Source of the DNA: an uncultured Gemmatimonadaceae bacterium
GTDB lineage: Bacteria; Gemmatimonadota; Gemmatimonadetes; Gemmatimonadales; Gemmatimonadaceae
Direction of reading: 5' to 3'
Assembly: GCA_963716745.1 (NCBI GenBank)
Contig: OY970320.1
Location: 960,001 to 1,024,000 of the forward strand
Length of the DNA stretch: 64,000 nt
The notes under the pieces are model-generated. The model did not search any database. It saw nothing but the letters and a program-made list of their open reading frames with translations, and had not been told where the DNA came from. Position 1 is the first letter of the stretch. Each line of letters begins with the position of its first letter. Shown here piece after piece: positions 1 through 64,000 of this stretch. The position numbers and the translations under genes are program-made.

Positions 1-4
1 CGCA

Positions 5-283
5 GTGGACGGGCGCAGCGGCGTGGAGATGACGCTCACCGGCGAGTTCGATGTGGTGCTCATGGACATGAATCTCCCCGAGATCGATGGCTGGGAGGCG
101 GCGCGCCAGATCCGCGCCGGCGAGAAGGGGCGCCGCGTGGCGATCATCGCGCTCACGGCGCACGCGATGCAGGGCGACCGCGAGAAGGCGCTCGCCGCCG
201 GCTGCGACGAATACGACACGAAGCCGGTGGACTTCGAGCGCTTGCTCGGCAAGATCGCCGCGGTGCTCGGGAGCGCGGCGTGA
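5..283 (+). CDS. Single-domain response regulator (CheY/DivK-like), probably 5'-truncated at the window edge
   Basis: Receiver motifs VVLMDMNLPEIDG, ALTAHAM and YDTKP; stop overlaps the next start (GTGA). Confidence 0.85.
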   Translation: MDGRSGVEMTLTGEFDVVLMDMNLPEIDGWEAARQIRAGEKGRRVAIIALTAHAMQGDREKALAAGCDEYDTKPVDFERLLGKIAAVLGSAA

Positions 284-2304
284 GCGGTCGCAATTCGGCG
301 GTGGGGGAACTGCGGCACACCTTCCGCACGCCGGTGAATCACATCGTCGGCTACACGGAAATGTTGCTCGAAGATCTCCCGCCGGGCGACGAGGAGCATC
401 GCGAGCCGCTCAAGATCATCCTCGCGGCGGCGCACGATGCGCTGCAGCACATCAGCGCGGTGCTCGTGCCGAGCAGCACGCCGCCGAGCGATGCGGTGCG
501 GAGATTGTACGACGAGCTGGAGGAACCGCAGGCGCAGATCATTCGCGCGGTCACGTCGCTCATCTCGGCGCATGATCTTGGCGACGCGGCGGCGGACGAT
601 CTGCGTCGCATCCTGCATGCGGCGGAGCAGCTGCGGCCGAAGGACCTCGAGATCGTGGCGAGTGCGCCGTTGGCGGAAGAAGAGCCCGCGGAGGAGCGCG
701 CCGCGCGCGTGCTCGTGGTGGACGATGTGGAGGACAACCGTCAGCTGCTGAAGCGCCGGCTCGAGAAGCAGGGTTACGCGGTGAGTTGCGCGGAGAACGG
801 ACGCGTTGCGCTCGAGATGGTGGAGAGCGAGATGCCCGATCTCATTTTGCTCGACATCATGATGCCCGAACTCGACGGCTTCGCGGTGCTGGAGCGTCTC
901 AAGGGAGCGAAGCGCACGCGCGACATTCCGGTGATCGTGATCTCGGCGCTGGACGATACGGCGAGCGCCGTGCGATGCATCGAGCAGGGCGCCGAGGATT
1001 TCCTGCCGAAACCGTTCGATCCCGTGCTGCTCAAGGCGCGCGTGGGCGCGAGCATCGCGCGGAAGCGCGCGCGCGATCAGGAGCGCGCGGTGGCGCTCGC
1101 GGCGGAGAGCGTGGCGACCGCGGCGGCGGCGGTCGAGGCGGGCACTTACAAAGCTGGGATGCTCGCCGACGTGGCGCGGCGTCGCGACGCGGTGGGCCGT
1201 CTCGCGCGCGTGTTCGACACGATGGCGACCAACGTGCGCGCGCGCGAGCAGCAATTGCACGAGCGTGTGCGCGCGCTCAAGACCGACATCACCAAGGCGC
1301 GCGAGTCGAACGCCGGCGGTCCGGGCGGGCTCGCGCCGATCACGCTGCAGACCGGCGAACGCATCGCGAACCGCTATGAGATCCTCGCGACGCTGGGCCG
1401 CGGCGGCATGGGCGCCGTGTTCCGCGCGAGAGACAGCGAGCTGGGCGAGGAGATCGCGCTCAAGACGCTGCGCAAGGAGAGTGTCGCCGACGAAGCGACG
1501 ATCGAGCGCTTCAAGAGCGAGATCCGCCTCGCGCGGAAGATCACGCACCGGAACGTCGTGCGCACGCACGATCTGGGCGAATACGACGGCGGCTATTTCC
1601 TCACCATGGAATTGGTGGAGGGGATCACCGTGCGCGAGCTGATCGACACGCGGGGCGTGCTGAGCATGGAGAGCGTGCTCGCGATCGGCACGCAGCTCGC
1701 CGACGCGCTCGCGGCCGCGCACGCGGAGGGCGTGATCCATCGCGACGTGAAGCCGCACAATTTGCTCGTGGACGGCGAAGGCGTGCTCAAGGTGATGGAC
1801 TTCGGCGTCGCGCGCCTCACCGACCGCGCGGGCGCGGGACTCACCGAGATCGGCTTGGTGGTCGGTACGCCGGCTTACATGCCGCCCGAGCAGCTACTCG
1901 GCGAAGAAGTGGACAGTCGCGCCGATCTCTACGCGATGGGCGTGGTGCTGTTCGAGGCGGCGACGGGGAAGCTGCCGTTCGAGGCGGCGACGGCCATGAC
2001 GCTGATCGCGAAGCTGCTGAAGGAAGAACCGCCGACTGCCAAGAGCGTGAACGACGCGGTGCCCGTGGCGCTGAGCGAGCTCATTGCGCTGCTGCTGGCG
2101 AAACGGCCCGACGCAAGACCGCGGACGGCTGCGGAGGTCCGAGATAGGTTGAGTCAGAATGGCCTGACGACGCGGGAAGCGGGAAGCGGGAAGCGCCGCG
2201 GGATACGCGATAACTGCGCGATGGGCTCCTCGCGCACTTCTCGCATCCCGCGGCGCTTCCCGCTTCCCGCTTCCCGCGTCGTTAGTTCTTCGGCCTGTAC
2301 GTGA
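280..2304 (+). CDS. Fusion protein: HisKA-like N-terminus + receiver domain + HAMP-like linker + Hanks-type Ser/Thr kinase
   Basis: H-box-like LRHTFRTPVNHIVGYTEMLL; REC motifs VVDD, LLDIMMP, FLPKP; kinase motifs LGRGGMG, ALK, HRDVKPHN, DFG, GTPAYMPPE. The true stop is probably TGA at 2165-2167 (indel), because the ORF tail reads through a repeat. Confidence 0.85.
   Translation: MSGRNSAVGELRHTFRTPVNHIVGYTEMLLEDLPPGDEEHREPLKIILAAAHDALQHISAVLVPSSTPPSDAVRRLYDELEEPQAQIIRAVTSLISAHDLGDAAADDLRRILHAAEQLRPKDLEIVASAPLAEEEPAEERAARVLVVDDVEDNRQLLKRRLEKQGYAVSCAENGRVALEMVESEMPDLILLDIMMPELDGFAVLERLKGAKRTRDIPVIVISALDDTASAVRCIEQGAEDFLPKPFDPVLLKARVGASIARKRARDQERAVALAAESVATAAAAVEAGTYKAGMLADVARRRDAVGRLARVFDTMATNVRAREQQLHERVRALKTDITKARESNAGGPGGLAPITLQTGERIANRYEILATLGRGGMGAVFRARDSELGEEIALKTLRKESVADEATIERFKSEIRLARKITHRNVVRTHDLGEYDGGYFLTMELVEGITVRELIDTRGVLSMESVLAIGTQLADALAAAHAEGVIHRDVKPHNLLVDGEGVLKVMDFGVARLTDRAGAGLTEIGLVVGTPAYMPPEQLLGEEVDSRADLYAMGVVLFEAATGKLPFEAATAMTLIAKLLKEEPPTAKSVNDAVPVALSELIALLLAKRPDARPRTAAEVRDRLSQNGLTTREAGSGKRRGIRDNCAMGSSRTSRIPRRFPLPASRVVSSSACT
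2167..2282. repeat. Palindromic intergenic element, family A (GCGGGAA heptamer arms)
   Basis: cgcgggaagcgggaagcgggaagcgccgcg ... cgcggcgcttcccgcttcccgcttcccgcg; related copies at 12756 and 35686. Confidence 0.9.
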
Positions 2305-2645
2305 ACCAGTAACTCCCCTTCGCCGGGTGCCCATCAGTCGCAGCAGTCTTCCACACGACGAGATAGGTTCCCGCCGCCAGAGGCGCCGGGATCTTGCCGG
2401 CCACTGATTTCTTGTCGTCCGTCGCGGCGATCACGAGCTTCGCGACGACGCTGCTGTCGGCTCTCTCGAGCACGACGCTCGTGAGACCGAGCTCCGGCTC
2501 CTCGGAGAACCAGAGCCTGATCTGCGTGGGCGCCGTCACACAGTCGACGCGATGCCCGGATCCGCCTTATAGAGCTTTGTATGGAAGAAGGAATCCGTGA
2601 CGGGGAATCGAGAGCAAGTAGCGCAGAGGCCAGTGATTTCAGCAT
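2282..2645 (-). CDS. copC: CopC-family copper-resistance protein (frameshifted near 2540-2600)
   Basis: APTQIRLWFSEEPE...LAAGTYLVVWKTAATDGHPAKGSYWF matches the CopC C-terminal pattern; signal-peptide-like start at 2645 in another frame. Confidence 0.75.
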
Positions 2646-2676
2646 GTGATCTCCGAGAAGGATGTCGTTCCCATCT

Positions 2677-2739
2677 TGAAAATCATGTTAATCCTGTCAA
2701 ATGCTTTTGACATGATTCACATGATTCACATGATTTCAA
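2677..2739. repeat. AT-rich 9-mer inverted repeat, family D (AATCATGTT/AATCCTGTC units)
   Basis: aatcatgttaatcctgtcaa at 2681-2700 is identical to 26442-26461 and is followed by inverted catgattca units. Confidence 0.85.
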
Positions 2740-4305
2740 CTACCGCGCGTACATGCTCGAGTTCCGGAGCACTTCCGTGCATTCCGGCCACGCGACGGCC
2801 GCTCCTGTCTTCGGGTCCTTGAGCTCCACGCGATCGCGCGGCATCGTCGCGTCGTCCTCGCTCGCGAGGTACGCGAGCATCGCGACGAGCGTCGCGTTCT
2901 TCTGCACTTCGGCCCACGCGATCTTGTCGTACGTGTCGCGATTCGTGTGCCACGTATAGGAGAAATAGTCCCAGTTCGTGCTGCCGAGTCCGAACGCGGG
3001 GGCGCCGTAGCAAATGAAGCTGGCGTTGTCCGTGCCGCCGCGGCCGGGTGCGCCGGGCGCCGTGATCTTGATGCCGGCGGTGACGCTGTCGGGCATCTCG
3101 GCGAACCACCGTCTGAAGAACGGCTCCGCGCCGGTGAGGCCCTGGAGCCCGACCTGCGCGACGTGCCCGGTGCCGTTGTCCTGATTGAAGAGCGCCTGCA
3201 TCGAGTCGACGATCGCCTTGTGATCGGCGGCGTAGGCGCGCGATCCGATCAGCCCTTCCTCTTCGCCACTCCAGTGGCCGGAGATGATCGTGCGCTTGGG
3301 ATTCGGGAGCACGATCTTGAGGATGCGCATCGCTTCCATCATGACGATCGTGCCGGTGCCATTGTCGGTGGCGCCGCTCGAGCCATCCCAGCTGTCGAAG
3401 TGCGAGCTCAGCATCACGACTTCATTCTTCTTCGCGCCGCCGGGGATCGTCGCGATCACGTTGCCCACCGGCACTTCGCCCTGGAACGCGCTCGTCGCGT
3501 TCACGCGCACGCGCGGATGCTGGCCTTTGGTCGCGAGGCGCGACATGAGTCCGAAGTCCTCACAGCTCGCGTCGATGAGCGGCATGGTCTTCGTGCGCGC
3601 GCCGAAGATGCGGTCGACGCCCCAGCCGCCGGTCCACGTGTTTCGGAACGCGCCGAGTGCGCCGGCATGCTCGAGCGAATCCGGCAGATCGCGCACCGTG
3701 ACGCCGGCGGCGCGCAGACTCCGCGCGAAGGTCGAATCCGCGGCGGCGCGCGCGGTCTTCATGTCGGAGTATTCGGCGGGCGTCGCGTTCACGGCCCACG
3801 TGGTGTCGGGGCGGCAAGTGGGCTGGCCGACGGAAACGAGCACGAACTTGCCTTTCACCGTCGCGAGGAAGTTCTGGAGATCGCCGGGCGCGAGGAAGGT
3901 GGGCATCGCGACCACTTCACCTTCGACATCCTTGCCGCCGGTGCCCGGGCTCCATGCGAGCATGATCGCTTCGAGCGAGCGCACGCGCGGCGCGATGAGA
4001 TCGACATGCGTGGGGCCGCGCATCCAGCTGCGCCACGTGCCGTAGTCCTCGACTCTGGCGCCGATCCCCCACGCGGCATAGCGCGAGATGATGTACGCTT
4101 GCGCGCTGCGCAGATTCGGACTGCCGGTGAGGCGCGGGCCGATGGAGTCGAAGAGCGGCTGCGCGAAGCTCGCCATTTGGCTCGAGTCGCGCTCGATGTC
4201 GCGGATGCGCGTGATCGCGGATTCTGGGGCGTGGATCGTGGCGGTCTGGGCCACCGCGGCGGGCGCGATCGCGCAGAGGAGCAGCGCGGCGAGACGATTG
4301 GTCAT
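2740..4305 (-). CDS. Secreted M28-family metallopeptidase
   Basis: Signal peptide from the ATG at 4305; Zn-binding motifs SSHFDSWD, ATDNGTG, EEEGLIGS, NQDNG, TWHTNRD. Confidence 0.9.
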   Translation of the reverse strand: MTNRLAALLLCAIAPAAVAQTATIHAPESAITRIRDIERDSSQMASFAQPLFDSIGPRLTGSPNLRSAQAYIISRYAAWGIGARVEDYGTWRSWMRGPTHVDLIAPRVRSLEAIMLAWSPGTGGKDVEGEVVAMPTFLAPGDLQNFLATVKGKFVLVSVGQPTCRPDTTWAVNATPAEYSDMKTARAAADSTFARSLRAAGVTVRDLPDSLEHAGALGAFRNTWTGGWGVDRIFGARTKTMPLIDASCEDFGLMSRLATKGQHPRVRVNATSAFQGEVPVGNVIATIPGGAKKNEVVMLSSHFDSWDGSSGATDNGTGTIVMMEAMRILKIVLPNPKRTIISGHWSGEEEGLIGSRAYAADHKAIVDSMQALFNQDNGTGHVAQVGLQGLTGAEPFFRRWFAEMPDSVTAGIKITAPGAPGRGGTDNASFICYGAPAFGLGSTNWDYFSYTWHTNRDTYDKIAWAEVQKNATLVAMLAYLASEDDATMPRDRVELKDPKTGAAVAWPECTEVLRNSSMYAR

Positions 4306-4415
4306 TGTCTGAGTGGAGAGTGGGGGTTTGGCACTGGCACGACGCCACAAATGTACGCCCGCCGCGCCGTTCGCGTTGCCCCTAAGCTAACTCCGCGCGG
4401 CGATCCGTCCACGCG

Positions 4416-4811
4416 GTCTCCGTCCCACCCGTTCCATCCGTTCGATCCGTGTTGAACATGAACCGTGATCTCCGCGCGCTCGCGATGATCCACGCGGGCG
4501 CCTGGGCATCAAGGTTGAAGTTTCGACCGGATCAACCGGATGATCCGGATCTGTCGGATACCTGATCGCGCAAGTCGCGCTTCTCGGGTTCGAATGGTCC
4601 CCGTAGTTGTTGTTAACAACCGATCGATCGTTTCGCACCCGCACGACCTTAGCACGCGCGTTAGAGTATCCGATCGATCCGGATCATCCGGTTGATCCGG
4701 TCGAAACTTCAACCTAGATGCGCGCGCGCCCGCGCGGATCATCGCGGGCGCGAGGGAATCACGGTTCATGTCTTACGCGGATGTGACGGATGGAACGGAT
4801 GGGACGGAGAC
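4416..4811. repeat. Long (~400 bp) intergenic inverted repeat, MITE-like
   Basis: Perfect 40-bp arms at 4512-4551 and 4676-4715 inside ~145-bp imperfect arms; 9-mer ATCCGTTCC-like units at the ends. Confidence 0.9.
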
Positions 4812-4834
4812 AGCAGCGACTGATCTCCGGGAGA

Positions 4835-6305
4835 TCAGTCTTCTTGATCCTGGCAGTGACGACCTGGATAGGTGATGGGCCACTGCTGGGCGCCGGCCAT
4901 GCGGATCGCCTCCCAGCGGCGCGCGTTGTACTCGTACCATGCGCCGGGCGCGAGTTCGCAGCGTTTGCTCACGCGCTCTTTGAGCATCGTGGTGAGACTG
5001 TCGGCCAGCACGGGGGGCAGCGACGCGCGCGCAGCGAGGAGCGATGGCATCGCGTCCATCGACAGTCCCGACGCGAGATAGCGCACATCGAGTTTACCGC
5101 TGCTTGCGAAGCGTGCGACGTTCTCGCGCACGACAAAGGCGCCGGTGTTCCAGTAGATGAGCGCCGCGAGCGCGACGGCGCCCACCACCGCGCCGCGACG
5201 GGCGAGGCGGCGCGCGTCGAGGCCGCGCGCGATCTCCCACACCGTGAGCGCGAGCGCGATCCACACGCACACCATGAACGTCTGCGCCCAGAGACGCGGC
5301 ATGGTGTAGCCGTAGGCCGATTCGTAGAGCGCGATGCGACGGAACGCGGACAGGACCACGAACGCGGTGAGCGCGAGGAGCGCGAGACTCAGCGCGCGCG
5401 CGGCGCGTTCCTGCCCCGCTCCGCCGCGCGCAGCGCGTCGTCTCGAGCACCACGATGAGCACCGTCACGATCGTCGCCGCTGTCGTCAGCTCGGCGAAGC
5501 CGCTATGCACCCACTCGGCGTACGTGACACCCGAGCCCGTGACGGCCGCGGGATTCCCGAACATTACCGGCAGCTGCAACACGAAGAAGGCGGCGAAGAG
5601 CGCGGTGACCGCGCCGAGCACGATGAGCCGCTCGGTGATGGATGCGCGCGCGAGCGGCACGAAGGCGGGGTCGCCCGAGGTGACGGCTTCGCGCGACGCG
5701 AGGCCGAACGCGCCGAGTGAGAGCACACCGATCCCGGCGGCGAAGATGAGGCGCGGGATGAAGGTGAGCTCGCGGATGGCGTCGACGATCGCACCACCCC
5801 AGCTCGAGAGGTGCGGATCCGCGGCGGCCAGCAGCAGCCAGAGGAGGATGATCACCGGCACCGCGAGCATCGTGCCGCGCAGCACCGGCATGCTGCGCTC
5901 CGCGTTCGCGGATTCGGCGAGTTCGCCGACTTGGTCCCAGGATTCGTGCGCGGTTTCGAACGCGCCCACGAGTGGAGCGCTCGCAATGAAGATGGCGCCG
6001 GCGCTCGCGGCCGGCACGCCGGCGGCGATGCGCGATGCGTAGGCGAAGAGCAGTACGTTCGCGACGACGATGAAGAAGTGGAGCGCTGGGCTGCTCGTGA
6101 TCGTGGCGCCCGCCGAGATCACCACGGCGAGCGCGAGCGGCACCGCGATGTCGCGCACGGCGGCGGGGCGCGTCGCGAGCGTGTAGTAGCAGAGTGCGAG
6201 CGCGGCGGGCGCGGTCCAGAGGAGCCAATTGAGGCCCGGTTCGGCATCGAACTCGATCGTGGCGGCGATCAGGGAGAGAACGAGAGCGGCGATCCAGATG
6301 CTCAT
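4835..6305 (-). CDS. DUF4153/DUF4173-like multi-pass membrane protein (frameshift ~5400)
   Basis: Motifs LLLAAADP, TYAEWVHSGFAEL, SAFRRIALYESAYGYTMPRL and KLDVRYLASGLSMDA, split over two ORFs. Confidence 0.75.
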
Positions 6306-6338
6306 GTGAACCCCAGATTTAGACGTTAGACCTAGACG

Positions 6339-7049
6339 CTAGACTGCGATGAGCGAGCCGAAACGACGGTCGCGGGTGTGGAAATCACTGACGGCTCTCG
6401 CGAGGTCGTCTCCCGTGAAGGCGGGCCACATGACATCGGTGAAGTAGAGCTCGGCGTAGGCGCATTCCCAGAGCATGAAATCGCTGAGGCGGCGCTCGGC
6501 GCCGCTGCGGATCAAGAGGTCCACGGGTGGCGCGGCGGAGAGTTGGGCGTCGAGCGCTTCGCGCGTGAAGGGCGCGTGGTGCTGGGAGAGTTCGCGGGCG
6601 GCGCGGAGGATCTCGTCGCGTGCGGAGTAGTCGATGGCGATGCGGAGGTCGAGCATGGTTCCGCCGCGCGTGATCTGCTCGGCGCGCGCGATGAGCTCCG
6701 TGAGCACGGGTGGCAGCCGGTCGCGGCGGCCGATGACGGTGAGCTGCGCGCCGTGCTCGGCGAGCCGACGGCTCTCGGTGAGGAGATGGCGCCGGAAGAG
6801 ACGGAGGAGGATCTCGACCTCGAGCGGTGGGCGGCGCCAGTTGTCGGAACTGAAGGCGTAGAGCGTGAGCGTGGCGATGCCGAGCGTTGGCGCGGCGGTG
6901 ACGACGCGGCGCACGGCGTCGGCGCCGGCGCGGTGGCCGGCGGCGCGGGGGAGGCCGCGGGCCGTCGCCCATCTTCCATTCCCGTCCATGATCATGGCGA
7001 CGTGGAGTCCGCGTTCAATAGTACTTTGTTCTGTAAAGCTCAATGACAT
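6339..7049 (-). CDS. uppS: cis-prenyltransferase (UppS family; probably an accessory paralog)
   Basis: HVAMIMDGNGRWA, GHRAG, LYAFSSDNWRRP, DLLIRSGAERRLSDFMLWECAYAELYF, RRFG. Confidence 0.92.
   Translation of the reverse strand: MSLSFTEQSTIERGLHVAMIMDGNGRWATARGLPRAAGHRAGADAVRRVVTAAPTLGIATLTLYAFSSDNWRRPPLEVEILLRLFRRHLLTESRRLAEHGAQLTVIGRRDRLPPVLTELIARAEQITRGGTMLDLRIAIDYSARDEILRAARELSQHHAPFTREALDAQLSAAPPVDLLIRSGAERRLSDFMLWECAYAELYFTDVMWPAFTGDDLARAVSDFHTRDRRFGSLIAV
7023..7039. promoter_or_regulatory. Putative operator ACTTTG-N5-TAAAGC overlapping the uppS start region
   Basis: Shares AGTACTTTG with the perfect palindrome at 8125-8141. Confidence 0.5.
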
Positions 7050-7072
7050 GTGAAATAGTCTCAGCTTTGTTG

Positions 7073-7110
7073 CGTTCGGGATTCGGGACTCGGGACGCGC
7101 CGCGGGATGC
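7073..7110. repeat. Half copy of family B element (TCGGGAC heptamers)
   Basis: cgttcgggattcgggactcgggacgcgccgcggg resembles the left arm of the 8175 element. Confidence 0.7.
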
Positions 7111-7124
7111 GCAACCGCAGACTG

Positions 7125-7511
7125 CTACGGGCGCATCTTTGCGATCAGGGACTCCATGTGCGACAAATACCTGTTCAACGCCGCACGGCCGGCGGCGGTG
7201 AGTTTGTAGTCGGTGCGGGGGCGGCGGGACTCGAAGCGCTTCGTCACGTGAACGTACTTGGCGTCCTCGAGTTTCCGGGCATGTACGCTGAGATTCCCAT
7301 CCGTGGTGTTGAGGATGTCGCGCAGTTCGGTGAAGCTCAGGGTCTCGTTCGCGGCGAGGGCGCTCACCATGCCCAGGCGGAGACGATGATGGATCACTTC
7401 GTCGAGGGCGAGCGGAGCCGAGGCGGCCGCCTTCCCCGCGATCGCGCGGAGGGCGCGCGACAGCTCGGGCGGATCGGCGGCTGGGCGCCGGGCGGCGTTG
7501 TGCTTAGCCAC
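7125..7511 (-). CDS. Winged-helix transcriptional regulator (ArsR/MarR-like)
   Basis: LDEVIHHRLRLGMVSAL...LSFTELRDILNTTDGNLSVHARKLEDAKYV...PRTDYKLT; GTG start at 7511 overlaps the upstream stop. Confidence 0.85.
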   Translation of the reverse strand: MAKHNAARRPAADPPELSRALRAIAGKAAASAPLALDEVIHHRLRLGMVSALAANETLSFTELRDILNTTDGNLSVHARKLEDAKYVHVTKRFESRRPRTDYKLTAAGRAALNRYLSHMESLIAKMRP

Positions 7512-8086
7512 CGTGCCGCACCGCAATGAAGAGTCCGAAGAGCAAGTTGAGTCCTCCGAAGCCCGCAATCAGATAGGCGTTGCCGAGCCAGTCGGGCGAG
7601 GCGAGGGCCGCGGCGCCGAGCGCGAGGAAACAGGCGCCCATGACGGGTACGGCGCGGATCGAGAAGACGCCCCCCGCCATGACGCCAGCGCCGTAGCAAA
7701 CGAGCCACGCCGCGGGCAGGAGCGTGAGCGAGCCGGTCTGGACGATCGCGACCGTGAGGATGGCGCCCGCGACGATCGCCGGGGAGAACGCGAGGACGAA
7801 TTTCCGGATCGCGGGATTGAGCACCGCCTTGCCCGCGCGCCGCGTCTTGAGCAGCGTGGCTCCCGTGCCGATCGCGGCGCCGGCGACTGCGGCCGTGATC
7901 CAGACCGTGAGCCACGCGCGTCCGGTGGGCTGCGTGGCCGCGACGAGGCCGGCGGCGATCCCGACGCCCCCGACCGCCGCCTGCCCCCAGCCTGAGAATG
8001 GCCGTGAAGCCGGCGGCGGACTCCATGGTCTCGCGGATGAAGGCGAGATCCTGGGTGGCGCGGTCGTGAAGGCTCAGGTGGGGCAT
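7504..8086 (-). CDS. Membrane protein coupled to the wHTH regulator (frameshift ~7995)
   Basis: LHDRATQDLAFIRETME N-terminus plus several TM helices in ORF 7504..7824. Confidence 0.7.
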
Positions 8087-8124
8087 GGGGGTCAATCTGG
8101 GACGCCTGGCTCATTTTGTCAAGT

Positions 8125-8141
8125 ACTTTGTGACGCAAAGT
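8125..8141. promoter_or_regulatory. Putative operator palindrome ACTTTG-N5-CAAAGT
   Basis: Perfect AT-rich dyad ~40 bp upstream of the membrane protein/wHTH operon. Confidence 0.6.
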
Positions 8142-8174
8142 GCAATGAGGCGGGATGAGCCCAAGCACATCCTA

Positions 8175-8278
8175 CGTTCGGGATTCGGGGCTCGGGACTC
8201 GCCGCAATGTGCGGGACGCGGGAGATCTCACGCGCAGCCCGCGTCCCGCGGCGAGTCCCGAGTCCCGAGTCCCGAACG
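8175..8278. repeat. Palindromic element, family B
   Basis: cgttcgggattcggggctcgggactcgccgc ... gcggcgagtcccgagtcccgagtcccgaacg. Confidence 0.9.
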
Positions 8279-8351
8279 CCGTGCACCCTTTGGCATTGCG
8301 CAGTGTCTCAGGACAAGACACAACAATGAACCCTCCCTCCGTGAGCCAGTC

Positions 8352-8811
8352 ATGCGCCTCGCCGCCCTTCCCGCCCTCCTGATCGCCGCCTCGCTCGGCG
8401 CCCACGCCCAGGCCTTCGACTCCATGCAGCAGCGCGGCAAGATGGCGATGGGGGTGGATCAGTACACTTCTACCCACGTGTTCGATGATCTGCCGAACGG
8501 TGGGCGCATCGAATTGCAGCGCGATAGCACCGACTCGGCGGGCGTCGCGAAGATCCGGAAACACTTCGCGGAGATCGCGACGGCGTTCAAGGGTGGCAAC
8601 TTCAGCTCGCCGGAGTTCGTGCACGCGCAGAGCGTCAGCGGCACGGGCGTCATGGCCGCGAAGCGCGCGGAGATCACCTACACGGTGAAGGACCTCCCGC
8701 GCGGTGCCGAATTGCTGATCACGACGACCGATCCCGCAGCCGTCGCGGCGATCCATGAATTCTTCGAGCTTCCAGCGCCACGAGCATCATTCGGGGGGAA
8801 TGACGCACTGA
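8352..8811 (+). CDS. Secreted hypothetical protein with a His-rich end (frameshift ~8769)
   Basis: Signal peptide MRLAALPALLIAASLGAHA; the alternative frame ends FQRHEHHSGGMTH* with TGA at 8809-8811. Confidence 0.7.
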
Positions 8812-8812
8812 C

Positions 8813-8915
8813 TGCTCAGGATGCGGGACCCGGGACTCGCCGCGATGTGCGGGACGCGGGAGATATCACGCGCATCCCGAGTCCCGCGGCGAGTCCCGAG
8901 TCCCGAGTCCCGAAC
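8813..8915. repeat. Palindromic element, family B (second full copy)
   Basis: Similar to 8175-8278, including the internal atgtgcgggacgcgggagat segment. Confidence 0.9.
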
Positions 8916-8962
8916 ACGACAGGGCTTGGGGCCGGTAGCACGCGGCAGCATCTTACGGTCCG

Positions 8963-9815
8963 ATGAAGACCGTGCTCTTCGCCACCAGCAAGGACTACCC
9001 CGCCCTGCACGCCGACGACCGCGTGCTCGTCGACGCGCTCGCACCGCTCGGCGTGCGCGCGATCCCGCGCGTCTGGAACGCGCCCGGCGCCGCATGGGAC
9101 GATCCGGTCGTGATTCGATCGGCGTGGGACTACCACTTGCATGCCTCGGAATTCCTCGAGTGGGCCGAGCGCGTAAGCGCGCGCGTGCGGCTGCTCAATC
9201 CGATCGCGCTCGTGCGATGGAATGCGCACAAGACGTACCTGCGCGATCTCGCGGAGCGCGGAGTGGCGACGGTGCCCACGCTCTGGAGCGAAGGCGGCGC
9301 GCTCGGCGAGTTCGGCGCGGAGCTCGAAAGGCGGGGCTGGGGCGAGATCGTGATCAAGCCGGCGGTGGCCGCGAGCGCGCACGGCGCCAAGCGGTTCTCG
9401 CGCGCGAATCGCGATGCGGCGCGTGCGCATTTCCAGTCGCTCTCGCGCGCGTGGCGAGGTGCTGGTCCAGCCGTACCTGCCCTCGGTGGAGACGTACGGC
9501 GAGCGGTCGTTCATCCACATCGAAGGGCGCTTCACTCATGGCGTGAAGCGGCAGGCCGTGCTCAGCGCGCCGTTCGAGATGGAAGCCCCTGCCCCGCGCG
9601 TGGAGCCATCGGCGGCCGAGCGGGCGTTGTGCGAGGCGACGCTCGGCGCGCTGCCGGAGACTCCGCTATACGCGCGGATCGATATGGCACCCGACGAACT
9701 GGGGACGCCACGGCTCATGGAACTTGAGCTCATCGAACCTCGGCTTTACTTGCGCGAGGAGACAGACGCGGCAGCGAGAATGGCGGAGGGGATCGTCGAA
9801 AGACTAGAGGCGTGA
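8963..9815 (+). CDS. RimK/glutathione-synthetase-like ATP-grasp protein (frameshift ~9452)
   Basis: VIRSAWDY, WNAHKTYL, VIKPAVAA, then LVQPYL, YARIDM, LMELELIEP in the second frame. Confidence 0.85.
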
Positions 9816-9997
9816 CTCGTAACCCGAACGCCGTGAGTACCGAGTCGTGCGTCGTGGACCACGCACGGCGTGAGTACCGAGTCGTGCGTCGCAACCGTGC
9901 GTCGTGAGTCGTGCGTCGCTAGCGTAAGTCGTGAGTCGTGAGTCTTCCAGTCGCCACACGCCACGAACGGTTGCGACGCACGACTCGGTACTCACGC
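9810..9997. repeat. Family C inverted-repeat element (GTGAGTACCGAGTCGTGCGTC units), no ORF
   Basis: gtgagtaccgagtcgtgcgtc occurs twice plus the inverted gacgcacgactcggtactcac; lies between convergent genes. Confidence 0.9.
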
Positions 9998-10007
9998 TTC
10001 TTGAACC

Positions 10008-10526
10008 TCAGGGCCAGGGTTTGTCTCCCCGATCCTTGTCGGCCAAAGCGGAGAGGTGCACATCCGCGTATTCCACGCCGGTCGCCGTCCCGGCGGCTTT
10101 GCCCGCGCGCGCATAGTACAGCGTGAGCCGCGTAGTCCTCGTTTGCCAGATCACTTCGCCGAGCCCCGAGTCCGTGGTGTCCTCGCGCGTCGGCGCGCCG
10201 TACATGCCGTTCAGGCGAAAGCGCATCGTCGAGTAACGACGATCCTCCGGGGGCGTCGTGAATGCGAACAGCGAGTCGCGGATGAACGCGCAATCGAATT
10301 GTTGCATCCCGGGCAGACCGCCTCCGCCGGCCTCCACGGTGTCGATGAACGCCTTCGCGCGCGCCTCGTGTGCGCCGCAATTCTGCTTGGGCGTGCAATC
10401 GGGCAACTCGTGGGTGAGACGCGTGAATGCCTGCACGGGCATCCCGAGCTTCACCGGCCCAACGGCGCGCGGCAGCGGCAACGCCGCGGCCGCCAGCATC
10501 CCTATGATCACAACACTCCGCATCAC
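10008..10526 (-). CDS. Secreted hypothetical protein
   Basis: Signal-peptide-like N-terminus, aggagg RBS upstream, plausible amino-acid composition. Confidence 0.65.
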   Translation of the reverse strand: MMRSVVIIGMLAAAALPLPRAVGPVKLGMPVQAFTRLTHELPDCTPKQNCGAHEARAKAFIDTVEAGGGGLPGMQQFDCAFIRDSLFAFTTPPEDRRYSTMRFRLNGMYGAPTREDTTDSGLGEVIWQTRTTRLTLYYARAGKAAGTATGVEYADVHLSALADKDRGDKPWP

Positions 10527-10582
10527 GCCTCCTGTTGCAAGGAGGTTACTTTCTGCGCCGGCTATCGCGCAAGCTTTTTATT

Positions 10583-12526
10583 TCAGATCCCCAGTGCGGT
10601 CCGCTCGGCCGTATTCGTATCGAGCGTCTCGTCGTGCATCATTATATCGCGAAGCCGCTGCGCGCGCCCCACGAGATACGGCACGGAGGTGACCACGACA
10701 TTCGGGCGGAAGGTGAACGCCGTGCGGATGAAGAGCGCCGTCTTGTTGTGCAGGAGATGCTCCCACCACTTGTGCGGCACGATGTCGGCCACGACGACGG
10801 TCACGAGATCGGCATCGCCCCGATGGATCATCCGGTTCACATAGTCCACCAGCGGCCGCAGCACCGACCGATACGGCGACGGGATCACCACGAGATCCAC
10901 GCCAATGTCCCACGCGGCCCATTCGGTTTTGAGCCGCTCGGTCGCCGCCGGATCGGTCTCGACGTACACCGCGCGCACATCTTCGGAGATCGTCGTCGCG
11001 TACACCAGCACTCCCGCCGTCGCGCGCGTGATGCCGTTCACCGGCACGATCACTGTATGGTGCATGAACATCAGCGGCGAGTGCCCGGTGAACCGGATCT
11101 CCTCGGCGAATTCGGCGTAGTGCGAGTGGATCTTCCGCAGCAATAGAATAATGGCGGGGATGATGATGACGACGATCCACGCGCCGTGCAGGAATTTCGT
11201 GACCACCTGCACCACCGACACGATGGCCGTCGCGACGGCGCCGAGTCCGTTGAGCGCGGACTTCCACTTCCATCCTTCGTCGCGCGTGGTGCGCCAATGC
11301 ATCACCATGCCGGCCTGCGAGAGCGTGAAGCACACGAACACGCCGATCGCGTACAGCGGAATGAGCGCGCTCGTGTCGCCGTGGAAGAACCACACGAGCA
11401 GGATGGCCACGAGCGAGAGCGCGACGATCCCGTTCGAGAACGCGAGGCGGTCGCCGCGCGCCGCGAACTGGCGCGGCATGTAGCCGTCGCGCGCGAGGAT
11501 GCTGGACAATCGCGGGAAATCGGCGAACGCGGTATTCGCCGCGAGCACGAGGATCGCGAACGTCGCGTATTGCAGCGCGAAGTACACCACGCCGCCGCCG
11601 AAGATGTGCCGGCCGAGTTGCGATAGCACGGTGTCGGATGCCGAGGGCATCACCTGGTAATGTTGCGCGAGCGAACTCACGCCCATGAAGAACACGCCGA
11701 GGATCGCGGCCATCCAGCCGAGCGTGATGGCGGCGTTCTTGGCGCTGGGCGACTTGAACGCGCTCACGCCGTTGGAGATGGCCTCGGTGCCGGTCATCGC
11801 GACGCATCCTTCGGCGAACCCGCGCAGGATGAGGAACACGAGCGCGAAGCCGGCGATGCCCTGCGACCCGTGCGCCGCGGCCGAGACGGGATCAATGCGC
11901 GGCGCGCCGAGCACCGGCGCGAGCTCATGGCCGAGCGCGATGCGATAGAAGCCGGTGCCGATGAGCGCGAGCATCAGCACGATGAAGATGTACGTGGGCA
12001 CGCTGAACGCCGCGCCCGATTCCCGAACGCCGCGCAGGTTCACGAGCATGAGCAGCACGATGGCGCCGACGCAGAGTCCCACCGTGTGCGGCTGCAGCAC
12101 GGGGTACGCGGACGTGATCGCGGCGATGCCGCCGGAGATCGACACGGCGACCGTGAGGATATAGTCGGTGAGCAGTGCGGCCGCGGCGACGAGTCCGGGC
12201 ATCGTGCCGAGGTTGTCCTTCGCGACCGTGTAGGACCCGCCGCCGCCGGGATAGGCGAAGATCGTCTGCCGGTACGAGAGCGCGACGATGATGAGCAGTG
12301 CGACGATGACGCCGGAGATCGGAACGATGTACTGGAAGGCGAGCGTTCCGAGGACGGCGAGGACGATCAGCGTCTGCTCGGTGGCGTAGGCGACGGAGGA
12401 GATCGCGTCGGAGGAGAGGACGGCGAGCGCCGTTTTCTTGTTGAGGCGCTCGTGATCGAGGCGATCGGAGGCGAGCGGGCGGCCGAAGAGCAGCCGCTTG
12501 AATCGCGGTAACGCGGGGGCGGACAT
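10583..12526 (-). CDS. APC-superfamily transporter, KimA/YdaO-like (probable K+ importer)
   Basis: LSSDAISSVAYATE, YPGGGGSY, TGTEAISNG, ANTAFADFPRL, IPLYAIGVF, SPYRS, LLHNKTA. Confidence 0.88.
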   Translation of the reverse strand: MSAPALPRFKRLLFGRPLASDRLDHERLNKKTALAVLSSDAISSVAYATEQTLIVLAVLGTLAFQYIVPISGVIVALLIIVALSYRQTIFAYPGGGGSYTVAKDNLGTMPGLVAAAALLTDYILTVAVSISGGIAAITSAYPVLQPHTVGLCVGAIVLLMLVNLRGVRESGAAFSVPTYIFIVLMLALIGTGFYRIALGHELAPVLGAPRIDPVSAAAHGSQGIAGFALVFLILRGFAEGCVAMTGTEAISNGVSAFKSPSAKNAAITLGWMAAILGVFFMGVSSLAQHYQVMPSASDTVLSQLGRHIFGGGVVYFALQYATFAILVLAANTAFADFPRLSSILARDGYMPRQFAARGDRLAFSNGIVALSLVAILLVWFFHGDTSALIPLYAIGVFVCFTLSQAGMVMHWRTTRDEGWKWKSALNGLGAVATAIVSVVQVVTKFLHGAWIVVIIIPAIILLLRKIHSHYAEFAEEIRFTGHSPLMFMHHTVIVPVNGITRATAGVLVYATTISEDVRAVYVETDPAATERLKTEWAAWDIGVDLVVIPSPYRSVLRPLVDYVNRMIHRGDADLVTVVVADIVPHKWWEHLLHNKTALFIRTAFTFRPNVVVTSVPYLVGRAQRLRDIMMHDETLDTNTAERTALGI

Positions 12527-12607
12527 TTTTCCTGCCGGGCATGAGAACGGGCCCCGGTCCAGACGGACCGCGACCCGGTGATCGACAGCACTAGGGTATC
12601 ACATAAG

Positions 12608-12680
<73 letters not shown>

Positions 12681-12755
12681 GTTCACTACAGGTACGCGTT
12701 GCTCCTAGAAACTACTGGCTGGCGGTGCGGCAGGCTACTCCCTTGCTTCGGAAGG

Positions 12756-12857
12756 CGCGGCAAGCGGGAAGCGGGAAGCGCCGCGGGACGCGGGAAGGGC
12801 GCGGAGGCTCACGCGCGTCCCGCACATCGCGGCGCTTCCCGCTTCCCGCGTCCCGCG
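12756..12857. repeat. Palindromic element, family A
   Basis: aagcgggaagcgggaagcgccgcg ... cgcggcgcttcccgcttcccgcgtcccgcg. Confidence 0.88.
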
Positions 12858-12860
12858 TAG

Positions 12861-13142
12861 TTATTTCTTCGCCGGCGGATCGACCTTGATGTCCTTCGCG
12901 CCGAGGGTGGCGTCTTGCACGAGCTTGACGCCGCAGGCTTCGAGTGTATCGCGGGCCTCCTGCATCTGCGACGGGAGCTTGAGCTCGGCGTTGTCGGGCG
13001 AGACGCGAACGGTGGAACCCTTCGCGATCAGGCGGTCCTCGGCGCGCTCCAGCAGGTCGTCGATGTTCGTGATGGGAGCGGGCGCGGCGGGCGGCTTAGG
13101 CGGCTGCGGGGCGGTCATGGTGGCTCCTGGTTGGGCTGCCAT
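12861..13142 (-). CDS. Small hypothetical protein
   Basis: 93-aa ORF with plausible composition; an RBS-like aggag lies before the internal ATG (MTAPQPP). Confidence 0.6.
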   Translation of the reverse strand: MAAQPGATMTAPQPPKPPAAPAPITNIDDLLERAEDRLIAKGSTVRVSPDNAELKLPSQMQEARDTLEACGVKLVQDATLGAKDIKVDPPAKK

Positions 13143-13180
13143 AAGTGACGCGGCTCGCGCGGGAGTAGCAACCCGGAACG

Positions 13181-13206
13181 AAAACGGCCCCGGATCACGG
13201 GGCCGT
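13181..13206 (-). terminator. Intrinsic terminator after the tRNA cluster
   Basis: Minus strand acggccccg-tgatc-cggggccgt-ttt directly after tRNA-Thr. Confidence 0.75.
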
Positions 13207-13211
13207 CTGAG

Positions 13212-13283
13212 AGCCAGCGGTCAGGATTGAACTGACGACCGCTCGATTACGAATCGAGTGCTCTACCACTGAGCTACGCTGGC
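13212..13283 (-). tRNA. tRNA-Thr(CGT)
   Basis: GCCAGCGTAGCTCAGTGGTAGAGCACTCGATTCGTAATCGAG...GTTCAATCCTGACCGCTGGCT. Confidence 0.95.
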
Positions 13284-13312
13284 GATCGTCGAAGGTACTG
13301 CGAGTTGCTGCA

Positions 13313-13394
13313 TGCCCTGGCGCGGACTCGAACCGCGACGCCTTACGGCACCACCCCCTCAAGATGGCGTGTCTACCAATTTCACCACCAGGGC
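13313..13394 (-). tRNA. tRNA-Leu(GAG)
   Basis: GCCCTGGTGGTGAAATTGGTAGACACGCCATCTTGAGGGGGTGG, long variable arm, TTCGAGT loop. Confidence 0.95.
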
Positions 13395-13445
13395 GCTGCT
13401 GACCTTAAGTCGAGATGAGGTCTAACGTCCAACGACCAACGACTA

Positions 13446-13519
13446 CGGGGCTGACGGGGATCGAACCCGCGACCTCCGGTGTGACAGACCGGCACTCTAA
13501 CCAGCTGAGCTACAGCCCC
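13446..13519 (-). tRNA. tRNA-Asp(GTC)
   Basis: GGGGCTGTAGCTCAGCTGGTTAGAGTGCCGGTCTGTCACACCGG...TTCGATCCCCGTCAGCCCCG. Confidence 0.95.
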
Positions 13520-13543
13520 AAATACATCTCTATCGTCCCCTAG

Positions 13544-13615
13544 TAGCCCCAAGGGGAGTCGAACCCCTCTCTGCACCTTGAAAGGGTGCCGTCCTAACCG
13601 ATAGACGATGGGGCC
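13544..13615 (-). tRNA. tRNA-Glu(TTC)
   Basis: GGCCCCATCGTCTATCGGTTAGGACGGCACCCTTTCAAGGTGC...TTCGACTCCCCTTGGGGCTA. Confidence 0.95.
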
Positions 13616-13702
13616 GTGCAACAGCAGAGGCGCGTCTAGCGTGTGGCGCTACTGAACTGCGGCGTTAGACGTTGGACCATCCTGCAAGGGAAAGTTTCCA
13701 CA

Positions 13703-13775
13703 TAGCGGTAACGGGATTCGAACCCGTGTTTAAGCCTTGAGAGGGCTCCGTCCTAGTCCCCTAGACGATACCGCC
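13703..13775 (-). tRNA. tRNA-Glu(CTC)
   Basis: GGCGGTATCGTCTAGGGGACTAGGACGGAGCCCTCTCAAGGCT...TTCGAATCCCGTTACCGCTA. Confidence 0.93.
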
Positions 13776-13808
13776 AGTCGACTGCTCGAGAATCATTTCA
13801 AAAAGCAA

Positions 13809-13881
13809 CAGGCCCGGAGGGACTTGAACCCCCAACCGCTGGTTTTGGAGACCAGTGCTCTACCAGTTGAGCTACGGACCT
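13809..13881 (-). tRNA. tRNA-Trp(CCA)
   Basis: AGGTCCGTAGCTCAACTGGTAGAGCACTGGTCTCCAAAACCAG...TTCAAGTCCCTCCGGGCCTG. Confidence 0.95.
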
Positions 13882-13924
13882 AACGACCGCGACGGCCTCG
13901 GATCCTCCGCTCCTCCCCCCCCAG

Positions 13925-13999
13925 GGTGACCGAGGGGAATTGAACCCCCAACCCCCGGAGCCACAGTCCGGTGCTCTAACCAATTGAGCTACGGTCACC
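13925..13999 (-). tRNA. tRNA-His(GTG)
   Basis: G(-1)GTGACCGTAGCTCAATTGGTTAGAGCACCGGACTGTGGCTCCGG...CGGTCACC. Confidence 0.95.
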
Positions 14000-14084
14000 A
14001 TGTTCCTGCGAACATGATATTCTAACGGTGAAGACGACCCGAATCAACAATCCGCTCACGACGCACGACTCATAACTCACGCCG

Positions 14085-14651
14085 TCAGTTCTTAACTCGG
14101 TCTAGGTACTCGCCCGTATTCGGATTCACGCGAATCCGCTCCCCGCTCGAGATGAACTCCGGTACGTTCACCGTCGCGCCGTTCTCCAGCTTCGCCGGCT
14201 TCGCACTCGCGTTCTTCGTCGCACTCTTCATCACCGGACTCGTCTCGACGATCGTCAGCTCCATCGAATTCGGCAGCTCGATGCCGATCGGCTTCCCGTT
14301 ATAGTACTCGGCGATGATCTTCATCCCCTCCTGCATCCACTGCGCCCCGTCGCCCAGCGTCTCTTCGTCGATCTCGAGCTGGTCGTAATTCTCGCTGTTC
14401 ATGAAGTGGTAGGTATCCGCACTCTTGTACATGAAGTCGAGATTGTGCGTTTCGAGACTCGCCTTCGTGATCGAGTCCGCGGCGCGGAACCGATGCTCGA
14501 AGTTGGAGCCCGTGCGCAGGTTACGGAGCTTCGCCTGCACCATCGCGCGGAGGTTGCCCGGCGTGTGGTGACGGAATTCAGTGATGCGGCAGGGATCGCC
14601 TTCGAAGACGATGACCATGCCGCGCCGGATCTGGGTCGCGGGAATCGCCAT
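14085..14651 (-). CDS. efp: Elongation factor P
   Basis: 188 aa; IRRGMVI, FMNSENYDQ, KPAKLENG, VPEFISSGERIRVNPNTGEYLDR; loop TPGNLR. Confidence 0.95.
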   Translation of the reverse strand: MAIPATQIRRGMVIVFEGDPCRITEFRHHTPGNLRAMVQAKLRNLRTGSNFEHRFRAADSITKASLETHNLDFMYKSADTYHFMNSENYDQLEIDEETLGDGAQWMQEGMKIIAEYYNGKPIGIELPNSMELTIVETSPVMKSATKNASAKPAKLENGATVNVPEFISSGERIRVNPNTGEYLDRVKN

Positions 14652-14798
14652 TGGACTCTATACTTGCTTTGAGTGGATACGGTAAACTGGCTTAGCCTTT
14701 AAGTTTACACTGTTGAGGGTATTCAGGTCAACTGAAAAGGGCGTGTGTGGCGCATGGCGTATAGTGCAACCACCGTAACGGCATTCTGGGGGTCGGTC

Positions 14799-17066
14799 AT
14801 GAGGAGATTCACGATCATTCTGGCGGCGTCGCTCATCGCCCCGCACGTGGCGGCGCAGGTCACCGGCAATACGGTCTTCTCACCGCCGCCGGTCCCGCCC
14901 GCCGATTCCGGCTGGCCCCGCATTGTCCAGACCAAGGCGGACACCTTCACCGCGTACCAGCCACAGCTGGATTCGTGGGAGGGGAATCAGGTCGTGGCAC
15001 GCATGGCGGTGTCGGTGCTGCCCAACGGCGCGCGTGACTCGCTGTTCGGCGTCGTGGAGTTCACCGCGCGCACGGACGTCGACAAGGCGAACCGCACGGT
15101 CTATCTCGAGGCGATGAAGATCACCTCCGTGAAATTCCCGACCGCGCCGGACCGCGAAGCAGGCTACCTCGCCGTGCTCACGACGAAACTGCCCGCGCGA
15201 TCGCACGCGATCCAGCTCGATAAGCTCGAGGCGGCGTTGCAGGTGATCGGCGGCACTCGGCAGATGACGAAGCACACACTCGCCAACGCGCCGCCCGCCA
15301 TCGTCTTCTCGCCGGTGCCCGCGGTGCTGGTCCCGATCGACGGCGCGCCGGTGTGGCGGCCGATGAAGGGCACGAAGCTCACGCGCGTGATCAACACCGC
15401 GCCGGTGCTCGTGAAGTCGTCGCAGACGAAGATGCTGTATCTGCACGTGTTCGATGGTTGGCTGCAGGCGGCCGACACGACTGGCCCGTGGACGGTCACA
15501 AAGAGCGCGCCGGTCGAGACGGTGAACGATCTCAATGTCGTGCTGCGCGCGCTGGTCGATTCCGGCGATGCCGACCCGCTCTCCGGCGCGCCTTCCACGC
15601 CGTACTCGCAGGTGCCGCTGCCGTCGTTGCTCAAGCCGCCGGTGCCGAAAGTGATCATCGCGACGAAGACCACCGAGCTCATCGTCACCGACAGCGCGCC
15701 CAAGTGGGCGCCGATCACCGGCGTGCCGCTGCAGTACGTCAAGAACACCAGCGGCCGCATCCTGCGCGACACGACGGACCACAAGATCTACATTCTGCTC
15801 TCGGGCCGATGGTTCACGTCAATGGCACTCGCCGGACCGTGGACGTACGTGCGTGGCGCGGATCTGCCCAAGTCGTTCGCGCAGATCCCGGACTCCAGCG
15901 CAATGGAGAACGTGCGCGCGGCGATCCCCGGAACGCCGCAGGCCGAGGAAGCGCGGATCGAGAATTCGATCCCGCAAACGGAGACGCTGAGCCGCACGGG
16001 CACGAAGGCCGAGGCGGTGGAGATCGACGGTGCGGCCAAGATCCTGCCGCTCGAGCTCACGGGGCTGCAGTACGTCTCGAATGCGTCGCGTCCACTGATC
16101 GAGGTCACCTCCTCGAGCTGGTACCTGTGCGAGAACGGCGTGTGGTTCAACGGCCCGTCAATGACGGGCCCGTGGGCGGTCGCGACCACCGTGCCCGACG
16201 CGATCTACCAGATCCCGCCGAGTTCACCGTTGCACTATGTGACATACGTGAGAGTGTACGATTCGTCGGCGGATTCGGTGTGGGTGGGCTACACGCCCGG
16301 CTACACCGGCGTGATCCTGGACGATGAGAACGTGGCGGTGTACGGCACGGGTTACGGGTACACCTCCTGGATCGGCAATGACTGGTATGCGCCGCCGTTC
16401 ACCTACGGCTACGGCGCGAACATCGGGTGGACGCCGTGGTACGGCTGGCGCTACGGCGCCGGTTACGGCTATGCCTGGGGCTGGGGCGGGTACGGACTCG
16501 GTTCGTATCGCGGCGTGGGCCGCTGGGGCGTGGGAGACTGGGGCTCCATGACGGGAAGCGTGTACGACCGGTGGCTCGACGGCGGCCGCGCGAAGTTGTA
16601 CGGCGGCGTCGATCCTCGCATGGGCAATCCGTGGGGCGACCGGTTCAGCATGTCGTTCAACTCACGCACGGGGTGGGCCGCCGCCGGCCAGTATGGCGCC
16701 GTGGGGAACGTGTTCACTGGCGTGTACGCCGATGGCATGTACGCCGCGGGGATCTACGGCGGCTACGGCGCGTACGCGGGTGGCTATTACAACTACGGCG
16801 CGTACGCCGACTACGCCGCACGCTGGGCGTACCGGAACAACGTGTACGGGGACCGCAACGGGAACGTGTTCCGTCGCGACGGCTACGGCAGCTGGAGCGG
16901 CAACGGCGTGCGCGGCTGGGGTGGAGTGGACGCAGGCCGCGCCGCGACATTGAACCGGATGGACGGAGCGCGCGGGATCGGCGAGACGAGAGCGGGAGGG
17001 TTCAATAATGCGGGAGGGGCACGCGCACGGTCGGGCGGGATGAGAGGGGGCGGCCGAAGACGCTAA
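14799..17066 (+). CDS. Large secreted protein with a Gly/Tyr/Trp-rich C-terminus (paralog of 42829)
   Basis: Signal peptide; WPR...YQPQLDSW, LSGRWF, IPGTPQA, IPPSSPLHYVTYV, GYTPGY motifs shared with 42829. Confidence 0.8.
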   Translation: MRRFTIILAASLIAPHVAAQVTGNTVFSPPPVPPADSGWPRIVQTKADTFTAYQPQLDSWEGNQVVARMAVSVLPNGARDSLFGVVEFTARTDVDKANRTVYLEAMKITSVKFPTAPDREAGYLAVLTTKLPARSHAIQLDKLEAALQVIGGTRQMTKHTLANAPPAIVFSPVPAVLVPIDGAPVWRPMKGTKLTRVINTAPVLVKSSQTKMLYLHVFDGWLQAADTTGPWTVTKSAPVETVNDLNVVLRALVDSGDADPLSGAPSTPYSQVPLPSLLKPPVPKVIIATKTTELIVTDSAPKWAPITGVPLQYVKNTSGRILRDTTDHKIYILLSGRWFTSMALAGPWTYVRGADLPKSFAQIPDSSAMENVRAAIPGTPQAEEARIENSIPQTETLSRTGTKAEAVEIDGAAKILPLELTGLQYVSNASRPLIEVTSSSWYLCENGVWFNGPSMTGPWAVATTVPDAIYQIPPSSPLHYVTYVRVYDSSADSVWVGYTPGYTGVILDDENVAVYGTGYGYTSWIGNDWYAPPFTYGYGANIGWTPWYGWRYGAGYGYAWGWGGYGLGSYRGVGRWGVGDWGSMTGSVYDRWLDGGRAKLYGGVDPRMGNPWGDRFSMSFNSRTGWAAAGQYGAVGNVFTGVYADGMYAAGIYGGYGAYAGGYYNYGAYADYAARWAYRNNVYGDRNGNVFRRDGYGSWSGNGVRGWGGVDAGRAATLNRMDGARGIGETRAGGFNNAGGARARSGGMRGGGRRR

Positions 17067-17310
17067 CGGCGTGAGTCGTAACCCTGACTCCGTGAGTTCC
17101 GAGTCGTGCGTCGTGGACCACGACCTGCGTGCGTCGCGACCCGAACGCCGTGAGTGACAACTCACGGCGTTCTGCGTACTCACGGAGTTCGGGGTGCGAC
17201 GCACGGAGTGTCGGGTCGCGACGCACGGTGTCAGTGGTCCACGACGCACGACTCGGTACTCACGGCGTTCGGGGTACGAGTCACGGCGTTCGGGTCGCGA
17301 GTCACGCCGT
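17065..17310. repeat. Family C inverted-repeat element, no ORF
   Basis: Ends aacggcgtga ... tcacgccgt; internal cgagtcgtgcgtcgtggaccac and gtggtccacgacgcacgactcg arms; lies between convergent genes. Confidence 0.9.
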
Positions 17311-18004
17311 CAGCGCTTCAGCGAATCCAAGACCGGGACAAGGACTCTCATCACATTCGTCGCGACGATCTGCGCCCCGCGAACATTCGGGTGTATCCCA
17401 TCCCCTTGATTGAGCGTATCGATCCCCGCCACTCCATTGAGCAGGAACGGCAAGAATGTGATCTTGTTCGCGCGTCGCCAATTCCGGGAATGCCCGGTGA
17501 AAGTCCGATGCGTAACCCGGTCCCATGTTCGGCAGCGCTTCCATGGCCATCAGGATGATCCTCGCGCGCGGCTGCTCGGCGCGGATCGAGTCGATGATCG
17601 CTTGGATGTTCGCGCGCATGGAATCCACGCTCAGTCCGCGCAGCCCATCGTTCGCGCCAGTCTCGAGCAGGATCACGGCCGCGGGGCGCGCGCAGCAGCC
17701 AGCCGATCCGTCCGCGCGCGTCGGCTGACGTCTCCCCGCTGACGCCCGCGTTCACCACCTCATAGTTTTCGTGCAGCGAGTCGAGCCGGCGCGCGATCAC
17801 GGCCACGTACGACTGGTCGGGCTCCAGACCGTAGCCGGCGGTGAGACTCGTGCCGATGAACAGGATCACGGGCTTCGCGGCGCCACTGTCGGCATGCGCC
17901 TTCGCGGCTGCCGCGACTGACGCCTCGCGCGGCGCCGGCTTCACCCCGCGGTCGCAGGCGGCGAGCGCGATCACGATCATTCCCCATTTCAGCGGTGCAC
18001 GCAT
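17302..18004 (-). CDS. TesA-like GDSL arylesterase lipoprotein (frameshifted)
   Basis: FIGTSLTAGYG, NAGVSGETS, LLETGANDGLRG, lipobox LAAC; divergent from ybbA-like and ybbP-like genes. Confidence 0.85.
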
Positions 18005-18680
18005 GCTCGTAGTCCGGGAGTTGACGAAGACCTTCCCCAGCGGCGATCAGTCCCTAACGGTACTGCGCGACGTGAACTTCGACATCCCCGAGCGCGCTTT
18101 CGTGGCGGTGCTCGGCCCCTCGGGCAGCGGCAAGACGACGCTCCTCGCGCTGCTCGCGGGGCTCGACACGCCGTCGCGCGGCTCGGTGTCGCTCGACGGT
18201 TCCGACTTGGGCACGCTCTCCGAAGATGCGCGCGCCAAACTCCGCGGACAGAAAGTTGGGTTCGTGTTCCAGAGCTTTCAACTCATCCCCACCCTCACGG
18301 CGCTCGAGAACGTGCGCGTGCCGCTGGAACTGCGCGGCGTGGCCGACGCGGCCATCCGCGCGCGTGAACTCCTCGGCCGCGTGGGGCTCGCCGACCGCAC
18401 GCACCACTACCCCGCCCAGCTCTCGGGCGGCGAGCAGCAACGTGTCGCGCTCGCGCGCGCCTTCGTGAACGCGCCGCGCGTGCTCTTCGCCGATGAGCCC
18501 ACGGGCAATCTCGACCAGGCCACCGGCGCCAAGATCATCGATCTCATCGAGGAACTGAACCGCGAATCGGGCACGACGGTGATCCTCGTGACGCACGATG
18601 AGGCGCTCGCCGCGCGCGCGACGCGCGTGATCCGTCTGGCCGACGGCGCCGTGGTGCAGGACACGGGACGCGCCGCGTGA
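18003..18680 (+). CDS. ABC transporter ATP-binding protein (YbbA-like)
   Basis: GPSGSGKT, LSGGEQQRV, FADEPTGNLD; ATG at 18003. Confidence 0.93.
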   Translation: MLVVRELTKTFPSGDQSLTVLRDVNFDIPERAFVAVLGPSGSGKTTLLALLAGLDTPSRGSVSLDGSDLGTLSEDARAKLRGQKVGFVFQSFQLIPTLTALENVRVPLELRGVADAAIRARELLGRVGLADRTHHYPAQLSGGEQQRVALARAFVNAPRVLFADEPTGNLDQATGAKIIDLIEELNRESGTTVILVTHDEALAARATRVIRLADGAVVQDTGRAA

Positions 18681-21235
18681 CGCTTCGCGACGGCAGTCGC
18701 TGGCGCGCGATCCCCGCGCTCGCGTGGCACGACACGCGCACCGCCCGCCGGCGGCTCATCGTCTCGGTGAGCGCGATCTCGCTCGGCATCGCCGCGCTCG
18801 TCGCCACCGATTCGTTCAGCGCCGACGTCACGCGCTCGGTGCGCCAACAGTCGCGCGCGTTGCTCGGCGCCGACCTCGCGCTCAATTCCAGCCAGAAGTT
18901 CACCGCGCCGGTGGATTCCGTGCTCGCGTCGCTCGAGCAGCAGGGCGCGCAGGTCGCGCGCGCCACGACCTTCACCTCGATGGCCGTGGTGCCCGGGCAT
19001 CCCGGCTCGAAGCTGGTACAAGTGCGCGCCGTCTCCGAAGGCATGCCGTTCTACGGCACGATCGAGACGGAGCCCGCGGGGCAATGGGCGCATCTGCAGG
19101 AGGGGCGCCACGCGTTGGTTGATCCCGCGCTCCTCATCGCGCTCAACGCGAACGTTGGCGATACGCTCTTCCTGGGCTTCGCGCGCTTCGCGATCACCGG
19201 TGTGCTCTCGAACGTGCCCGGCGACGTGGGGATCTCCGCCGCGATCGGGCCGCGCGTGTACATCCCCGAATCGTTCCTCGCGGAAACGCGGCTGCTCGGT
19301 TTCGGCAGCCGCGCGCAGTATCAGGCGATGCTCAAATTGCCGGCCACGCTCAGTCCCGCGCGCGTCGTCGCGCGCGCGCGCCCCGTGTTCGAGGCGCAGA
19401 AAGTGCGCGCCCGCACGGTGGCGGAAACGGAACAGTCGCTCACGCAGGGCGTCGAGCAACTCAACAAATTCCTCGGACTCGTAGGACTCGTCGCGCTGCT
19501 CCTCGGCGGCATCGGCGTGGGCAGCGCGATCAGCGCGTACATCGCCGACCGGCTGGACAGCGTGGCCGTGCTGCGCTGCCTCGGCGCCACCGGCCCGCAG
19601 GTGACGGCGATGTACGTGATCGAAGCGTCGCTGCTCGGCGTGATCGGCGCGGTGCTCGGCATCGTGCTCGGCGTGGCGGCGCAATTGCTCTTGCCCAAAG
19701 TGTTCGGCGACTTCCTGCCGGTGGATGTCGCGCCGCAACTCGAGCCGCGCATTCTGCTCATGGGCCTCGCGATCGGCGTATGGACCGCCACGCTGTTCGC
19801 GCTGCGTCCGGTGCTGGCGGTGCGCGACGTGAGTCCGCTCATGGTGCTGCGGCGCAATACGCCGGGCGCGGCGGGGCGCGTGCGGCGCGTGGATGTACCG
19901 CGGCTCTCGGTGGAACTGCTGCTGGGCGCCACCGTGCTGCTGCTCGCGGTGCGCCGCACGGGACTGCTCTCGCAGGGCGTGGGGATGACCATCGGCATCG
20001 TGGGCGTGGTGGGCGTGCTCGCGTTGGGTGCGGCGCTGCTCAGCGCGCTGGCGCGGCGGGTGGTGCGCGAGCGCTGGCCGTTCGTGCTGCGCCAGGGCGT
20101 CGCGAACCTGTATCGCCCCGCGAATCAGACGCGCGCGGTGGTGCTGTCGCTCGGCTTCGCGACGTTCCTGCTCTGCTTCGTGTACCTCGTGCAATCGAGC
20201 CTGCTGGGCGAATTGCGCGCGGCGGGCAATGCGGCGCAGGCGAACATGGCGTTCTTCGACGTGCAGCCCGCGGCGCTCGTGGGTCTCGATTCCATGGTGC
20301 AGGCCGCGCACGCGCCGGTGCTGCAGCAGGTGGCGATCATCCCGATGCGCGTGGCCGAGATCAACGGCGTTTCCGTCGCGGAGATCACGAAGAAACGGCA
20401 GAGCTGGGCGCTCAGGCGCGAGTATCGCTCGAGCTACCGCGATACACTGGTCGCGTCCGAGCGCGTGACCGCGGGAAAATGGGGACCGCGCGATGCCGCC
20501 GGCCTGCCGGGCATCTCGGTGGAGCGCGATCTCGCCGCCGAACTCCAGGTGGCGCTCGGCGACACGATCGTGTGGGACGTGCAGGGCGTACGCGTGCCGA
20601 GTATCGTGACGAGTCTGCGTGAGGTGCAGTGGGCGCGCTTCGAGCCGAACTTCTTCGTGGTATTCGAGCCGCGCGCGCTGAGAGACGCGCCGGCGAGCTT
20701 CGCGGTGCTCACGCGCATGGACGACGCGCGCGGGCGCGCGCAGCTGCAGCACGATGTGGTGACGCGTTTCCCAAGCGCGAGCGCGATCGACCTCTCGACC
20801 ATCCAGGATGCGGTGCGGCGGATATTGGACAAAGTGTCGCTCGCCGTGCGGTTCCTCTCACTGTTCAGTCTCGTGACCGGCGTGCTGGTGCTCGTGAGCG
20901 CCGTGTCGAGCGCGCGCCGCCAGCGCGTGCGCGAAGCGGTGCTGCTCAAGACCCTTGGTGCCACGCGCGCGCAGATCGCGCGCATCATGGCGGCGGAGTA
21001 CGCGTCGCTCGGAGCGTTGGGCAGCCTCACCGGCATGACGCTCTCGGCGTTCGCCGCCTGGGGCGTGATGCATTTCATCTTCGAGAGCACGTTCGCGCTC
21101 GCGCCGGTGGGGATGCTGCTGCTCGCCGCCGGGACGATGGCGCTCACGGTGTCGATCGGCGTTTGGAGCGGACGCGAGGTCTTTCGCGCGACCGGTGAGC
21201 GACGAGCTGCGGGACTGATTGAACGGCGCGTGTAG
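18677..21235 (+). CDS. ABC transporter permease (YbbP/FtsX-like)
   Basis: LLGADL, VAVLRCLGA, NMAFFDVQ, LLKTLGATRAQI; the real stop is probably at 21218 (terminal indel). Confidence 0.9.
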   Translation: MTLRDGSRWRAIPALAWHDTRTARRRLIVSVSAISLGIAALVATDSFSADVTRSVRQQSRALLGADLALNSSQKFTAPVDSVLASLEQQGAQVARATTFTSMAVVPGHPGSKLVQVRAVSEGMPFYGTIETEPAGQWAHLQEGRHALVDPALLIALNANVGDTLFLGFARFAITGVLSNVPGDVGISAAIGPRVYIPESFLAETRLLGFGSRAQYQAMLKLPATLSPARVVARARPVFEAQKVRARTVAETEQSLTQGVEQLNKFLGLVGLVALLLGGIGVGSAISAYIADRLDSVAVLRCLGATGPQVTAMYVIEASLLGVIGAVLGIVLGVAAQLLLPKVFGDFLPVDVAPQLEPRILLMGLAIGVWTATLFALRPVLAVRDVSPLMVLRRNTPGAAGRVRRVDVPRLSVELLLGATVLLLAVRRTGLLSQGVGMTIGIVGVVGVLALGAALLSALARRVVRERWPFVLRQGVANLYRPANQTRAVVLSLGFATFLLCFVYLVQSSLLGELRAAGNAAQANMAFFDVQPAALVGLDSMVQAAHAPVLQQVAIIPMRVAEINGVSVAEITKKRQSWALRREYRSSYRDTLVASERVTAGKWGPRDAAGLPGISVERDLAAELQVALGDTIVWDVQGVRVPSIVTSLREVQWARFEPNFFVVFEPRALRDAPASFAVLTRMDDARGRAQLQHDVVTRFPSASAIDLSTIQDAVRRILDKVSLAVRFLSLFSLVTGVLVLVSAVSSARRQRVREAVLLKTLGATRAQIARIMAAEYASLGALGSLTGMTLSAFAAWGVMHFIFESTFALAPVGMLLLAAGTMALTVSIGVWSGREVFRATGERRAAGLIERRV

Positions 21236-21385
21236 GCCCTAGTACCGCTGAGAAGCGCGTTTAGCAACTGAGCGTATGGTACGGCTCGGCGTGAGTAGGA
21301 AACCTTCCCACTCACGCCGAGCCGTACCATACGCTCAGTTGCTAGACGCGCTGTTTCAGCGGTACTAGGGCCTACACGCGCCGTT
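21222..21385. mobile_element. Long hairpin: probable 122-bp MITE inserted at CTAG inside a GTAG-type palindrome
   Basis: GTAGGCC-CTAG-[TACCGCTG...CAGCGGTA]-CTAG-GGCCTAC; near-perfect ~75-bp arms; an empty-site-like sequence occurs at 49097-49114. Confidence 0.7.
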
Positions 21386-21419
21386 TGCCTCGTTCCGGCC
21401 CCCCGGCCACCTTTCATCC

Positions 21420-22091
21420 ATGCCACTGCTCTGGTTGTTCCTCGCGGTCAAGGGAAACCCGGTGCTGCACGCGCTCGACTCGGCGTGGGGGTTCCTCGCG
21501 ATCGGCGCGTCGGTGATCCTCTTCGAGGAGACGATGCCCGTGCTCGCGGGCTTCACCGCGCATCAGGAACACTTCTCGGTGTGGCAGCTCGGACTCGTAT
21601 GCGCGTTCGGCGGGTGGTTCGCGTCGCTCGCGCCATACGCGATCGGCCGCTACGGCGCCGCGCGGCTGTTGACCCGTTGGCCGGCGGCGGAGGCCACGGT
21701 GCTGCGGCTTACCGGCGTCGTGTCGCGCCGGCCGTGGCGCGCCGCGCTCGCGAGCCGGTTCGTATTCGGCGCGCGTACGCTGCTGCCGCTCGCGTGCGGC
21801 ACGGCGAAAGTGCCGGTGGTGCCGTTCGTCGCCGGAAGTGCGATCAGCGCGGTGGTGTGGGCGTCGCTCTTCACGTGGCTCGGCTGGATGTCGGGCGAGA
21901 CGCTGCTGCTCCTGCTGGGGCGCGCGCGACGGCATGAACTCAGCGTGTGGCTGGTGTTCGCGCTCGTCATCCTGATCGTGCTCTGGGTGATCCAGCGACG
22001 GAACCGCGCCCATGTAGCAGCGGAACTGGAGAAGACGGACGAGATCCTGAAGTTGACGGGATCGCATCCGACGATCCCGAAGGGGGACTGA
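21420..22091 (+). CDS. DedA/VTT-family membrane protein
   Basis: EETMPVLAGF, YAIGRYG, SRFVFGARTLLPLACG. Confidence 0.85.
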   Translation: MPLLWLFLAVKGNPVLHALDSAWGFLAIGASVILFEETMPVLAGFTAHQEHFSVWQLGLVCAFGGWFASLAPYAIGRYGAARLLTRWPAAEATVLRLTGVVSRRPWRAALASRFVFGARTLLPLACGTAKVPVVPFVAGSAISAVVWASLFTWLGWMSGETLLLLLGRARRHELSVWLVFALVILIVLWVIQRRNRAHVAAELEKTDEILKLTGSHPTIPKGD

Positions 22092-22101
22092 GATAAGACA
22101 G

Positions 22102-22219
22102 CCGGGAACCGATTACCGGGAACCGGTGTGGCATGAAAACGAATTCCATCAGGACATCGCGCGATGTCGTGATGGAATATGTTGTTATGCCTCACCGGTT
22201 CCCGGCAATCGGTTCCCGG
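22102..22219. repeat. Inverted-repeat element with CGGGAAC heptamer arms
   Basis: ccgggaaccgattaccgggaaccggtg ... caccggttcccggcaatcggttcccgg; lies between convergent genes. Confidence 0.88.
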
Positions 22220-22229
22220 TTCTCAGTTG

Positions 22230-25200
22230 TTATCCTCGCTGCGCCATCGCCGGTTCTATCTCCACCGTCGCCTTCCGCTCCAGATTCCCCCATCCCACCA
22301 CGCGCCCCTGCAGCGCTGCGAGCAGTGAGCGGATCACCACGACGTACATCACCTGTCGATACGCGAACCGCTGGAGCAGCACGAGCCAGGTGAGCGAGCG
22401 ATCCTCGTCGGGCTCCAGAAGGAAAGCGAAGATCGTCGCGGCCCAGTCCACCACGAGGAAGATCGCGTAGAACTTGAGCACGTGCTCCAGCGACGAGATG
22501 GCGAACGTCGTGCCGTGCTCGGCGCGCACCCAGTATACGCTTGCGATGCTCCAGACGAACAGGAAGTCCGCGATCGGCGAGACAGCCGGATAGAAGAGCT
22601 GGAAGATCAGCACGTTCGGCAGCGCCACCCATCCGAGCGAGCCGTACTGCTTCTTGAAGAACACCTCGCGGTGTTTCCAGAGGCACTGCAGCGTGCCGAA
22701 GCTCCAGCGGAATCGCTGGCGCGAGAGCATGCGCAGCGTGTCCGGCGCCTCGGTGTAGCCGATCGCCTCGTCGGCGTACGCGATCGCGTGACCGGCGCGG
22801 CGGATCGAGAGCGTGAGGTCCTGATCCTCGGCGAGCGTCTCCTCGCTGAACCCGCCGGCGCCGAGCACGAGCGCCTTGCGCCACGCACCCACCGCACCCG
22901 GGACCACCGTGATGCAATTCAGGAGCGAGAACGCGCGCCGGTCGAGATTCTGGCTCGTGACATACTCGATCGCTTGCCAGCGCGTGGTGATGTTGATGCG
23001 ATTGCCCACCTTCGCGTTGCCGGCCACCGCGCCCACCGCCGGATCGCGCAGCGGCTCCACGAGTTCGCCCACGGTGTTCGGCACGAAGATCGTGTCGGCG
23101 TCGAGACAGATCACGATCTCGCCGTTCGCAACCGTGAGTCCGTAGTTGAGCGCACTCGCCTTGCCGCCGTTCGGTTTGCGATACACGCGCACGAGCGGAT
23201 GCGTGCCGAACGCTTCCATCGCGCGAGCGTACGTGTCGTCGGGTGAACCGTCGTCCACCACCACCACCTCGAGCGTGCCCGGATAGTCCTGCGACACGAG
23301 GCTCTCGATGGTCTTCACGATCACCATCTCTTCCTTGTACGCCGGGACGATCACGCTCACGCTCGGCGCATACGTGACCGGCGCCTCGGGGTCCTGGTGG
23401 CGCCGCGCGTGCTGGATCACGGCGAGCGTGGTGATGAACAGCAGTCGCGCGACGCCGAGGGCGATCGCGATCATGAAGATCCAGTAGAGCATCCACTCGA
23501 TGATGCCGAAGATGCCGAAGGCGGCGAGTTCGCCGAAGCGCGCGACGACCGTGCGCGATGGCAATCCGGGCATCGCCTGGTCGCGCGTGAGACCGAGCAG
23601 TTCGGATACGGTTACGAGCGTGTCGCCTTCGGCGCGGAGCGAGTCGATGAGCGGACCGAACGCGGCGACCGTTTGGCTGCGGTCGCCGCCGCCGTCGTGC
23701 AACAACACCACGTTGCCGCGCTCGCGCTGCGCGAGGGTGGTGTCGATGATCACCTGCACGCCGGGCGAGCGCCAATCCTCGCTGTCGAGGTGCACGCCCA
23801 CCGTGAGGTAGCCGCGATCGCTCGCGAGTGCGACGGGGATCAGTTCGTCATCGGTGGTGGGCTCAGCGTCGCCGAAATACGGCGGACGGAAGAACGCCGT
23901 GCGCCGGTTGAGGACGGCCTCGATGAGCCGCTCGGTGGCGTCGAGTTGCAGCTTGGTCTGCAGGGGATTCGTGAAGAAAAGATTCGGATGCGTGAACGTG
24001 TGATTGCCGATCTCGTGCCCTTCGGCCCATTCGCGCCGCAGCAGCGGGATGTGCGCTTCGACGTTCTGCCCGATCACGAAGAACGTGGCGGGCGCGTTGC
24101 GCGACTTGAGCGTGTCGAGGATCGCGGCGGTCCAGCGGCCATCGGGTCCGTCGTCGAAGGTGAGCGCGACGCGATGCGGGAAGCCGTCGCCGAAGCGGTC
24201 GTACACATAGGGGGTCGCGTACGAAACGACCTTCTCGTTCACCACGAGCCTCGCAACGGAATCGTACGTGATCTCGCGCCGCCCTTCGGTGGGGCGCGAC
24301 ACCATCTGGATGATCTCGCCCTTCCCGTCGCGCGGCAGCGCTTCCGGATCGTAGCCCGGCGGGATGACGGCGAGCGATTCCGCCGGCTGATCGATGCCCT
24401 TGCGTCCGATCACGCGCCAGATCGCGGGGTCCTCGGAGCCCAGGCGCCACACCGCGTGCCCCGCGACGCCGAGCGCTTGGCCGGCGACGATCTGGTCATA
24501 GGCGGTGACCGCGTCGAGATACCACGCGACGTGATCGGTGGAGTCGGAGTCCGTCCAGCGCGCGTACGGATTGAGCGTGATCGGATCGAAGTGGAACGAC
24601 TTGATCGGCGCATTGCGCATCGCCGACATCATCTCCTGGAAGGTGAGCGTCTGCCCGTTGGACAGGGAGTCGCCGTCGTTCCAGTCGTAGCCGTACGCGC
24701 CCACGGCGAGGATCGCCTTGTCGGCGGGGATGAACTTGAGCATCCGCTTCGCTTTGGAGATGTACCAATCCTGGCTCGCGACGGGGCCGGGATCGCCTTT
24801 GCCGTAGTGCTCATCGTAGAGCATGAGGAAGACGTGATCGTTCGCCTCGGCGTAGCGCGCGAGCTGATCGTCGGTGTCGTTGAACGAGACGGCCTGCGTC
24901 ACGCGGCGTCCACGCGGCGCGAGGGCGGCGGTGAGCGCGCGCGTGAAGAGGACCACGTCGGATGTGAGCTCGCCCGGGACTTCTTCGAAGTCGATCGTGA
25001 CGCCGGCGAGTCCGTAGTGCGTCACCGAATCGGTGAGCTGGTCGACGGCTCGCTGGCGTGCCGTGCGGTCGGTGAGCAGGTGACGCAGCGAGCGCGGATC
25101 CCACTTGTGCGTGATCTGGTCGTAGTTGCTCACCATGAGGAACACGGCGGGCCGCTGCGACGGATCGGAGATCACCTGATTGATGGTGTACTGCACGCGG

Positions 25201-25733
25201 CGATCGATCTTCATGAGCAACGAGTCGCCGCCGTTGGCGACGAATGCCCACTCGCAGACGACCCAGTCGAGATCGTCGGCGTGATCACGCAGCGCGGCGG
25301 TGGAGTTGTCGTCCCAGTTGACGTAGAAGCCGACGATGATCGGATCGCCCGGCTTGCGGGGGGACTTCGCCTGAACGCGCTTGTCCACCGGGAGTTCCGA
25401 TGGACGCAGCGACGGCGGCGCGTGCTGGCGTTCGAGCGCGAACCACAGCTCGAGCTTCTTCTCCATCTGGGCACGCTCTGCCTTGCTGGTGGCGATGCGC
25501 GGCGTGATGTTGAGCTTCACCGGGTTGGTCGCGAGCCGCGGGAGGAGCGGCGGCACGAGCAGGCTGAGCACCACGGTGCCGCCGACGATCGTCGTGAAGA
25601 TGCCGAGGCCCAGGCCGACCGCGCGCACGCGGCGCCAACGGCGTCCAGACACATCCAGGAAGACCGGCGCGACGGGCCGGTGCGAGTGCGACACTTTGCT
25701 CACGGCCCCATAAGATAGCGCCGCGCGCCCCAC
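22230..25733 (-). CDS. GH18-like + polysaccharide deacetylase + GT2 (PgaC/IcaA-like) fusion
   Basis: TIDFEE (GH18-like), LTFDDGP, HTFTH and LLHDGGG (CE4), DDGS, GGKASALN, LAEDQD, QRFRW (GT2). Confidence 0.9.
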   Translation of the reverse strand: MGRAALSYGAVSKVSHSHRPVAPVFLDVSGRRWRRVRAVGLGLGIFTTIVGGTVVLSLLVPPLLPRLATNPVKLNITPRIATSKAERAQMEKKLELWFALERQHAPPSLRPSELPVDKRVQAKSPRKPGDPIIVGFYVNWDDNSTAALRDHADDLDWVVCEWAFVANGGDSLLMKIDRRVQYTINQVISDPSQRPAVFLMVSNYDQITHKWDPRSLRHLLTDRTARQRAVDQLTDSVTHYGLAGVTIDFEEVPGELTSDVVLFTRALTAALAPRGRRVTQAVSFNDTDDQLARYAEANDHVFLMLYDEHYGKGDPGPVASQDWYISKAKRMLKFIPADKAILAVGAYGYDWNDGDSLSNGQTLTFQEMMSAMRNAPIKSFHFDPITLNPYARWTDSDSTDHVAWYLDAVTAYDQIVAGQALGVAGHAVWRLGSEDPAIWRVIGRKGIDQPAESLAVIPPGYDPEALPRDGKGEIIQMVSRPTEGRREITYDSVARLVVNEKVVSYATPYVYDRFGDGFPHRVALTFDDGPDGRWTAAILDTLKSRNAPATFFVIGQNVEAHIPLLRREWAEGHEIGNHTFTHPNLFFTNPLQTKLQLDATERLIEAVLNRRTAFFRPPYFGDAEPTTDDELIPVALASDRGYLTVGVHLDSEDWRSPGVQVIIDTTLAQRERGNVVLLHDGGGDRSQTVAAFGPLIDSLRAEGDTLVTVSELLGLTRDQAMPGLPSRTVVARFGELAAFGIFGIIEWMLYWIFMIAIALGVARLLFITTLAVIQHARRHQDPEAPVTYAPSVSVIVPAYKEEMVIVKTIESLVSQDYPGTLEVVVVDDGSPDDTYARAMEAFGTHPLVRVYRKPNGGKASALNYGLTVANGEIVICLDADTIFVPNTVGELVEPLRDPAVGAVAGNAKVGNRINITTRWQAIEYVTSQNLDRRAFSLLNCITVVPGAVGAWRKALVLGAGGFSEETLAEDQDLTLSIRRAGHAIAYADEAIGYTEAPDTLRMLSRQRFRWSFGTLQCLWKHREVFFKKQYGSLGWVALPNVLIFQLFYPAVSPIADFLFVWSIASVYWVRAEHGTTFAISSLEHVLKFYAIFLVVDWAATIFAFLLEPDEDRSLTWLVLLQRFAYRQVMYVVVIRSLLAALQGRVVGWGNLERKATVEIEPAMAQRG

Positions 25734-25768
25734 CGTGCCCCGGCCGCGCCGTCGCGCGTCTTGCCCGC

Positions 25769-26371
25769 ATGACCGGCGATGCGACGGGACTCACCTGGCG
25801 CGAAGATGCCCTGGATTGGTGCCGCGGCCGCGACTGGCGCTGGCGCGCGCCGCTCATGGTGTACCTCGCGTATACCGCCGCGCGCGGCCTCACGGACCCC
25901 ATGCGATGGAACTGGTGGAGCGGCATCACGCTCGGCGTGCACGAGGCGGGGCACATCATCTTCTCCCCGTTCGGGGAATTCCTGATGGTGGCCGGCGGGA
26001 GCATCACGCAGCTCGCCGCGCCACTGGTGGTGATGTGGCTGTTCAGGCGACAGCGCGATTGGTACGGCGTGTGCGTTGGCGCGACGTGGCTCGGGTCGAG
26101 TCTCGCGAACCTCGCGACCTACATCGGCGACGCGCGCGCGCAGGAACTGCCGCTGGTGGGATTCACCGACAACCCGGAACACGATTGGCACTACCTGCTC
26201 TACCGGACGGGATTGCTGAAGGAGGACACGCTGTTCGCGGGACTCACGCGCTTCATCGCGGCCGTGGTGCTTCTGGCCGCGGTATCCGCGACCGCATGGC
26301 TCTGCGTGCAGATGCGCCGATCGCGCGCAACGGTACCTGCCGACCCTTCGACACAGAACAAACTGCTTTGA
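25769..26371 (+). CDS. Membrane protein with an HExxH motif (putative metallopeptidase)
   Basis: VHEAGH, YIGDARA, HDWHYLL, hydrophobic helices. Confidence 0.7.
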   Translation: MTGDATGLTWREDALDWCRGRDWRWRAPLMVYLAYTAARGLTDPMRWNWWSGITLGVHEAGHIIFSPFGEFLMVAGGSITQLAAPLVVMWLFRRQRDWYGVCVGATWLGSSLANLATYIGDARAQELPLVGFTDNPEHDWHYLLYRTGLLKEDTLFAGLTRFIAAVVLLAAVSATAWLCVQMRRSRATVPADPSTQNKLL

Positions 26372-26461
26372 CAGGATTAACATGATTTACATGAGTTGAC
26401 TGCAACGACTCCGTGGCGGGCGGCGCCGTTCTCATCATGTAAATCATGTTAATCCTGTCAA
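26368..26461. repeat. Family D 9-mer inverted repeat
   Basis: ttgacaggattaacatgatt (26368-26387) and aatcatgttaatcctgtcaa (26442-26461) are perfect arms; lies between convergent genes. Confidence 0.9.
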
Positions 26462-26474
26462 AGTAGTTTTTCCC

Positions 26475-29138
26475 CTATCGCGTTTCGATCCCCGGCGCGA
26501 TGGTGACCTTGAGTGTCTGTTTCTGTTTCGTCTTCCCGAAACTCATCGTGATCGTATAGTCACCGCTCGGGAGGAACTTGTCCCCGCCCTCGCCGCCGTA
26601 CTCGGTGAGAAGATCGCTCGTGGGGCGGAGGTTCCACACGATCCGCCCGAAGCCGGGCGTGCCGGGGGCGGAGAGATTCGCGACGGTGGTGCCCGCGGCG
26701 TTCGTGATGCTCACCTTCACGTTGTCGCCCGTGTACGCCTTCACGTAGTACTGCAGGATCGCGCCGTCCGGCGGATTGTCACCGCGGAACACCGTGTTGC
26801 CATCGCTGTTCACCCAACCCGGCAGCGGGTACCGCCCGAACGCCGGACGTGGCGTGAAGAAGTGCATCGCTTCACCCGCGATCGCCGGCGTGAATTCCTC
26901 GATCGGCGTGACATCGTCCACGATGAACAGACTGCGGCCGTGCGTGCCGATGACCAGATCGCGCTCGCGCGGGTGGATCATGATGTCGTCCACTGCGACG
27001 GTGGGCAGGCTGCCGAACTTCTGCCAATGCGCGCCGCGGTCCACGCTCAGCCACAGCGCGAACTCCGTGCCCACGAACAGCACGTTCGCGTTCTTCGAAC
27101 TCTCGCGGATCACCTTGGCCGGCGCATCGGCCGGAAGATTCGCGGCGATGCTCTGCCACGTCTTGCCGCCGTCGGCGGTGCGATAGAGGAACGTCCCGAA
27201 ATTGCCGGTGCGATGGCCGTCCACGGCCATGTACGCCACCATCGGATCGAAGTGGCTCGCCTCAATGCGGCTGATCCAGAGTCCCTTCACCGCGGCCGGG
27301 AGCGACGCGGTGAGATCGGTCCAGTTGCCGCCGTCATCATCCGTGCGCCACAGCTTGCCGTCGTCGCTGCCCGCCCAGAGCAGCCCCGCCTTCATAGGCG
27401 ATTCGGCGAACGCATAGATCACGCCATAGTCCTCGGCGCCGCTGCCCACGACGGTCATCTTGTCGTAATCACGCGTGGAGAGATCCTTGCTGATCGCCTG
27501 CCACTTCGTTCCATGGTCGGTGATCTTGAAGATCCGGTTGCCCGCGAGGTACAGCGTGCCGGGCGCGTGCACGCTCTGCACGATGGGCGACACCCAATGG
27601 TAGCGGAACGCATTGCTCCCCTCGCTCGGCGAAGGCTGGAGATCGCGCGCTTCGCCGTTCGTGAGGTCCATGCGGAAGATCGTGCCGCCCTGCGACTCGG
27701 CGTACACGAGGTTGGAATCGGTCGCGTCGAAGGCGCAATACGCGCCGTCGCCGCCGCTGATGTTGAAGCCCGCGCCGTTCGTGATGCCGTTCTTCGACCA
27801 CACGGCGCTCGGCGTGATCCAATTCTCATTGTCCTGCAAGCCGCCGCAGATGCGATACGGCGAGCTCATGTCCACCTGCACGCGATAGTACTCGCCCGAC
27901 GGCACGTTGCGCACGTGCTGCCACGACTCCGCGCCGTCGAAGCTCTGGTAAATGCCGCCGTCGGTGCCGAGGATGATGTGCTTGGAGTTCCGCGGGTCGA
28001 TGCTGAGCGCGTGATTGTCGGAGTGCACGTTCTTGAAGCGGTCCTCGCGCCACGTCTTCCCGCCGTCTTCGCTCACGTGCACCATGAAGCCGAGCACGTA
28101 GATGAGCTTGTCGTTCGCGGGGTCAACGCGGATCTGTGAGAAATAGAACGGGCGCGGATTCAGGCGCGACATGCGCGTCCAATGTTCGCCAGCGTCGTCG
28201 GAGCGGAACACGCCGCCCGACTTGCTGAGCGGCCCGTCGAGGTTCGTCGTGCCGCCCAGGTCGGTCTGGATCTCGGCGTATACGATCTTGGGGTTCTTCG
28301 CGTACACGGAGAGCGCGATGCGCTGCGTGCGCGTGGGCAGCCCCTCGGTGAGCTTCTTCCATGTGGCGCCGCCATCGGTGCTCTTGAAGATTCCGCCCAC
28401 GTCGGCGCCGGTATAGTCCACACCGGACACGAAGCTCCACGGGCGCCGGATGCGCGCATACAGCGCGGCGTAGAGCACATTGGGATTGGACGGGTCGATC
28501 GCGATGTCGCCGCCGCCGGCCTTCGTGTCGTTCGGCTTTGGCGCGCTCAGCACCTTCGTCCAGTTCGCGCCGCCGTCGGTGGTCTTGTAGATCCCGCGCT
28601 CGGCGCTCTCGGCCCACAGGTTGCCGGCGACCGCCGCCCACGCCGTTTTCGGATCGGTGGGATGCACGACGATGCGCGCGATGCTCTTGCTGTCCTTGAG
28701 TCCGGCGAACGTCCAGCTGCCACCGCCGTCGGAGGAGCGGTAGACTCCCGCGCCCCAGCCGGTGGAATTGCGATCATTCGCTTCGCCGGTGGCGACGTAC
28801 ACGACGCTCGAGTCGGAGGGCGAGAGCGCGATGTCGCCGATGGAAGCGACGGCCTCCTTGTCGAATACCGGCGAGAACGTCTGCCCGTTGTCGTTCGTGC
28901 GCACCACACCGCCGGTGGCGAGGCCCACGTAGTACGTGTACGGATCATGCGGATCGAACGCGAGCGCTGACACGCGCCCTCCCATGATGCCGGGCCCGAT
29001 GCTGCGCGCTTTCTGGCCGGCACCGAAGATCAGCGTGTCGGTCATGGCGGCGGGGGCCGCAGCAGGTTTCGCGGGCTTGGATTGTGCGTTCAGTGCGAAC
29101 GGGAGAATCAAGAGAGCGCTAACGGCTTTGCGACGCAT
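26475..29138 (-). CDS. Secreted VPS10/BNR-repeat (Asp-box) glycosyl-hydrolase-like protein
   Basis: RSIGPGIMGGRV, repeated S/TxDGGxxW boxes, GGLQDN, GTHGRS. Confidence 0.88.
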   Translation of the reverse strand: MRRKAVSALLILPFALNAQSKPAKPAAAPAAMTDTLIFGAGQKARSIGPGIMGGRVSALAFDPHDPYTYYVGLATGGVVRTNDNGQTFSPVFDKEAVASIGDIALSPSDSSVVYVATGEANDRNSTGWGAGVYRSSDGGGSWTFAGLKDSKSIARIVVHPTDPKTAWAAVAGNLWAESAERGIYKTTDGGANWTKVLSAPKPNDTKAGGGDIAIDPSNPNVLYAALYARIRRPWSFVSGVDYTGADVGGIFKSTDGGATWKKLTEGLPTRTQRIALSVYAKNPKIVYAEIQTDLGGTTNLDGPLSKSGGVFRSDDAGEHWTRMSRLNPRPFYFSQIRVDPANDKLIYVLGFMVHVSEDGGKTWREDRFKNVHSDNHALSIDPRNSKHIILGTDGGIYQSFDGAESWQHVRNVPSGEYYRVQVDMSSPYRICGGLQDNENWITPSAVWSKNGITNGAGFNISGGDGAYCAFDATDSNLVYAESQGGTIFRMDLTNGEARDLQPSPSEGSNAFRYHWVSPIVQSVHAPGTLYLAGNRIFKITDHGTKWQAISKDLSTRDYDKMTVVGSGAEDYGVIYAFAESPMKAGLLWAGSDDGKLWRTDDDGGNWTDLTASLPAAVKGLWISRIEASHFDPMVAYMAVDGHRTGNFGTFLYRTADGGKTWQSIAANLPADAPAKVIRESSKNANVLFVGTEFALWLSVDRGAHWQKFGSLPTVAVDDIMIHPRERDLVIGTHGRSLFIVDDVTPIEEFTPAIAGEAMHFFTPRPAFGRYPLPGWVNSDGNTVFRGDNPPDGAILQYYVKAYTGDNVKVSITNAAGTTVANLSAPGTPGFGRIVWNLRPTSDLLTEYGGEGGDKFLPSGDYTITMSFGKTKQKQTLKVTIAPGIETR

Positions 29139-29156
29139 ATGAGTCCTTAGAAGAAG

Positions 29157-29222
29157 GGTGCATCGTGCATCGTGCATCGTGCATCGCCACTGCGATGCTC
29201 GATGCACGATGCACGATGCACG
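29157..29222. repeat. Inverted repeat of CATCGTG heptamers
   Basis: gtgcatcgtgcatcgtgcatcgtgcatcg ... cgatgcacgatgcacgatgcac. Confidence 0.88.
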
Positions 29223-29223
29223 T

Positions 29224-30600
29224 CTAGAGGAGCGTTCCGTGCAGGATGAGCAAAGCAACCGAGAAATAGATGATCAGCCCCGTGACGTCCACAAGGGTGG
29301 CGACGAAGGGAGCCGATGCGCTCGCGGGATCGAAGCCGAAGCGGCGCAGCAAGAAGGGGAGCATCGAGCCGGCGAGCGAGCCGAAGGTCACGACGCCCAC
29401 GAGCGCAGTGCCCACGGTGAACGCGACGAGGAGATAGTGCTCGCCGTAGCTGTACCATCCGAGTTTCTGCCAGAGCACGATGCGAATGACGCCGATCGTG
29501 CCGAGGATGGAGCCGAGCGCGATGCCCGAGGGCAGTTCGCGCATCGCGACGCGCCACCAATCCTTGAGCGTGAGCTCGCGCAGCGCCATTGCGCGGATGA
29601 TGAGCGAGGTGGCCTGCGAACCGGAATTGCCGCCGGAACTGATGATGAGCGGAATGAACAGCGCGAGCACAACGGCTTTGCTGATCTCGCCCTCGAAATA
29701 ACCCATCGCCGTAGCGGTGAGCATCTCGCCGAAGAACAGCGCCGAAAGCCAGCCGGCGCGCTTCTTGATCATCGCGACGAATCCCACCTGCGTGTATGGC
29801 TCGTCCAGGGCCTCGACGCCTCCGAGCTGTTGGATGTCCTTGGTCTGTTCGCGGATCAGCGCATCGATCACGTCGTCAACGGTGACGATGCCGATCACGT
29901 GATTCGTGTCGTCCACCACCGGCACGGCGAGCAGGTTGTACTTGGAGATGAGCCGCGCGACATCTTCGCGCGGCATGCTGGGCGTCACCGTGAGCGGCGT
30001 GACCCCCGTGCTGATCCGTCCGACCGCGGCGCCCGGCTCCGCGAGCACGAGGTCGCGCAGCGACACGACGTGGACGAGGCGCTGGTCCGACGGGTCGAGC
30101 ACGTACACGGCGTACACCGTTTCCTTGCCGCGCGCCACCTCGCGGATCTTCTCGAGCGCGCGCTGCGCGCTCCAGTCGGCGGGCACCGCCATGAATTCGG
30201 TGGTCATCAGTCCGCCCGCGACATCGGACGGATACTTGAGCAAGCTGATCAGCGCTTCGCGCGTGGGTGCGGTGAGGGTCGGCAGCAGACGCTCGCGCTC
30301 CGCGGGTTCCAGCTCGCGGAAGAGATCCGCCTGCTGGTCGGCCGCCATCGCTTCGATCACCGGCGCCGCGCGTCCGCCCTCAAGCCCTTTGAACAGGACC
30401 GCCTTGCTCTCGAGCTCCGGTTCGTCGAACACGCGCACGATCAAGTCGAACGGCAGTGCGCAGAGCACCGCCGCCGCCGCGGGAGGTTCGAGATGGTTGA
30501 GCGAATCCGCCACGTCGGCGCTGCGCATGGTGGAGAGCGTCTGCGCGAATTCGGCGGAGTCGCCGGCGAGCAGATAGAGGAGTTCGGGAGGGGCGGTCAT
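29224..30600 (-). CDS. mgtE: Magnesium transporter MgtE
   Basis: AGGLMTTE, CBS pair, GIVTVDD, GGNSGSQ, DPASASAPFVATLVDVTG; ATG at 30600. Confidence 0.93.
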   Translation of the reverse strand: MTAPPELLYLLAGDSAEFAQTLSTMRSADVADSLNHLEPPAAAAVLCALPFDLIVRVFDEPELESKAVLFKGLEGGRAAPVIEAMAADQQADLFRELEPAERERLLPTLTAPTREALISLLKYPSDVAGGLMTTEFMAVPADWSAQRALEKIREVARGKETVYAVYVLDPSDQRLVHVVSLRDLVLAEPGAAVGRISTGVTPLTVTPSMPREDVARLISKYNLLAVPVVDDTNHVIGIVTVDDVIDALIREQTKDIQQLGGVEALDEPYTQVGFVAMIKKRAGWLSALFFGEMLTATAMGYFEGEISKAVVLALFIPLIISSGGNSGSQATSLIIRAMALRELTLKDWWRVAMRELPSGIALGSILGTIGVIRIVLWQKLGWYSYGEHYLLVAFTVGTALVGVVTFGSLAGSMLPFLLRRFGFDPASASAPFVATLVDVTGLIIYFSVALLILHGTLL

Positions 30601-31841
30601 GTGGTCGCTCCACGGGCGGGACTGCGTTCGCCGCGCCAGGCGGCGTAGAGCCAGATCAGGCCGCCGAGAGCGACGGCGAAGGGGATGATCATCACGGCGC
30701 CCTGCAGCGTGCCGCGATCGGAGAGATAGCCGATGATCGCCGGCGACGGGCCGTCGCCCAGCACGTGGATCGCGAAGATCGAAAGCGCCATGGACGCGGC
30801 GCGCATGGTGGGCTGCACCAATCCCAAGATGCTCGAGTTCACCGGCCCGGTGCTGAGGAAGATGAGGAGTTCCGCGGCGAACAACGCGTACAGATAGAGC
30901 GGCGCCGGCAGCGTGAACGCCAGATACGCGAGCGGCGCGGCGAGCAGCGTGCTCGCACCCGACAGCCAGAGATACGCCTGCCGCCACCGCCGCAGCATGC
31001 GGTCGCCCAGCCATCCGCCGGCGAGCGAACCAGTGAAACCGGTGATCACGGTGATGATGCCCAGCTGGTTGTTCGCCGCCGCGAGCCCGAGGTGATGCAC
31101 GCGCTCCAGGAACGCCGGCATCCACACGGAGATGCCGCCCAATCCGAAGGTGTATGCCGCATAGCCGAGGATCACGAGCATGTACGGTCTGTTCTTGAGG
31201 AGCGTTAGGTAATTGCCGAAGCCGGCGGCCGCGCCTTTCGCCGCGCGCTCGGTGGCTTCGGGCAAGCGCAGTGCGAGCAACGCGAGGATGAGTCCAGGCA
31301 CGCCAGCGATGAAGAACGCGTAGCGCCATCCATAGTGCGCGCCGATCTGACCGCCGAGCACATAGCCGAGCGCCGCGCCCGCCGGCGTGGCCGCGTAGAA
31401 TATCGCGAGCACGCGGCCGCGCATCGCCGCCGGAAAGTGGTCCGCCAGGAGCGCGGGCGCGATGGTCGCATACGCCGCCTCGCCGATGCCGACCATCGCG
31501 CGCGACGCGAGCAGGAATCCGAAGCTCGTCGCGATGCCGCCCAGCGCGGTCGCGATGCTCCACACCCCGACGCCGAGCGCGAGGAGCTTGGGGCGGTGGC
31601 CGCGGTCACCGAACACGCCGAAGAACGGAGCGGTGAGCGTGTACACGAGGAGGAACGCGGTGGTGAGCAGCCCGAGCTGCACATCGGAGGGCTGCAGTTC
31701 GGAGCGCTTCAGCTCATCCATCACGGCCGGCACGATGAACCGGTCGATGTAATTCAGGAGATTGATGAGCGTGAGCACCACGAGGGCGACCCACGCGGCA
31801 CGCGGCGCTCGTTCCCCGGCTGCCTCGCGCGCCGGAGTCAC
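30597..31841 (-). CDS. MFS transporter, Spinster-like
   Basis: INLLNYIDRF, RAMVGIGEA, IHVLGDGPSP. Confidence 0.88.
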   Translation of the reverse strand: MTPAREAAGERAPRAAWVALVVLTLINLLNYIDRFIVPAVMDELKRSELQPSDVQLGLLTTAFLLVYTLTAPFFGVFGDRGHRPKLLALGVGVWSIATALGGIATSFGFLLASRAMVGIGEAAYATIAPALLADHFPAAMRGRVLAIFYAATPAGAALGYVLGGQIGAHYGWRYAFFIAGVPGLILALLALRLPEATERAAKGAAAGFGNYLTLLKNRPYMLVILGYAAYTFGLGGISVWMPAFLERVHHLGLAAANNQLGIITVITGFTGSLAGGWLGDRMLRRWRQAYLWLSGASTLLAAPLAYLAFTLPAPLYLYALFAAELLIFLSTGPVNSSILGLVQPTMRAASMALSIFAIHVLGDGPSPAIIGYLSDRGTLQGAVMIIPFAVALGGLIWLYAAWRGERSPARGATT

Positions 31842-31847
31842 GCGCGA

Positions 31848-32969
31848 CTACTTCTCGTCCAGAGCGCGCAGCACTTCGCGATCGAACTGCACGGCGAGCC
31901 CCTCGCGCGGTGCGTACGGACTCGGCGCGTACATCCGGCTCGCGACGCCGAGCTGGCTCAACTCGGACACGTGCCAATCCTGGAGATTCACTTCGTCCCA
32001 GAACTTCACGGCGTCGTCCGGATCGAACTTGCCGCTCGCGATGGTGTCCGGGTGGAAATGCCATTCGCACACGAGCTTCGTGCGCGTGGGCGAGATCGGC
32101 CAGAGCGTATGGAACAGTCCGTAGTCGGGCAGCAGACTGAACAGCAGGTTCGGGAAGATCGAGTAGTACCACGCCTGCTGCTTCCCATCGGCGGGCGTAT
32201 CGCTGAGCGGGACGCCGCACATGTTGCCGCTCACGGTGAGGCTGCCGCCCGGCTGCGTGATCTCCATGAATCCGCCGAGGAACGGCCCGTCGAACAGGTC
32301 GTTCTCGCCGCTCGTGGGCGGCGTGAGCTTCACGAGCTGCGGATGCACGCCGGTGCAGTGATAGCACTCGGAATAATTCTGATGGATGAGCTTCCAGTTC
32401 GCCTTGATGTCGTACTCGATGCGGCGGTGGAGCACGAGCTCGGGCAGTCCGAAGCGCGCGAAGCGGCCGAACATCGGCGCGAACGCCTCGGCGAACGGCT
32501 CGGGCTCTCTCGAAAGATTGATGAAGATGAATCCTTCCCACTCCTCGGTGGCCGCCGCGTGGAGCGGATAATCCTTCTTGTCAAAATCCTCGAGGCCGCC
32601 CATGTGCGGTGCGGAACGGCACTGGCCGTCGAGCGTGTAGCTCCAGGCGTGATAGGGGCACGTGATCGCGCCGCCGAAATTCCCGCGCAACTCTTCGCAC
32701 ATGCGCGTGCCGCGATGACGGCACACGTTGAAGAACGCGCGCAGCGCACCGGCGTCATCGCGGGTGACGATGATGCTCTCGTTGCCGATCTCGCGAGTGA
32801 TGAAATCGCCCGGTCTCGCCAGTTCGCTCACGCGGCCGGCGCAGATCCATCGCCGCTGGAAGATGCGATCGATCTCGCGCGCGTAGATCTCGGGCGAGGT
32901 GTAGTTGCGCCCGGGCATCGTGCGCGCGCCCTGCGTGCCGAGTTGGTTGGCCTTGAGGAAGGTGCCCAT
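31848..32969 (-). CDS. Rieske non-heme iron oxygenase alpha subunit (choline monooxygenase-like)
   Basis: NVCRHRG...CPYHAW Rieske motif; NYSECYHC..VHP mononuclear iron site. Confidence 0.92.
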   Translation of the reverse strand: MGTFLKANQLGTQGARTMPGRNYTSPEIYAREIDRIFQRRWICAGRVSELARPGDFITREIGNESIIVTRDDAGALRAFFNVCRHRGTRMCEELRGNFGGAITCPYHAWSYTLDGQCRSAPHMGGLEDFDKKDYPLHAAATEEWEGFIFINLSREPEPFAEAFAPMFGRFARFGLPELVLHRRIEYDIKANWKLIHQNYSECYHCTGVHPQLVKLTPPTSGENDLFDGPFLGGFMEITQPGGSLTVSGNMCGVPLSDTPADGKQQAWYYSIFPNLLFSLLPDYGLFHTLWPISPTRTKLVCEWHFHPDTIASGKFDPDDAVKFWDEVNLQDWHVSELSQLGVASRMYAPSPYAPREGLAVQFDREVLRALDEK

Positions 32970-33110
32970 GCTGGTCTCCGGGAGTTCTTGCGCCCGCCCT
33001 AATCTGAACCGCGGACGGCCGCCGGGAAAGCGGGGCCGGGCGAACTGGCCAGGGCGCGCGACAGGCCGCAGATTCGCGGAAGCGCAGTCCTTCTCTCACC
33101 CGGTCGCAAC

Positions 33111-33467
33111 ATGATCTCGGTATTCTACATCCTCATCGGCCTCGCAGCCGGCGTCCTCGCAGGCCTCTTCGGGATCGGCGGCGGCATCCTGATCATCCCG
33201 GCGCTGGTGCTGCTCCTGAAGATGGACCCGCAGACGGCGACCGGCACGTCGCTCGGCGCGCTGCTGCTTCCCGTGGGTGCACTCGGCGCGTGGGCCTTTT
33301 GGAAACGCGGCCACGTGGACATCAACGGTTCGCTGCTGCTGGCGCTGGGACTCTTCGTCGGCGCGTATTTTGGCGCGCAGCTGAATCAGACGTTGTCCCC
33401 CGAGAGCGCGCGGCGGGCGTTCGCAGTGTTCCTGGTGTTGGTGGCTGGGAAAATGTGGGTGGGCTAG
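33111..33467 (+). CDS. TauE/SafE (TSUP) family membrane protein, half-size
   Basis: GLFGIGGGILIIP, ATGTSL. Confidence 0.85.
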   Translation: MISVFYILIGLAAGVLAGLFGIGGGILIIPALVLLLKMDPQTATGTSLGALLLPVGALGAWAFWKRGHVDINGSLLLALGLFVGAYFGAQLNQTLSPESARRAFAVFLVLVAGKMWVG

Positions 33468-33469
33468 GA

Positions 33470-33578
33470 CGCGGGGCGCGGGGCTCGGGACTCGCCGCGG
33501 GATGTCGGGAAAAGCGACGTTGAGACCAGCGCGCCGTTCTCGCGTCCCGCGGCGCGTCCCGCGTCCCGCATCCCGCGC
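33470..33578. repeat. Palindromic element, family A/B variant
   Basis: gcggggcgcggggctcgggactcgccgcggga ... tcccgcggcgcgtcccgcgtcccgcatcccgcg; lies between convergent genes. Confidence 0.8.
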
Positions 33579-33587
33579 AGTTTTAGT

Positions 33588-35627
33588 TCAGTGGTTGACC
33601 CCCACCGTAAGCCCCGCGAAGTAGATGCGCTGCGGGGCCGGTTCGTAGTATTGGCCGCCGGTGGCGTTCACGACAACTGAGCCCACGTAGCGCGCGCCGA
33701 ACACGTTCGATACGCCGATCACCGGTTGGAGCCACGGGCGTCCGAAGAGCGCCGTGCCGCCCGCGCGCAGGTTCACCACCACGTAGCCCGGCGCCGACGC
33801 GGTGTTCGCGTCGTCCGCCCACACGGAGCTCTTGCCCACCACTTCGGCGGTGCCGAACAGGCTGTGCCAGTGGTACGTGCTCTGCACCTGCACCACGTTC
33901 TCGGGCACACCGGGCACGGTGTTGCCATCGTAACGGCTCGAGTCGACGACGAAATCCACGAACTGGAAGCGCGACAGACTGTAGGCGAAGCCGAACTCCA
34001 CGGGGCCGACATTCGTGTTGACGCCGAATTCGACCCCAAGTCGTCGCGTGCGGCCGGCGTTGCGGTAATACACTCGGCCGCCGCCGCCCACCACCTGGTA
34101 CGGGATGAGTTCCTGTTGCACTTCGGTATCGTAGAGCGCGAGATCGTACGCCCACTTCGCGCTCAGGATACCCTTGGCGCCGATCTCGTAGTTCCACGAG
34201 TGTTGCGGCTTGAGATCGGGATTGATGCCGGCGCTGCCATCAGGGTGATTCGCGAGTTCGGTCGCCGTCGGCGTCTCGAATCCCGCCGCGATATTCGCAT
34301 ACAGCGAGTGCAGCGGCGCGATGCGCGCGACGATGCCGAACATCGGACTCACGGCGCTCATGGTCGTGTGACCGGAGTTGTCGCCGTCGGAAAGGAAGTG
34401 GTCGTCCACGGTGAACTTGGTCAGATCGCCGCGGAGCCCAAGCGTGAGCGTGTAATCGCGCGCGACCTCCAGTTCGTCGCGCACGTAGGGGCCGGCCGTG
34501 GACACGATCTCCGTTTGATCGAGCGTGAGCGTGCCCTTTGTCATCGGGAGCACGGGACACGCGGCGGTGGGCGTGACGACGCCGTTGCAATTGTTCCAAT
34601 TCTGCCGGTCGTCATTCTGAAGTGAAGCGTCGATGCCGGCGGTGAATCGATTCAGCAATGTTCCAAGATGCCCGGGCCAGATGCCGCGAACGGACCCGCC
34701 ATAGGAGAATCGGTCGACGTTCACCACGCCGAAGGTGAGCGGATTGTACAGATCGCGCGTGCCGCCGAAGAGTTGCGCGGAGATCACGCCACCGCTGTCC
34801 GTGGCGCGCTGCGCCGAGAGTCCCACCTGGATCTGCTTGACCGCCTTGGAGGCATTCTTCAGCACCGAGCGCGGGTCGGCCATGCGCGGATTCGAATCCA
34901 GCTCGGCTTTGGTGAGCGCGCCCGGATTCTGCGCGAGCGGCATGTCGAGTCCCATGGCCTGCACGCCCAGGTCCCACTTCCCCGCGGCGAGCAGCGCGTG
35001 GCCGTAGCCGTTCGTGAGCTGCACGCTTGCGTGTTCGCGATAGCCGTCGCTGCTCGTGTAGCCGTAGTTCGCATCCCACCCACCGCCGGCGTACGCACCG
35101 CCGAGTACGCCGGTGAGTCGTTCGGAGTTGTAGCCGGCGAACGATGTGCGCACCTCGCCGGCAAGCGGATCCACCGGCGGCGGCGCGGAACGGAAATCGA
35201 TCACACCGCCGCTCGCGTTGCCATACAGTGAACTCGCCGCGCCGCGCATCGCCTCGATCCGGCCGATGTCCTCGAGATCCAGATAGTCAATCGGCGTCTG
35301 CCCATCGGGGAGCGTGAGCGGCATGCCGTCGCGCAGGATGCGAATGCCGCGCACGCCGAAGGACGAACGCGCGCCCACGCCGCGGATCGAGATGCGCGGA
35401 TCCTGCGACGGATTCGTGCGATCCGAGATGACGACGCCATTCAGCGCCAGCCCGGTCTCGCTGAGCTGCACATGCCGCTGGCCCGGCCGCTGGCTGTCGG
35501 GCGTTTGCGCACTGATCGCGTATGGCAGGTCGAGGGTCGACTGCCCCGCGTCACGCGCGACGGTGACGACGGGGGCGAGTTTCTGCGCGACGGCGCTGTC
35601 TGCTTGCGCGCACGCCGCGAAGGGCAT
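33588..35627 (-). CDS. TonB-dependent receptor (YncD-like)
   Basis: Plug SIRGVGARSSFGVRGI..DGMPLTLPDGQ, RGAASSLYGNASGGVI; C-terminal YYEPAPQR. Confidence 0.9.
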   Translation of the reverse strand: MPFAACAQADSAVAQKLAPVVTVARDAGQSTLDLPYAISAQTPDSQRPGQRHVQLSETGLALNGVVISDRTNPSQDPRISIRGVGARSSFGVRGIRILRDGMPLTLPDGQTPIDYLDLEDIGRIEAMRGAASSLYGNASGGVIDFRSAPPPVDPLAGEVRTSFAGYNSERLTGVLGGAYAGGGWDANYGYTSSDGYREHASVQLTNGYGHALLAAGKWDLGVQAMGLDMPLAQNPGALTKAELDSNPRMADPRSVLKNASKAVKQIQVGLSAQRATDSGGVISAQLFGGTRDLYNPLTFGVVNVDRFSYGGSVRGIWPGHLGTLLNRFTAGIDASLQNDDRQNWNNCNGVVTPTAACPVLPMTKGTLTLDQTEIVSTAGPYVRDELEVARDYTLTLGLRGDLTKFTVDDHFLSDGDNSGHTTMSAVSPMFGIVARIAPLHSLYANIAAGFETPTATELANHPDGSAGINPDLKPQHSWNYEIGAKGILSAKWAYDLALYDTEVQQELIPYQVVGGGGRVYYRNAGRTRRLGVEFGVNTNVGPVEFGFAYSLSRFQFVDFVVDSSRYDGNTVPGVPENVVQVQSTYHWHSLFGTAEVVGKSSVWADDANTASAPGYVVVNLRAGGTALFGRPWLQPVIGVSNVFGARYVGSVVVNATGGQYYEPAPQRIYFAGLTVGVNH

Positions 35628-35685
35628 TCGCCATGGACGCGAGGACTAAGAGATCTCGGCGCATGGGGCGAATCTATCCGTACTA

Positions 35686-35787
35686 CGCGGGAAGCGGGAA
35701 GCGGGAAGCGCCGCGATGAGCGGGAACAGATGAGGGGCCCTCGTCAGTTCTCGCATCATCGCGGCGCTTCCCGCTTCCCGCTTCCCG
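35686..35787. repeat. Palindromic element, family A
   Basis: cgcgggaagcgggaagcgggaagcgccgcgatga ... tcatcgcggcgcttcccgcttcccgcttcccg. Confidence 0.9.
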
Positions 35788-35793
35788 AGCACT

Positions 35794-37936
35794 TCAGTTG
35801 CTCCTCCCCCCGCGCACCACGGTCAGTGAGTACGGCGCCACGATGAGCGCCGCACCTGCGTTGAGTGTAGAGCGCTCCGGCGGCTGATCGACGGTGGGAG
35901 CGCCGTTCTCTCCGGCAGCGTGCCAGACATACTGTTTGCTGGAGAATCGGATCACCGTGCGCGCGCCGTTCATCGCGCCGCCATAGCGGCTGCCGAACTT
36001 CAGCGACACGCGGTAGCTATGAAGCGGATCCTTGTTCACGAGCAGCGTGCTCCAGCTGCCGTCCGGCCGGTGGAGCACGTACGCCGAGAGCACTTCGTTG
36101 CCGAGCGAATCGCGCGCGTCGCTCTCGGCGGCGAACATTCCGTTCTTGCCCTCGAGCGCGGGCCAGTCGCGAGTCAACATGCGTGCGCCATGGTAGGTCG
36201 CGGTGTTGAAGCGGATCTTCCGGTCCTGTCCGGCAAGGAAGAGCATGTTGTTCCCCCACGAGTCGCAGTGCGGAGCGCGCTCGAGCCAGCTCGGCTCCCA
36301 GCCGTACAGATACGCCGTGCTCCCGCCGAGCGAGAGGAATCGGCCGACGATGTCGGCGTTGAGCAGCGCGCCTTCGATGTCCACCTCGGCGCGGCCGGCG
36401 AAGGCGGAATAGCCGTACTCCGCGATCACGCGCGGGATCGCGGCGGGCATTCCATCCTTCTCCACCTGGGCGAGGCGGTCGGTGAGACGCGCCGACGCCG
36501 CGGCGAGCTGCGGCGCGTACGGTCCGCAGATATCGTCGTACGGATACCACTCGAACGAGAAGAAGGTGAGATCGCCGGGACGCCCGCGCGCGCGCAGCGT
36601 GCGCATGAAGCGCGGGATCCACGGATCGCCCGCGCTGTCGTTGGGCCATGCGAACATCACGCGGCTCTCGAGCCCCTGCATGCTGGGACCGCCGAGTTGC
36701 GCATCGGGGCGTGCGGCGCGCAATGCGCGCGCGAATTGCGTGTAGAGCTCGCCGTAATCTTCGGGCGCGATGTACTGTCCGTCGGGCTCTTCGCCCATCT
36801 CGATGCGGCCAACGGCGTACCCGCGCTTCGCGAGAAAGCGGAGCTCCGCCACTGCATTCTCCGGCGTGCCATAGAGCACCGGCACAGGGATCATCGCGGG
36901 GCGGCCGCCCGTGAGTCCGCTCGTGAAGATCCGGTCGAAGCCGGGCTGCTCGAGGTCGAGATCGATATCCTCGGCGCGGTGCCAGGGATCCGTGGTGGAA
37001 GCGTAGGCGGTCGATTGCTTCTCGCGCGCTGGGGCGTGGCGCACGACATCGCGCAGCGTCGTGCCCTTCATCGTACCGATCTCGATCTCGCGGATCGCGT
37101 AGCCGGCGGAGTCTCGCGCGTCTTCGGCGAATCGCGGCGCGGCTCTCGCGCTCTGTGTCATGACGATGCGCACGAAGCGCGCGGTCACGCTGTCCTGCGA
37201 GAGACGGCGCAGTTCGATGCCGCCGCGTCCGTCATGTTCATCGCCGCCGCCGAACGTCACCCAACGGCCGGGCGGATTCTCGTCCACGTCGTTCACGATC
37301 ACGCCGCGCCAGTACTGCACGCGGAACGCCGCGGCCCACGGCACGCCCCAGTGGATGCGAATGCGCATTCACCGGCAGCGCGCGGCCGAGGTCCACGATC
37401 ACCCACTGGGGATAGGTCGAATCGGGAAGGCCGGTGAAGCGATGATCGAGGTACGGATTGCTCTTCCAGAATGTCGCGGTATCGCCGTCGTCGAGCCGGG
37501 AATAGCCGGTGTTGTCCGCCTGGTCGATCGAATTGCCCCGGCGCGGAAGGCGGTAGCCGTGCGCGAGGAGGATCGGGGTCGCCGAGGAATCGTCGGACGT
37601 CCAGTAGCCGCGGCGATGCGCGCTGTCGCTCCAGCGGCCGCTCGGATTCCAATGCCACGCTTCGATGCCGAGTTCGGTGCGCAGGCGAAGCGTTGCGAGC
37701 GAGAAGCCGGCATTCGACATCGCGCGGATATTCGCGGCGGTATAGATCTGTTTTATCGCGCCCTTCGCGTGGCCATCGAGGCCTGCGCCGAAGGTTTCGC
37801 GGGCGTCGAAGGTGTTTATTGCGGGGCGGTCGGAGCTGATCGTGATCGTCGCGTCGCGCGTTTGCGCGAGGGCGGGGGCGCAGAGGCATGCGAGCGTTAG
37901 AGCGACGGATATACTGCGGAAAGCGAACATCATCAC
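35794..37936 (-). CDS. Secreted discoidin (F5/8 type C)-containing glycoside-hydrolase-like protein (frameshift ~37370)
   Basis: Signal peptide; DDGDTATFWKS and QWVIVDLG (discoidin), EMGEEPDGQ and IAEYGYS (GH-A-like). Confidence 0.75.
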
Positions 37937-38180
37937 CAGAGCGCTTAGAATTGCAGTGAACAGTAAGCAGTGATCGAGTAACCGCCAGTCGACAGTCTAC
38001 AGTCAACAGGTCACAGAAGGCGGCGCCGCGCACATCGCAGGCTCATCGATGCCGATCCGCCGCCGAGAACCTGCGACGAGTGCGAAACCGTTTTCTGTGA
38101 CCTGTTGACTGTTGACTGTTGACTGGCAGTCACTCAAGGACTGTTGACTGTCTACTGCAATTCTAAGATCACTGGTGATG
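37922..38180. repeat. ~255-bp inverted-repeat element, family H (CTGTTGA heptamers), copy 1
   Basis: Arms cagtcaacaggtcacagaa and ttctgtgacctgttgactg; ends catcaccag ... ctggtgatg. Confidence 0.92.
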
Positions 38181-38229
38181 TAACCCGCCGCCCCCTGTGC
38201 GGCGCGATGCATCACATTTACCCTTCAGA

Positions 38230-39022
38230 ATGAAACTCGCGGCCGCCGCGCTACTGCTCCTCCTCTCAACACGCGCCGCCGCGCAGACAGAATATTTCAA
38301 TCTCGATCCCGGCCGCCCGCTCCGCGTGCAAGATGCCTACGCGATCGAGCGCTACGGTTGGGACCTTCAGATCGGGCCCCGTGGTCTCGGGTCCGTCGGG
38401 CTCGGGCTCTACTTGGGCGCTCGAGACCGCGCTCGCGTGGGGCGCATTTCCGCGCACGCAACTCGAGATCGCAGCACCACTCGCGTCCGCGCCGGCGGCG
38501 GCCGGCGGCCACACCACCGGACTCGACGGCCTCGAGCTGGGCGCACTCTACAATCTGAACACCGAGACCACTTCCCTTCCCGCATTCGCGGTCGCGGCGC
38601 ACGTCACTGCGCCCGTCGGCACGCTGGGTCCGGCGAGCGCATTGCTCATGATGGAGGGGATCGCCACGCGCAGTTGGAGCGGACTGCGCGCGCACCTCGA
38701 TGCGGCGGCGACGATCGGTCCGGCCGGCGGCGGCACCGGAGCGCTGGAGCGGCCCCGCTGGTTCGTCGGCGCCGCGCTCGATCACACGTGGCCGCTGAGC
38801 TCGGTGCTCGCGGCGGTCGAGATCGTCGCGCTGCAGCCGCTCGCCGATAGCAGCGCGATCGCGTGGAGCGCCGGCGCGGGCGCGCGCGTGCAGTGGACGC
38901 CCGTGCTCGTGCTCGACGGCGGCGTGAGCCGGCGATTCACCGGCGCGGACCAGGCGTGGAGCGCCACGCTAGGCATCACGTGGAGTTTCGCGGTGCGGAC
39001 TCTCATGCCGGTGCCCAGGTGA
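38230..39022 (+). CDS. Putative outer-membrane beta-barrel protein (frameshift ~38380)
   Basis: Signal peptide MKLAAAALLL, YFNLDPGRPLRVQDA, alternating beta-strand pattern ending LGITWSF. Confidence 0.65.
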
Positions 39023-40000
39023 GATCGCGCATCGTGGTCCTGCTGCTCGCGCTCGCGAGCGGGTGCGCGCGGCGCGCGCGCGCAGTGGTCCACGGTGTAC
39101 GAACAGGCGTATCTCCCCGGCACGTTCAATTGGCAATTCCATTCGAACTATCCGGCGGCCGAGCGGCTGTTCTACGCGTTCGACTATGGCCACGCGATCC
39201 TGTACGAGACGCTGCTCACGCGTGCGAACGCGGACACGTCGGCGCTCGAGACCGCAGCATTCGATTTCATCGTGGACACTTTGCTGCGCCATCCGCCGCG
39301 GTTGCCACTCGCCGAACGCGCGATCGATCCGGAATACGCGAAGCTCGTGCCGGAGGCGCAGGCGATGTTCGACTGGGCGCATCAGCTCCATCGTCAGATC
39401 TACGACGTCTGGAGCGATGACCGCATCCCGGTCGAGGACAAGGATGCGTGCGTCACCGAGTTGCTTCGCTACTACCGCTCGCGGCGCGATCTTGCTTTCA
39501 GCGCGCATCCCAAGAGCATGACGCTCATGGAGGGCCAGTCATATTCGCTCGCGTTCCGCAAACGCTATCCCAAGTTCAACGGCCTGATCTGGGCGTACCA
39601 CTGGCTGCAGGTGGGACTGTATGACGCGTTGCTGGCGGGCCGAACGCGTTCGGAGCGCGATGCGAACGTCGCGGCCGCGACGGCGCGCTTCTGGGAGATG
39701 ATCGCGCGGGCGCCCGCGCACATGCCGGAGATGATGCCGATGACGCCCGCCGTCGCGCCGCGTTTCACCGCGAGATATCCTGAGGCCGCGATCATTTTCG
39801 ACAATCTGCATGCGATGCATGATGTCGTGTCGGATATCCTTGCATCACCTTCGATCCCTCGCGACGCGAAACGGATCGCGATCCTCGCGGCGGCGGCGCG
39901 GTATCGGGATGATTCATCATTCGTCACGACCGAGCGCGAGTGGCGCGAGATGGCGACGATGATGGGGGCGGAGCGGATGGGTGGAGTTGCGGTGCCTTGA
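39019..40000 (+). CDS. Secreted His-rich helical hypothetical protein (frameshift near the 5' end)
   Basis: GTG start overlaps the upstream stop; main ORF 39095..40000 has four His-containing pseudo-repeats. Confidence 0.75.
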
Positions 40001-40009
40001 ACGTTCACG

Positions 40010-40275
40010 GCGAACAGCATCGCCAGCGCGCTTAGAATCGCAGTGAACAGTACACAGTGATCGAGTAACGGCCAGTCTACAGTCTACAGTCAACAGGTCA
40101 CAGAAGGCGGCGCCATGCATGTCGCAGGTTCATCGATGCCGATCCGGCGCCGTGGGACCTGCGACGAGTGTGAGACCGGTTTCTGTGACCTGTTGACTGT
40201 AGACTGTTGACTGGCAGTCACTCGGGGACTGTTGGCTGTTTACTGCAGCTCTCCGAACCTGGTGATGATGTTCGC
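40010..40275. repeat. Family H element, copy 2
   Basis: Colinear with and highly similar to 37922-38180, including the loop catcgatgccgatccg..acctgcgacgagtg. Confidence 0.92.
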
Positions 40276-40286
40276 AGTCCCGAACC

Positions 40287-41210
40287 TCACCGCGCGAGCA
40301 GCGATTCCAGCAACGCCCCCAACCGATATCCCGCCACCGCGATCCGCCGTTCACTCACCTGCGTCGCATGATCCATATACCCCTCCGGCGCCGCCGCGCC
40401 GCGCAGGATCCCGCAGCAATACACCTCATGCTGCGCGAGCACGAGCGATTCCCGCCCCCACGCATCGAAACTCGTGATCGCGATAAGACTCGCCACCGAA
40501 TCGCGCGGCACCGCGGCCGTGACGATCGCGGACACGCGGTCAATGTAGGCTTCCTCGGACTCGCCCGCCTGCCGTGGATAGCGCGCCGTGAGGATGCGGT
40601 CCCAATACCAATGGAGCGACATCTTCCCATCGAGCGCGAACGTATTGCCGCCCTTATCGCCGTCCGGTTCTTCCGCCGTGACGCGGCCGCTCGCGTGCAG
40701 CGGCTGATGGATATCGCCCGCGAGGTGCATGACCCAGGCGAGCGCGATCGCGCGGTCCGCGGCGCTCGCGGTCGTATCGCGCACGATACGCGACTGGCGG
40801 TCGAGCTCGGTGAGGATATTCGCGCTGTCGGCATGGAGCGTCGTGGACTCGACGATCGCGCCGTCCGGCATCTCGCTCCAGAACCAATCGTGATAGTGCC
40901 ACGTGGGACAATGGTACGCGTGCCGCGCTTCCGGATCGCGTGCGCGAATGACGTCGGCCCACGTGCCCGCGCGCTCCGCGAACAGGAGTTCACTGAGCGA
41001 ATCGTCACCCATGGGCCGCAGATCGGCGAGCCCCGCGTCGCCCGGCGCGCGCGCGAGCAAGGCCGTCACCTGGCCACGCACTTTCGGGGACAACTGCTCC
41101 CAGGCGATCCGCACGATCACCATGTGACCCGTCTCGTCCCAGGCGCGGGCCGGCCGCGCGGCGAGTGCAAGAAGGATGGCGGCGGCTGCGACGCTGCGAT
41201 GTGTGCGCAT
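40287..41210 (-). CDS. S1/P1 nuclease
   Basis: AWDETGH, WAD, WHY, HLAGDIHQPLH, GDKGGN, LHWYWD, AGYRLG. Confidence 0.93.
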   Translation of the reverse strand: MRTHRSVAAAAILLALAARPARAWDETGHMVIVRIAWEQLSPKVRGQVTALLARAPGDAGLADLRPMGDDSLSELLFAERAGTWADVIRARDPEARHAYHCPTWHYHDWFWSEMPDGAIVESTTLHADSANILTELDRQSRIVRDTTASAADRAIALAWVMHLAGDIHQPLHASGRVTAEEPDGDKGGNTFALDGKMSLHWYWDRILTARYPRQAGESEEAYIDRVSAIVTAAVPRDSVASLIAITSFDAWGRESLVLAQHEVYCCGILRGAAAPEGYMDHATQVSERRIAVAGYRLGALLESLLAR

Positions 41211-41395
41211 GAGCGGATCGGCGAGAGGTGAAGGGACGCGGAATACCCGAGAAATGAAGGGACACGACGCGCGCGGGACAAGCGCCTCGCGCCTATTGCC
41301 AACGGTTCACGAAAATGCCAACGTATCGCGCAATCGGCGCCTCCGGCCGCCTTCCACGCAGGCACCTAATCGATTCCCCACGGGAGCAATCATCC

Positions 41396-42661
41396 ATGAA
41401 AGTCCTCCGTCTCGTCGGCGCACTGCTCGCGGCGGTCGCATTGATGTCGCCGCCCGCCGCGTCCCAAAGTTCCGGCACGGTTGACCTCGGCGTCTTCGCG
41501 CGGCTGAATTCATTGGACGCGAGCTACGGCACAGCCACGGGCGGCGGCGGTGGATTCCGGGCGGGCTATTTCATCTGGAAGAATCTCGAGCTTAACTTCG
41601 ACCTCTCGCAGAGCACGAACAGCTCGAACGTCGACAGCCTGGGCGACATGACGTATCAGCCGTGGCATCTGCGCGCCGAGTACTTCTTCCCGACGGGCGA
41701 CAGCTGGTCGCTGCTGGTGGGCGCCGGCTATGGGCACGAGACGTTCCGGCAGAGCGGCACGAACGGATCCGACAACGCGATCGCCTTCATCCTCGGCATG
41801 CGCGCGACGCTCGGGACTCGCGTGTACGCGATGCTCGACTACACGGGCGACTACTCCACCAGCCCCGCCGACAAGAGCGCGCGGACCAAGAACACATTGA
41901 ACAACGGGCTGGAACTCGGCCTCGGATTCCTGTTGTTCGGCAAGGAAGAGACCAAGGTGGCCGAGCCCGCGCCGGCGCCGCCGCCGGCCGCCGCCGCGGC
42001 CCCTGCCGCCGCGGCCGTCATGGCGCCCGCCGATGATGACAAGGACGGCGTCGTGAATACAGCGGACAAATGCCCCAACACGCCCGCGGGTGAGAGCGTG
42101 GATGCGAACGGCTGCTCGCAGAGCCAGCTCGACAATGATCACGACGGCGTGATGAATAATCTGGACAAGTGCCCCAACACACCGGCGGGCCAGCCGGTGG
42201 ACGCGAATGGATGCTCGGCGTCGCAGCGCGACAGCGATGGCGACGGCGTGATGGACGACAAGGACACGTGCCCCGACACCCCGGCCGGCACGGCAGTGGA
42301 TGCGACCGGCTGCCCGCTGCACCCGTTGGTGCTGGAGGGAGTGAAGTTCGAGAGCAACAAGGCCGTGCTGCTGCCCGGCTCGACGACGACGCTCGACAAG
42401 GTGGCGGCGGGACTCCTGGCGCACACCACTGTCCGGATCGAGATCGAGGGTCATACGGACAATTCGGGCACCGCGGCGTACAACATGAAACTGTCGCAGG
42501 AGCGCGCCGACGCCGTGAAGGCGTATCTCGTGTCGAAGGGAGTCGCCGCCGACCGCATCGTCGCCAAGGGTTACGGCGAAACGGTTCCGCTGGTGCCGAA
42601 CACGTCAGCCGCGAACAAACAGGAGAATCGGCGGGTCGAGGTGAAGCAGCTCAATCCGTAG
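41396..42661 (+). CDS. OmpA-family outer-membrane protein with thrombospondin type-3 repeats
   Basis: N-terminal barrel, three DxDxDGV..DxCPxTP repeats, EGHTD..NMKLSQERA..NRRVE. Confidence 0.92.
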   Translation: MKVLRLVGALLAAVALMSPPAASQSSGTVDLGVFARLNSLDASYGTATGGGGGFRAGYFIWKNLELNFDLSQSTNSSNVDSLGDMTYQPWHLRAEYFFPTGDSWSLLVGAGYGHETFRQSGTNGSDNAIAFILGMRATLGTRVYAMLDYTGDYSTSPADKSARTKNTLNNGLELGLGFLLFGKEETKVAEPAPAPPPAAAAAPAAAAVMAPADDDKDGVVNTADKCPNTPAGESVDANGCSQSQLDNDHDGVMNNLDKCPNTPAGQPVDANGCSASQRDSDGDGVMDDKDTCPDTPAGTAVDATGCPLHPLVLEGVKFESNKAVLLPGSTTTLDKVAAGLLAHTTVRIEIEGHTDNSGTAAYNMKLSQERADAVKAYLVSKGVAADRIVAKGYGETVPLVPNTSAANKQENRRVEVKQLNP

Positions 42662-42685
42662 CCTTGTCGCGCTCGGGAATGCACG

Positions 42686-42719
42686 CCGCCCCGCCGGGAG
42701 AGTTCCAGCGGGGCGGTTT
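42686..42719 (+). terminator. Probable terminator hairpin after the OmpA-family gene
   Basis: gccgccccgc...gcggggcggttt. Confidence 0.55.
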
Positions 42720-42720
42720 G

Positions 42721-42748
42721 CATCATGTAAATCTTGTCAATCCTGTCT
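42721..42748. repeat. Half copy of family D 9-mer repeat
   Basis: catcatgtaaatcttgtcaatcctgtc resembles 26433-26460. Confidence 0.7.
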
Positions 42749-42828
42749 AATGCAGTCTCAATGGCTTTATATTCTGGGAACTCGAGACATTCCGCCCACA
42801 GCCAGTCCGCCCGCAGAGGAGCCGCGTC

Positions 42829-45139
42829 ATGCCACATATGCGCTTGCTGCTCGCCGCTCTCATCGCGCTCAGCGGGTCGCTGCGCGCGCAGGACCCCGAT
42901 TCTGCGCTGCAGGCCGCGGTGGCGCGGGATCCGTGGCCCCGCCACGTGCAGACCACCGCGGGCTACGCGACCATCTATCAGCCGCAGGTCGAGACATGGA
43001 CCGGGAATCAACTCACCTTCCATGCCGCGGTCTCCTTCGCCGCCACGGATTCCGGCGCGCCGACCTTCGGCGTCGTGTTCGCCACCGCGCGCACGGAGAC
43101 GGACAAGGAGAATCGCACTGTCACGCTCGAGGACATGAAGCTCACGGGCGCCAAGTATCCGTCGCGCCCCGATAGCGTGAGGCCGTACCTCGCGGCGCTG
43201 CGCGCGAAGCTTCCCGGAACGGCGCGTGTCATCTCGCTCGACCAGCTCCAAATGTCGCTGCTCGTGGTGAGCGACAAGAGCAAGATGAAAACGGTGCCGG
43301 TGAAGAACGATCCGCCCACGATCTACTTCTCGCAGCAGCCGGCGATCCTCGTGCTCATCGATGGCAATCCCGCGCCGCGCGCGGTGCCCGGCACGAGCGT
43401 GCAGCGCATCATCAACACGCGGGTGCTGCTCGTCTCCGGCGGCGGCGTCTACTACCTGAAGCTGTTCGACGGGTGGATGCAGGCGCCGCAACTCACAGGA
43501 CCATGGACGGTGGCGTTCCGCGCACCTACGGTGCTCGACAGTGTGCTCACGTGGGCCAAGACGCAGCCCATCGATCTCTTGCCCGGCGTCAGCCCCGATC
43601 CCGATGAACCGGCGCCAAGCATCATCACCGACACGCCGCCGCAGATCTTCACGAGCATCACGCCCGCGTCGCTGATCGTCACCGACGGTCCGGCCGACTA
43701 TGAACCGGTGGGCAATACCGACCTGCTCTATGTCAGGAACACGAGCGCGCACGTGTTCCAGTACATCGAGAACCAGCAAGTGTACGTGCTGATCTCGGGA
43801 CGCTGGTTCACCGCGCCCGCGACTTACGGTCCTTGGACGTACGTGCCGGGCGCGGAACTGCCTGCGGACTTCTCGCAGATCCCGCTCGATAGTCCCGTCG
43901 AACCGGTGCTCGCATCGATCCCCGGCACACCGCAGGCCGCCGAGGCCGCGCTCGAGAACGGCATCCCGCAAACCGGCGCGGTGCCGCTCACGACCACGAT
44001 GCCCGCGCCCGAGGTCGACGGTGCACCGCTCATGGGCAAGATCTCCGGCACATCGCTCAGCTACGTCACGAACGCGAGTGTGCCGATCATCCGCGGACCG
44101 CAGGGGAACTTCTACTCCGTCTACAATGGGATCTGGTTCGTGTCCGCGAATGCGACCGGACCGTGGGCAGTGGCGACGGCGATCCCCGCGGCGATCTACA
44201 CCATCCCGCCCAATTCGCCGCTGTATTACGTGACGAACGTGCAGATCTATGGCGCGACATCGACCGTCGTGTACGTGGGCTACACGCCCGGCTACTATGG
44301 TACGGTGATCGCGCCGGGCGGCGTGGTGGTGTACGGCACGGGCTACGTGTATCCGGCGTGGATCGGCTCCTACTATTATCCGCCGCCGATCACTTACGGA
44401 TTCGGCGCCAGCATTCGCTGGACGCCGTGGACCGGGTGGAGCGTGGGCTTCGGATTCGGCTATGCGTACGGCGGCGTCGCCATCGGCATGACGTTCGGCG
44501 GTCCGATGTGGGGCGTGCATCCGTACTATGGGCCGGCGTACTACGGCGGCTACTACGGTGCGCACGGCTACGTCGCCGCGGGCTACGGCGGCTGGGCCGG
44601 CACCACCGGCAACATGTATCACCAGTATGGCGCGACGAGCGCGGTCACGCGGCAGTCGGCCGGCTACAATGCGTACACGGGCAACGGATGGTCGCACAAC
44701 ATGGGCGCGTCGTACAACTCGGCGACGGGCATCGCGGCGGCGGGCCAGCGCACCACCGTGGCCAATGCTTACACCGGCGGCTATCGCAGCTACGCGAGCG
44801 GCACGGTGACGAACACCAACACCGGTCGCTCCACGAGCGTGGCCGGCGTGTCGTCCAACTATGGAAGCGCCGTGAAGGTGGGCAACAATGTGTACGGCGA
44901 CGCGAACGGGAACGTGTTCAAGGACAACGGCGGCGGAAGTTGGTCGCAGTGGGGCGGAGGCGGAGGCGGAGGCGGCTGGCGGCGGCCATAGCGCCGCTAG
45001 CGGGTGGGGCGGCTGGGGCGGATCGAGCGCGATGAACAACCAGGCGTGGTCGCGCGACGCCGGCTCGTCGCGCGCATCCAGTTTCGGCGGTGGTGGATGG
45101 AGTCGCGGCGGCGGTGGTGGGTGGGGGGGACGTCGGTAA
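42829..45139 (+). CDS. Large secreted Gly/Tyr-rich protein (paralog of 14799; frameshift ~44985)
   Basis: Same motif order as 14799; the Gly-rich tail continues in ORF 44888..45139 ending GGRR. Confidence 0.8.
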
Positions 45140-45193
45140 CCTCAACGGCGGGTCTCGGCTGTTGGCTGTCGCGAGCTTGAACGGCGACGGTCG

Positions 45194-47705
45194 GTGAGCC
45201 GCGCGGCGAGTGCGGCCCTTGTAGTCATCACCGCGTGTCTCGCGGCCACCGCGGCGCGGGCGCAGGACTCCGTCTCCACGGCGGCGGGCGCCGAGTACGG
45301 GATCTCCGGTCCGCTCGGTTGGCTCGACCGCTGGCTGTTCGGGTCGCGCTATCGGACCCTGTGGACCGACACCGTGCGCGCGCACGTGCTTCGCGCTCCC
45401 ATGACGCTCGGCGGGCTGCGACCGCTGAGCGCGGACACCGGCCTGCGCAGCGGCGTGCTCAACCTGAGCGGGCCGCGTTCCGACGCGTACACATTCCGTC
45501 TCGTCGATCCGCCGGTGAGCTCGGCGCTGCCCGACGAGCTGCGACTCGGCGTGGTGATCGGACCGGTGCAGGATCTGGTGAGCGCGCTGCATCCGGGCGC
45601 CGCGCTCATCGTGCCGCCGCTCGCTCGCGCGGCCGGCGTGGGTGACTCGCCATCGGACATGGAATACCTGGCGGCTGACCGTTCGCTCGGCGCCCTCAGT
45701 TCCACCTTCGCGGACAAGCTCGGCTATTTCCAGACCGAGCCTGAGGTCGCACACTCGGCGTCGACGCGTGAACTCATCGAGAAGATCCGCAGCGCCGACG
45801 CGCCGCGCGTGGACGCTCACGCATACCTTCGAGAGCGGTTGTTCAATGTGTACGTCGGCGAGACCGAACTCTATCCGACGGAGTCCCGCTGGCGCCTGCA
45901 CGGCACGCCGCCGGTGTGGACTCCGGAGGCGCGGAACCGCGATGCGGCCTTCGCGAACTTCGACGGCCTGGTGACAGCGCTCGCGCGCATCGCGGTTCCA
46001 CAGTTCATGAGATTCGGACCCGCGTACGATCCATACCTCGGCGAGACCGCATATCTGCTCGCCGTGGACCGCACGCTGCTCGGCGCACTCGACACCGCGG
46101 CGTGGGACAGCACCGCACGCGCCATGCAGTCGTCGCTCACCAATGCGGCGATCGACAGCGCTATCGCCACGATGCCGCCCGCTTGGCGCATCACGAATGG
46201 CGCTCAGCTCGCGGCGGCATTGCGTGCGCGGCGCGACGGGCTGCCCAAGATCGCGCACGCGCTGTACCTGATGGTGGCCAAGCACGTGGATCTGTACGCG
46301 CCGGCAGCGGCGGGGCGCATCCTCGCCTGGCGCACCGAGCCCGGCGCGCTGCGCATCCGAGATGCCCGGCATGGATCGCACCTTCCTCTCGAGCGAGACG
46401 CACGAGGTGACGCTCTTCCTGGAGGGCGCCGATCACACCGTGCTCGTTCGAGGCGCAGCGTACGGCGGACCCGAACTTCGCGTGGTGACCGGCACGGCGC
46501 ACGCGACGATCATCGATTCGGCGACAGCGGTCGCGCGCACCCTCTCCGTGGACGACAGCTCCGGCCACGCGACTATCGACAGCGCCGCCGCGGGAGCACC
46601 GCCGCGCGTTTCACGGCGAACCGTCGTGCCGCCCGACGTCACGCCGAGCGGAACGGGTTCGGCCACGCGTCCCGCCGACGGCGTACGATACGGGCCGGTG
46701 ATCTGGTTCGATCTGTTCGGCAATCTGGGCGTGCTGTTCGGCGGCGGCGTGGAGCGCATCCGGTACGAGCACGGTTTCGCACCGTGGAGCTCGCGACAAC
46801 GGCTGCGCGCGGCGTACGCGACATCGCCTAATGAGTACGCGGTAGAGTATGACGGCACTTTCCGCTTTGAGCACGCGGCGTCCGACTTCAATCTCGCGCT
46901 CAGCCGGTCGGGCATCGGCATTCTGCGCTTCTATGGCTACGGCAACGCGACCGTGCGCACTCAGCCCGACGAGTTCTATTCGGCGAACCAAGTGGCGTAT
47001 ACCGTGGCACCCGCGGTGCAGCTGCCGTGGAGCGCGCGCGACACGCTGAGCGTGGGGCTCGTGTACAAGGATGTGAGCACGAGCACCACGGGGGATCGAT
47101 TCATCACCATTTCCAAGCCGTTCGGTTATCCCGAATTCCGTGAGGCGGGCGCGCGTTTGATGGTGCGGCGCGACACGCGCGACTCACCGGTGGCGGCGCA
47201 CAGCGGCTGGCTCGTGATCGCGGGGGGCGACTACTTCCCGAAAGCGCTCGATGTGCTGCGGCCGTTCGGCGGGGTGAACGCGGCCGTGTCCACGTACTGG
47301 ACGCCGCCGGCGCAGGACGCGCTCACGTTCGCGGTGCGGGTGGCGGGTCAGAAGATATGGGGACCGTTCCCGGTGTTCGAGGCGGCGTACATCGGCGGTG
47401 CCACCACGGTGCGCGGACTTCCTCCGCAGCGATACGCGGGCGATGCGAGCCTGTACAGCAATCTCGAAGCCCGACTGCGCGTAGGAAATCTGCCCTTCGT
47501 GGTGCGCTGGGATTTCGGCGTGAGCGCGATCATGGACGCGGGGCGGGTATTCGTGACCGGCGGAGAGGATCCGGACATTTGGCACACGGGATTGGGAGGG
47601 GGGATATGGGCGATCCTGCCGGATCGGTCGGCGATGGTTTATCTCACGCTCGTGCATAATGAGAAGACATGGGGGGTGGATGCAGGAACAAAGTTCATCT
47701 ACTAA
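45194..47705 (+). CDS. BamA/TamA-like (Omp85-type barrel) outer-membrane protein with an N-terminal extension (frameshift ~46330-46360)
   Basis: RRDTRDSP, YIGGATTVRG..PQRYAGD, DAGRVF, GLGGGIW, C-terminal aromatic residue. Confidence 0.75.
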
Positions 47706-48408
47706 CGGCGTGATTGACGAGTCGTGCGTGTTCGACCACTGACGGCGTACGTACCGAGTCGTGCGTGTTCGACCACGACCTGCGTGAGTGAACTCGCACG
47801 GTACTGCGCGCCATGAAGGGATGAGGGGCAACGGCGGGCGGTGGAGTATAGTGCCGCGTCTCGAGCGAGTGGGGGCGTGGGGTGGGTTACGACAAGTGGG
47901 AAGCGTCCGTGCCGGAGGAGATGCGCAACGACGCGATTTGGAATATGCGGGTGTACCGCGCGGCGCTGTATGCGGCGGAACTCGGTACGCGCGATTCCGC
48001 GCGACTGCGCGAGCAGGGCGGCCCTCTAGACGTCGCCGACCAACTTCAGCGCGCGACGAGTTCTATCGGAGTGAACATCGCCGAGGGATATAGCCGCCTC
48101 AGCAAGCGCGATCGAAGCCGCTTCTACGAGTATGCGCTCGGCTCCGCCCGTGAATCGCGCGAGTGGTATTATCGCACTCGAGGAGGCCTAGGCAACGACG
48201 TCGCGAATGCGCGCATCGCCCTCCACTCGGCGATCACCCGAATCCTATTGGCGATGCTGAAGAACTCGCGCGAACCCGCCGCCCCGACCGCCGTCTGACT
48301 CCCGACGGTCGGGGCGCGACTCACGCCATGCGTGGTCGAACACGCACGACTCGGTACTCACGCCGTGCGTGGTCAACACGCACGGACATCGGTCGGACTC
48401 ACGCCGTT
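47704..48408. mobile_element. Family C element carrying a four-helix-bundle gene
   Basis: Terminal AACGGCGTGA and TCACGCCGTT; perfect 27-bp inverted arms at 47751-47777 and 48331-48357 around the CDS. Confidence 0.7.
47882..48298 (+). CDS. Four-helix-bundle protein (23S rRNA IVS / Avd-like family)
   Basis: DQLQRATSSIGVNIAEGYSR...RFYEYALGSARE family signature. Confidence 0.92.
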   Translation: MGYDKWEASVPEEMRNDAIWNMRVYRAALYAAELGTRDSARLREQGGPLDVADQLQRATSSIGVNIAEGYSRLSKRDRSRFYEYALGSARESREWYYRTRGGLGNDVANARIALHSAITRILLAMLKNSREPAAPTAV

Positions 48409-48413
48409 CGCAG

Positions 48414-49010
48414 TTAGCCGCGCGTGACCTTAACCGCCAGCGCCTCACTCGCCCTGATCACGATCCGATCCCCCACTTTCACCCTCGAGAACGCCGAAAC
48501 GCTCGGCGCCACGTGCACCGTCAGCATATTCCCCTGCGCCGTTTTTAGCGTCAGCACGCGCGTCGCTGAGTCCACGCCCGTCACTTCGGCGTCGGTCTCT
48601 TTCACGGTCACGTCGGTGATGGCCGGCAGTCCGGTGGGTTGCACGGTCACGGTATTCTCGGACGCGGTCACGGGCGGATCGGTCTGCTCGCGCAGGTACA
48701 CCGCGATCGATTCGATGTATTTCACGCTCACGGAGTCGCCGGGCTTCACCTGGGTGAGGTCCACGCCCTCCTTCCGCGCGGTGAACGCGTGCAGGTTGCC
48801 AGCCATCCCGCGCAGCACGACGTGCCGCGTCTTCTGGTCGACCGACAGCACGATGCCCTTCCATGTCTCTACCGCACCGACGACGCCGCCCATGACGGTG
48901 CCGTGCGGAGCGGGCGGCGGCGCCGCCGGCTGCTGCGCGCTCGCGCCGAGGGCGATCGCCGACACGAGTGCGGCGACGCTCATCAGGCTCTTGGAACTGT
49001 GCATACGCAC
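48414..49010 (-). CDS. Secreted protein with two OB-fold-like repeats
   Basis: V..VD..TR.V.L...G...VKxGD.V pattern occurs twice; paralog of 49180. Confidence 0.75.
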   Translation of the reverse strand: MRMHSSKSLMSVAALVSAIALGASAQQPAAPPPAPHGTVMGGVVGAVETWKGIVLSVDQKTRHVVLRGMAGNLHAFTARKEGVDLTQVKPGDSVSVKYIESIAVYLREQTDPPVTASENTVTVQPTGLPAITDVTVKETDAEVTGVDSATRVLTLKTAQGNMLTVHVAPSVSAFSRVKVGDRIVIRASEALAVKVTRG

Positions 49011-49179
49011 CTCCCTTCAGGGCTCAGGAAATGGACCACTCCGCTCCGAACCTGGAGCAGAAGGCAGAATGTCCCGCTCCCCGGAGCGCGTCGCAAGTAG
49101 GCCCTAGGTCCTACTCTCGCGCGCATGCGCGCAACGCGGCGCGTGACGGGACCGCTCGTCCCGCCACGCGCCGCATACG

Positions 49180-49803
49180 TCAATTCGTGACGCCCACCAC
49201 CATCGGTTCGGTATACTGCACGGTCACTCGATCGCCGGGCTGCACGTTCGTCAGTCCAGAGACCTTCGGCGCGATCTTCACCGACCAAGGATTGCCGCTC
49301 GCGCCCTTGAGCATTAGGGTGCGCGTGGCGTCGTCCACGGCCACGACGGTTGCGGTCGTCTCGCGCACGGTCACGTTCATGATCTTCGGCCGACCCGCGG
49401 GAGCGATATTCACAGCCTTGGTCGAGAACTTGCCCGATCCATCGCCCGCCGACTGGATGCCGAGTCCGATCGGCTGCAGGACGCTCACGTTCACGGTCTG
49501 CCCGACGGCGAAGTCCTTGAAGCTCGTCACGTCCTTGTTCACGGGCAATTCACGCACGGTCCCGTCGGACTCACGCAGCGTGATCTCATGCGTGCCGGCA
49601 TCGATGTCGGTGATCGTGCCGCGCATTGTCGCGACTTCGCCGATCAGCCCTTCTGCAAGCGACTGGCCTCCCACATCACCACCGCCCACCGGGGCCGCCA
49701 CAGCCCCATGTCCCGCCGCCCCGGCCTGCGCCGTGGCGCCGGCCGCGCTCGCGGCCAGCACTGCGAAGGCGCCGAGCGCCTGGAATGCGATTCTCGTTTT
49801 CAT
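49180..49803 (-). CDS. Secreted protein with two OB-fold-like repeats
   Basis: Signal peptide; ITDIDAGTHEITLR and VVAVDDATRTLMLKG..VQPGDRV. Confidence 0.75.
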   Translation of the reverse strand: MKTRIAFQALGAFAVLAASAAGATAQAGAAGHGAVAAPVGGGDVGGQSLAEGLIGEVATMRGTITDIDAGTHEITLRESDGTVRELPVNKDVTSFKDFAVGQTVNVSVLQPIGLGIQSAGDGSGKFSTKAVNIAPAGRPKIMNVTVRETTATVVAVDDATRTLMLKGASGNPWSVKIAPKVSGLTNVQPGDRVTVQYTEPMVVGVTN

Positions 49804-49925
49804 ATGTACCTCACGGTGATCGGTTCTCATGCTCGGGAACGAGGCGTCCGCCGCGAACGACGGCGGCGCGTGGCAGGATCGCTATTCCTGCCACGCGCCG
49901 GTGGTTCCGCTTCGCTCGGCTCGGT

Positions 49926-50252
49926 TCACATCACATCCAATCCCTCGTCGTAGCGGCCGCCTGCCAGAGAGTCGCCGGCGTAATCGACGTACACGGTGGC
50001 GAGGCGGAGCTGGTTGAAGACCGTGCTCACTCCCGGACAATGCTCGGCGATGTTCTGCGCGAGCTGTGCATCCGCGAGGCTGTTCACCACGCCCAGGAGC
50101 GTGGCTTCTCCGTTGGCGACATACACATCCACATCGCGCGAATCGAGGTCCGCGCATCCGCGAAGCGCATCCGAGAGGTGCTCGCGCACCACGGCGTCGC
50201 TCCGCTCCGGGATCATGTCGCCATCGAACGGGTACCGTGCGATCGTGATCAT
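49926..50252 (-). CDS. BON-domain protein
   Basis: SDAVVREHL..DVDVYVANGEATLLGVV..PGVSTVFNQL. Confidence 0.8.
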   Translation of the reverse strand: MITIARYPFDGDMIPERSDAVVREHLSDALRGCADLDSRDVDVYVANGEATLLGVVNSLADAQLAQNIAEHCPGVSTVFNQLRLATVYVDYAGDSLAGGRYDEGLDVM

Positions 50253-50599
50253 GTGGTCACCGGTCGCCGCGCGAGCCTGCTTTGTTCTTCGATCCGGCGC
50301 GCGAGCCGCCGCTGCGTCCGCGCGGTTCGTCGCCGTTCTCGCCGATGCGATTGCCATCGATGTTCCGCGCCGGCTCGCCGACGGAGCGCGCGCTCTCGCG
50401 CTCGGTCTTCGTGAGCGCCGGCGCGCTCGTCGTATCCATCGGCGGGGTCTTTCATCTGCGGCCCGTTGGGCTCGGCACCGCCCTCATCCTCCCACGTCTG
50501 GATCTCTTCCTTCATCTCCGCCTTGCGCGCGCTCCGCTCGGTATGCTGCAGCGGCGCGTGCGACGGCTTGTCATTGCTCTTGGCATGCTGCTTCGCCAT
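50249..50599 (-). CDS. Hydrophilic hypothetical protein (WEDEGG motif)
   Basis: ggagg RBS, stop overlapping the BON start, charged composition. Confidence 0.55.
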   Translation of the reverse strand: MAKQHAKSNDKPSHAPLQHTERSARKAEMKEEIQTWEDEGGAEPNGPQMKDPADGYDERAGAHEDRARERALRRRAGAEHRWQSHRRERRRTARTQRRLARRIEEQSRLARRPVTT

Positions 50600-50646
50600 G
50601 GCGTCATCCTCCAATCAAAGGGGATCGAATGGGATCGGCGATGCGG

Positions 50647-51363
50647 TCAGTTCCCGCGCGGTGCCGGCGGCGGGCTGACCCCATCTTCGACGTTGATCGC
50701 TTCCGCCGGCGCACCCCGGCCGCCGAGGATCACGATCGTGTATGCCTTGCCGGCTTCGAGATGCACCGGCTTGAGGATCATCGGTTTCACCGACTTCGCG
50801 TTCACGCGGACGTCGAGCGTGATCGTCGCAGGGGCGACGTCCTTGTAGCCCGCCTCGTCCGTGAAGTCGGCGCCCTGGAACAGCGCCGCCTTCTCGCCGA
50901 GCACCGCGAAATCGGCGCTCTTCACCGACGGCGATGCGTTGATGACGCGGATGCGCGCCTTGCCCGGATCGGCCGCGACATTGTCGCGCACGACGCGGAT
51001 CTGGGTCGCACCATTATCACCCGGCAGTATGAGCACCGTGTAACGCACGCCGTCGAGCATCATCTCGCGATCGTCGGCCAGCAGCTGGTTGTCATCCGCC
51101 GCCAGCGCGCGGAGCGCGATGAGCGAATCCCTCACCTGGGCGTAGGGCGTGACCTGCTTGTAGTTCACGCCGCTGAATAGCGTGCGATCGTCGCCGGTGA
51201 CGTCCACCTTCTTGCCGGACGGGAGCGCGTTCACGACGCGCACCATCGATCTCCCGGTGCGAGCGGCGTCCGTGCCGGAGGGACTCCCCTGCCGGCACGC
51301 GGCCGCCGCGGCGATCGCCATCGTGACGGCGAGCAACTGGGCCGAGGTGATCATTGCGCTCAC
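50647..51363 (-). CDS. DUF4397-like lipoprotein
   Basis: Two VRVVNA/IRVINASP repeats, LEAGKAYTIV, lipobox AAAC. Confidence 0.85.
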   Translation of the reverse strand: MSAMITSAQLLAVTMAIAAAAACRQGSPSGTDAARTGRSMVRVVNALPSGKKVDVTGDDRTLFSGVNYKQVTPYAQVRDSLIALRALAADDNQLLADDREMMLDGVRYTVLILPGDNGATQIRVVRDNVAADPGKARIRVINASPSVKSADFAVLGEKAALFQGADFTDEAGYKDVAPATITLDVRVNAKSVKPMILKPVHLEAGKAYTIVILGGRGAPAEAINVEDGVSPPPAPRGN

Positions 51364-51566
51364 ATCGTGGGGTACGAGCGCTCGAACTCGGCGACCTGAC
51401 GCTCGATCTCGTCGCGGCCTTCGCCGTACTTCCGCTGCAGCAGCCCCACGAGCTGGTCGCGCTTGCCGGCGATGTACTCGAGATCATCGTCGGTGAGCTT
51501 GCCCCACTTCTCGCGCACTCTGCCCCGCGCCTGCTTCCATGAACCTTCGATCTGATTCCAATTCAT
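51360..51566 (-). CDS. csbD: CsbD/YjbJ-family stress protein
   Basis: MNWNQIEGSWKQARGRVREKWGKLTDDDL..IAGKRDQLVG..Q.KYG; ggagg RBS. Confidence 0.92.
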   Translation of the reverse strand: MNWNQIEGSWKQARGRVREKWGKLTDDDLEYIAGKRDQLVGLLQRKYGEGRDEIERQVAEFERSYPTM

Positions 51567-51600
51567 ATGGACCTCCTCGAATGCGTGCGACCAAGAACAC

Positions 51601-51705
51601 AAAAGGCGCGCCCGAGCGCCGCGTGTGCGGCGTTCATGCGCGCCTTCGACTGGCAGACCGACTGCGCTGCCCGACAAGGCGACCCGGCCACCGACCCCCG
51701 GGCCT
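51601..51705 (-). promoter_or_regulatory. Leader attenuator motif, copy 1 (upstream of csbD)
   Basis: CCTTGTCGG-GCAG..CTGC-CAGTCGAAGGCGCGC...GCGCGCCTTTT on the minus strand. Confidence 0.8.
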
Positions 51706-51760
51706 CCGACTGCTGTGACCTTCCTTGTACCCTACGCACCTTTGCCCGGTTCCGTTGTGC

Positions 51761-52867
51761 TCACGAACTCAACAACACCGCCACCGGCTTCAGCCGGTCG
51801 ACATGGTCGCAGATCACCTTGATCATCACCGTGAGCGGCACCGCGATGATCGCCCCGGCCACGCCCCACACCCACGCCCACAGGATGAGACTGATGAATA
51901 GCGCCACCTTGTTGAGCGGCAATCCGCGCCCGAGTACCAGCGGCGTAACGATGTTCCCGGTGAGACTGTGCACGGTGAAGAAGGCGGCGCACACGATGAG
52001 CGTCTTCTCGATCCCGTCGAACGTGAGCAGGCACGCAGCACCGATGAACACCATGCTGATGATCGTACCGACGTACGGAATGAAATTCAGCACGGCGGCC
52101 AACGCGCCCCACAATGCGCCGTTGGGCAGGCCGGCCCATGCGAGCAGCCCCCATGTGAGCAGCCCCAATGCGACGCTGATCAGCGTCGTCAGCCCGAGAT
52201 ACCGAGCGGTCTGATGCTCGATCTCCGCCACCGCTTTCATGATCCGTTCCTGATCCTCGCGCTCGGCGAGCAGTCCGGTCACCTTGCGCTTGAACAGTTG
52301 GTCGGTGGAGGCGAGGAAGTATGTGAGGAACATCACGGTAATGAATCCCGCGAAGAAATCCATCGTGCCGCTCGTGAAGCGCGAGACCATGGCCGGCTCC
52401 TGCACGGCGACCTTCACCGCCGCTCCGGAGGAGGTATTCGCGGCGCGTTGGACCTGCTCCGCCGTCTGCTCGATGGTGGTGATCGGCCGCACCAGCTTCC
52501 GGATCTTCTGCTCGAGCTCGGGGATCGTCTCAGGCGCGCGCGTGAGCCATACCGTGGCCGGGCGGGCGAGCAGCACGCCGGCGGCCGTGAGCAGCGTGGC
52601 GCTGCCGAAGACCACGACGGCCGCGCCGATGGCGCTGGGCACGCCGAACTTCCTGAGCCCACGGATCGCCGGACCGAACAGCAAGCCGAGGAGCACGGAG
52701 ATCGTGATGGGCACCAGCACCGCGGACGCCCAGCGCATTGCCGCCAGCGCGATAATGACGAGGATCGCCACCTGCGGCGCGTTGCCGCGCATCAGCCTCA
52801 CGATCGGAGCGCGCGACCGGCGCGCGCCTTCGCGTGGGACATTGACGACACGCGGGAGAGCAGTCAC
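51761..52867 (-). CDS. AI-2E family transporter
   Basis: LNFIPYVG, GNIVTPLVLG, WAWVWGVAGAIIAVP. Confidence 0.9.
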   Translation of the reverse strand: MTALPRVVNVPREGARRSRAPIVRLMRGNAPQVAILVIIALAAMRWASAVLVPITISVLLGLLFGPAIRGLRKFGVPSAIGAAVVVFGSATLLTAAGVLLARPATVWLTRAPETIPELEQKIRKLVRPITTIEQTAEQVQRAANTSSGAAVKVAVQEPAMVSRFTSGTMDFFAGFITVMFLTYFLASTDQLFKRKVTGLLAEREDQERIMKAVAEIEHQTARYLGLTTLISVALGLLTWGLLAWAGLPNGALWGALAAVLNFIPYVGTIISMVFIGAACLLTFDGIEKTLIVCAAFFTVHSLTGNIVTPLVLGRGLPLNKVALFISLILWAWVWGVAGAIIAVPLTVMIKVICDHVDRLKPVAVLLSS

Positions 52868-53133
52868 GCCACGGCCCGCTCGCGTGCGATCCGCGCCGCG
52901 CGCGACGCGCGCATGCGGCGCAGGACTTCCCGTGCGCGGCGCACATGCCTCGCGCGTTCGATCACCGCGTTCATCACCAGCGCCAACACGAGACCGACGC
53001 CCACCAGCGCCATGATCCCGTACAGCATTGCACGCCCGCTGCCGACCGGCGCCGAGTGGATGCGCGAAAAGCCGAGCGACGCCGCGGTGCCGCCCTGGAG
53101 CAGCAAGAAGATCGTAGACGGACGCATAATCAC
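52864..53133 (-). CDS. Small membrane protein
   Basis: One or two TM segments; translationally coupled to both neighbours. Confidence 0.55.
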   Translation of the reverse strand: MIMRPSTIFLLLQGGTAASLGFSRIHSAPVGSGRAMLYGIMALVGVGLVLALVMNAVIERARHVRRAREVLRRMRASRAARIARERAVA

Positions 53134-53321
53134 CTCACCCGTTGATTGGCGGCCTTGTTCACCCAGAGCGGCAGACCGGCGGGCAGCGCCTGCGCCGCCG
53201 CGATCAACAACCGCCGCACTTCGGACGCTGGATTCTTGGTCTCGCGCCGGCGCGCTGGGACGCGCCGGGATTCCAACACACGCTCAAGTACCGCGATCTC
53301 GGACTCCTGCTCATGGCTCAT
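53130..53321 (-). CDS. Small hypothetical protein
   Basis: aaggag RBS before the ATG at 53321; stop overlaps the next start. Confidence 0.5.
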   Translation of the reverse strand: MSHEQESEIAVLERVLESRRVPARRRETKNPASEVRRLLIAAAQALPAGLPLWVNKAANQRVR

Positions 53322-53348
53322 CGGTCGTCTCCTTAATCTCGATCGCCG

Positions 53349-53456
53349 AAAAACGAAGGCGCGTTGGCCGCCTCCGAGGAGAGCGACCAACGCGCCTTCG
53401 ACTGACGAAGCCTGCGCTTCGTCCGACAAGGGAGGCCGGCCGTTGCACCGGCCCTC
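53349..53456 (-). promoter_or_regulatory. Leader attenuator motif, copy 2 (upstream of the AI-2E operon)
   Basis: CCTTGTCGG-ACGAAGC..GCTTCGT-CAGTCGAAGGCGCGTTGG...CCAACGCGCCTTCGTTTTT. Confidence 0.8.
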
Positions 53457-53496
53457 GCGTCATTATGACTGCACCGCCCCGAAGGGCCGAAATTTT

Positions 53497-53646
53497 CTAC
53501 CGCGACTTCTTCGTGCGCTTGCGGTTCGATTTTCCCGCCTTCTGCAGCGCGATCGCTACCGCCTGCTTCTGGGGCTTTCCCTCATGCATCTCGGTCTTGA
53601 TGTTCTCCGAGACCGTCTCGCGCGAGGATCCTTTCTTGAGCGGCAT
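53497..53646 (-). CDS. 49-aa basic small protein (absent from the ORF track)
   Basis: Translated by hand: [49 protein letters not shown]; gggagggag RBS. Confidence 0.8.
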
Positions 53647-53671
53647 GGCTCCCTCCCGTCTCATATCCCAT

Positions 53672-53770
53672 AAAAAAGAAAAGGCGCGTGAGATCGGTGT
53701 GGCTGATCTCTTCGCGCCTTCGACTCGCGAGTCGCTTCACTCGCCCGCCAAGGTGGCCGCTCACGCGGCC
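53672..53770 (-). promoter_or_regulatory. Leader attenuator motif, copy 3 (upstream of the 49-aa ORF)
   Basis: CCTTGGCGG-GCGAGT..ACTCGC-GAGTCGAAGGCGCG...CGCGCCTTTTCTTTTTT; TATAAT on the minus strand at 53794-53799. Confidence 0.82.
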
Positions 53771-53880
53771 TATGTCGCCCTGCTGGTTGTGAAATTATAC
53801 AGACCCATGAATCGCGCAAGAGGTCCAACACAAGAATTTTTCTAATGTGATGCTCCGCACACACGCTCTTATAATATGGA

Positions 53881-54612
53881 TTAAACGTGCTCCAGCAGCA
53901 GTTCCAGTTTGTGCCGCAGATCGCCGAGTGCCTTGGACTTGAACGCCCCCTTCGTCTCCTCGAGCACGGCCACCGTTTCCTTCACCGCGATCTGGAATTG
54001 CGCGCCACGCGGGCAGTTCATGAGCTGACACGGGTGCTGCTCAACCGATTGGTTCGTGAGCGCCTTGCCCAGCTGCTCGAGATCGGTGAGCGAACCCATC
54101 ACATTGCGCAGTGTGAGCGTGAGGAAGAGGTCCACCGGCACCTGGCCATCCGCGCCGCCCATCTTCGAGATGTGCTGGAACTCGTCGCGCCAGCCGCTCA
54201 GCCGCTCCTCGGTCTGGCGCATGGCCTGGAACGACCTAAAGCGCTTCACCGCGCGCGCCACCCGCTCGAGCAATTCGGGGAACGCGACGGGCTTCGTGAG
54301 ATAGGCCACCACGGGCAGGTCGATCGATGCGATCGCGCTGCGGACGGACGGGAATCCCGTCAGGATGATCACCGGCAATCCCCCGCTCTGCTCCGCGATC
54401 TTGCGCACCAGTTGGAGATCGGAGTTGCCGGGCATCTCGAGATCGGTGATCAGAAGGTCGAACGATTCGCTCGCCGCGGCCTTGAGCGCCGCGTCACCAT
54501 CCTGAACAGTGGTGCATTCGTATCCTTCCGCGCGCAACAGATCCGCGGTCGCGCTCAGGAAGGTCGGTTCGTCGTCCGCCAACAGGATCCTGCCGAGTGA
54601 CTTCCCGTTCAT
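53881..54612 (-). CDS. Response regulator with an unrecognised helical C-terminal output domain
   Basis: REC motifs LADDE, LITDLEMPG, ILTG, YLTKP; C-terminus CQLMNC...VLEETKGAFKSKALGDLRHKLE has no obvious HTH. Confidence 0.9.
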   Translation of the reverse strand: MNGKSLGRILLADDEPTFLSATADLLRAEGYECTTVQDGDAALKAAASESFDLLITDLEMPGNSDLQLVRKIAEQSGGLPVIILTGFPSVRSAIASIDLPVVAYLTKPVAFPELLERVARAVKRFRSFQAMRQTEERLSGWRDEFQHISKMGGADGQVPVDLFLTLTLRNVMGSLTDLEQLGKALTNQSVEQHPCQLMNCPRGAQFQIAVKETVAVLEETKGAFKSKALGDLRHKLELLLEHV

Positions 54613-57504
54613 GCCGTGTCCTCCTTCGTTGCGTGCAATGGTAGCGTGACGACGAACTCGCACCCTTCGCCGTCCACATCGTGTACGCCGATGGTGCCGC
54701 CGGCGGCCGTCACGGTGCGGCGCACGAGCGCGAGCCCGAGCCCCATGCCCCCGGTGCGCAGCCGCCCGCTCTTCGTGCTATAGAAGGGCTCGAAGATCCG
54801 TTCGCGCGACTCAGGCGGAATGCCCGCGCCGTGATCGCGCACGCGCAATTCGAAATGTCCGTTGTTCGCAATGGTGCGCACGGTCACGGTGCCGCCGCTT
54901 GGCGACGCCTCGATCGCGTTCTGCACCAGGTTGTAGGCGATCTGCCGGAGCAGCGCGCCGGGCAGCGGCAGGATGAGCGGCCCGCGACCGAGTTCCACCA
55001 CCACATGCACGCCGGTCGCGCGGTTCACCTGCTCGAGGAACGACACGCGCGTCGCCGATCACGGTCGCGATCGCCGCGCCGGCCTGCGAGTCGTGCTCCG
55101 GCCGGTACGTCTCGTAGAGTTGACGCGTCACCGCCGCGATGCGCGCCACCTCGCGCTCGATCGCGCCAACGTACTTGTAGTGCGGATGCGTCGCGGGGAT
55201 CGCGCCCTTGATGAGCAAGAACGAATTCTGGATGCCGGCCAGCGGATTGTTGATCTCGTGCGCCACCTGCGCGGCGACGCGCCCCATGGTGGTGAGCGTC
55301 TCCACCTCGCGCAGCGTCGCCTCGGCGCGCCGTCGTGCCGTGAGATCGCGCGCCTCCAAGAGCAGCTGCGTGTGTTCCTCGCTCTCGCCCGTGAGCGCCT
55401 TCACCGCGATCTCGATATGCGTCGCCTCGCCTGCCGGACCGCTGAATTCCTCCTCATACCGGCGCGTGAGCCCGCGTGCCGCCGCCGCGGTGGCGGAGCG
55501 CAGCCGCTCCTGCGCCTCGGGATTCCCGTGCCACCAGAGCGTGTTCCATGCGAGCTTGCCCCGCACGTCGTCGGCCGCGACGCCGAAGTCGTCCAGCGCG
55601 TGTTGATTGATCTCCACCACCAGGCCGCCGCGATCGAGCAGCAATTGGAATTGGAAGCCGCTGTCGAATACTTCGCGGAAGCGCTGCTCGGCGGCCTCGC
55701 GCGCCTGCGTGGCCGAGCGCGCGACCGTGACGTCGGCCTTGATGCCGACCATGCGCGCGGGATGGCCGCTGGCCGTGCGGTCCACCACGCGGCCGCGGTC
55801 CACGATCTGATGCCATTTGCCATCGCGCGCGAGCACGCGGTATTCGGCCTCGTAGCTGGGCCGCGCACCGCTGAGATGCTCCTCGATCTCACGGGCGAGG
55901 CGCGGCTGATCCTCGGGATGCACGAGCGCGATCCACGCGTCGCGGATCGGCGGCACCGATTCCGGATCGTATCCCAGGTAGCGCCAGATGCCCGGACTGT
56001 GCACCGATCCGCCGGTGAGCAGATCCCACTCCCAGATCCCGTCGGTCGTGCGCTCCAGCGCAGCGGTGATGCGCGAACGTTCGAGGTCGCGCACGCTCCG
56101 GAGCGAGCGCTGCGCGAAGCGCACGCTCACCGGCACCAGCCCGCTCACCGCGAATCCCATGAGCAGCACCAGCAGCGGCAGACTCGACCGCACGCCATCG
56201 ACGGTATCCTGCGTGGGCCATGCCGCGAGCGTGGCGTGCACCGCCCCGAGATCCAGACCAAGCCACTGTATCCACTGCCGCGTCGCGTCCGAATCGGCGG
56301 TGGGGCCGGCAAGGCGGCCAGCGCGGCCAATGATCGCGTAGTGGAATCCTCGCGAGGTATCGGGTATCACATCGCGGAAGAGCCGCGCGGTGCGCATTAC
56401 CGCGACCATCGTGCCGCTGCAGACATTGATCGCGCACGCCGGCGCGAGGATCACGAATCGCTTCGTCGCCGAGTCGAGCGGCAGGAAGGCGATGCTGTCG
56501 GGCAGCCTGGCATTGCGATTCACGTACGCGAGGGTCACCGAGTCCGCCCCCACGCCCGCGAGCGATGGCGAGGTGACCGTATCGATCACGCCGAGCGATG
56601 AGATCCAGCCGGCGGCCTCGAGACCGGGCACGTCGCGTTGCAGCGCTGCGATATCGCGGCGCTGCTGGTCGAACGACGCGCCGGACGCGCGCCACTCGCT
56701 CGCGCGATGGAGCGAGTGCGCCGTGACCACCGCCTCGCGCACGAGCACGCGCCGCCGCTCTTCGCCCGCTTGGCGCGTGAGCGCCACGACCTGATCGTTC
56801 TCGCGCGATGCGAGACCGCGCCAGAGCACGATGACCGTGACGACGCCCGCGATGCCGAGCGCCGTGGGCAGCCAGGTGGCGGAATCTCCGGAGAGCAGGC
56901 CGCGTGACCAGACGAGCGCGACATAGCAACTCCCGATCAGGAAGCCCGCGATCAAGACCTGGAGCGACGGGCCGGCGCCGAGCATGTCGATCGTGGTGTG
57001 CGTGATGCCGGTCGCGCGCGCGATGAGGAGCGTCGCCGCCACGGCGAGCAGCACGAACCCGGCGATGCCGACCGATGCATCTTCCGGTAGCAGCCGTCGA
57101 CGCGCCGAGACGACGGCCAGCGGCGTCGCGGCGGCGAGCACCAGTACCGCCGAGGCGAGCGCCATTGCGTCATGCGAGATCGTGGTGGGCGCGACCTGCG
57201 CGAGGAGACTCAGCACCGCGGTCAACTCCGCCATCAGCGCGGCTAGGAATGCGGAACGGTACCGCTGCTGAAGGAATTGCCAGAGCGCGAAGCCGATCGC
57301 GACCAGCGCGATCGATGCGAGCAACGGAAGGCGCGGCCAACCGGCCAAGGGCTGCGCGAGCCGTGAGAGCCCCGGCAATTCGCCCAGCATGCCGGCGATG
57401 CCCATGAGGCCGCTGACCACGGCATACACGTAGCCCGACCGGTACGCCGCGAGGGCGAGCGGTGACGTGAGTTCGGTTCGACGCGGTGAGTCCGATTCCG
57501 TCAT
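54609..57504 (-). CDS. Membrane-bound PAS/PAS sensor histidine kinase (frameshift ~55048)
   Basis: TM helices, PAS (DGIWEWD..VHPED), AHEINNPL, NLVQNA, DHGAGIP, FEPFYSTK, GMGLGL. Confidence 0.9.
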
Positions 57505-57521
57505 TGCGCAGGGTATAGATG

Positions 57522-57604
57522 AACGAAAAGGCACGAACGCCGCGCAACGCTCGCGCGGAGATCCGTGCCTTCGGCTTTCGGAGCTCGCCTCCGCCCGCCA
57601 AGAC
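57522..57604 (-). promoter_or_regulatory. Leader attenuator motif, copy 4 (upstream of the histidine kinase)
   Basis: TCTTGGCGG-GCGGAG..CTCCGA-AAGCCGAAGGCACG...CGTGCCTTTTCGTT. Confidence 0.75.
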
Positions 57605-57728
57605 TTATTGCCATGTGCGATCCCTACAATAGTAAGGTATAGCGCCGAGTTTTCATGTGCGCAAGAGTCCGCGAATGCGGGGCTTGCGCCGTGGAACAAG
57701 CGGGCCTACGTTGGGTTTCAAGACACGC

Positions 57729-57829
57729 AGCCCCGCGGTTCGGGGCTCCTTGGCGGACGAGTGAAGCTGGCTCGTGAGTCGAAGGCGCGAACGGGATCGG
57801 TTCACCGATCTCCCGCGCCTTTTTTATTT
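57729..57829 (+). promoter_or_regulatory. Leader attenuator motif, copy 5
   Basis: CCTTGGCGG-ACGAG..CTCGT-GAGTCGAAGGCGCG...CGCGCCTTTTTTATTT. Confidence 0.82.
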
Positions 57830-57867
57830 CCGGTGGCTTCGGCCGCCTGATGGTATAGATGACGAAC

Positions 57868-57978
57868 GGACCGGCGATGCGGCCGGTCCCCTTAGCGGGC
57901 GAAGCAGCGGCTTCGTCAGTCGAAGGCGTGTTGGCGGTTCCCGATCCCAGGGAACCGCCGGCACGCCTTCAGTGCTTT
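57868..57978 (+). promoter_or_regulatory. Leader attenuator motif, copy 6 (upstream of the DUF1328 operon)
   Basis: CCTTAGCGG-GCGAAGC..GCTTCGT-CAGTCGAAGGCGTG...CACGCCTTCAGTGCTTT. Confidence 0.8.
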
Positions 57979-58023
57979 CCGGCAGCCGCACGCCGGTCAA
58001 TCGAATTCTTCAGGAGGTGTGCC

Positions 58024-58203
58024 ATGTTGCGTTGGGCCCTCGGGTTCCTGGTGCTGGCGTTGATCGCCGCCTTCTTCGGCTTCGGTGGCATCGCCGCCGC
58101 GTCCGCCGGCATCGCGAAGACGTTGTTCTTCCTGTTCCTGCTCATCTTCGCCGTCACGCTCATCCTGGGGCTGATGGCGGGAAGAAAAGTCACCGATCTC
58201 TGA
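58024..58203 (+). CDS. DUF1328 (UPF0391/YtjA) small membrane protein
   Basis: MLRWALGFLVLALIAAFFGFGGIAAASAGIAKTLF; aggagg RBS. Confidence 0.92.
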   Translation: MLRWALGFLVLALIAAFFGFGGIAAASAGIAKTLFFLFLLIFAVTLILGLMAGRKVTDL

Positions 58204-58268
58204 CGGCGTTCCACGAACCCGCCGCGCGGACGACCATCCGCGTGGCGGGCCTCTTACCTGAGTGATCC

Positions 58269-58712
58269 ATGCCAGAGGCCAAAGCGACGAACGGCTCGAC
58301 GCACGCCGGCTTCTCCGCCGGATTCCGCGCATTCGCGGAACGCACCGAGACCGTGCTCGGTTCGCCATGGGCCTTCGGCGCGGCACTCGGCGCCGTTTTG
58401 CTCTGGGCGGCCCTCGGGCCGCGCTATCACTACTCGGAGACGTGGCAGATCGTGATCAACACCGGGACGACCATCGTCACCTTCCTAATGGTCTTCCTCC
58501 TGCAGAACACGCAAATGCGCAGCTCCACAGCGCTGCACCTGAAGATCGACGAACTATTGCGCGCGGTGGGCGATGCGCGCACCGGACTCGTCGGATTGGA
58601 GAACAAGCCGGACGAAACGCTCGAGCGCGTCGCCCATGAGTTCGATCAGATCGCCAAGTCGCAAACGGACGTCGTCATTCCAGCCCCATCTACCCGAACA
58701 CAGGGAGCATGA
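58269..58712 (+). CDS. Low-affinity iron permease (Fet4-like) family protein
   Basis: YSETWQIVINTGTTIVTFLMVFLLQNTQ...LHLKIDELL. Confidence 0.9.
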   Translation: MPEAKATNGSTHAGFSAGFRAFAERTETVLGSPWAFGAALGAVLLWAALGPRYHYSETWQIVINTGTTIVTFLMVFLLQNTQMRSSTALHLKIDELLRAVGDARTGLVGLENKPDETLERVAHEFDQIAKSQTDVVIPAPSTRTQGA

Positions 58713-59095
58713 ACATGCCACACACCAGCCCACTCACCGGCGCGATCGACTCGACGCGCGATGCGATCGTGGACACGAAGGACAATCTGGCCGACGCGGC
58801 GTCGCGCGTGCAGGACAAGGTCTCGAGCAAGTTCGACAACGGCCGCACGGCTGCCGCGAACAAGCTCGCGGACGCCGCGGAGAGCCTGCACGAGCGCGTC
58901 AACCGGATCGGCGAGATCGGCCACGACGCCGCCGACAGAGTCGATGCCACCGCGCGCTATCTCAAGAAGCACTCGGCCAAGGAAATGGCGAGCGACCTCG
59001 GAGAGCTTGTGAGAGCCCATCCCGGGAAGTCACTGCTCGTCGCCGCGGCCGCCGGCTTCATCGTCGCGCGCGCGTTCCGGAGCAGCAATGACTGA
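58709..59095 (+). CDS. ElaB/YqjD-like tail-anchored protein
   Basis: Helical hydrophilic body plus VRAHPGKSLLVAAAAGFIVAR. Confidence 0.75.
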   Translation: MNMPHTSPLTGAIDSTRDAIVDTKDNLADAASRVQDKVSSKFDNGRTAAANKLADAAESLHERVNRIGEIGHDAADRVDATARYLKKHSAKEMASDLGELVRAHPGKSLLVAAAAGFIVARAFRSSND

Positions 59096-59474
59096 ACCCG
59101 CCGTCGCGGCCGGCAGCGTGCGCCGCCCCGTTTCCGACATCGTGCGCGACCTCCTGGGCAATCTCGACCGGATGGTGCGGTCCGAGGTGCGCCTCGCCAT
59201 GGAGGAAGCACGTGAGGACATCGGAGCGTCGCGCGCATCGGCGACGATGCTCGTTGCCGGCGCGGCGCTCGGGTATCTCGCGATCGGATTCCTTCTCCTG
59301 GCCGCGTTCCTCGTCATCGAGACCGCGGTCGCCCCGTGGCTCGCGGCATTGCTCGTCGCCGTGGGCGCCGGATCCGCCGCGACCGGCGTGATCCTCACCG
59401 GCCTCGACCGCATCCGATGCGCACGCGCCGCGCGAGCGACGGAATTCGAACCCCGACGGGAGCACACGCTATGA
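59088..59474 (+). CDS. Phage-holin-family-like (YhjD/YqjE type) membrane protein
   Basis: MVRSEVRLAMEE plus two TM helices, PWLAALLV. Confidence 0.75.
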   Translation: MTEPAVAAGSVRRPVSDIVRDLLGNLDRMVRSEVRLAMEEAREDIGASRASATMLVAGAALGYLAIGFLLLAAFLVIETAVAPWLAALLVAVGAGSAATGVILTGLDRIRCARAARATEFEPRREHTL

Positions 59475-59854
59475 CGACGATCACGGGACGATTGCGGCGC
59501 GAGATCGCCGCCGAACAGCACGCGATCGGAGAGCATCTGCATGAACTCGAGACGCGGGTGCGCGACGTGGGTGACTGGCGCGTCCAGGTGGACCGCCGGC
59601 CCCTCGTGATGCTCGGGCTCGCGTTCGGAGGTGGCGCGGCGCTCTCCGCACTCGCGGGGCCGCGGCGGCGCCGCCGCCGGCACAACGGGGCCGCACCACT
59701 CGCGGACGAAGCGCAGCGCGCACCGGCCGAGCCGTCCGCCTCGAGCGAGGCGTGGCGCCGGTTCAAAGGCGCGCTGCTCGCGACGGTCGCCGTGCAGGCC
59801 GCCGAAGTGATCGGCGAAGTGCTGCCCGGATTCCGCGACGAATTCACGTCGTGA
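59471..59854 (+). CDS. Hypothetical protein (DUF3618-like)
   Basis: LRREIAA...HLHELETRV...RPLVMLGLAFGGG; translationally coupled ATGA. Confidence 0.6.
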   Translation: MTTITGRLRREIAAEQHAIGEHLHELETRVRDVGDWRVQVDRRPLVMLGLAFGGGAALSALAGPRRRRRRHNGAAPLADEAQRAPAEPSASSEAWRRFKGALLATVAVQAAEVIGEVLPGFRDEFTS

Positions 59855-59872
59855 CCAGCCCAGGAACGGACC

Positions 59873-60301
59873 ATGCCCAAACGAGCGCACCACAAACGCG
59901 ATATCGCGGTATCGCAGTTGGAGACGGCGCTGCGGTTGCACGATGGGCTGGACGATGACTACGCCGTGATCAACCTCGCGGGGGCCGCGGAGCGCATCCT
60001 TGGCGGTCTCGTGGCCGACCGCAGCGTGTCCGGCCGGTTCCCCGCGCTGAAACGCTCGAAGAGCCGGCTCAAGCGATGGCTCAAGCGCGCGGGGCGGCGC
60101 TCGAGTGGGCGGCGGCGCGCACTCAACGCGGCGCTGCGCGCGGTGCAGGACCACGAACTGGGAGATCCGCAGGAGGTCATGTTCGACGCGCGCGAACACG
60201 CGGCCGAACTCTTGCACCGCGCCATCGTGCATGTGTGGGCGCTGGAGCAACTCGCCTCGCCGAGCATGGTCGCCTTCTCGGCCGCGCGCGCGAGCGGCTG
60301 A
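59873..60301 (+). CDS. Hypothetical protein
   Basis: 142-aa ORF with agga RBS; SQLETALRL..INLAGAAERILG. Confidence 0.55.
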   Translation: MPKRAHHKRDIAVSQLETALRLHDGLDDDYAVINLAGAAERILGGLVADRSVSGRFPALKRSKSRLKRWLKRAGRRSSGRRRALNAALRAVQDHELGDPQEVMFDAREHAAELLHRAIVHVWALEQLASPSMVAFSAARASG

Positions 60302-60311
60302 CCGCGCGGCG

Positions 60312-61515
60312 TCAGCGGTCGAAGCGGAACATCGCGGCGTCGGGGTCGGCGCGCCCCGTATGCAGCGCGGTGATCATCCGCGCCGCGATCATGCTGAAGG
60401 TGATGCCGTTCCCGCCGTAACCAAGCGCAAAGTAGGCGCCCGGGCACGCCGCGCACTCGCCAATGTATGGGAGCCCGTCGGGGCTCTCGCCGAACGTGCC
60501 GGCCCAGGCATACGCGGGATCGAACCGGATCTCCGGGAACGCGCGGCGGAAGTACCGCGCGAGCGCCGTAGCCTTCGCGGGCAGCCGCGCGTCGCGTAGC
60601 CGCGCGTTCTTCCAAGGGATGTCGCCGCCCCCGATCATCGCGCGCATGTCCGGCGTGGTGCGCATGTAGTGGTATGGCCGCGCGGATTCCCAGATCAACG
60701 CGCGGTCGGGCCACCCATGCATCTCGCGCACCGGCTCACTCACCATGGCATACGTGCTGTGCAGTGCGCCCACGCGCCGTCCTACGTACTGTTCCGACGC
60801 ATAGCCGGTCGCGAAGACGATGCGGTCGGCGATCACTCTCGGCCCGTCGGCAGTTCGCAGTGCCATGCGCCGCTTGGACGCCTCGAACCGCACCATCTCC
60901 GTGCGCTCGTACACGCGCGCACCATGCACGATCGCGTGCGCGAGCAGCCGGTGCGTGAAGCGCACCGGATCGATCTCGCCATCGCCGCGCGAGACGATCG
61001 CGCCCGCATTGCGCAGCGTGGAGCGCCGCGCGATCGCCTTGCGGTCGAGGAATTCCACGTCGAATCCGTGCTGCGCGAGTGCGCCATACACGGTCTTGAG
61101 CCGGCTGACGTCCCAGCGCCGGCGCGCGACATACCATGAATCGCGGTGCTGCGAAGCCGCAGGTATCCGCGATGTCGATCGTGAGACGCCGAATGGATTC
61201 GATCGCGTCGAGCCCGAGCCGCAGCGCGCGCACGGCATACGCCTCGCCCACCCGGGCGATGAGATCGGGCAGCTCGACATCGACTTCGTACTGCAGCAGC
61301 CCGGTGCTCGCCGCCGTGCTCGCCGCGCCGATATCGCCGCACTCGAGCACGACGACATCCACGCCGGCATCCGCCAACTGGTGCGCCATGAGCGCGCCGG
61401 TCACCCCGCCGCCTACGACGCACACCTCACAACGTTCATCCCGCTTGAGTGCGGGGTACGCGGCGAGGATGCCGTTCTTGAGCAGCCAGAACGGATGTCC
61501 CGAGCGCAGCTTCAC
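60312..61515 (-). CDS. FAD-dependent oxidoreductase (DadA/PuuB-like; frameshift ~61150)
   Basis: VVGGGVTG, STAASTGLLQYE, FATGY, DGLPYIG, GYGGNGITFS. Confidence 0.88.
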
Positions 61516-61517
61516 GC

Positions 61518-62003
61518 TCAGTCGATGCGCGGCGGATCGATCCCCAGCGCGGTCGCCAGATCGGAGAGGTGCTCCTGCTCGTCCTTGAGGATCTCGCGGA
61601 TGTGCTCACTCATCGCGAACTCGCCCAGCGATTCGCACTGCGCGATCCGCTTGCGGTATTCCCCGATCGTGACGCGCTCGTTCTCGAGGTCGAAGCGCAG
61701 CATCTGCTCCGCCTTGTCCGATGTCTTCACGATCTTCGCGACGACCGGCGGGTCGCCGCCGAGGTAGTCGATCTGTTTGGCGATGATCAGCGCGTGCTTC
61801 AATTCCTCCGCGGCGTGCTTCTCCAGCTCCGCAGCGATGGACATATACGCCGCGCCCTTGAGCACCTGCGAGTACACGACGTAGGCGATGATCGCCTGAT
61901 ACTCGCGCGAGAGGTCCTCGCCGAGCGCGGCGATGAGGTCGGCACGCGTGGTGGATGGGGCGCCGCTGGGGGCAGCGACGGTCGCGCTCTCTTTCTTCGG
62001 CAT
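61518..62003 (-). CDS. Ferritin-like (bacterioferritin-type) protein
   Basis: REYQAIIAY, HAAEELKHA, IDYLGG, E..TIGEY, DEQEH di-iron motifs. Confidence 0.88.
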   Translation of the reverse strand: MPKKESATVAAPSGAPSTTRADLIAALGEDLSREYQAIIAYVVYSQVLKGAAYMSIAAELEKHAAEELKHALIIAKQIDYLGGDPPVVAKIVKTSDKAEQMLRFDLENERVTIGEYRKRIAQCESLGEFAMSEHIREILKDEQEHLSDLATALGIDPPRID

Positions 62004-62029
62004 GATGAGTCCGGTGAATGGTTGGTGGA

Positions 62030-63924
62030 TCAGTCGGTGACGCGCAGCCGGCGTACGACGGCCGCGGTGATCGCGCGGCGCGCACGCGCGAATTCGCGCC
62101 AAGGATCTTCGCGCTGCGCATCGAGCCGCGCGGGTACGTTCTGCACATTGAAATGATCGAAGCGGCGATCTTCGTCCAACTCGTTCCAGTGGATCGGCGT
62201 CGCGACCGGTGCGCCGGCGCGCGCGCGCACGGAGTATGGCGCCACTGCGGTGGCGCCCTCGGCGTTGCGAAGCCAATCGATGAAGATCTTCCCCGCGCGC
62301 TTGGCCTTCGAAGCCGTCGCCACATAGCGATCGGGCTGCGCGGCGGCCATCGATTCCGCGACCGCGCGGCAGAAATCCTTGGCCTGCGTCCACGTGATCG
62401 TCGGACGGATCGGCACCACCACGTGAAGTCCTTTGCCGCCGGTGGTCTTGAGGAACGGCCGGAGGCCGGCGCGTTCGAGCGTCGTCACGCAAGGCGAGCA
62501 CACCGTCCACCACCGCTTCGCCAGCTGCTGCCTTCATCCGGATCGAGATCGAAGATCAGGATGTCGGGATGCTCGAGATGCGGGGCGCGCGATCCCCAGG
62601 GGTGCAGCTCCACGACGCCCCACTGGACGAGCGACGCGAGCGCCTTGGCCGAGCCCGCGCTCGCGTAGGTCGCGCTGCCCCCACTCTCGTGCACGCGCAC
62701 TCGCTTCACGGCCGCGCCGACGGCTGCCTCAATGTGTTTCTGGAAAAAGCAGTGCTCGCCCACGCCATCGGGGCATCGCAGGAGGCTGAGCGGGCGCTCG
62801 CGCAAATGCGGCACGAGCGCGGGCGCGACGCGCACGTAGTACTCGGCGAGTTCGCGCTTCGTGGGACCCGCGGGAGGAAAGATGAGTTTGTCGGGGTGCG
62901 AGATCGCGACGCCCGCCACCTTGCCGCTCTCGCGCGCGCGCGCCGGCTTCACCTCGGCCTCTCGCTCTCGCACGACGTCTTTCGCTTGCTTGTCCATACG
63001 CAGTCCCGTGAACGATGGATGGCGCAACGCACCGTCCTCGCTCCATTCGGTGAACTCCACTTCGGCAACGAGCTCCGGCTTCACCCAGTGTACGCCTTTC
63101 GCGTCGGCTCCGCGCGGCGGGTCCGCGAAGGGAGGCTCGGCACGCTCGAGACGCCGGAGTTTCTCCGAGAGCTCGGCAAGCATCGCCTCATCGAACCCGG
63201 TCCCGACCCGCCCCGAATAGCGGAGATCGTGCCCATCGTACACGCCCAGCAGGAGTGCGCCGAACCCACGACGCGCACCCTGCGGATCCGTGTAGCCGCC
63301 CACGACCATCTCCTGCCGGCGCGTACACTTCACCTTCACCCAATCGGCGCTGCGCTCGCCGCTGCGGTACGGCGAGTCGACGCGCTTGGATATCGCCCCT
63401 TCGAGGGAGAGCGCACAACTCTGCCGGAAGAACTCCGTGCCGGAGCCGCTCACTTCCGGTCCGACGCGCACATGGGCGCTTCCGCGTCCGACGATCTTGT
63501 GCAGTTCGCGCTTGCGCTCCCGCAGCGGCCGGTGCCGGAGATCGATCCCGTCCAGGTACATCACATCGAAGAGCATGAGCGTGAGGTCACGCGCGCGAGT
63601 GCCGGAGAGCCCGTTCTGCAGCGCCTGGAAGCTGGAGCGGCCGCGGGCGTCCATGACGACGAGCTCGCCGTCGAGCCATGCGTTCGACAGGTCGAGCGCG
63701 CCGAGTTCCTTTGCGATGACGGCGAGTTGCGCCGTCCATTCCTTGCCGTTGCGCGAGAAGACGCGCGCCTCGCCGTCCTCGATGCGGCTTAGCATCCGGT
63801 AGCCGTCGTACTTGATCTCGTGCAGCCAACCCGTGCCCGCGGGCGCGCGTTTCACGAGCGTGGCGAGCATAGGCTGCATGCGCGCCGGCAATTGCCGGCG
63901 CTCGAGGCGGTGCGCGGTGCTCAT
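62030..63924 (-). CDS. ligD: DNA ligase D (ligase + polymerase domains; frameshift ~62500-62530)
   Basis: EIKYDGYR, EGAISKR, WVKVKC, LRHPSF; polymerase motifs LRCPDG, FFQKH, FDLDP, KTTGGKGLHV, IFIDWLRN. Confidence 0.92.
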
Positions 63925-64000
63925 GCGTGTTTGCGGCGGTGCATGACCGCGCGCCGAGGCGCGGCCGTCTGCTTCTTCCCGAGGCTCCGCTCGAGCAGCG

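Follow-up and report, generated by a model that had tools for sequence, protein, structure and literature searches.

The locus contains a two-component system, encoded on the minus strand, and six copies of a leader motif distributed around it. We use 'the window' for the whole stretch of DNA analysed (64,000 nt) and P0001 for the response regulator and its gene; the features needed for the argument are as follows.

53881–54612 (stop codon included), minus strand: response regulator gene P0001, 243 aa, a receiver (REC) domain plus an uncharacterised output domain (from translation, Pfam and an AlphaFold2 model)
54259–54588, minus strand: receiver domain, residues 9–118 (from Pfam, residues read from the sequence, and alignment)
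53884–54249, minus strand: output domain, residues 122–243, helical, with C195-x4-C200-P-R and T220-K-x-x-F-K-S-K-x-L-G-x-L-R, without family or fold match
54609–57489, minus strand: cognate sensor histidine kinase, upstream of the regulator, read in two frames
51601–51680, minus strand: leader m1, motif (51637–51680) and terminator, ahead of a CsbD-like gene (51360–51566; CsbD at E 1.7e-19)
53349–53432, minus strand: leader m2, motif (53389–53432) and terminator, ahead of a 63-aa ORF (53130–53321)
53679–53754, minus strand: leader m3, motif (53711–53754, 62.2 bits) and terminator, ahead of a 49-aa basic ORF (53497–53646)
57526–57604, minus strand: leader m4, motif (57562–57604, 51 bits) and terminator, ahead of the kinase–regulator operon
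57747–57825, plus strand: leader m5, motif (57747–57791) and terminator, first of a tandem pair
57889–57985, plus strand: leader m6, motif (57889–57932) and a weaker terminator-like hairpin, second of the tandem pair

All six motifs were located, with the regulator gene between them, as an earlier reading of the sequence alone (the sequence-only reading) had described. Leader m3 starts 127 nt 3' of the regulator stop codon. Leader m6, at which our script detected no clean T-run, precedes a DUF1328 gene (58024–58203) followed by membrane and stress genes (with matches to Iron_permease and Phage_holin_3_6). Neither the 49-aa nor the 63-aa ORF gave a Pfam match.

The kinase gene ends where the regulator gene begins, its stop codon overlapping the regulator start by four bases (54609–54612). 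PAS_3, PAS_4 and HisKA domains are found in one ORF (54811–57489) and HATPase_c in another (54609–55046), with the change of frame falling between about 54953 and 55095; the system may therefore be inactive in this organism, or the assembly may carry an indel.

Several other features of the window may be mentioned here. A cluster of eight tRNA genes occupies 12608–13998 on the minus strand, and three tandem 99-nt coding repeats (42031–42327, plus strand) are 64–72% identical to the first. GC-rich palindromic repeats resembling REP elements, with CGGGAAG or CGGGACN units, occur at 2164–2292, 7070–7114, 8175–8278, 8802–8915, 12751–12871, 33465–33591 and 35681–35794. Members of a second, GTGAGTACCGAGTCGTGCGTCG-like repeat family lie at 47681–47789 and 48296–48374, and also at 9804–9891 and 17059–17310; inverted repeats of this family flank a 138-aa ORF (47882–48298).

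The receiver domain of P0001 is intact, as had been supposed: Pfam Response_reg covers residues 9–118 at 82 bits (curated cut-off 30.2; E 4.5e-23), and the sequence and alignment supply the acidic pocket (D13/D14), the phospho-acceptor D57 (in LLITDLEMPG), T85 and K107. On this Pfam match and on the pocket, Asp, Thr/Ser and Lys residues, P0001 belongs to the CheY-like receiver (REC) superfamily. In the alignment the phospho-acceptor Asp is missing from some distant members of the family. The remaining stretch of about 120 residues had been described as helical, with a CQLMNC motif and a basic end, and this too is borne out by the sequence (CQLMNC is residues 195–200, and VLEETKGAFKSKALGDLRHKLE lies close to the C-terminus) and by the helices of the AlphaFold2 model.

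This C-terminal stretch defines a sizeable family of its own. A search with residues 122–243 found 673 relatives at E ≤ 0.001 in a collection clustered at 90%, and an exhaustive search of 50%-identity representatives gave 466 clusters at E ≤ 0.001, including 149 at E ≤ 1e-10. The best 120 of the 673 relatives are 63–99% identical, nearly all about 241 aa long, and have only PF00072 on record; the NCBI names of two of these 120 indicate Gemmatimonadota. The 'OmpR family' names that have been attached automatically to relatives have no domain match behind them. When 84 full-length sequences and 30 that are mostly C-terminal were aligned, the signature of the output domain read CxLxNCPR ... VLExTKxxFKSKxLGxLRxxLE, in which C195, C200, P201, L217, T220, K221, F224, K225, S226, L229, L232, R233 and L236 are near-invariant. 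The near-invariant polar residues of the domain are basic or carry a hydroxyl group (R202, T220, K221, K225, S226 and R233). The Cys pair C195-x4-C200 and the P-R that follows are kept in at least 90% of family members; the pair may serve a redox or metal input, either as a disulfide or as a metal site across a dimer. The domain is usually fused to REC (a Pfam scan found Response_reg in 81 of the 84 members) and sometimes to PAS: three relatives (P0184, P0213 and P0229) have one or two PAS domains where REC would be, and the output domain is on that account a portable effector module.

What kind of effector might it be? The absence of an OmpR, NarL, Fis, LytTR or ANTAR signature, remarked on in the sequence-only reading, holds in Pfam at E ≤ 1, where the tail of P0001 has no family above noise and Response_reg stands alone. 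Nor does any family for the tail occur among the 25 listed of the 70 Pfam families matched by the 84 members (E ≤ 0.1). The matches displayed from NCBIfam (25 of 98) cover the receiver part alone, and those displayed from PDB sequences (60 of 284) cover the receiver part, with a few reaching the linker helix. A profile of one family alignment (A5) against PDB sequences returned only nucleoporin coiled coils (E 0.5–0.7), and a search of the ESM Atlas gave no usable match to the output domain. A Fis-type helix-turn-helix at the C-terminal motif was considered and rejected, the spacing being unsuitable and a Pfam match lacking.

AlphaFold2, given an 84-row alignment, modelled P0001 with a mean pLDDT of 90.6 and a pTM of 0.76, and predicted helices at residues 111–151 (a prolongation of alpha-5 to residue 151), 160–186, 194–197, 201–219 and 227–242; modelled alone, the output domain had a pLDDT of 83.1. 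When the output-domain model was compared with the PDB by Foldseek there were eight matches at E ≤ 10, none of them at E ≤ 0.001 and none an ANTAR chain. The examination by AlphaFold and Foldseek that had been suggested for the domain thus matched no DNA-binding or enzymatic family or fold, for a model whose conserved half (residues ~190–243) was barely probed by the fold searches, the matches in the VIA-align comparison spanning model residues 1–68 alone. A homodimer prediction for residues 118–243 scored 0.19 against a mark of 0.42, which is evidence neither way.

Turning to the RNA, a loose pattern for the motif matched the window eight times against 1.54 expected, a count reached in none of 100 shuffles. 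A covariance model built solely from the six window copies (R1) was then run over the 3.29-Mb genome at E ≤ 1 and found ten matches: the six in the window, one just past its end and three elsewhere. The seventh copy (1024830–1024873, minus strand) lies 830 nt beyond the window end, ahead of a Ku-like gene (MARALWSGSLSFGLVSVPV...), and the other three, at positions 129441, 955882 and 3150074, are all far from the regulator. Going by translations and not by family search, as also for the Ku-like gene, one of these extra copies precedes a lipoprotein-like gene and one a gene with an SRPBCC/AHSA1-like start. Behind each of the ten genomic copies comes a GC-rich hairpin that ends in CGCGCCUUUU. Upstream of most leader copies, boxes resembling those of sigma-70 promoters (TTGCGC-N17-TAnnnT) could be seen by eye, for example at 53790–53830 on the minus strand and at 57630–57700 on both strands; leaders placed 3' of promoter-like boxes in this way would fit control after initiation. 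Many copies in the window's genome also have a GC hairpin (GGCCGC...GCGGCC) between box and motif.

The motif is a hairpin of about 43 nt, made up of a basal helix P1 (GCCUU/AAGGC), a bulged G35, a 3-bp helix, a small loop and a variable helix P2. The 3-bp helix comprises G6–C34, N7.N33 (mostly U.U) and C8–G32, which is invariant. G6–C34 covaries (GC 38, UA 10, AU 3, GU 1, unpaired 0), and in P2 all six pairs are changed on both sides among 55 distinct sequences from across the phyla. The GKCGG/NAGYCG internal loop of the sequence-only reading is better drawn as this 3-bp helix with the bulged G35. The G-N-C found on both strands could constitute a pseudo-symmetric site that would suit a dimer. 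Directly 5' of P1 there is a purine-rich stretch like GGUGUGGGUC or GGAUGGUCC at five loci from several phyla (L092, L096, L100, L102 and L105), and the RNA element may extend further 5' than we have modelled it.

The motif positions matched no Rfam 15 family, whether the threshold was the gathering score or E ≤ 1; this holds for the window and for six loci of other phyla. Two other identities for the motif were considered and rejected: a promoter of ECF type with −35 and −10 boxes, since the spacer is a covarying stem, and the Streptococcus yjbJ (CsbD-like) riboswitch candidate, which in the part of its source available to us (PMC11109978) is a two-hairpin motif confined to Streptococcus.

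The 3' strand of P1 has two possible partners. Its AAGGC pairs either with the upstream GCCUU, closing P1, or with the GCCUU–U-tract of an intrinsic terminator. Among 65 distinct motif matches, drawn from the window, its genome and other phyla, 54 have a competing strand that is complementary to AAGGCxx and followed by a T-run, the median distance being 42.5 nt. When whole leaders were folded, 43 of 61 had the terminator form as their minimum-energy structure. The leader design is a true competition between antiterminator and terminator.

How closely are the regulator and the RNA associated outside this organism? Eighty loci in species genomes (837 kb) were chosen by the peptide pattern of the output domain alone, as the best 80 of 185 relatives; their record titles place them in Planctomycetota, Verrucomicrobiota, Zixibacteria, KSB1, Eisenbacteria, Ignavibacteria, Armatimonadota, Gemmatimonadota and others, some of the MAG labels being doubtful. 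Over these loci R1, which had been built on the window alone, gave 42 matches at E ≤ 0.03, nearly all of them on the strand of the regulator and just 3' of its stop codon. A refined model (R2), built from 50 matches, gave 57 matches at E ≤ 0.1, with at least one in 46 of the 80 loci, counts that are partly circular because R2 was trained partly on these same loci. In 40 of the 80 loci an R2 match lies on the same strand within 500 nt downstream of the regulator (median 95 nt), a zone that makes up 2.4% of the searched space. The general arrangement in most phyla is a motif 44–370 nt after the regulator stop codon, on the same strand, and then a terminator; the motif instead precedes the regulator gene at L010–L012 and L020. 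In 34 of the 80 loci R2 found no motif within the flanks, and at those of the motif-less loci that were inspected, convergent genes or other sequence lay directly 3' of the regulator; two gemmatimonadote loci have a divergent, poorly scoring variant. A search for PAS-fused forms returned only REC-type loci and tandem paralogues, 18 further loci in all, of which 15 have an R2 match. Five genomes carrying the motif have between one and four matches each; in four of these every match is within about 1.5 kb of a regulator gene, and at least one directly adjoins it.

Domain and motif also go together when whole genomes are scored. Among 151 genomes of the window's phylum, 18 have the domain, 15 the motif, 14 both and 132 neither; among 121 genomes of a planctomycete order the corresponding numbers are 21, 12, 11 and 99. 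One-sided Fisher values for this co-occurrence are 2e-15 and 3e-9, respectively, and are descriptive only, overstating the case because related genomes are not independent. Within one genus of the window's phylum, three genomes have both domain and motif and one has neither. In all 11 double-positive genomes of the planctomycete order, the sole motif match is 50–110 nt 3' of the regulator gene. The exceptions are of both kinds. In the window's phylum, four genomes with the domain (G078, G126, G147 and G003) gave no motif match even to R2 at E ≤ 0.01; what follows the regulator was inspected in G126 and G147 and contains neither a canonical motif nor a canonical terminator. In the planctomycete order the motif was likewise not found in ten genomes that have the domain. 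Conversely, G122 and G166 have a plausible motif, and the output domain was not detected in them. The expectation that covariance-model matches would track the domain is thus sustained genome by genome in two phyla, and by position in many phyla, where the motif comes directly after the regulator gene. That regulator and RNA are functionally linked in some way is, we think, very probable.

The genes 3' of the motif are varied (as read from translations, they include DUF2905-like, MnmA-like, GvpA-like, HPt-like, pilin-like and sensor proteins). Since the regulator ahead of the motif stays the same while these genes change, it is the regulator, not a pathway, that the RNA accompanies. Two loci have tandem regulator paralogues, each with its own variant of the motif behind it (L100, 4431–4473 and 5585–5627; L102, 4385–4427 and 5531–5573). 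The motif strands are GCC/GGC in one and GUC/GAC in the other, so that the central pair stays Watson–Crick, and this hints at a paired divergence of protein and RNA.

These observations can be accommodated in a simple scheme. P0001 is the response regulator of the adjacent PAS histidine kinase, and its C-terminal ~120 residues are an effector module not described before, which would bind the ~43-nt leader hairpin in nascent RNA. By default, AAGGC would pair with the downstream GCCUU and U-tract, and transcription would terminate. If the regulator were phosphorylated at D57, P1 would be held closed, the base of the terminator could not form, and RNA polymerase would read through into the targets, which in this organism would be the regulator's own operon and stress-type genes (for CsbD, DUF1328, small basic proteins and Ku). 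We infer that the binding is physical, that it depends on phosphorylation and that its effect is to switch targets on. The most likely reading, and probably the correct one, is that P0001 represents a new class of antiterminator, distinct from ANTAR and controlled by phosphorylation; it is favoured because of the covariation, the adjacency, the co-occurrence, the competition between P1 and terminator, and the modular domain without a DNA-binding match. Counted against it are the motif-less loci and genomes, the domain-less G122 and G166, the split kinase and the missing Asp of some members. It is in essence what the sequence-only reading had put forward, and the want of a DNA-binding or enzymatic match, the co-occurrence with the motif and the terminator competition lend that proposal partial support, whereas its open-loop drawing has had to be given up and about half of the loci are motif-less.

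It is rather likely that the output domain itself contacts the RNA. The regulator might instead act indirectly, its output domain binding a protein (RNA polymerase, a Nus factor, Rho or a separate RNA-binding protein) that serves as a partner and reads the hairpin. Co-occurrence and adjacency mean a functional link and not contact, and the domain, predicted as a bundle of helices throughout, in which a long hairpin resembles a coiled coil and no fold for binding nucleic acid can be recognised, would suit a protein-binding role. However, no second conserved gene was seen beside the pair, the neighbours being variable; several genomes have no conserved pair besides the gene and the RNA next to it, and no further copy of the motif; and motif variants specific to each paralogue are more easily explained by direct reading. 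We therefore think indirect action unlikely.

DNA is the binding target of most response regulators, and a second alternative is that this one, too, is a DNA-binding factor, of a fold not yet recognised, the hairpin being an independent small-molecule riboswitch or attenuator that happens to share its regulon. The helix-loop-helix of the TKxxFKSKxLGxLR signature could contact DNA as well as RNA, and the RNA sequence is highly conserved, as in small aptamers. Against this, no helix-turn-helix or other DNA-binding family was found at E ≤ 1, or among the 25 families listed for the 84 members, and a visual inspection of the sequence ahead of the leaders revealed no conserved operator beyond the sigma-70-like boxes. 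Unlike riboswitch regulons, the genes that follow the motif share no pathway, and a motif present in single copy sits directly after the regulator gene. Such a combination seems to us improbable. Very improbable is a third alternative, that the RNA is cargo, a 3' element of the regulator transcript (a terminator with a stabilising hairpin, or a small RNA derived from the 3'UTR) with which the regulator's output has nothing to do: it would account for the usual place of the motif and terminator behind the regulator stop codon, but not for the copies ahead of the regulator gene or for the three distant genomic copies, which precede unlinked genes with promoter-like boxes of their own, and the competing P1/terminator design is that of a switch and not of a plain terminator.

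We return to the preferred reading, that of a phosphorylation-controlled antiterminator, in the light of known systems. Signal-dependent antitermination at repeated leaders has its precedent in the ANTAR regulators (AmiR, NasR/NasT and EutV). Like EutV, AmiR, NasT and Rv1626, P0001 is predicted to have REC joined by a long helix to a small helical module (in a full-length Foldseek alignment to the EutV–RNA structure, 6ww6_B, the TMq of the P0001 model was 0.53). As with ANTAR, fusions of the module to other sensors occur (here PAS), and its candidate target is a leader RNA that folds in competition with an intrinsic terminator, as in the 54 of 65 matches described above. There are also differences. 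P0001 has no match to the ANTAR family PF03861 at E ≤ 1, and ANTAR is absent among the 25 families listed for the 84 members (a genome search with PF03861 found no match in control genomes either, and so counts neither way). The conserved signature, CxLxNCPR and TKxxFKSKxLGxLR, is not that of ANTAR. The motif folds into one bulged hairpin containing a U.U pair, whereas ANTAR targets, according to the parts of two accounts consulted, consist of two hairpins with hexanucleotide loops (PMC8934654; 10.1101/2020.09.27.315978). A 2025 review of RNA-binding antiterminators (PMC12591593), in the portion available to us, connects no antiterminator domain other than ANTAR with response regulators.

The RNA has points of likeness to those small riboswitches that use a terminator as their platform, being a hairpin of ~43 nt with invariant unpaired nucleotides, situated directly before a terminator and sometimes in tandem (m5 and m6). 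Unlike them, it has no Rfam 15 match at E ≤ 1, its downstream genes have no shared pathway, and it tracks one regulator family. P0001, for its part, differs from the OmpR, NarL/FixJ, NtrC/Fis and LytTR regulators in having no recognisable winged-helix or helix-turn-helix output. In systems of the BglG/SacY/LicT type (with a CAT domain) and of the PyrR/TRAP/HutP type, a protein stabilises or blocks a 5' leader hairpin that overlaps a terminator. Control there is exerted through PTS phosphorylation or metabolites, whereas the input here is a receiver domain, and no sequence or fold match of P0001 to either type was found in Pfam, PDB, Foldseek or profile searches. No description of the regulator family or of the RNA was found in the literature searched, including the main texts of two genome-wide surveys for structured noncoding RNAs (PMC11109978 and PMC8632094).

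On balance we incline to the view that this is a second class of signal-controlled RNA-binding output, unrelated to ANTAR, which reads a pseudo-symmetric bulged hairpin, switches intrinsic terminators and occurs as a self-contained module in many phyla. If so, it would be a second receiver-linked RNA-binding output besides ANTAR, and a new entry among two-component outputs; hundreds of proteins from little-studied phyla that now go by 'CheY-like' or, wrongly, by 'OmpR family' would acquire a function, and Rfam would gain an RNA family that it lacks. A pair so small (a protein of 243 aa and a leader of ~80 nt), which many genomes have once and side by side, lends itself to direct tests in vitro and has appeal as an orthogonal, signal-controlled switch of transcription. 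In the window's organism, stress-type genes (CsbD, DUF1328, Ku and others) appear to be gated at the level of termination; general stress regulons have classically been described as under sigma-factor control.
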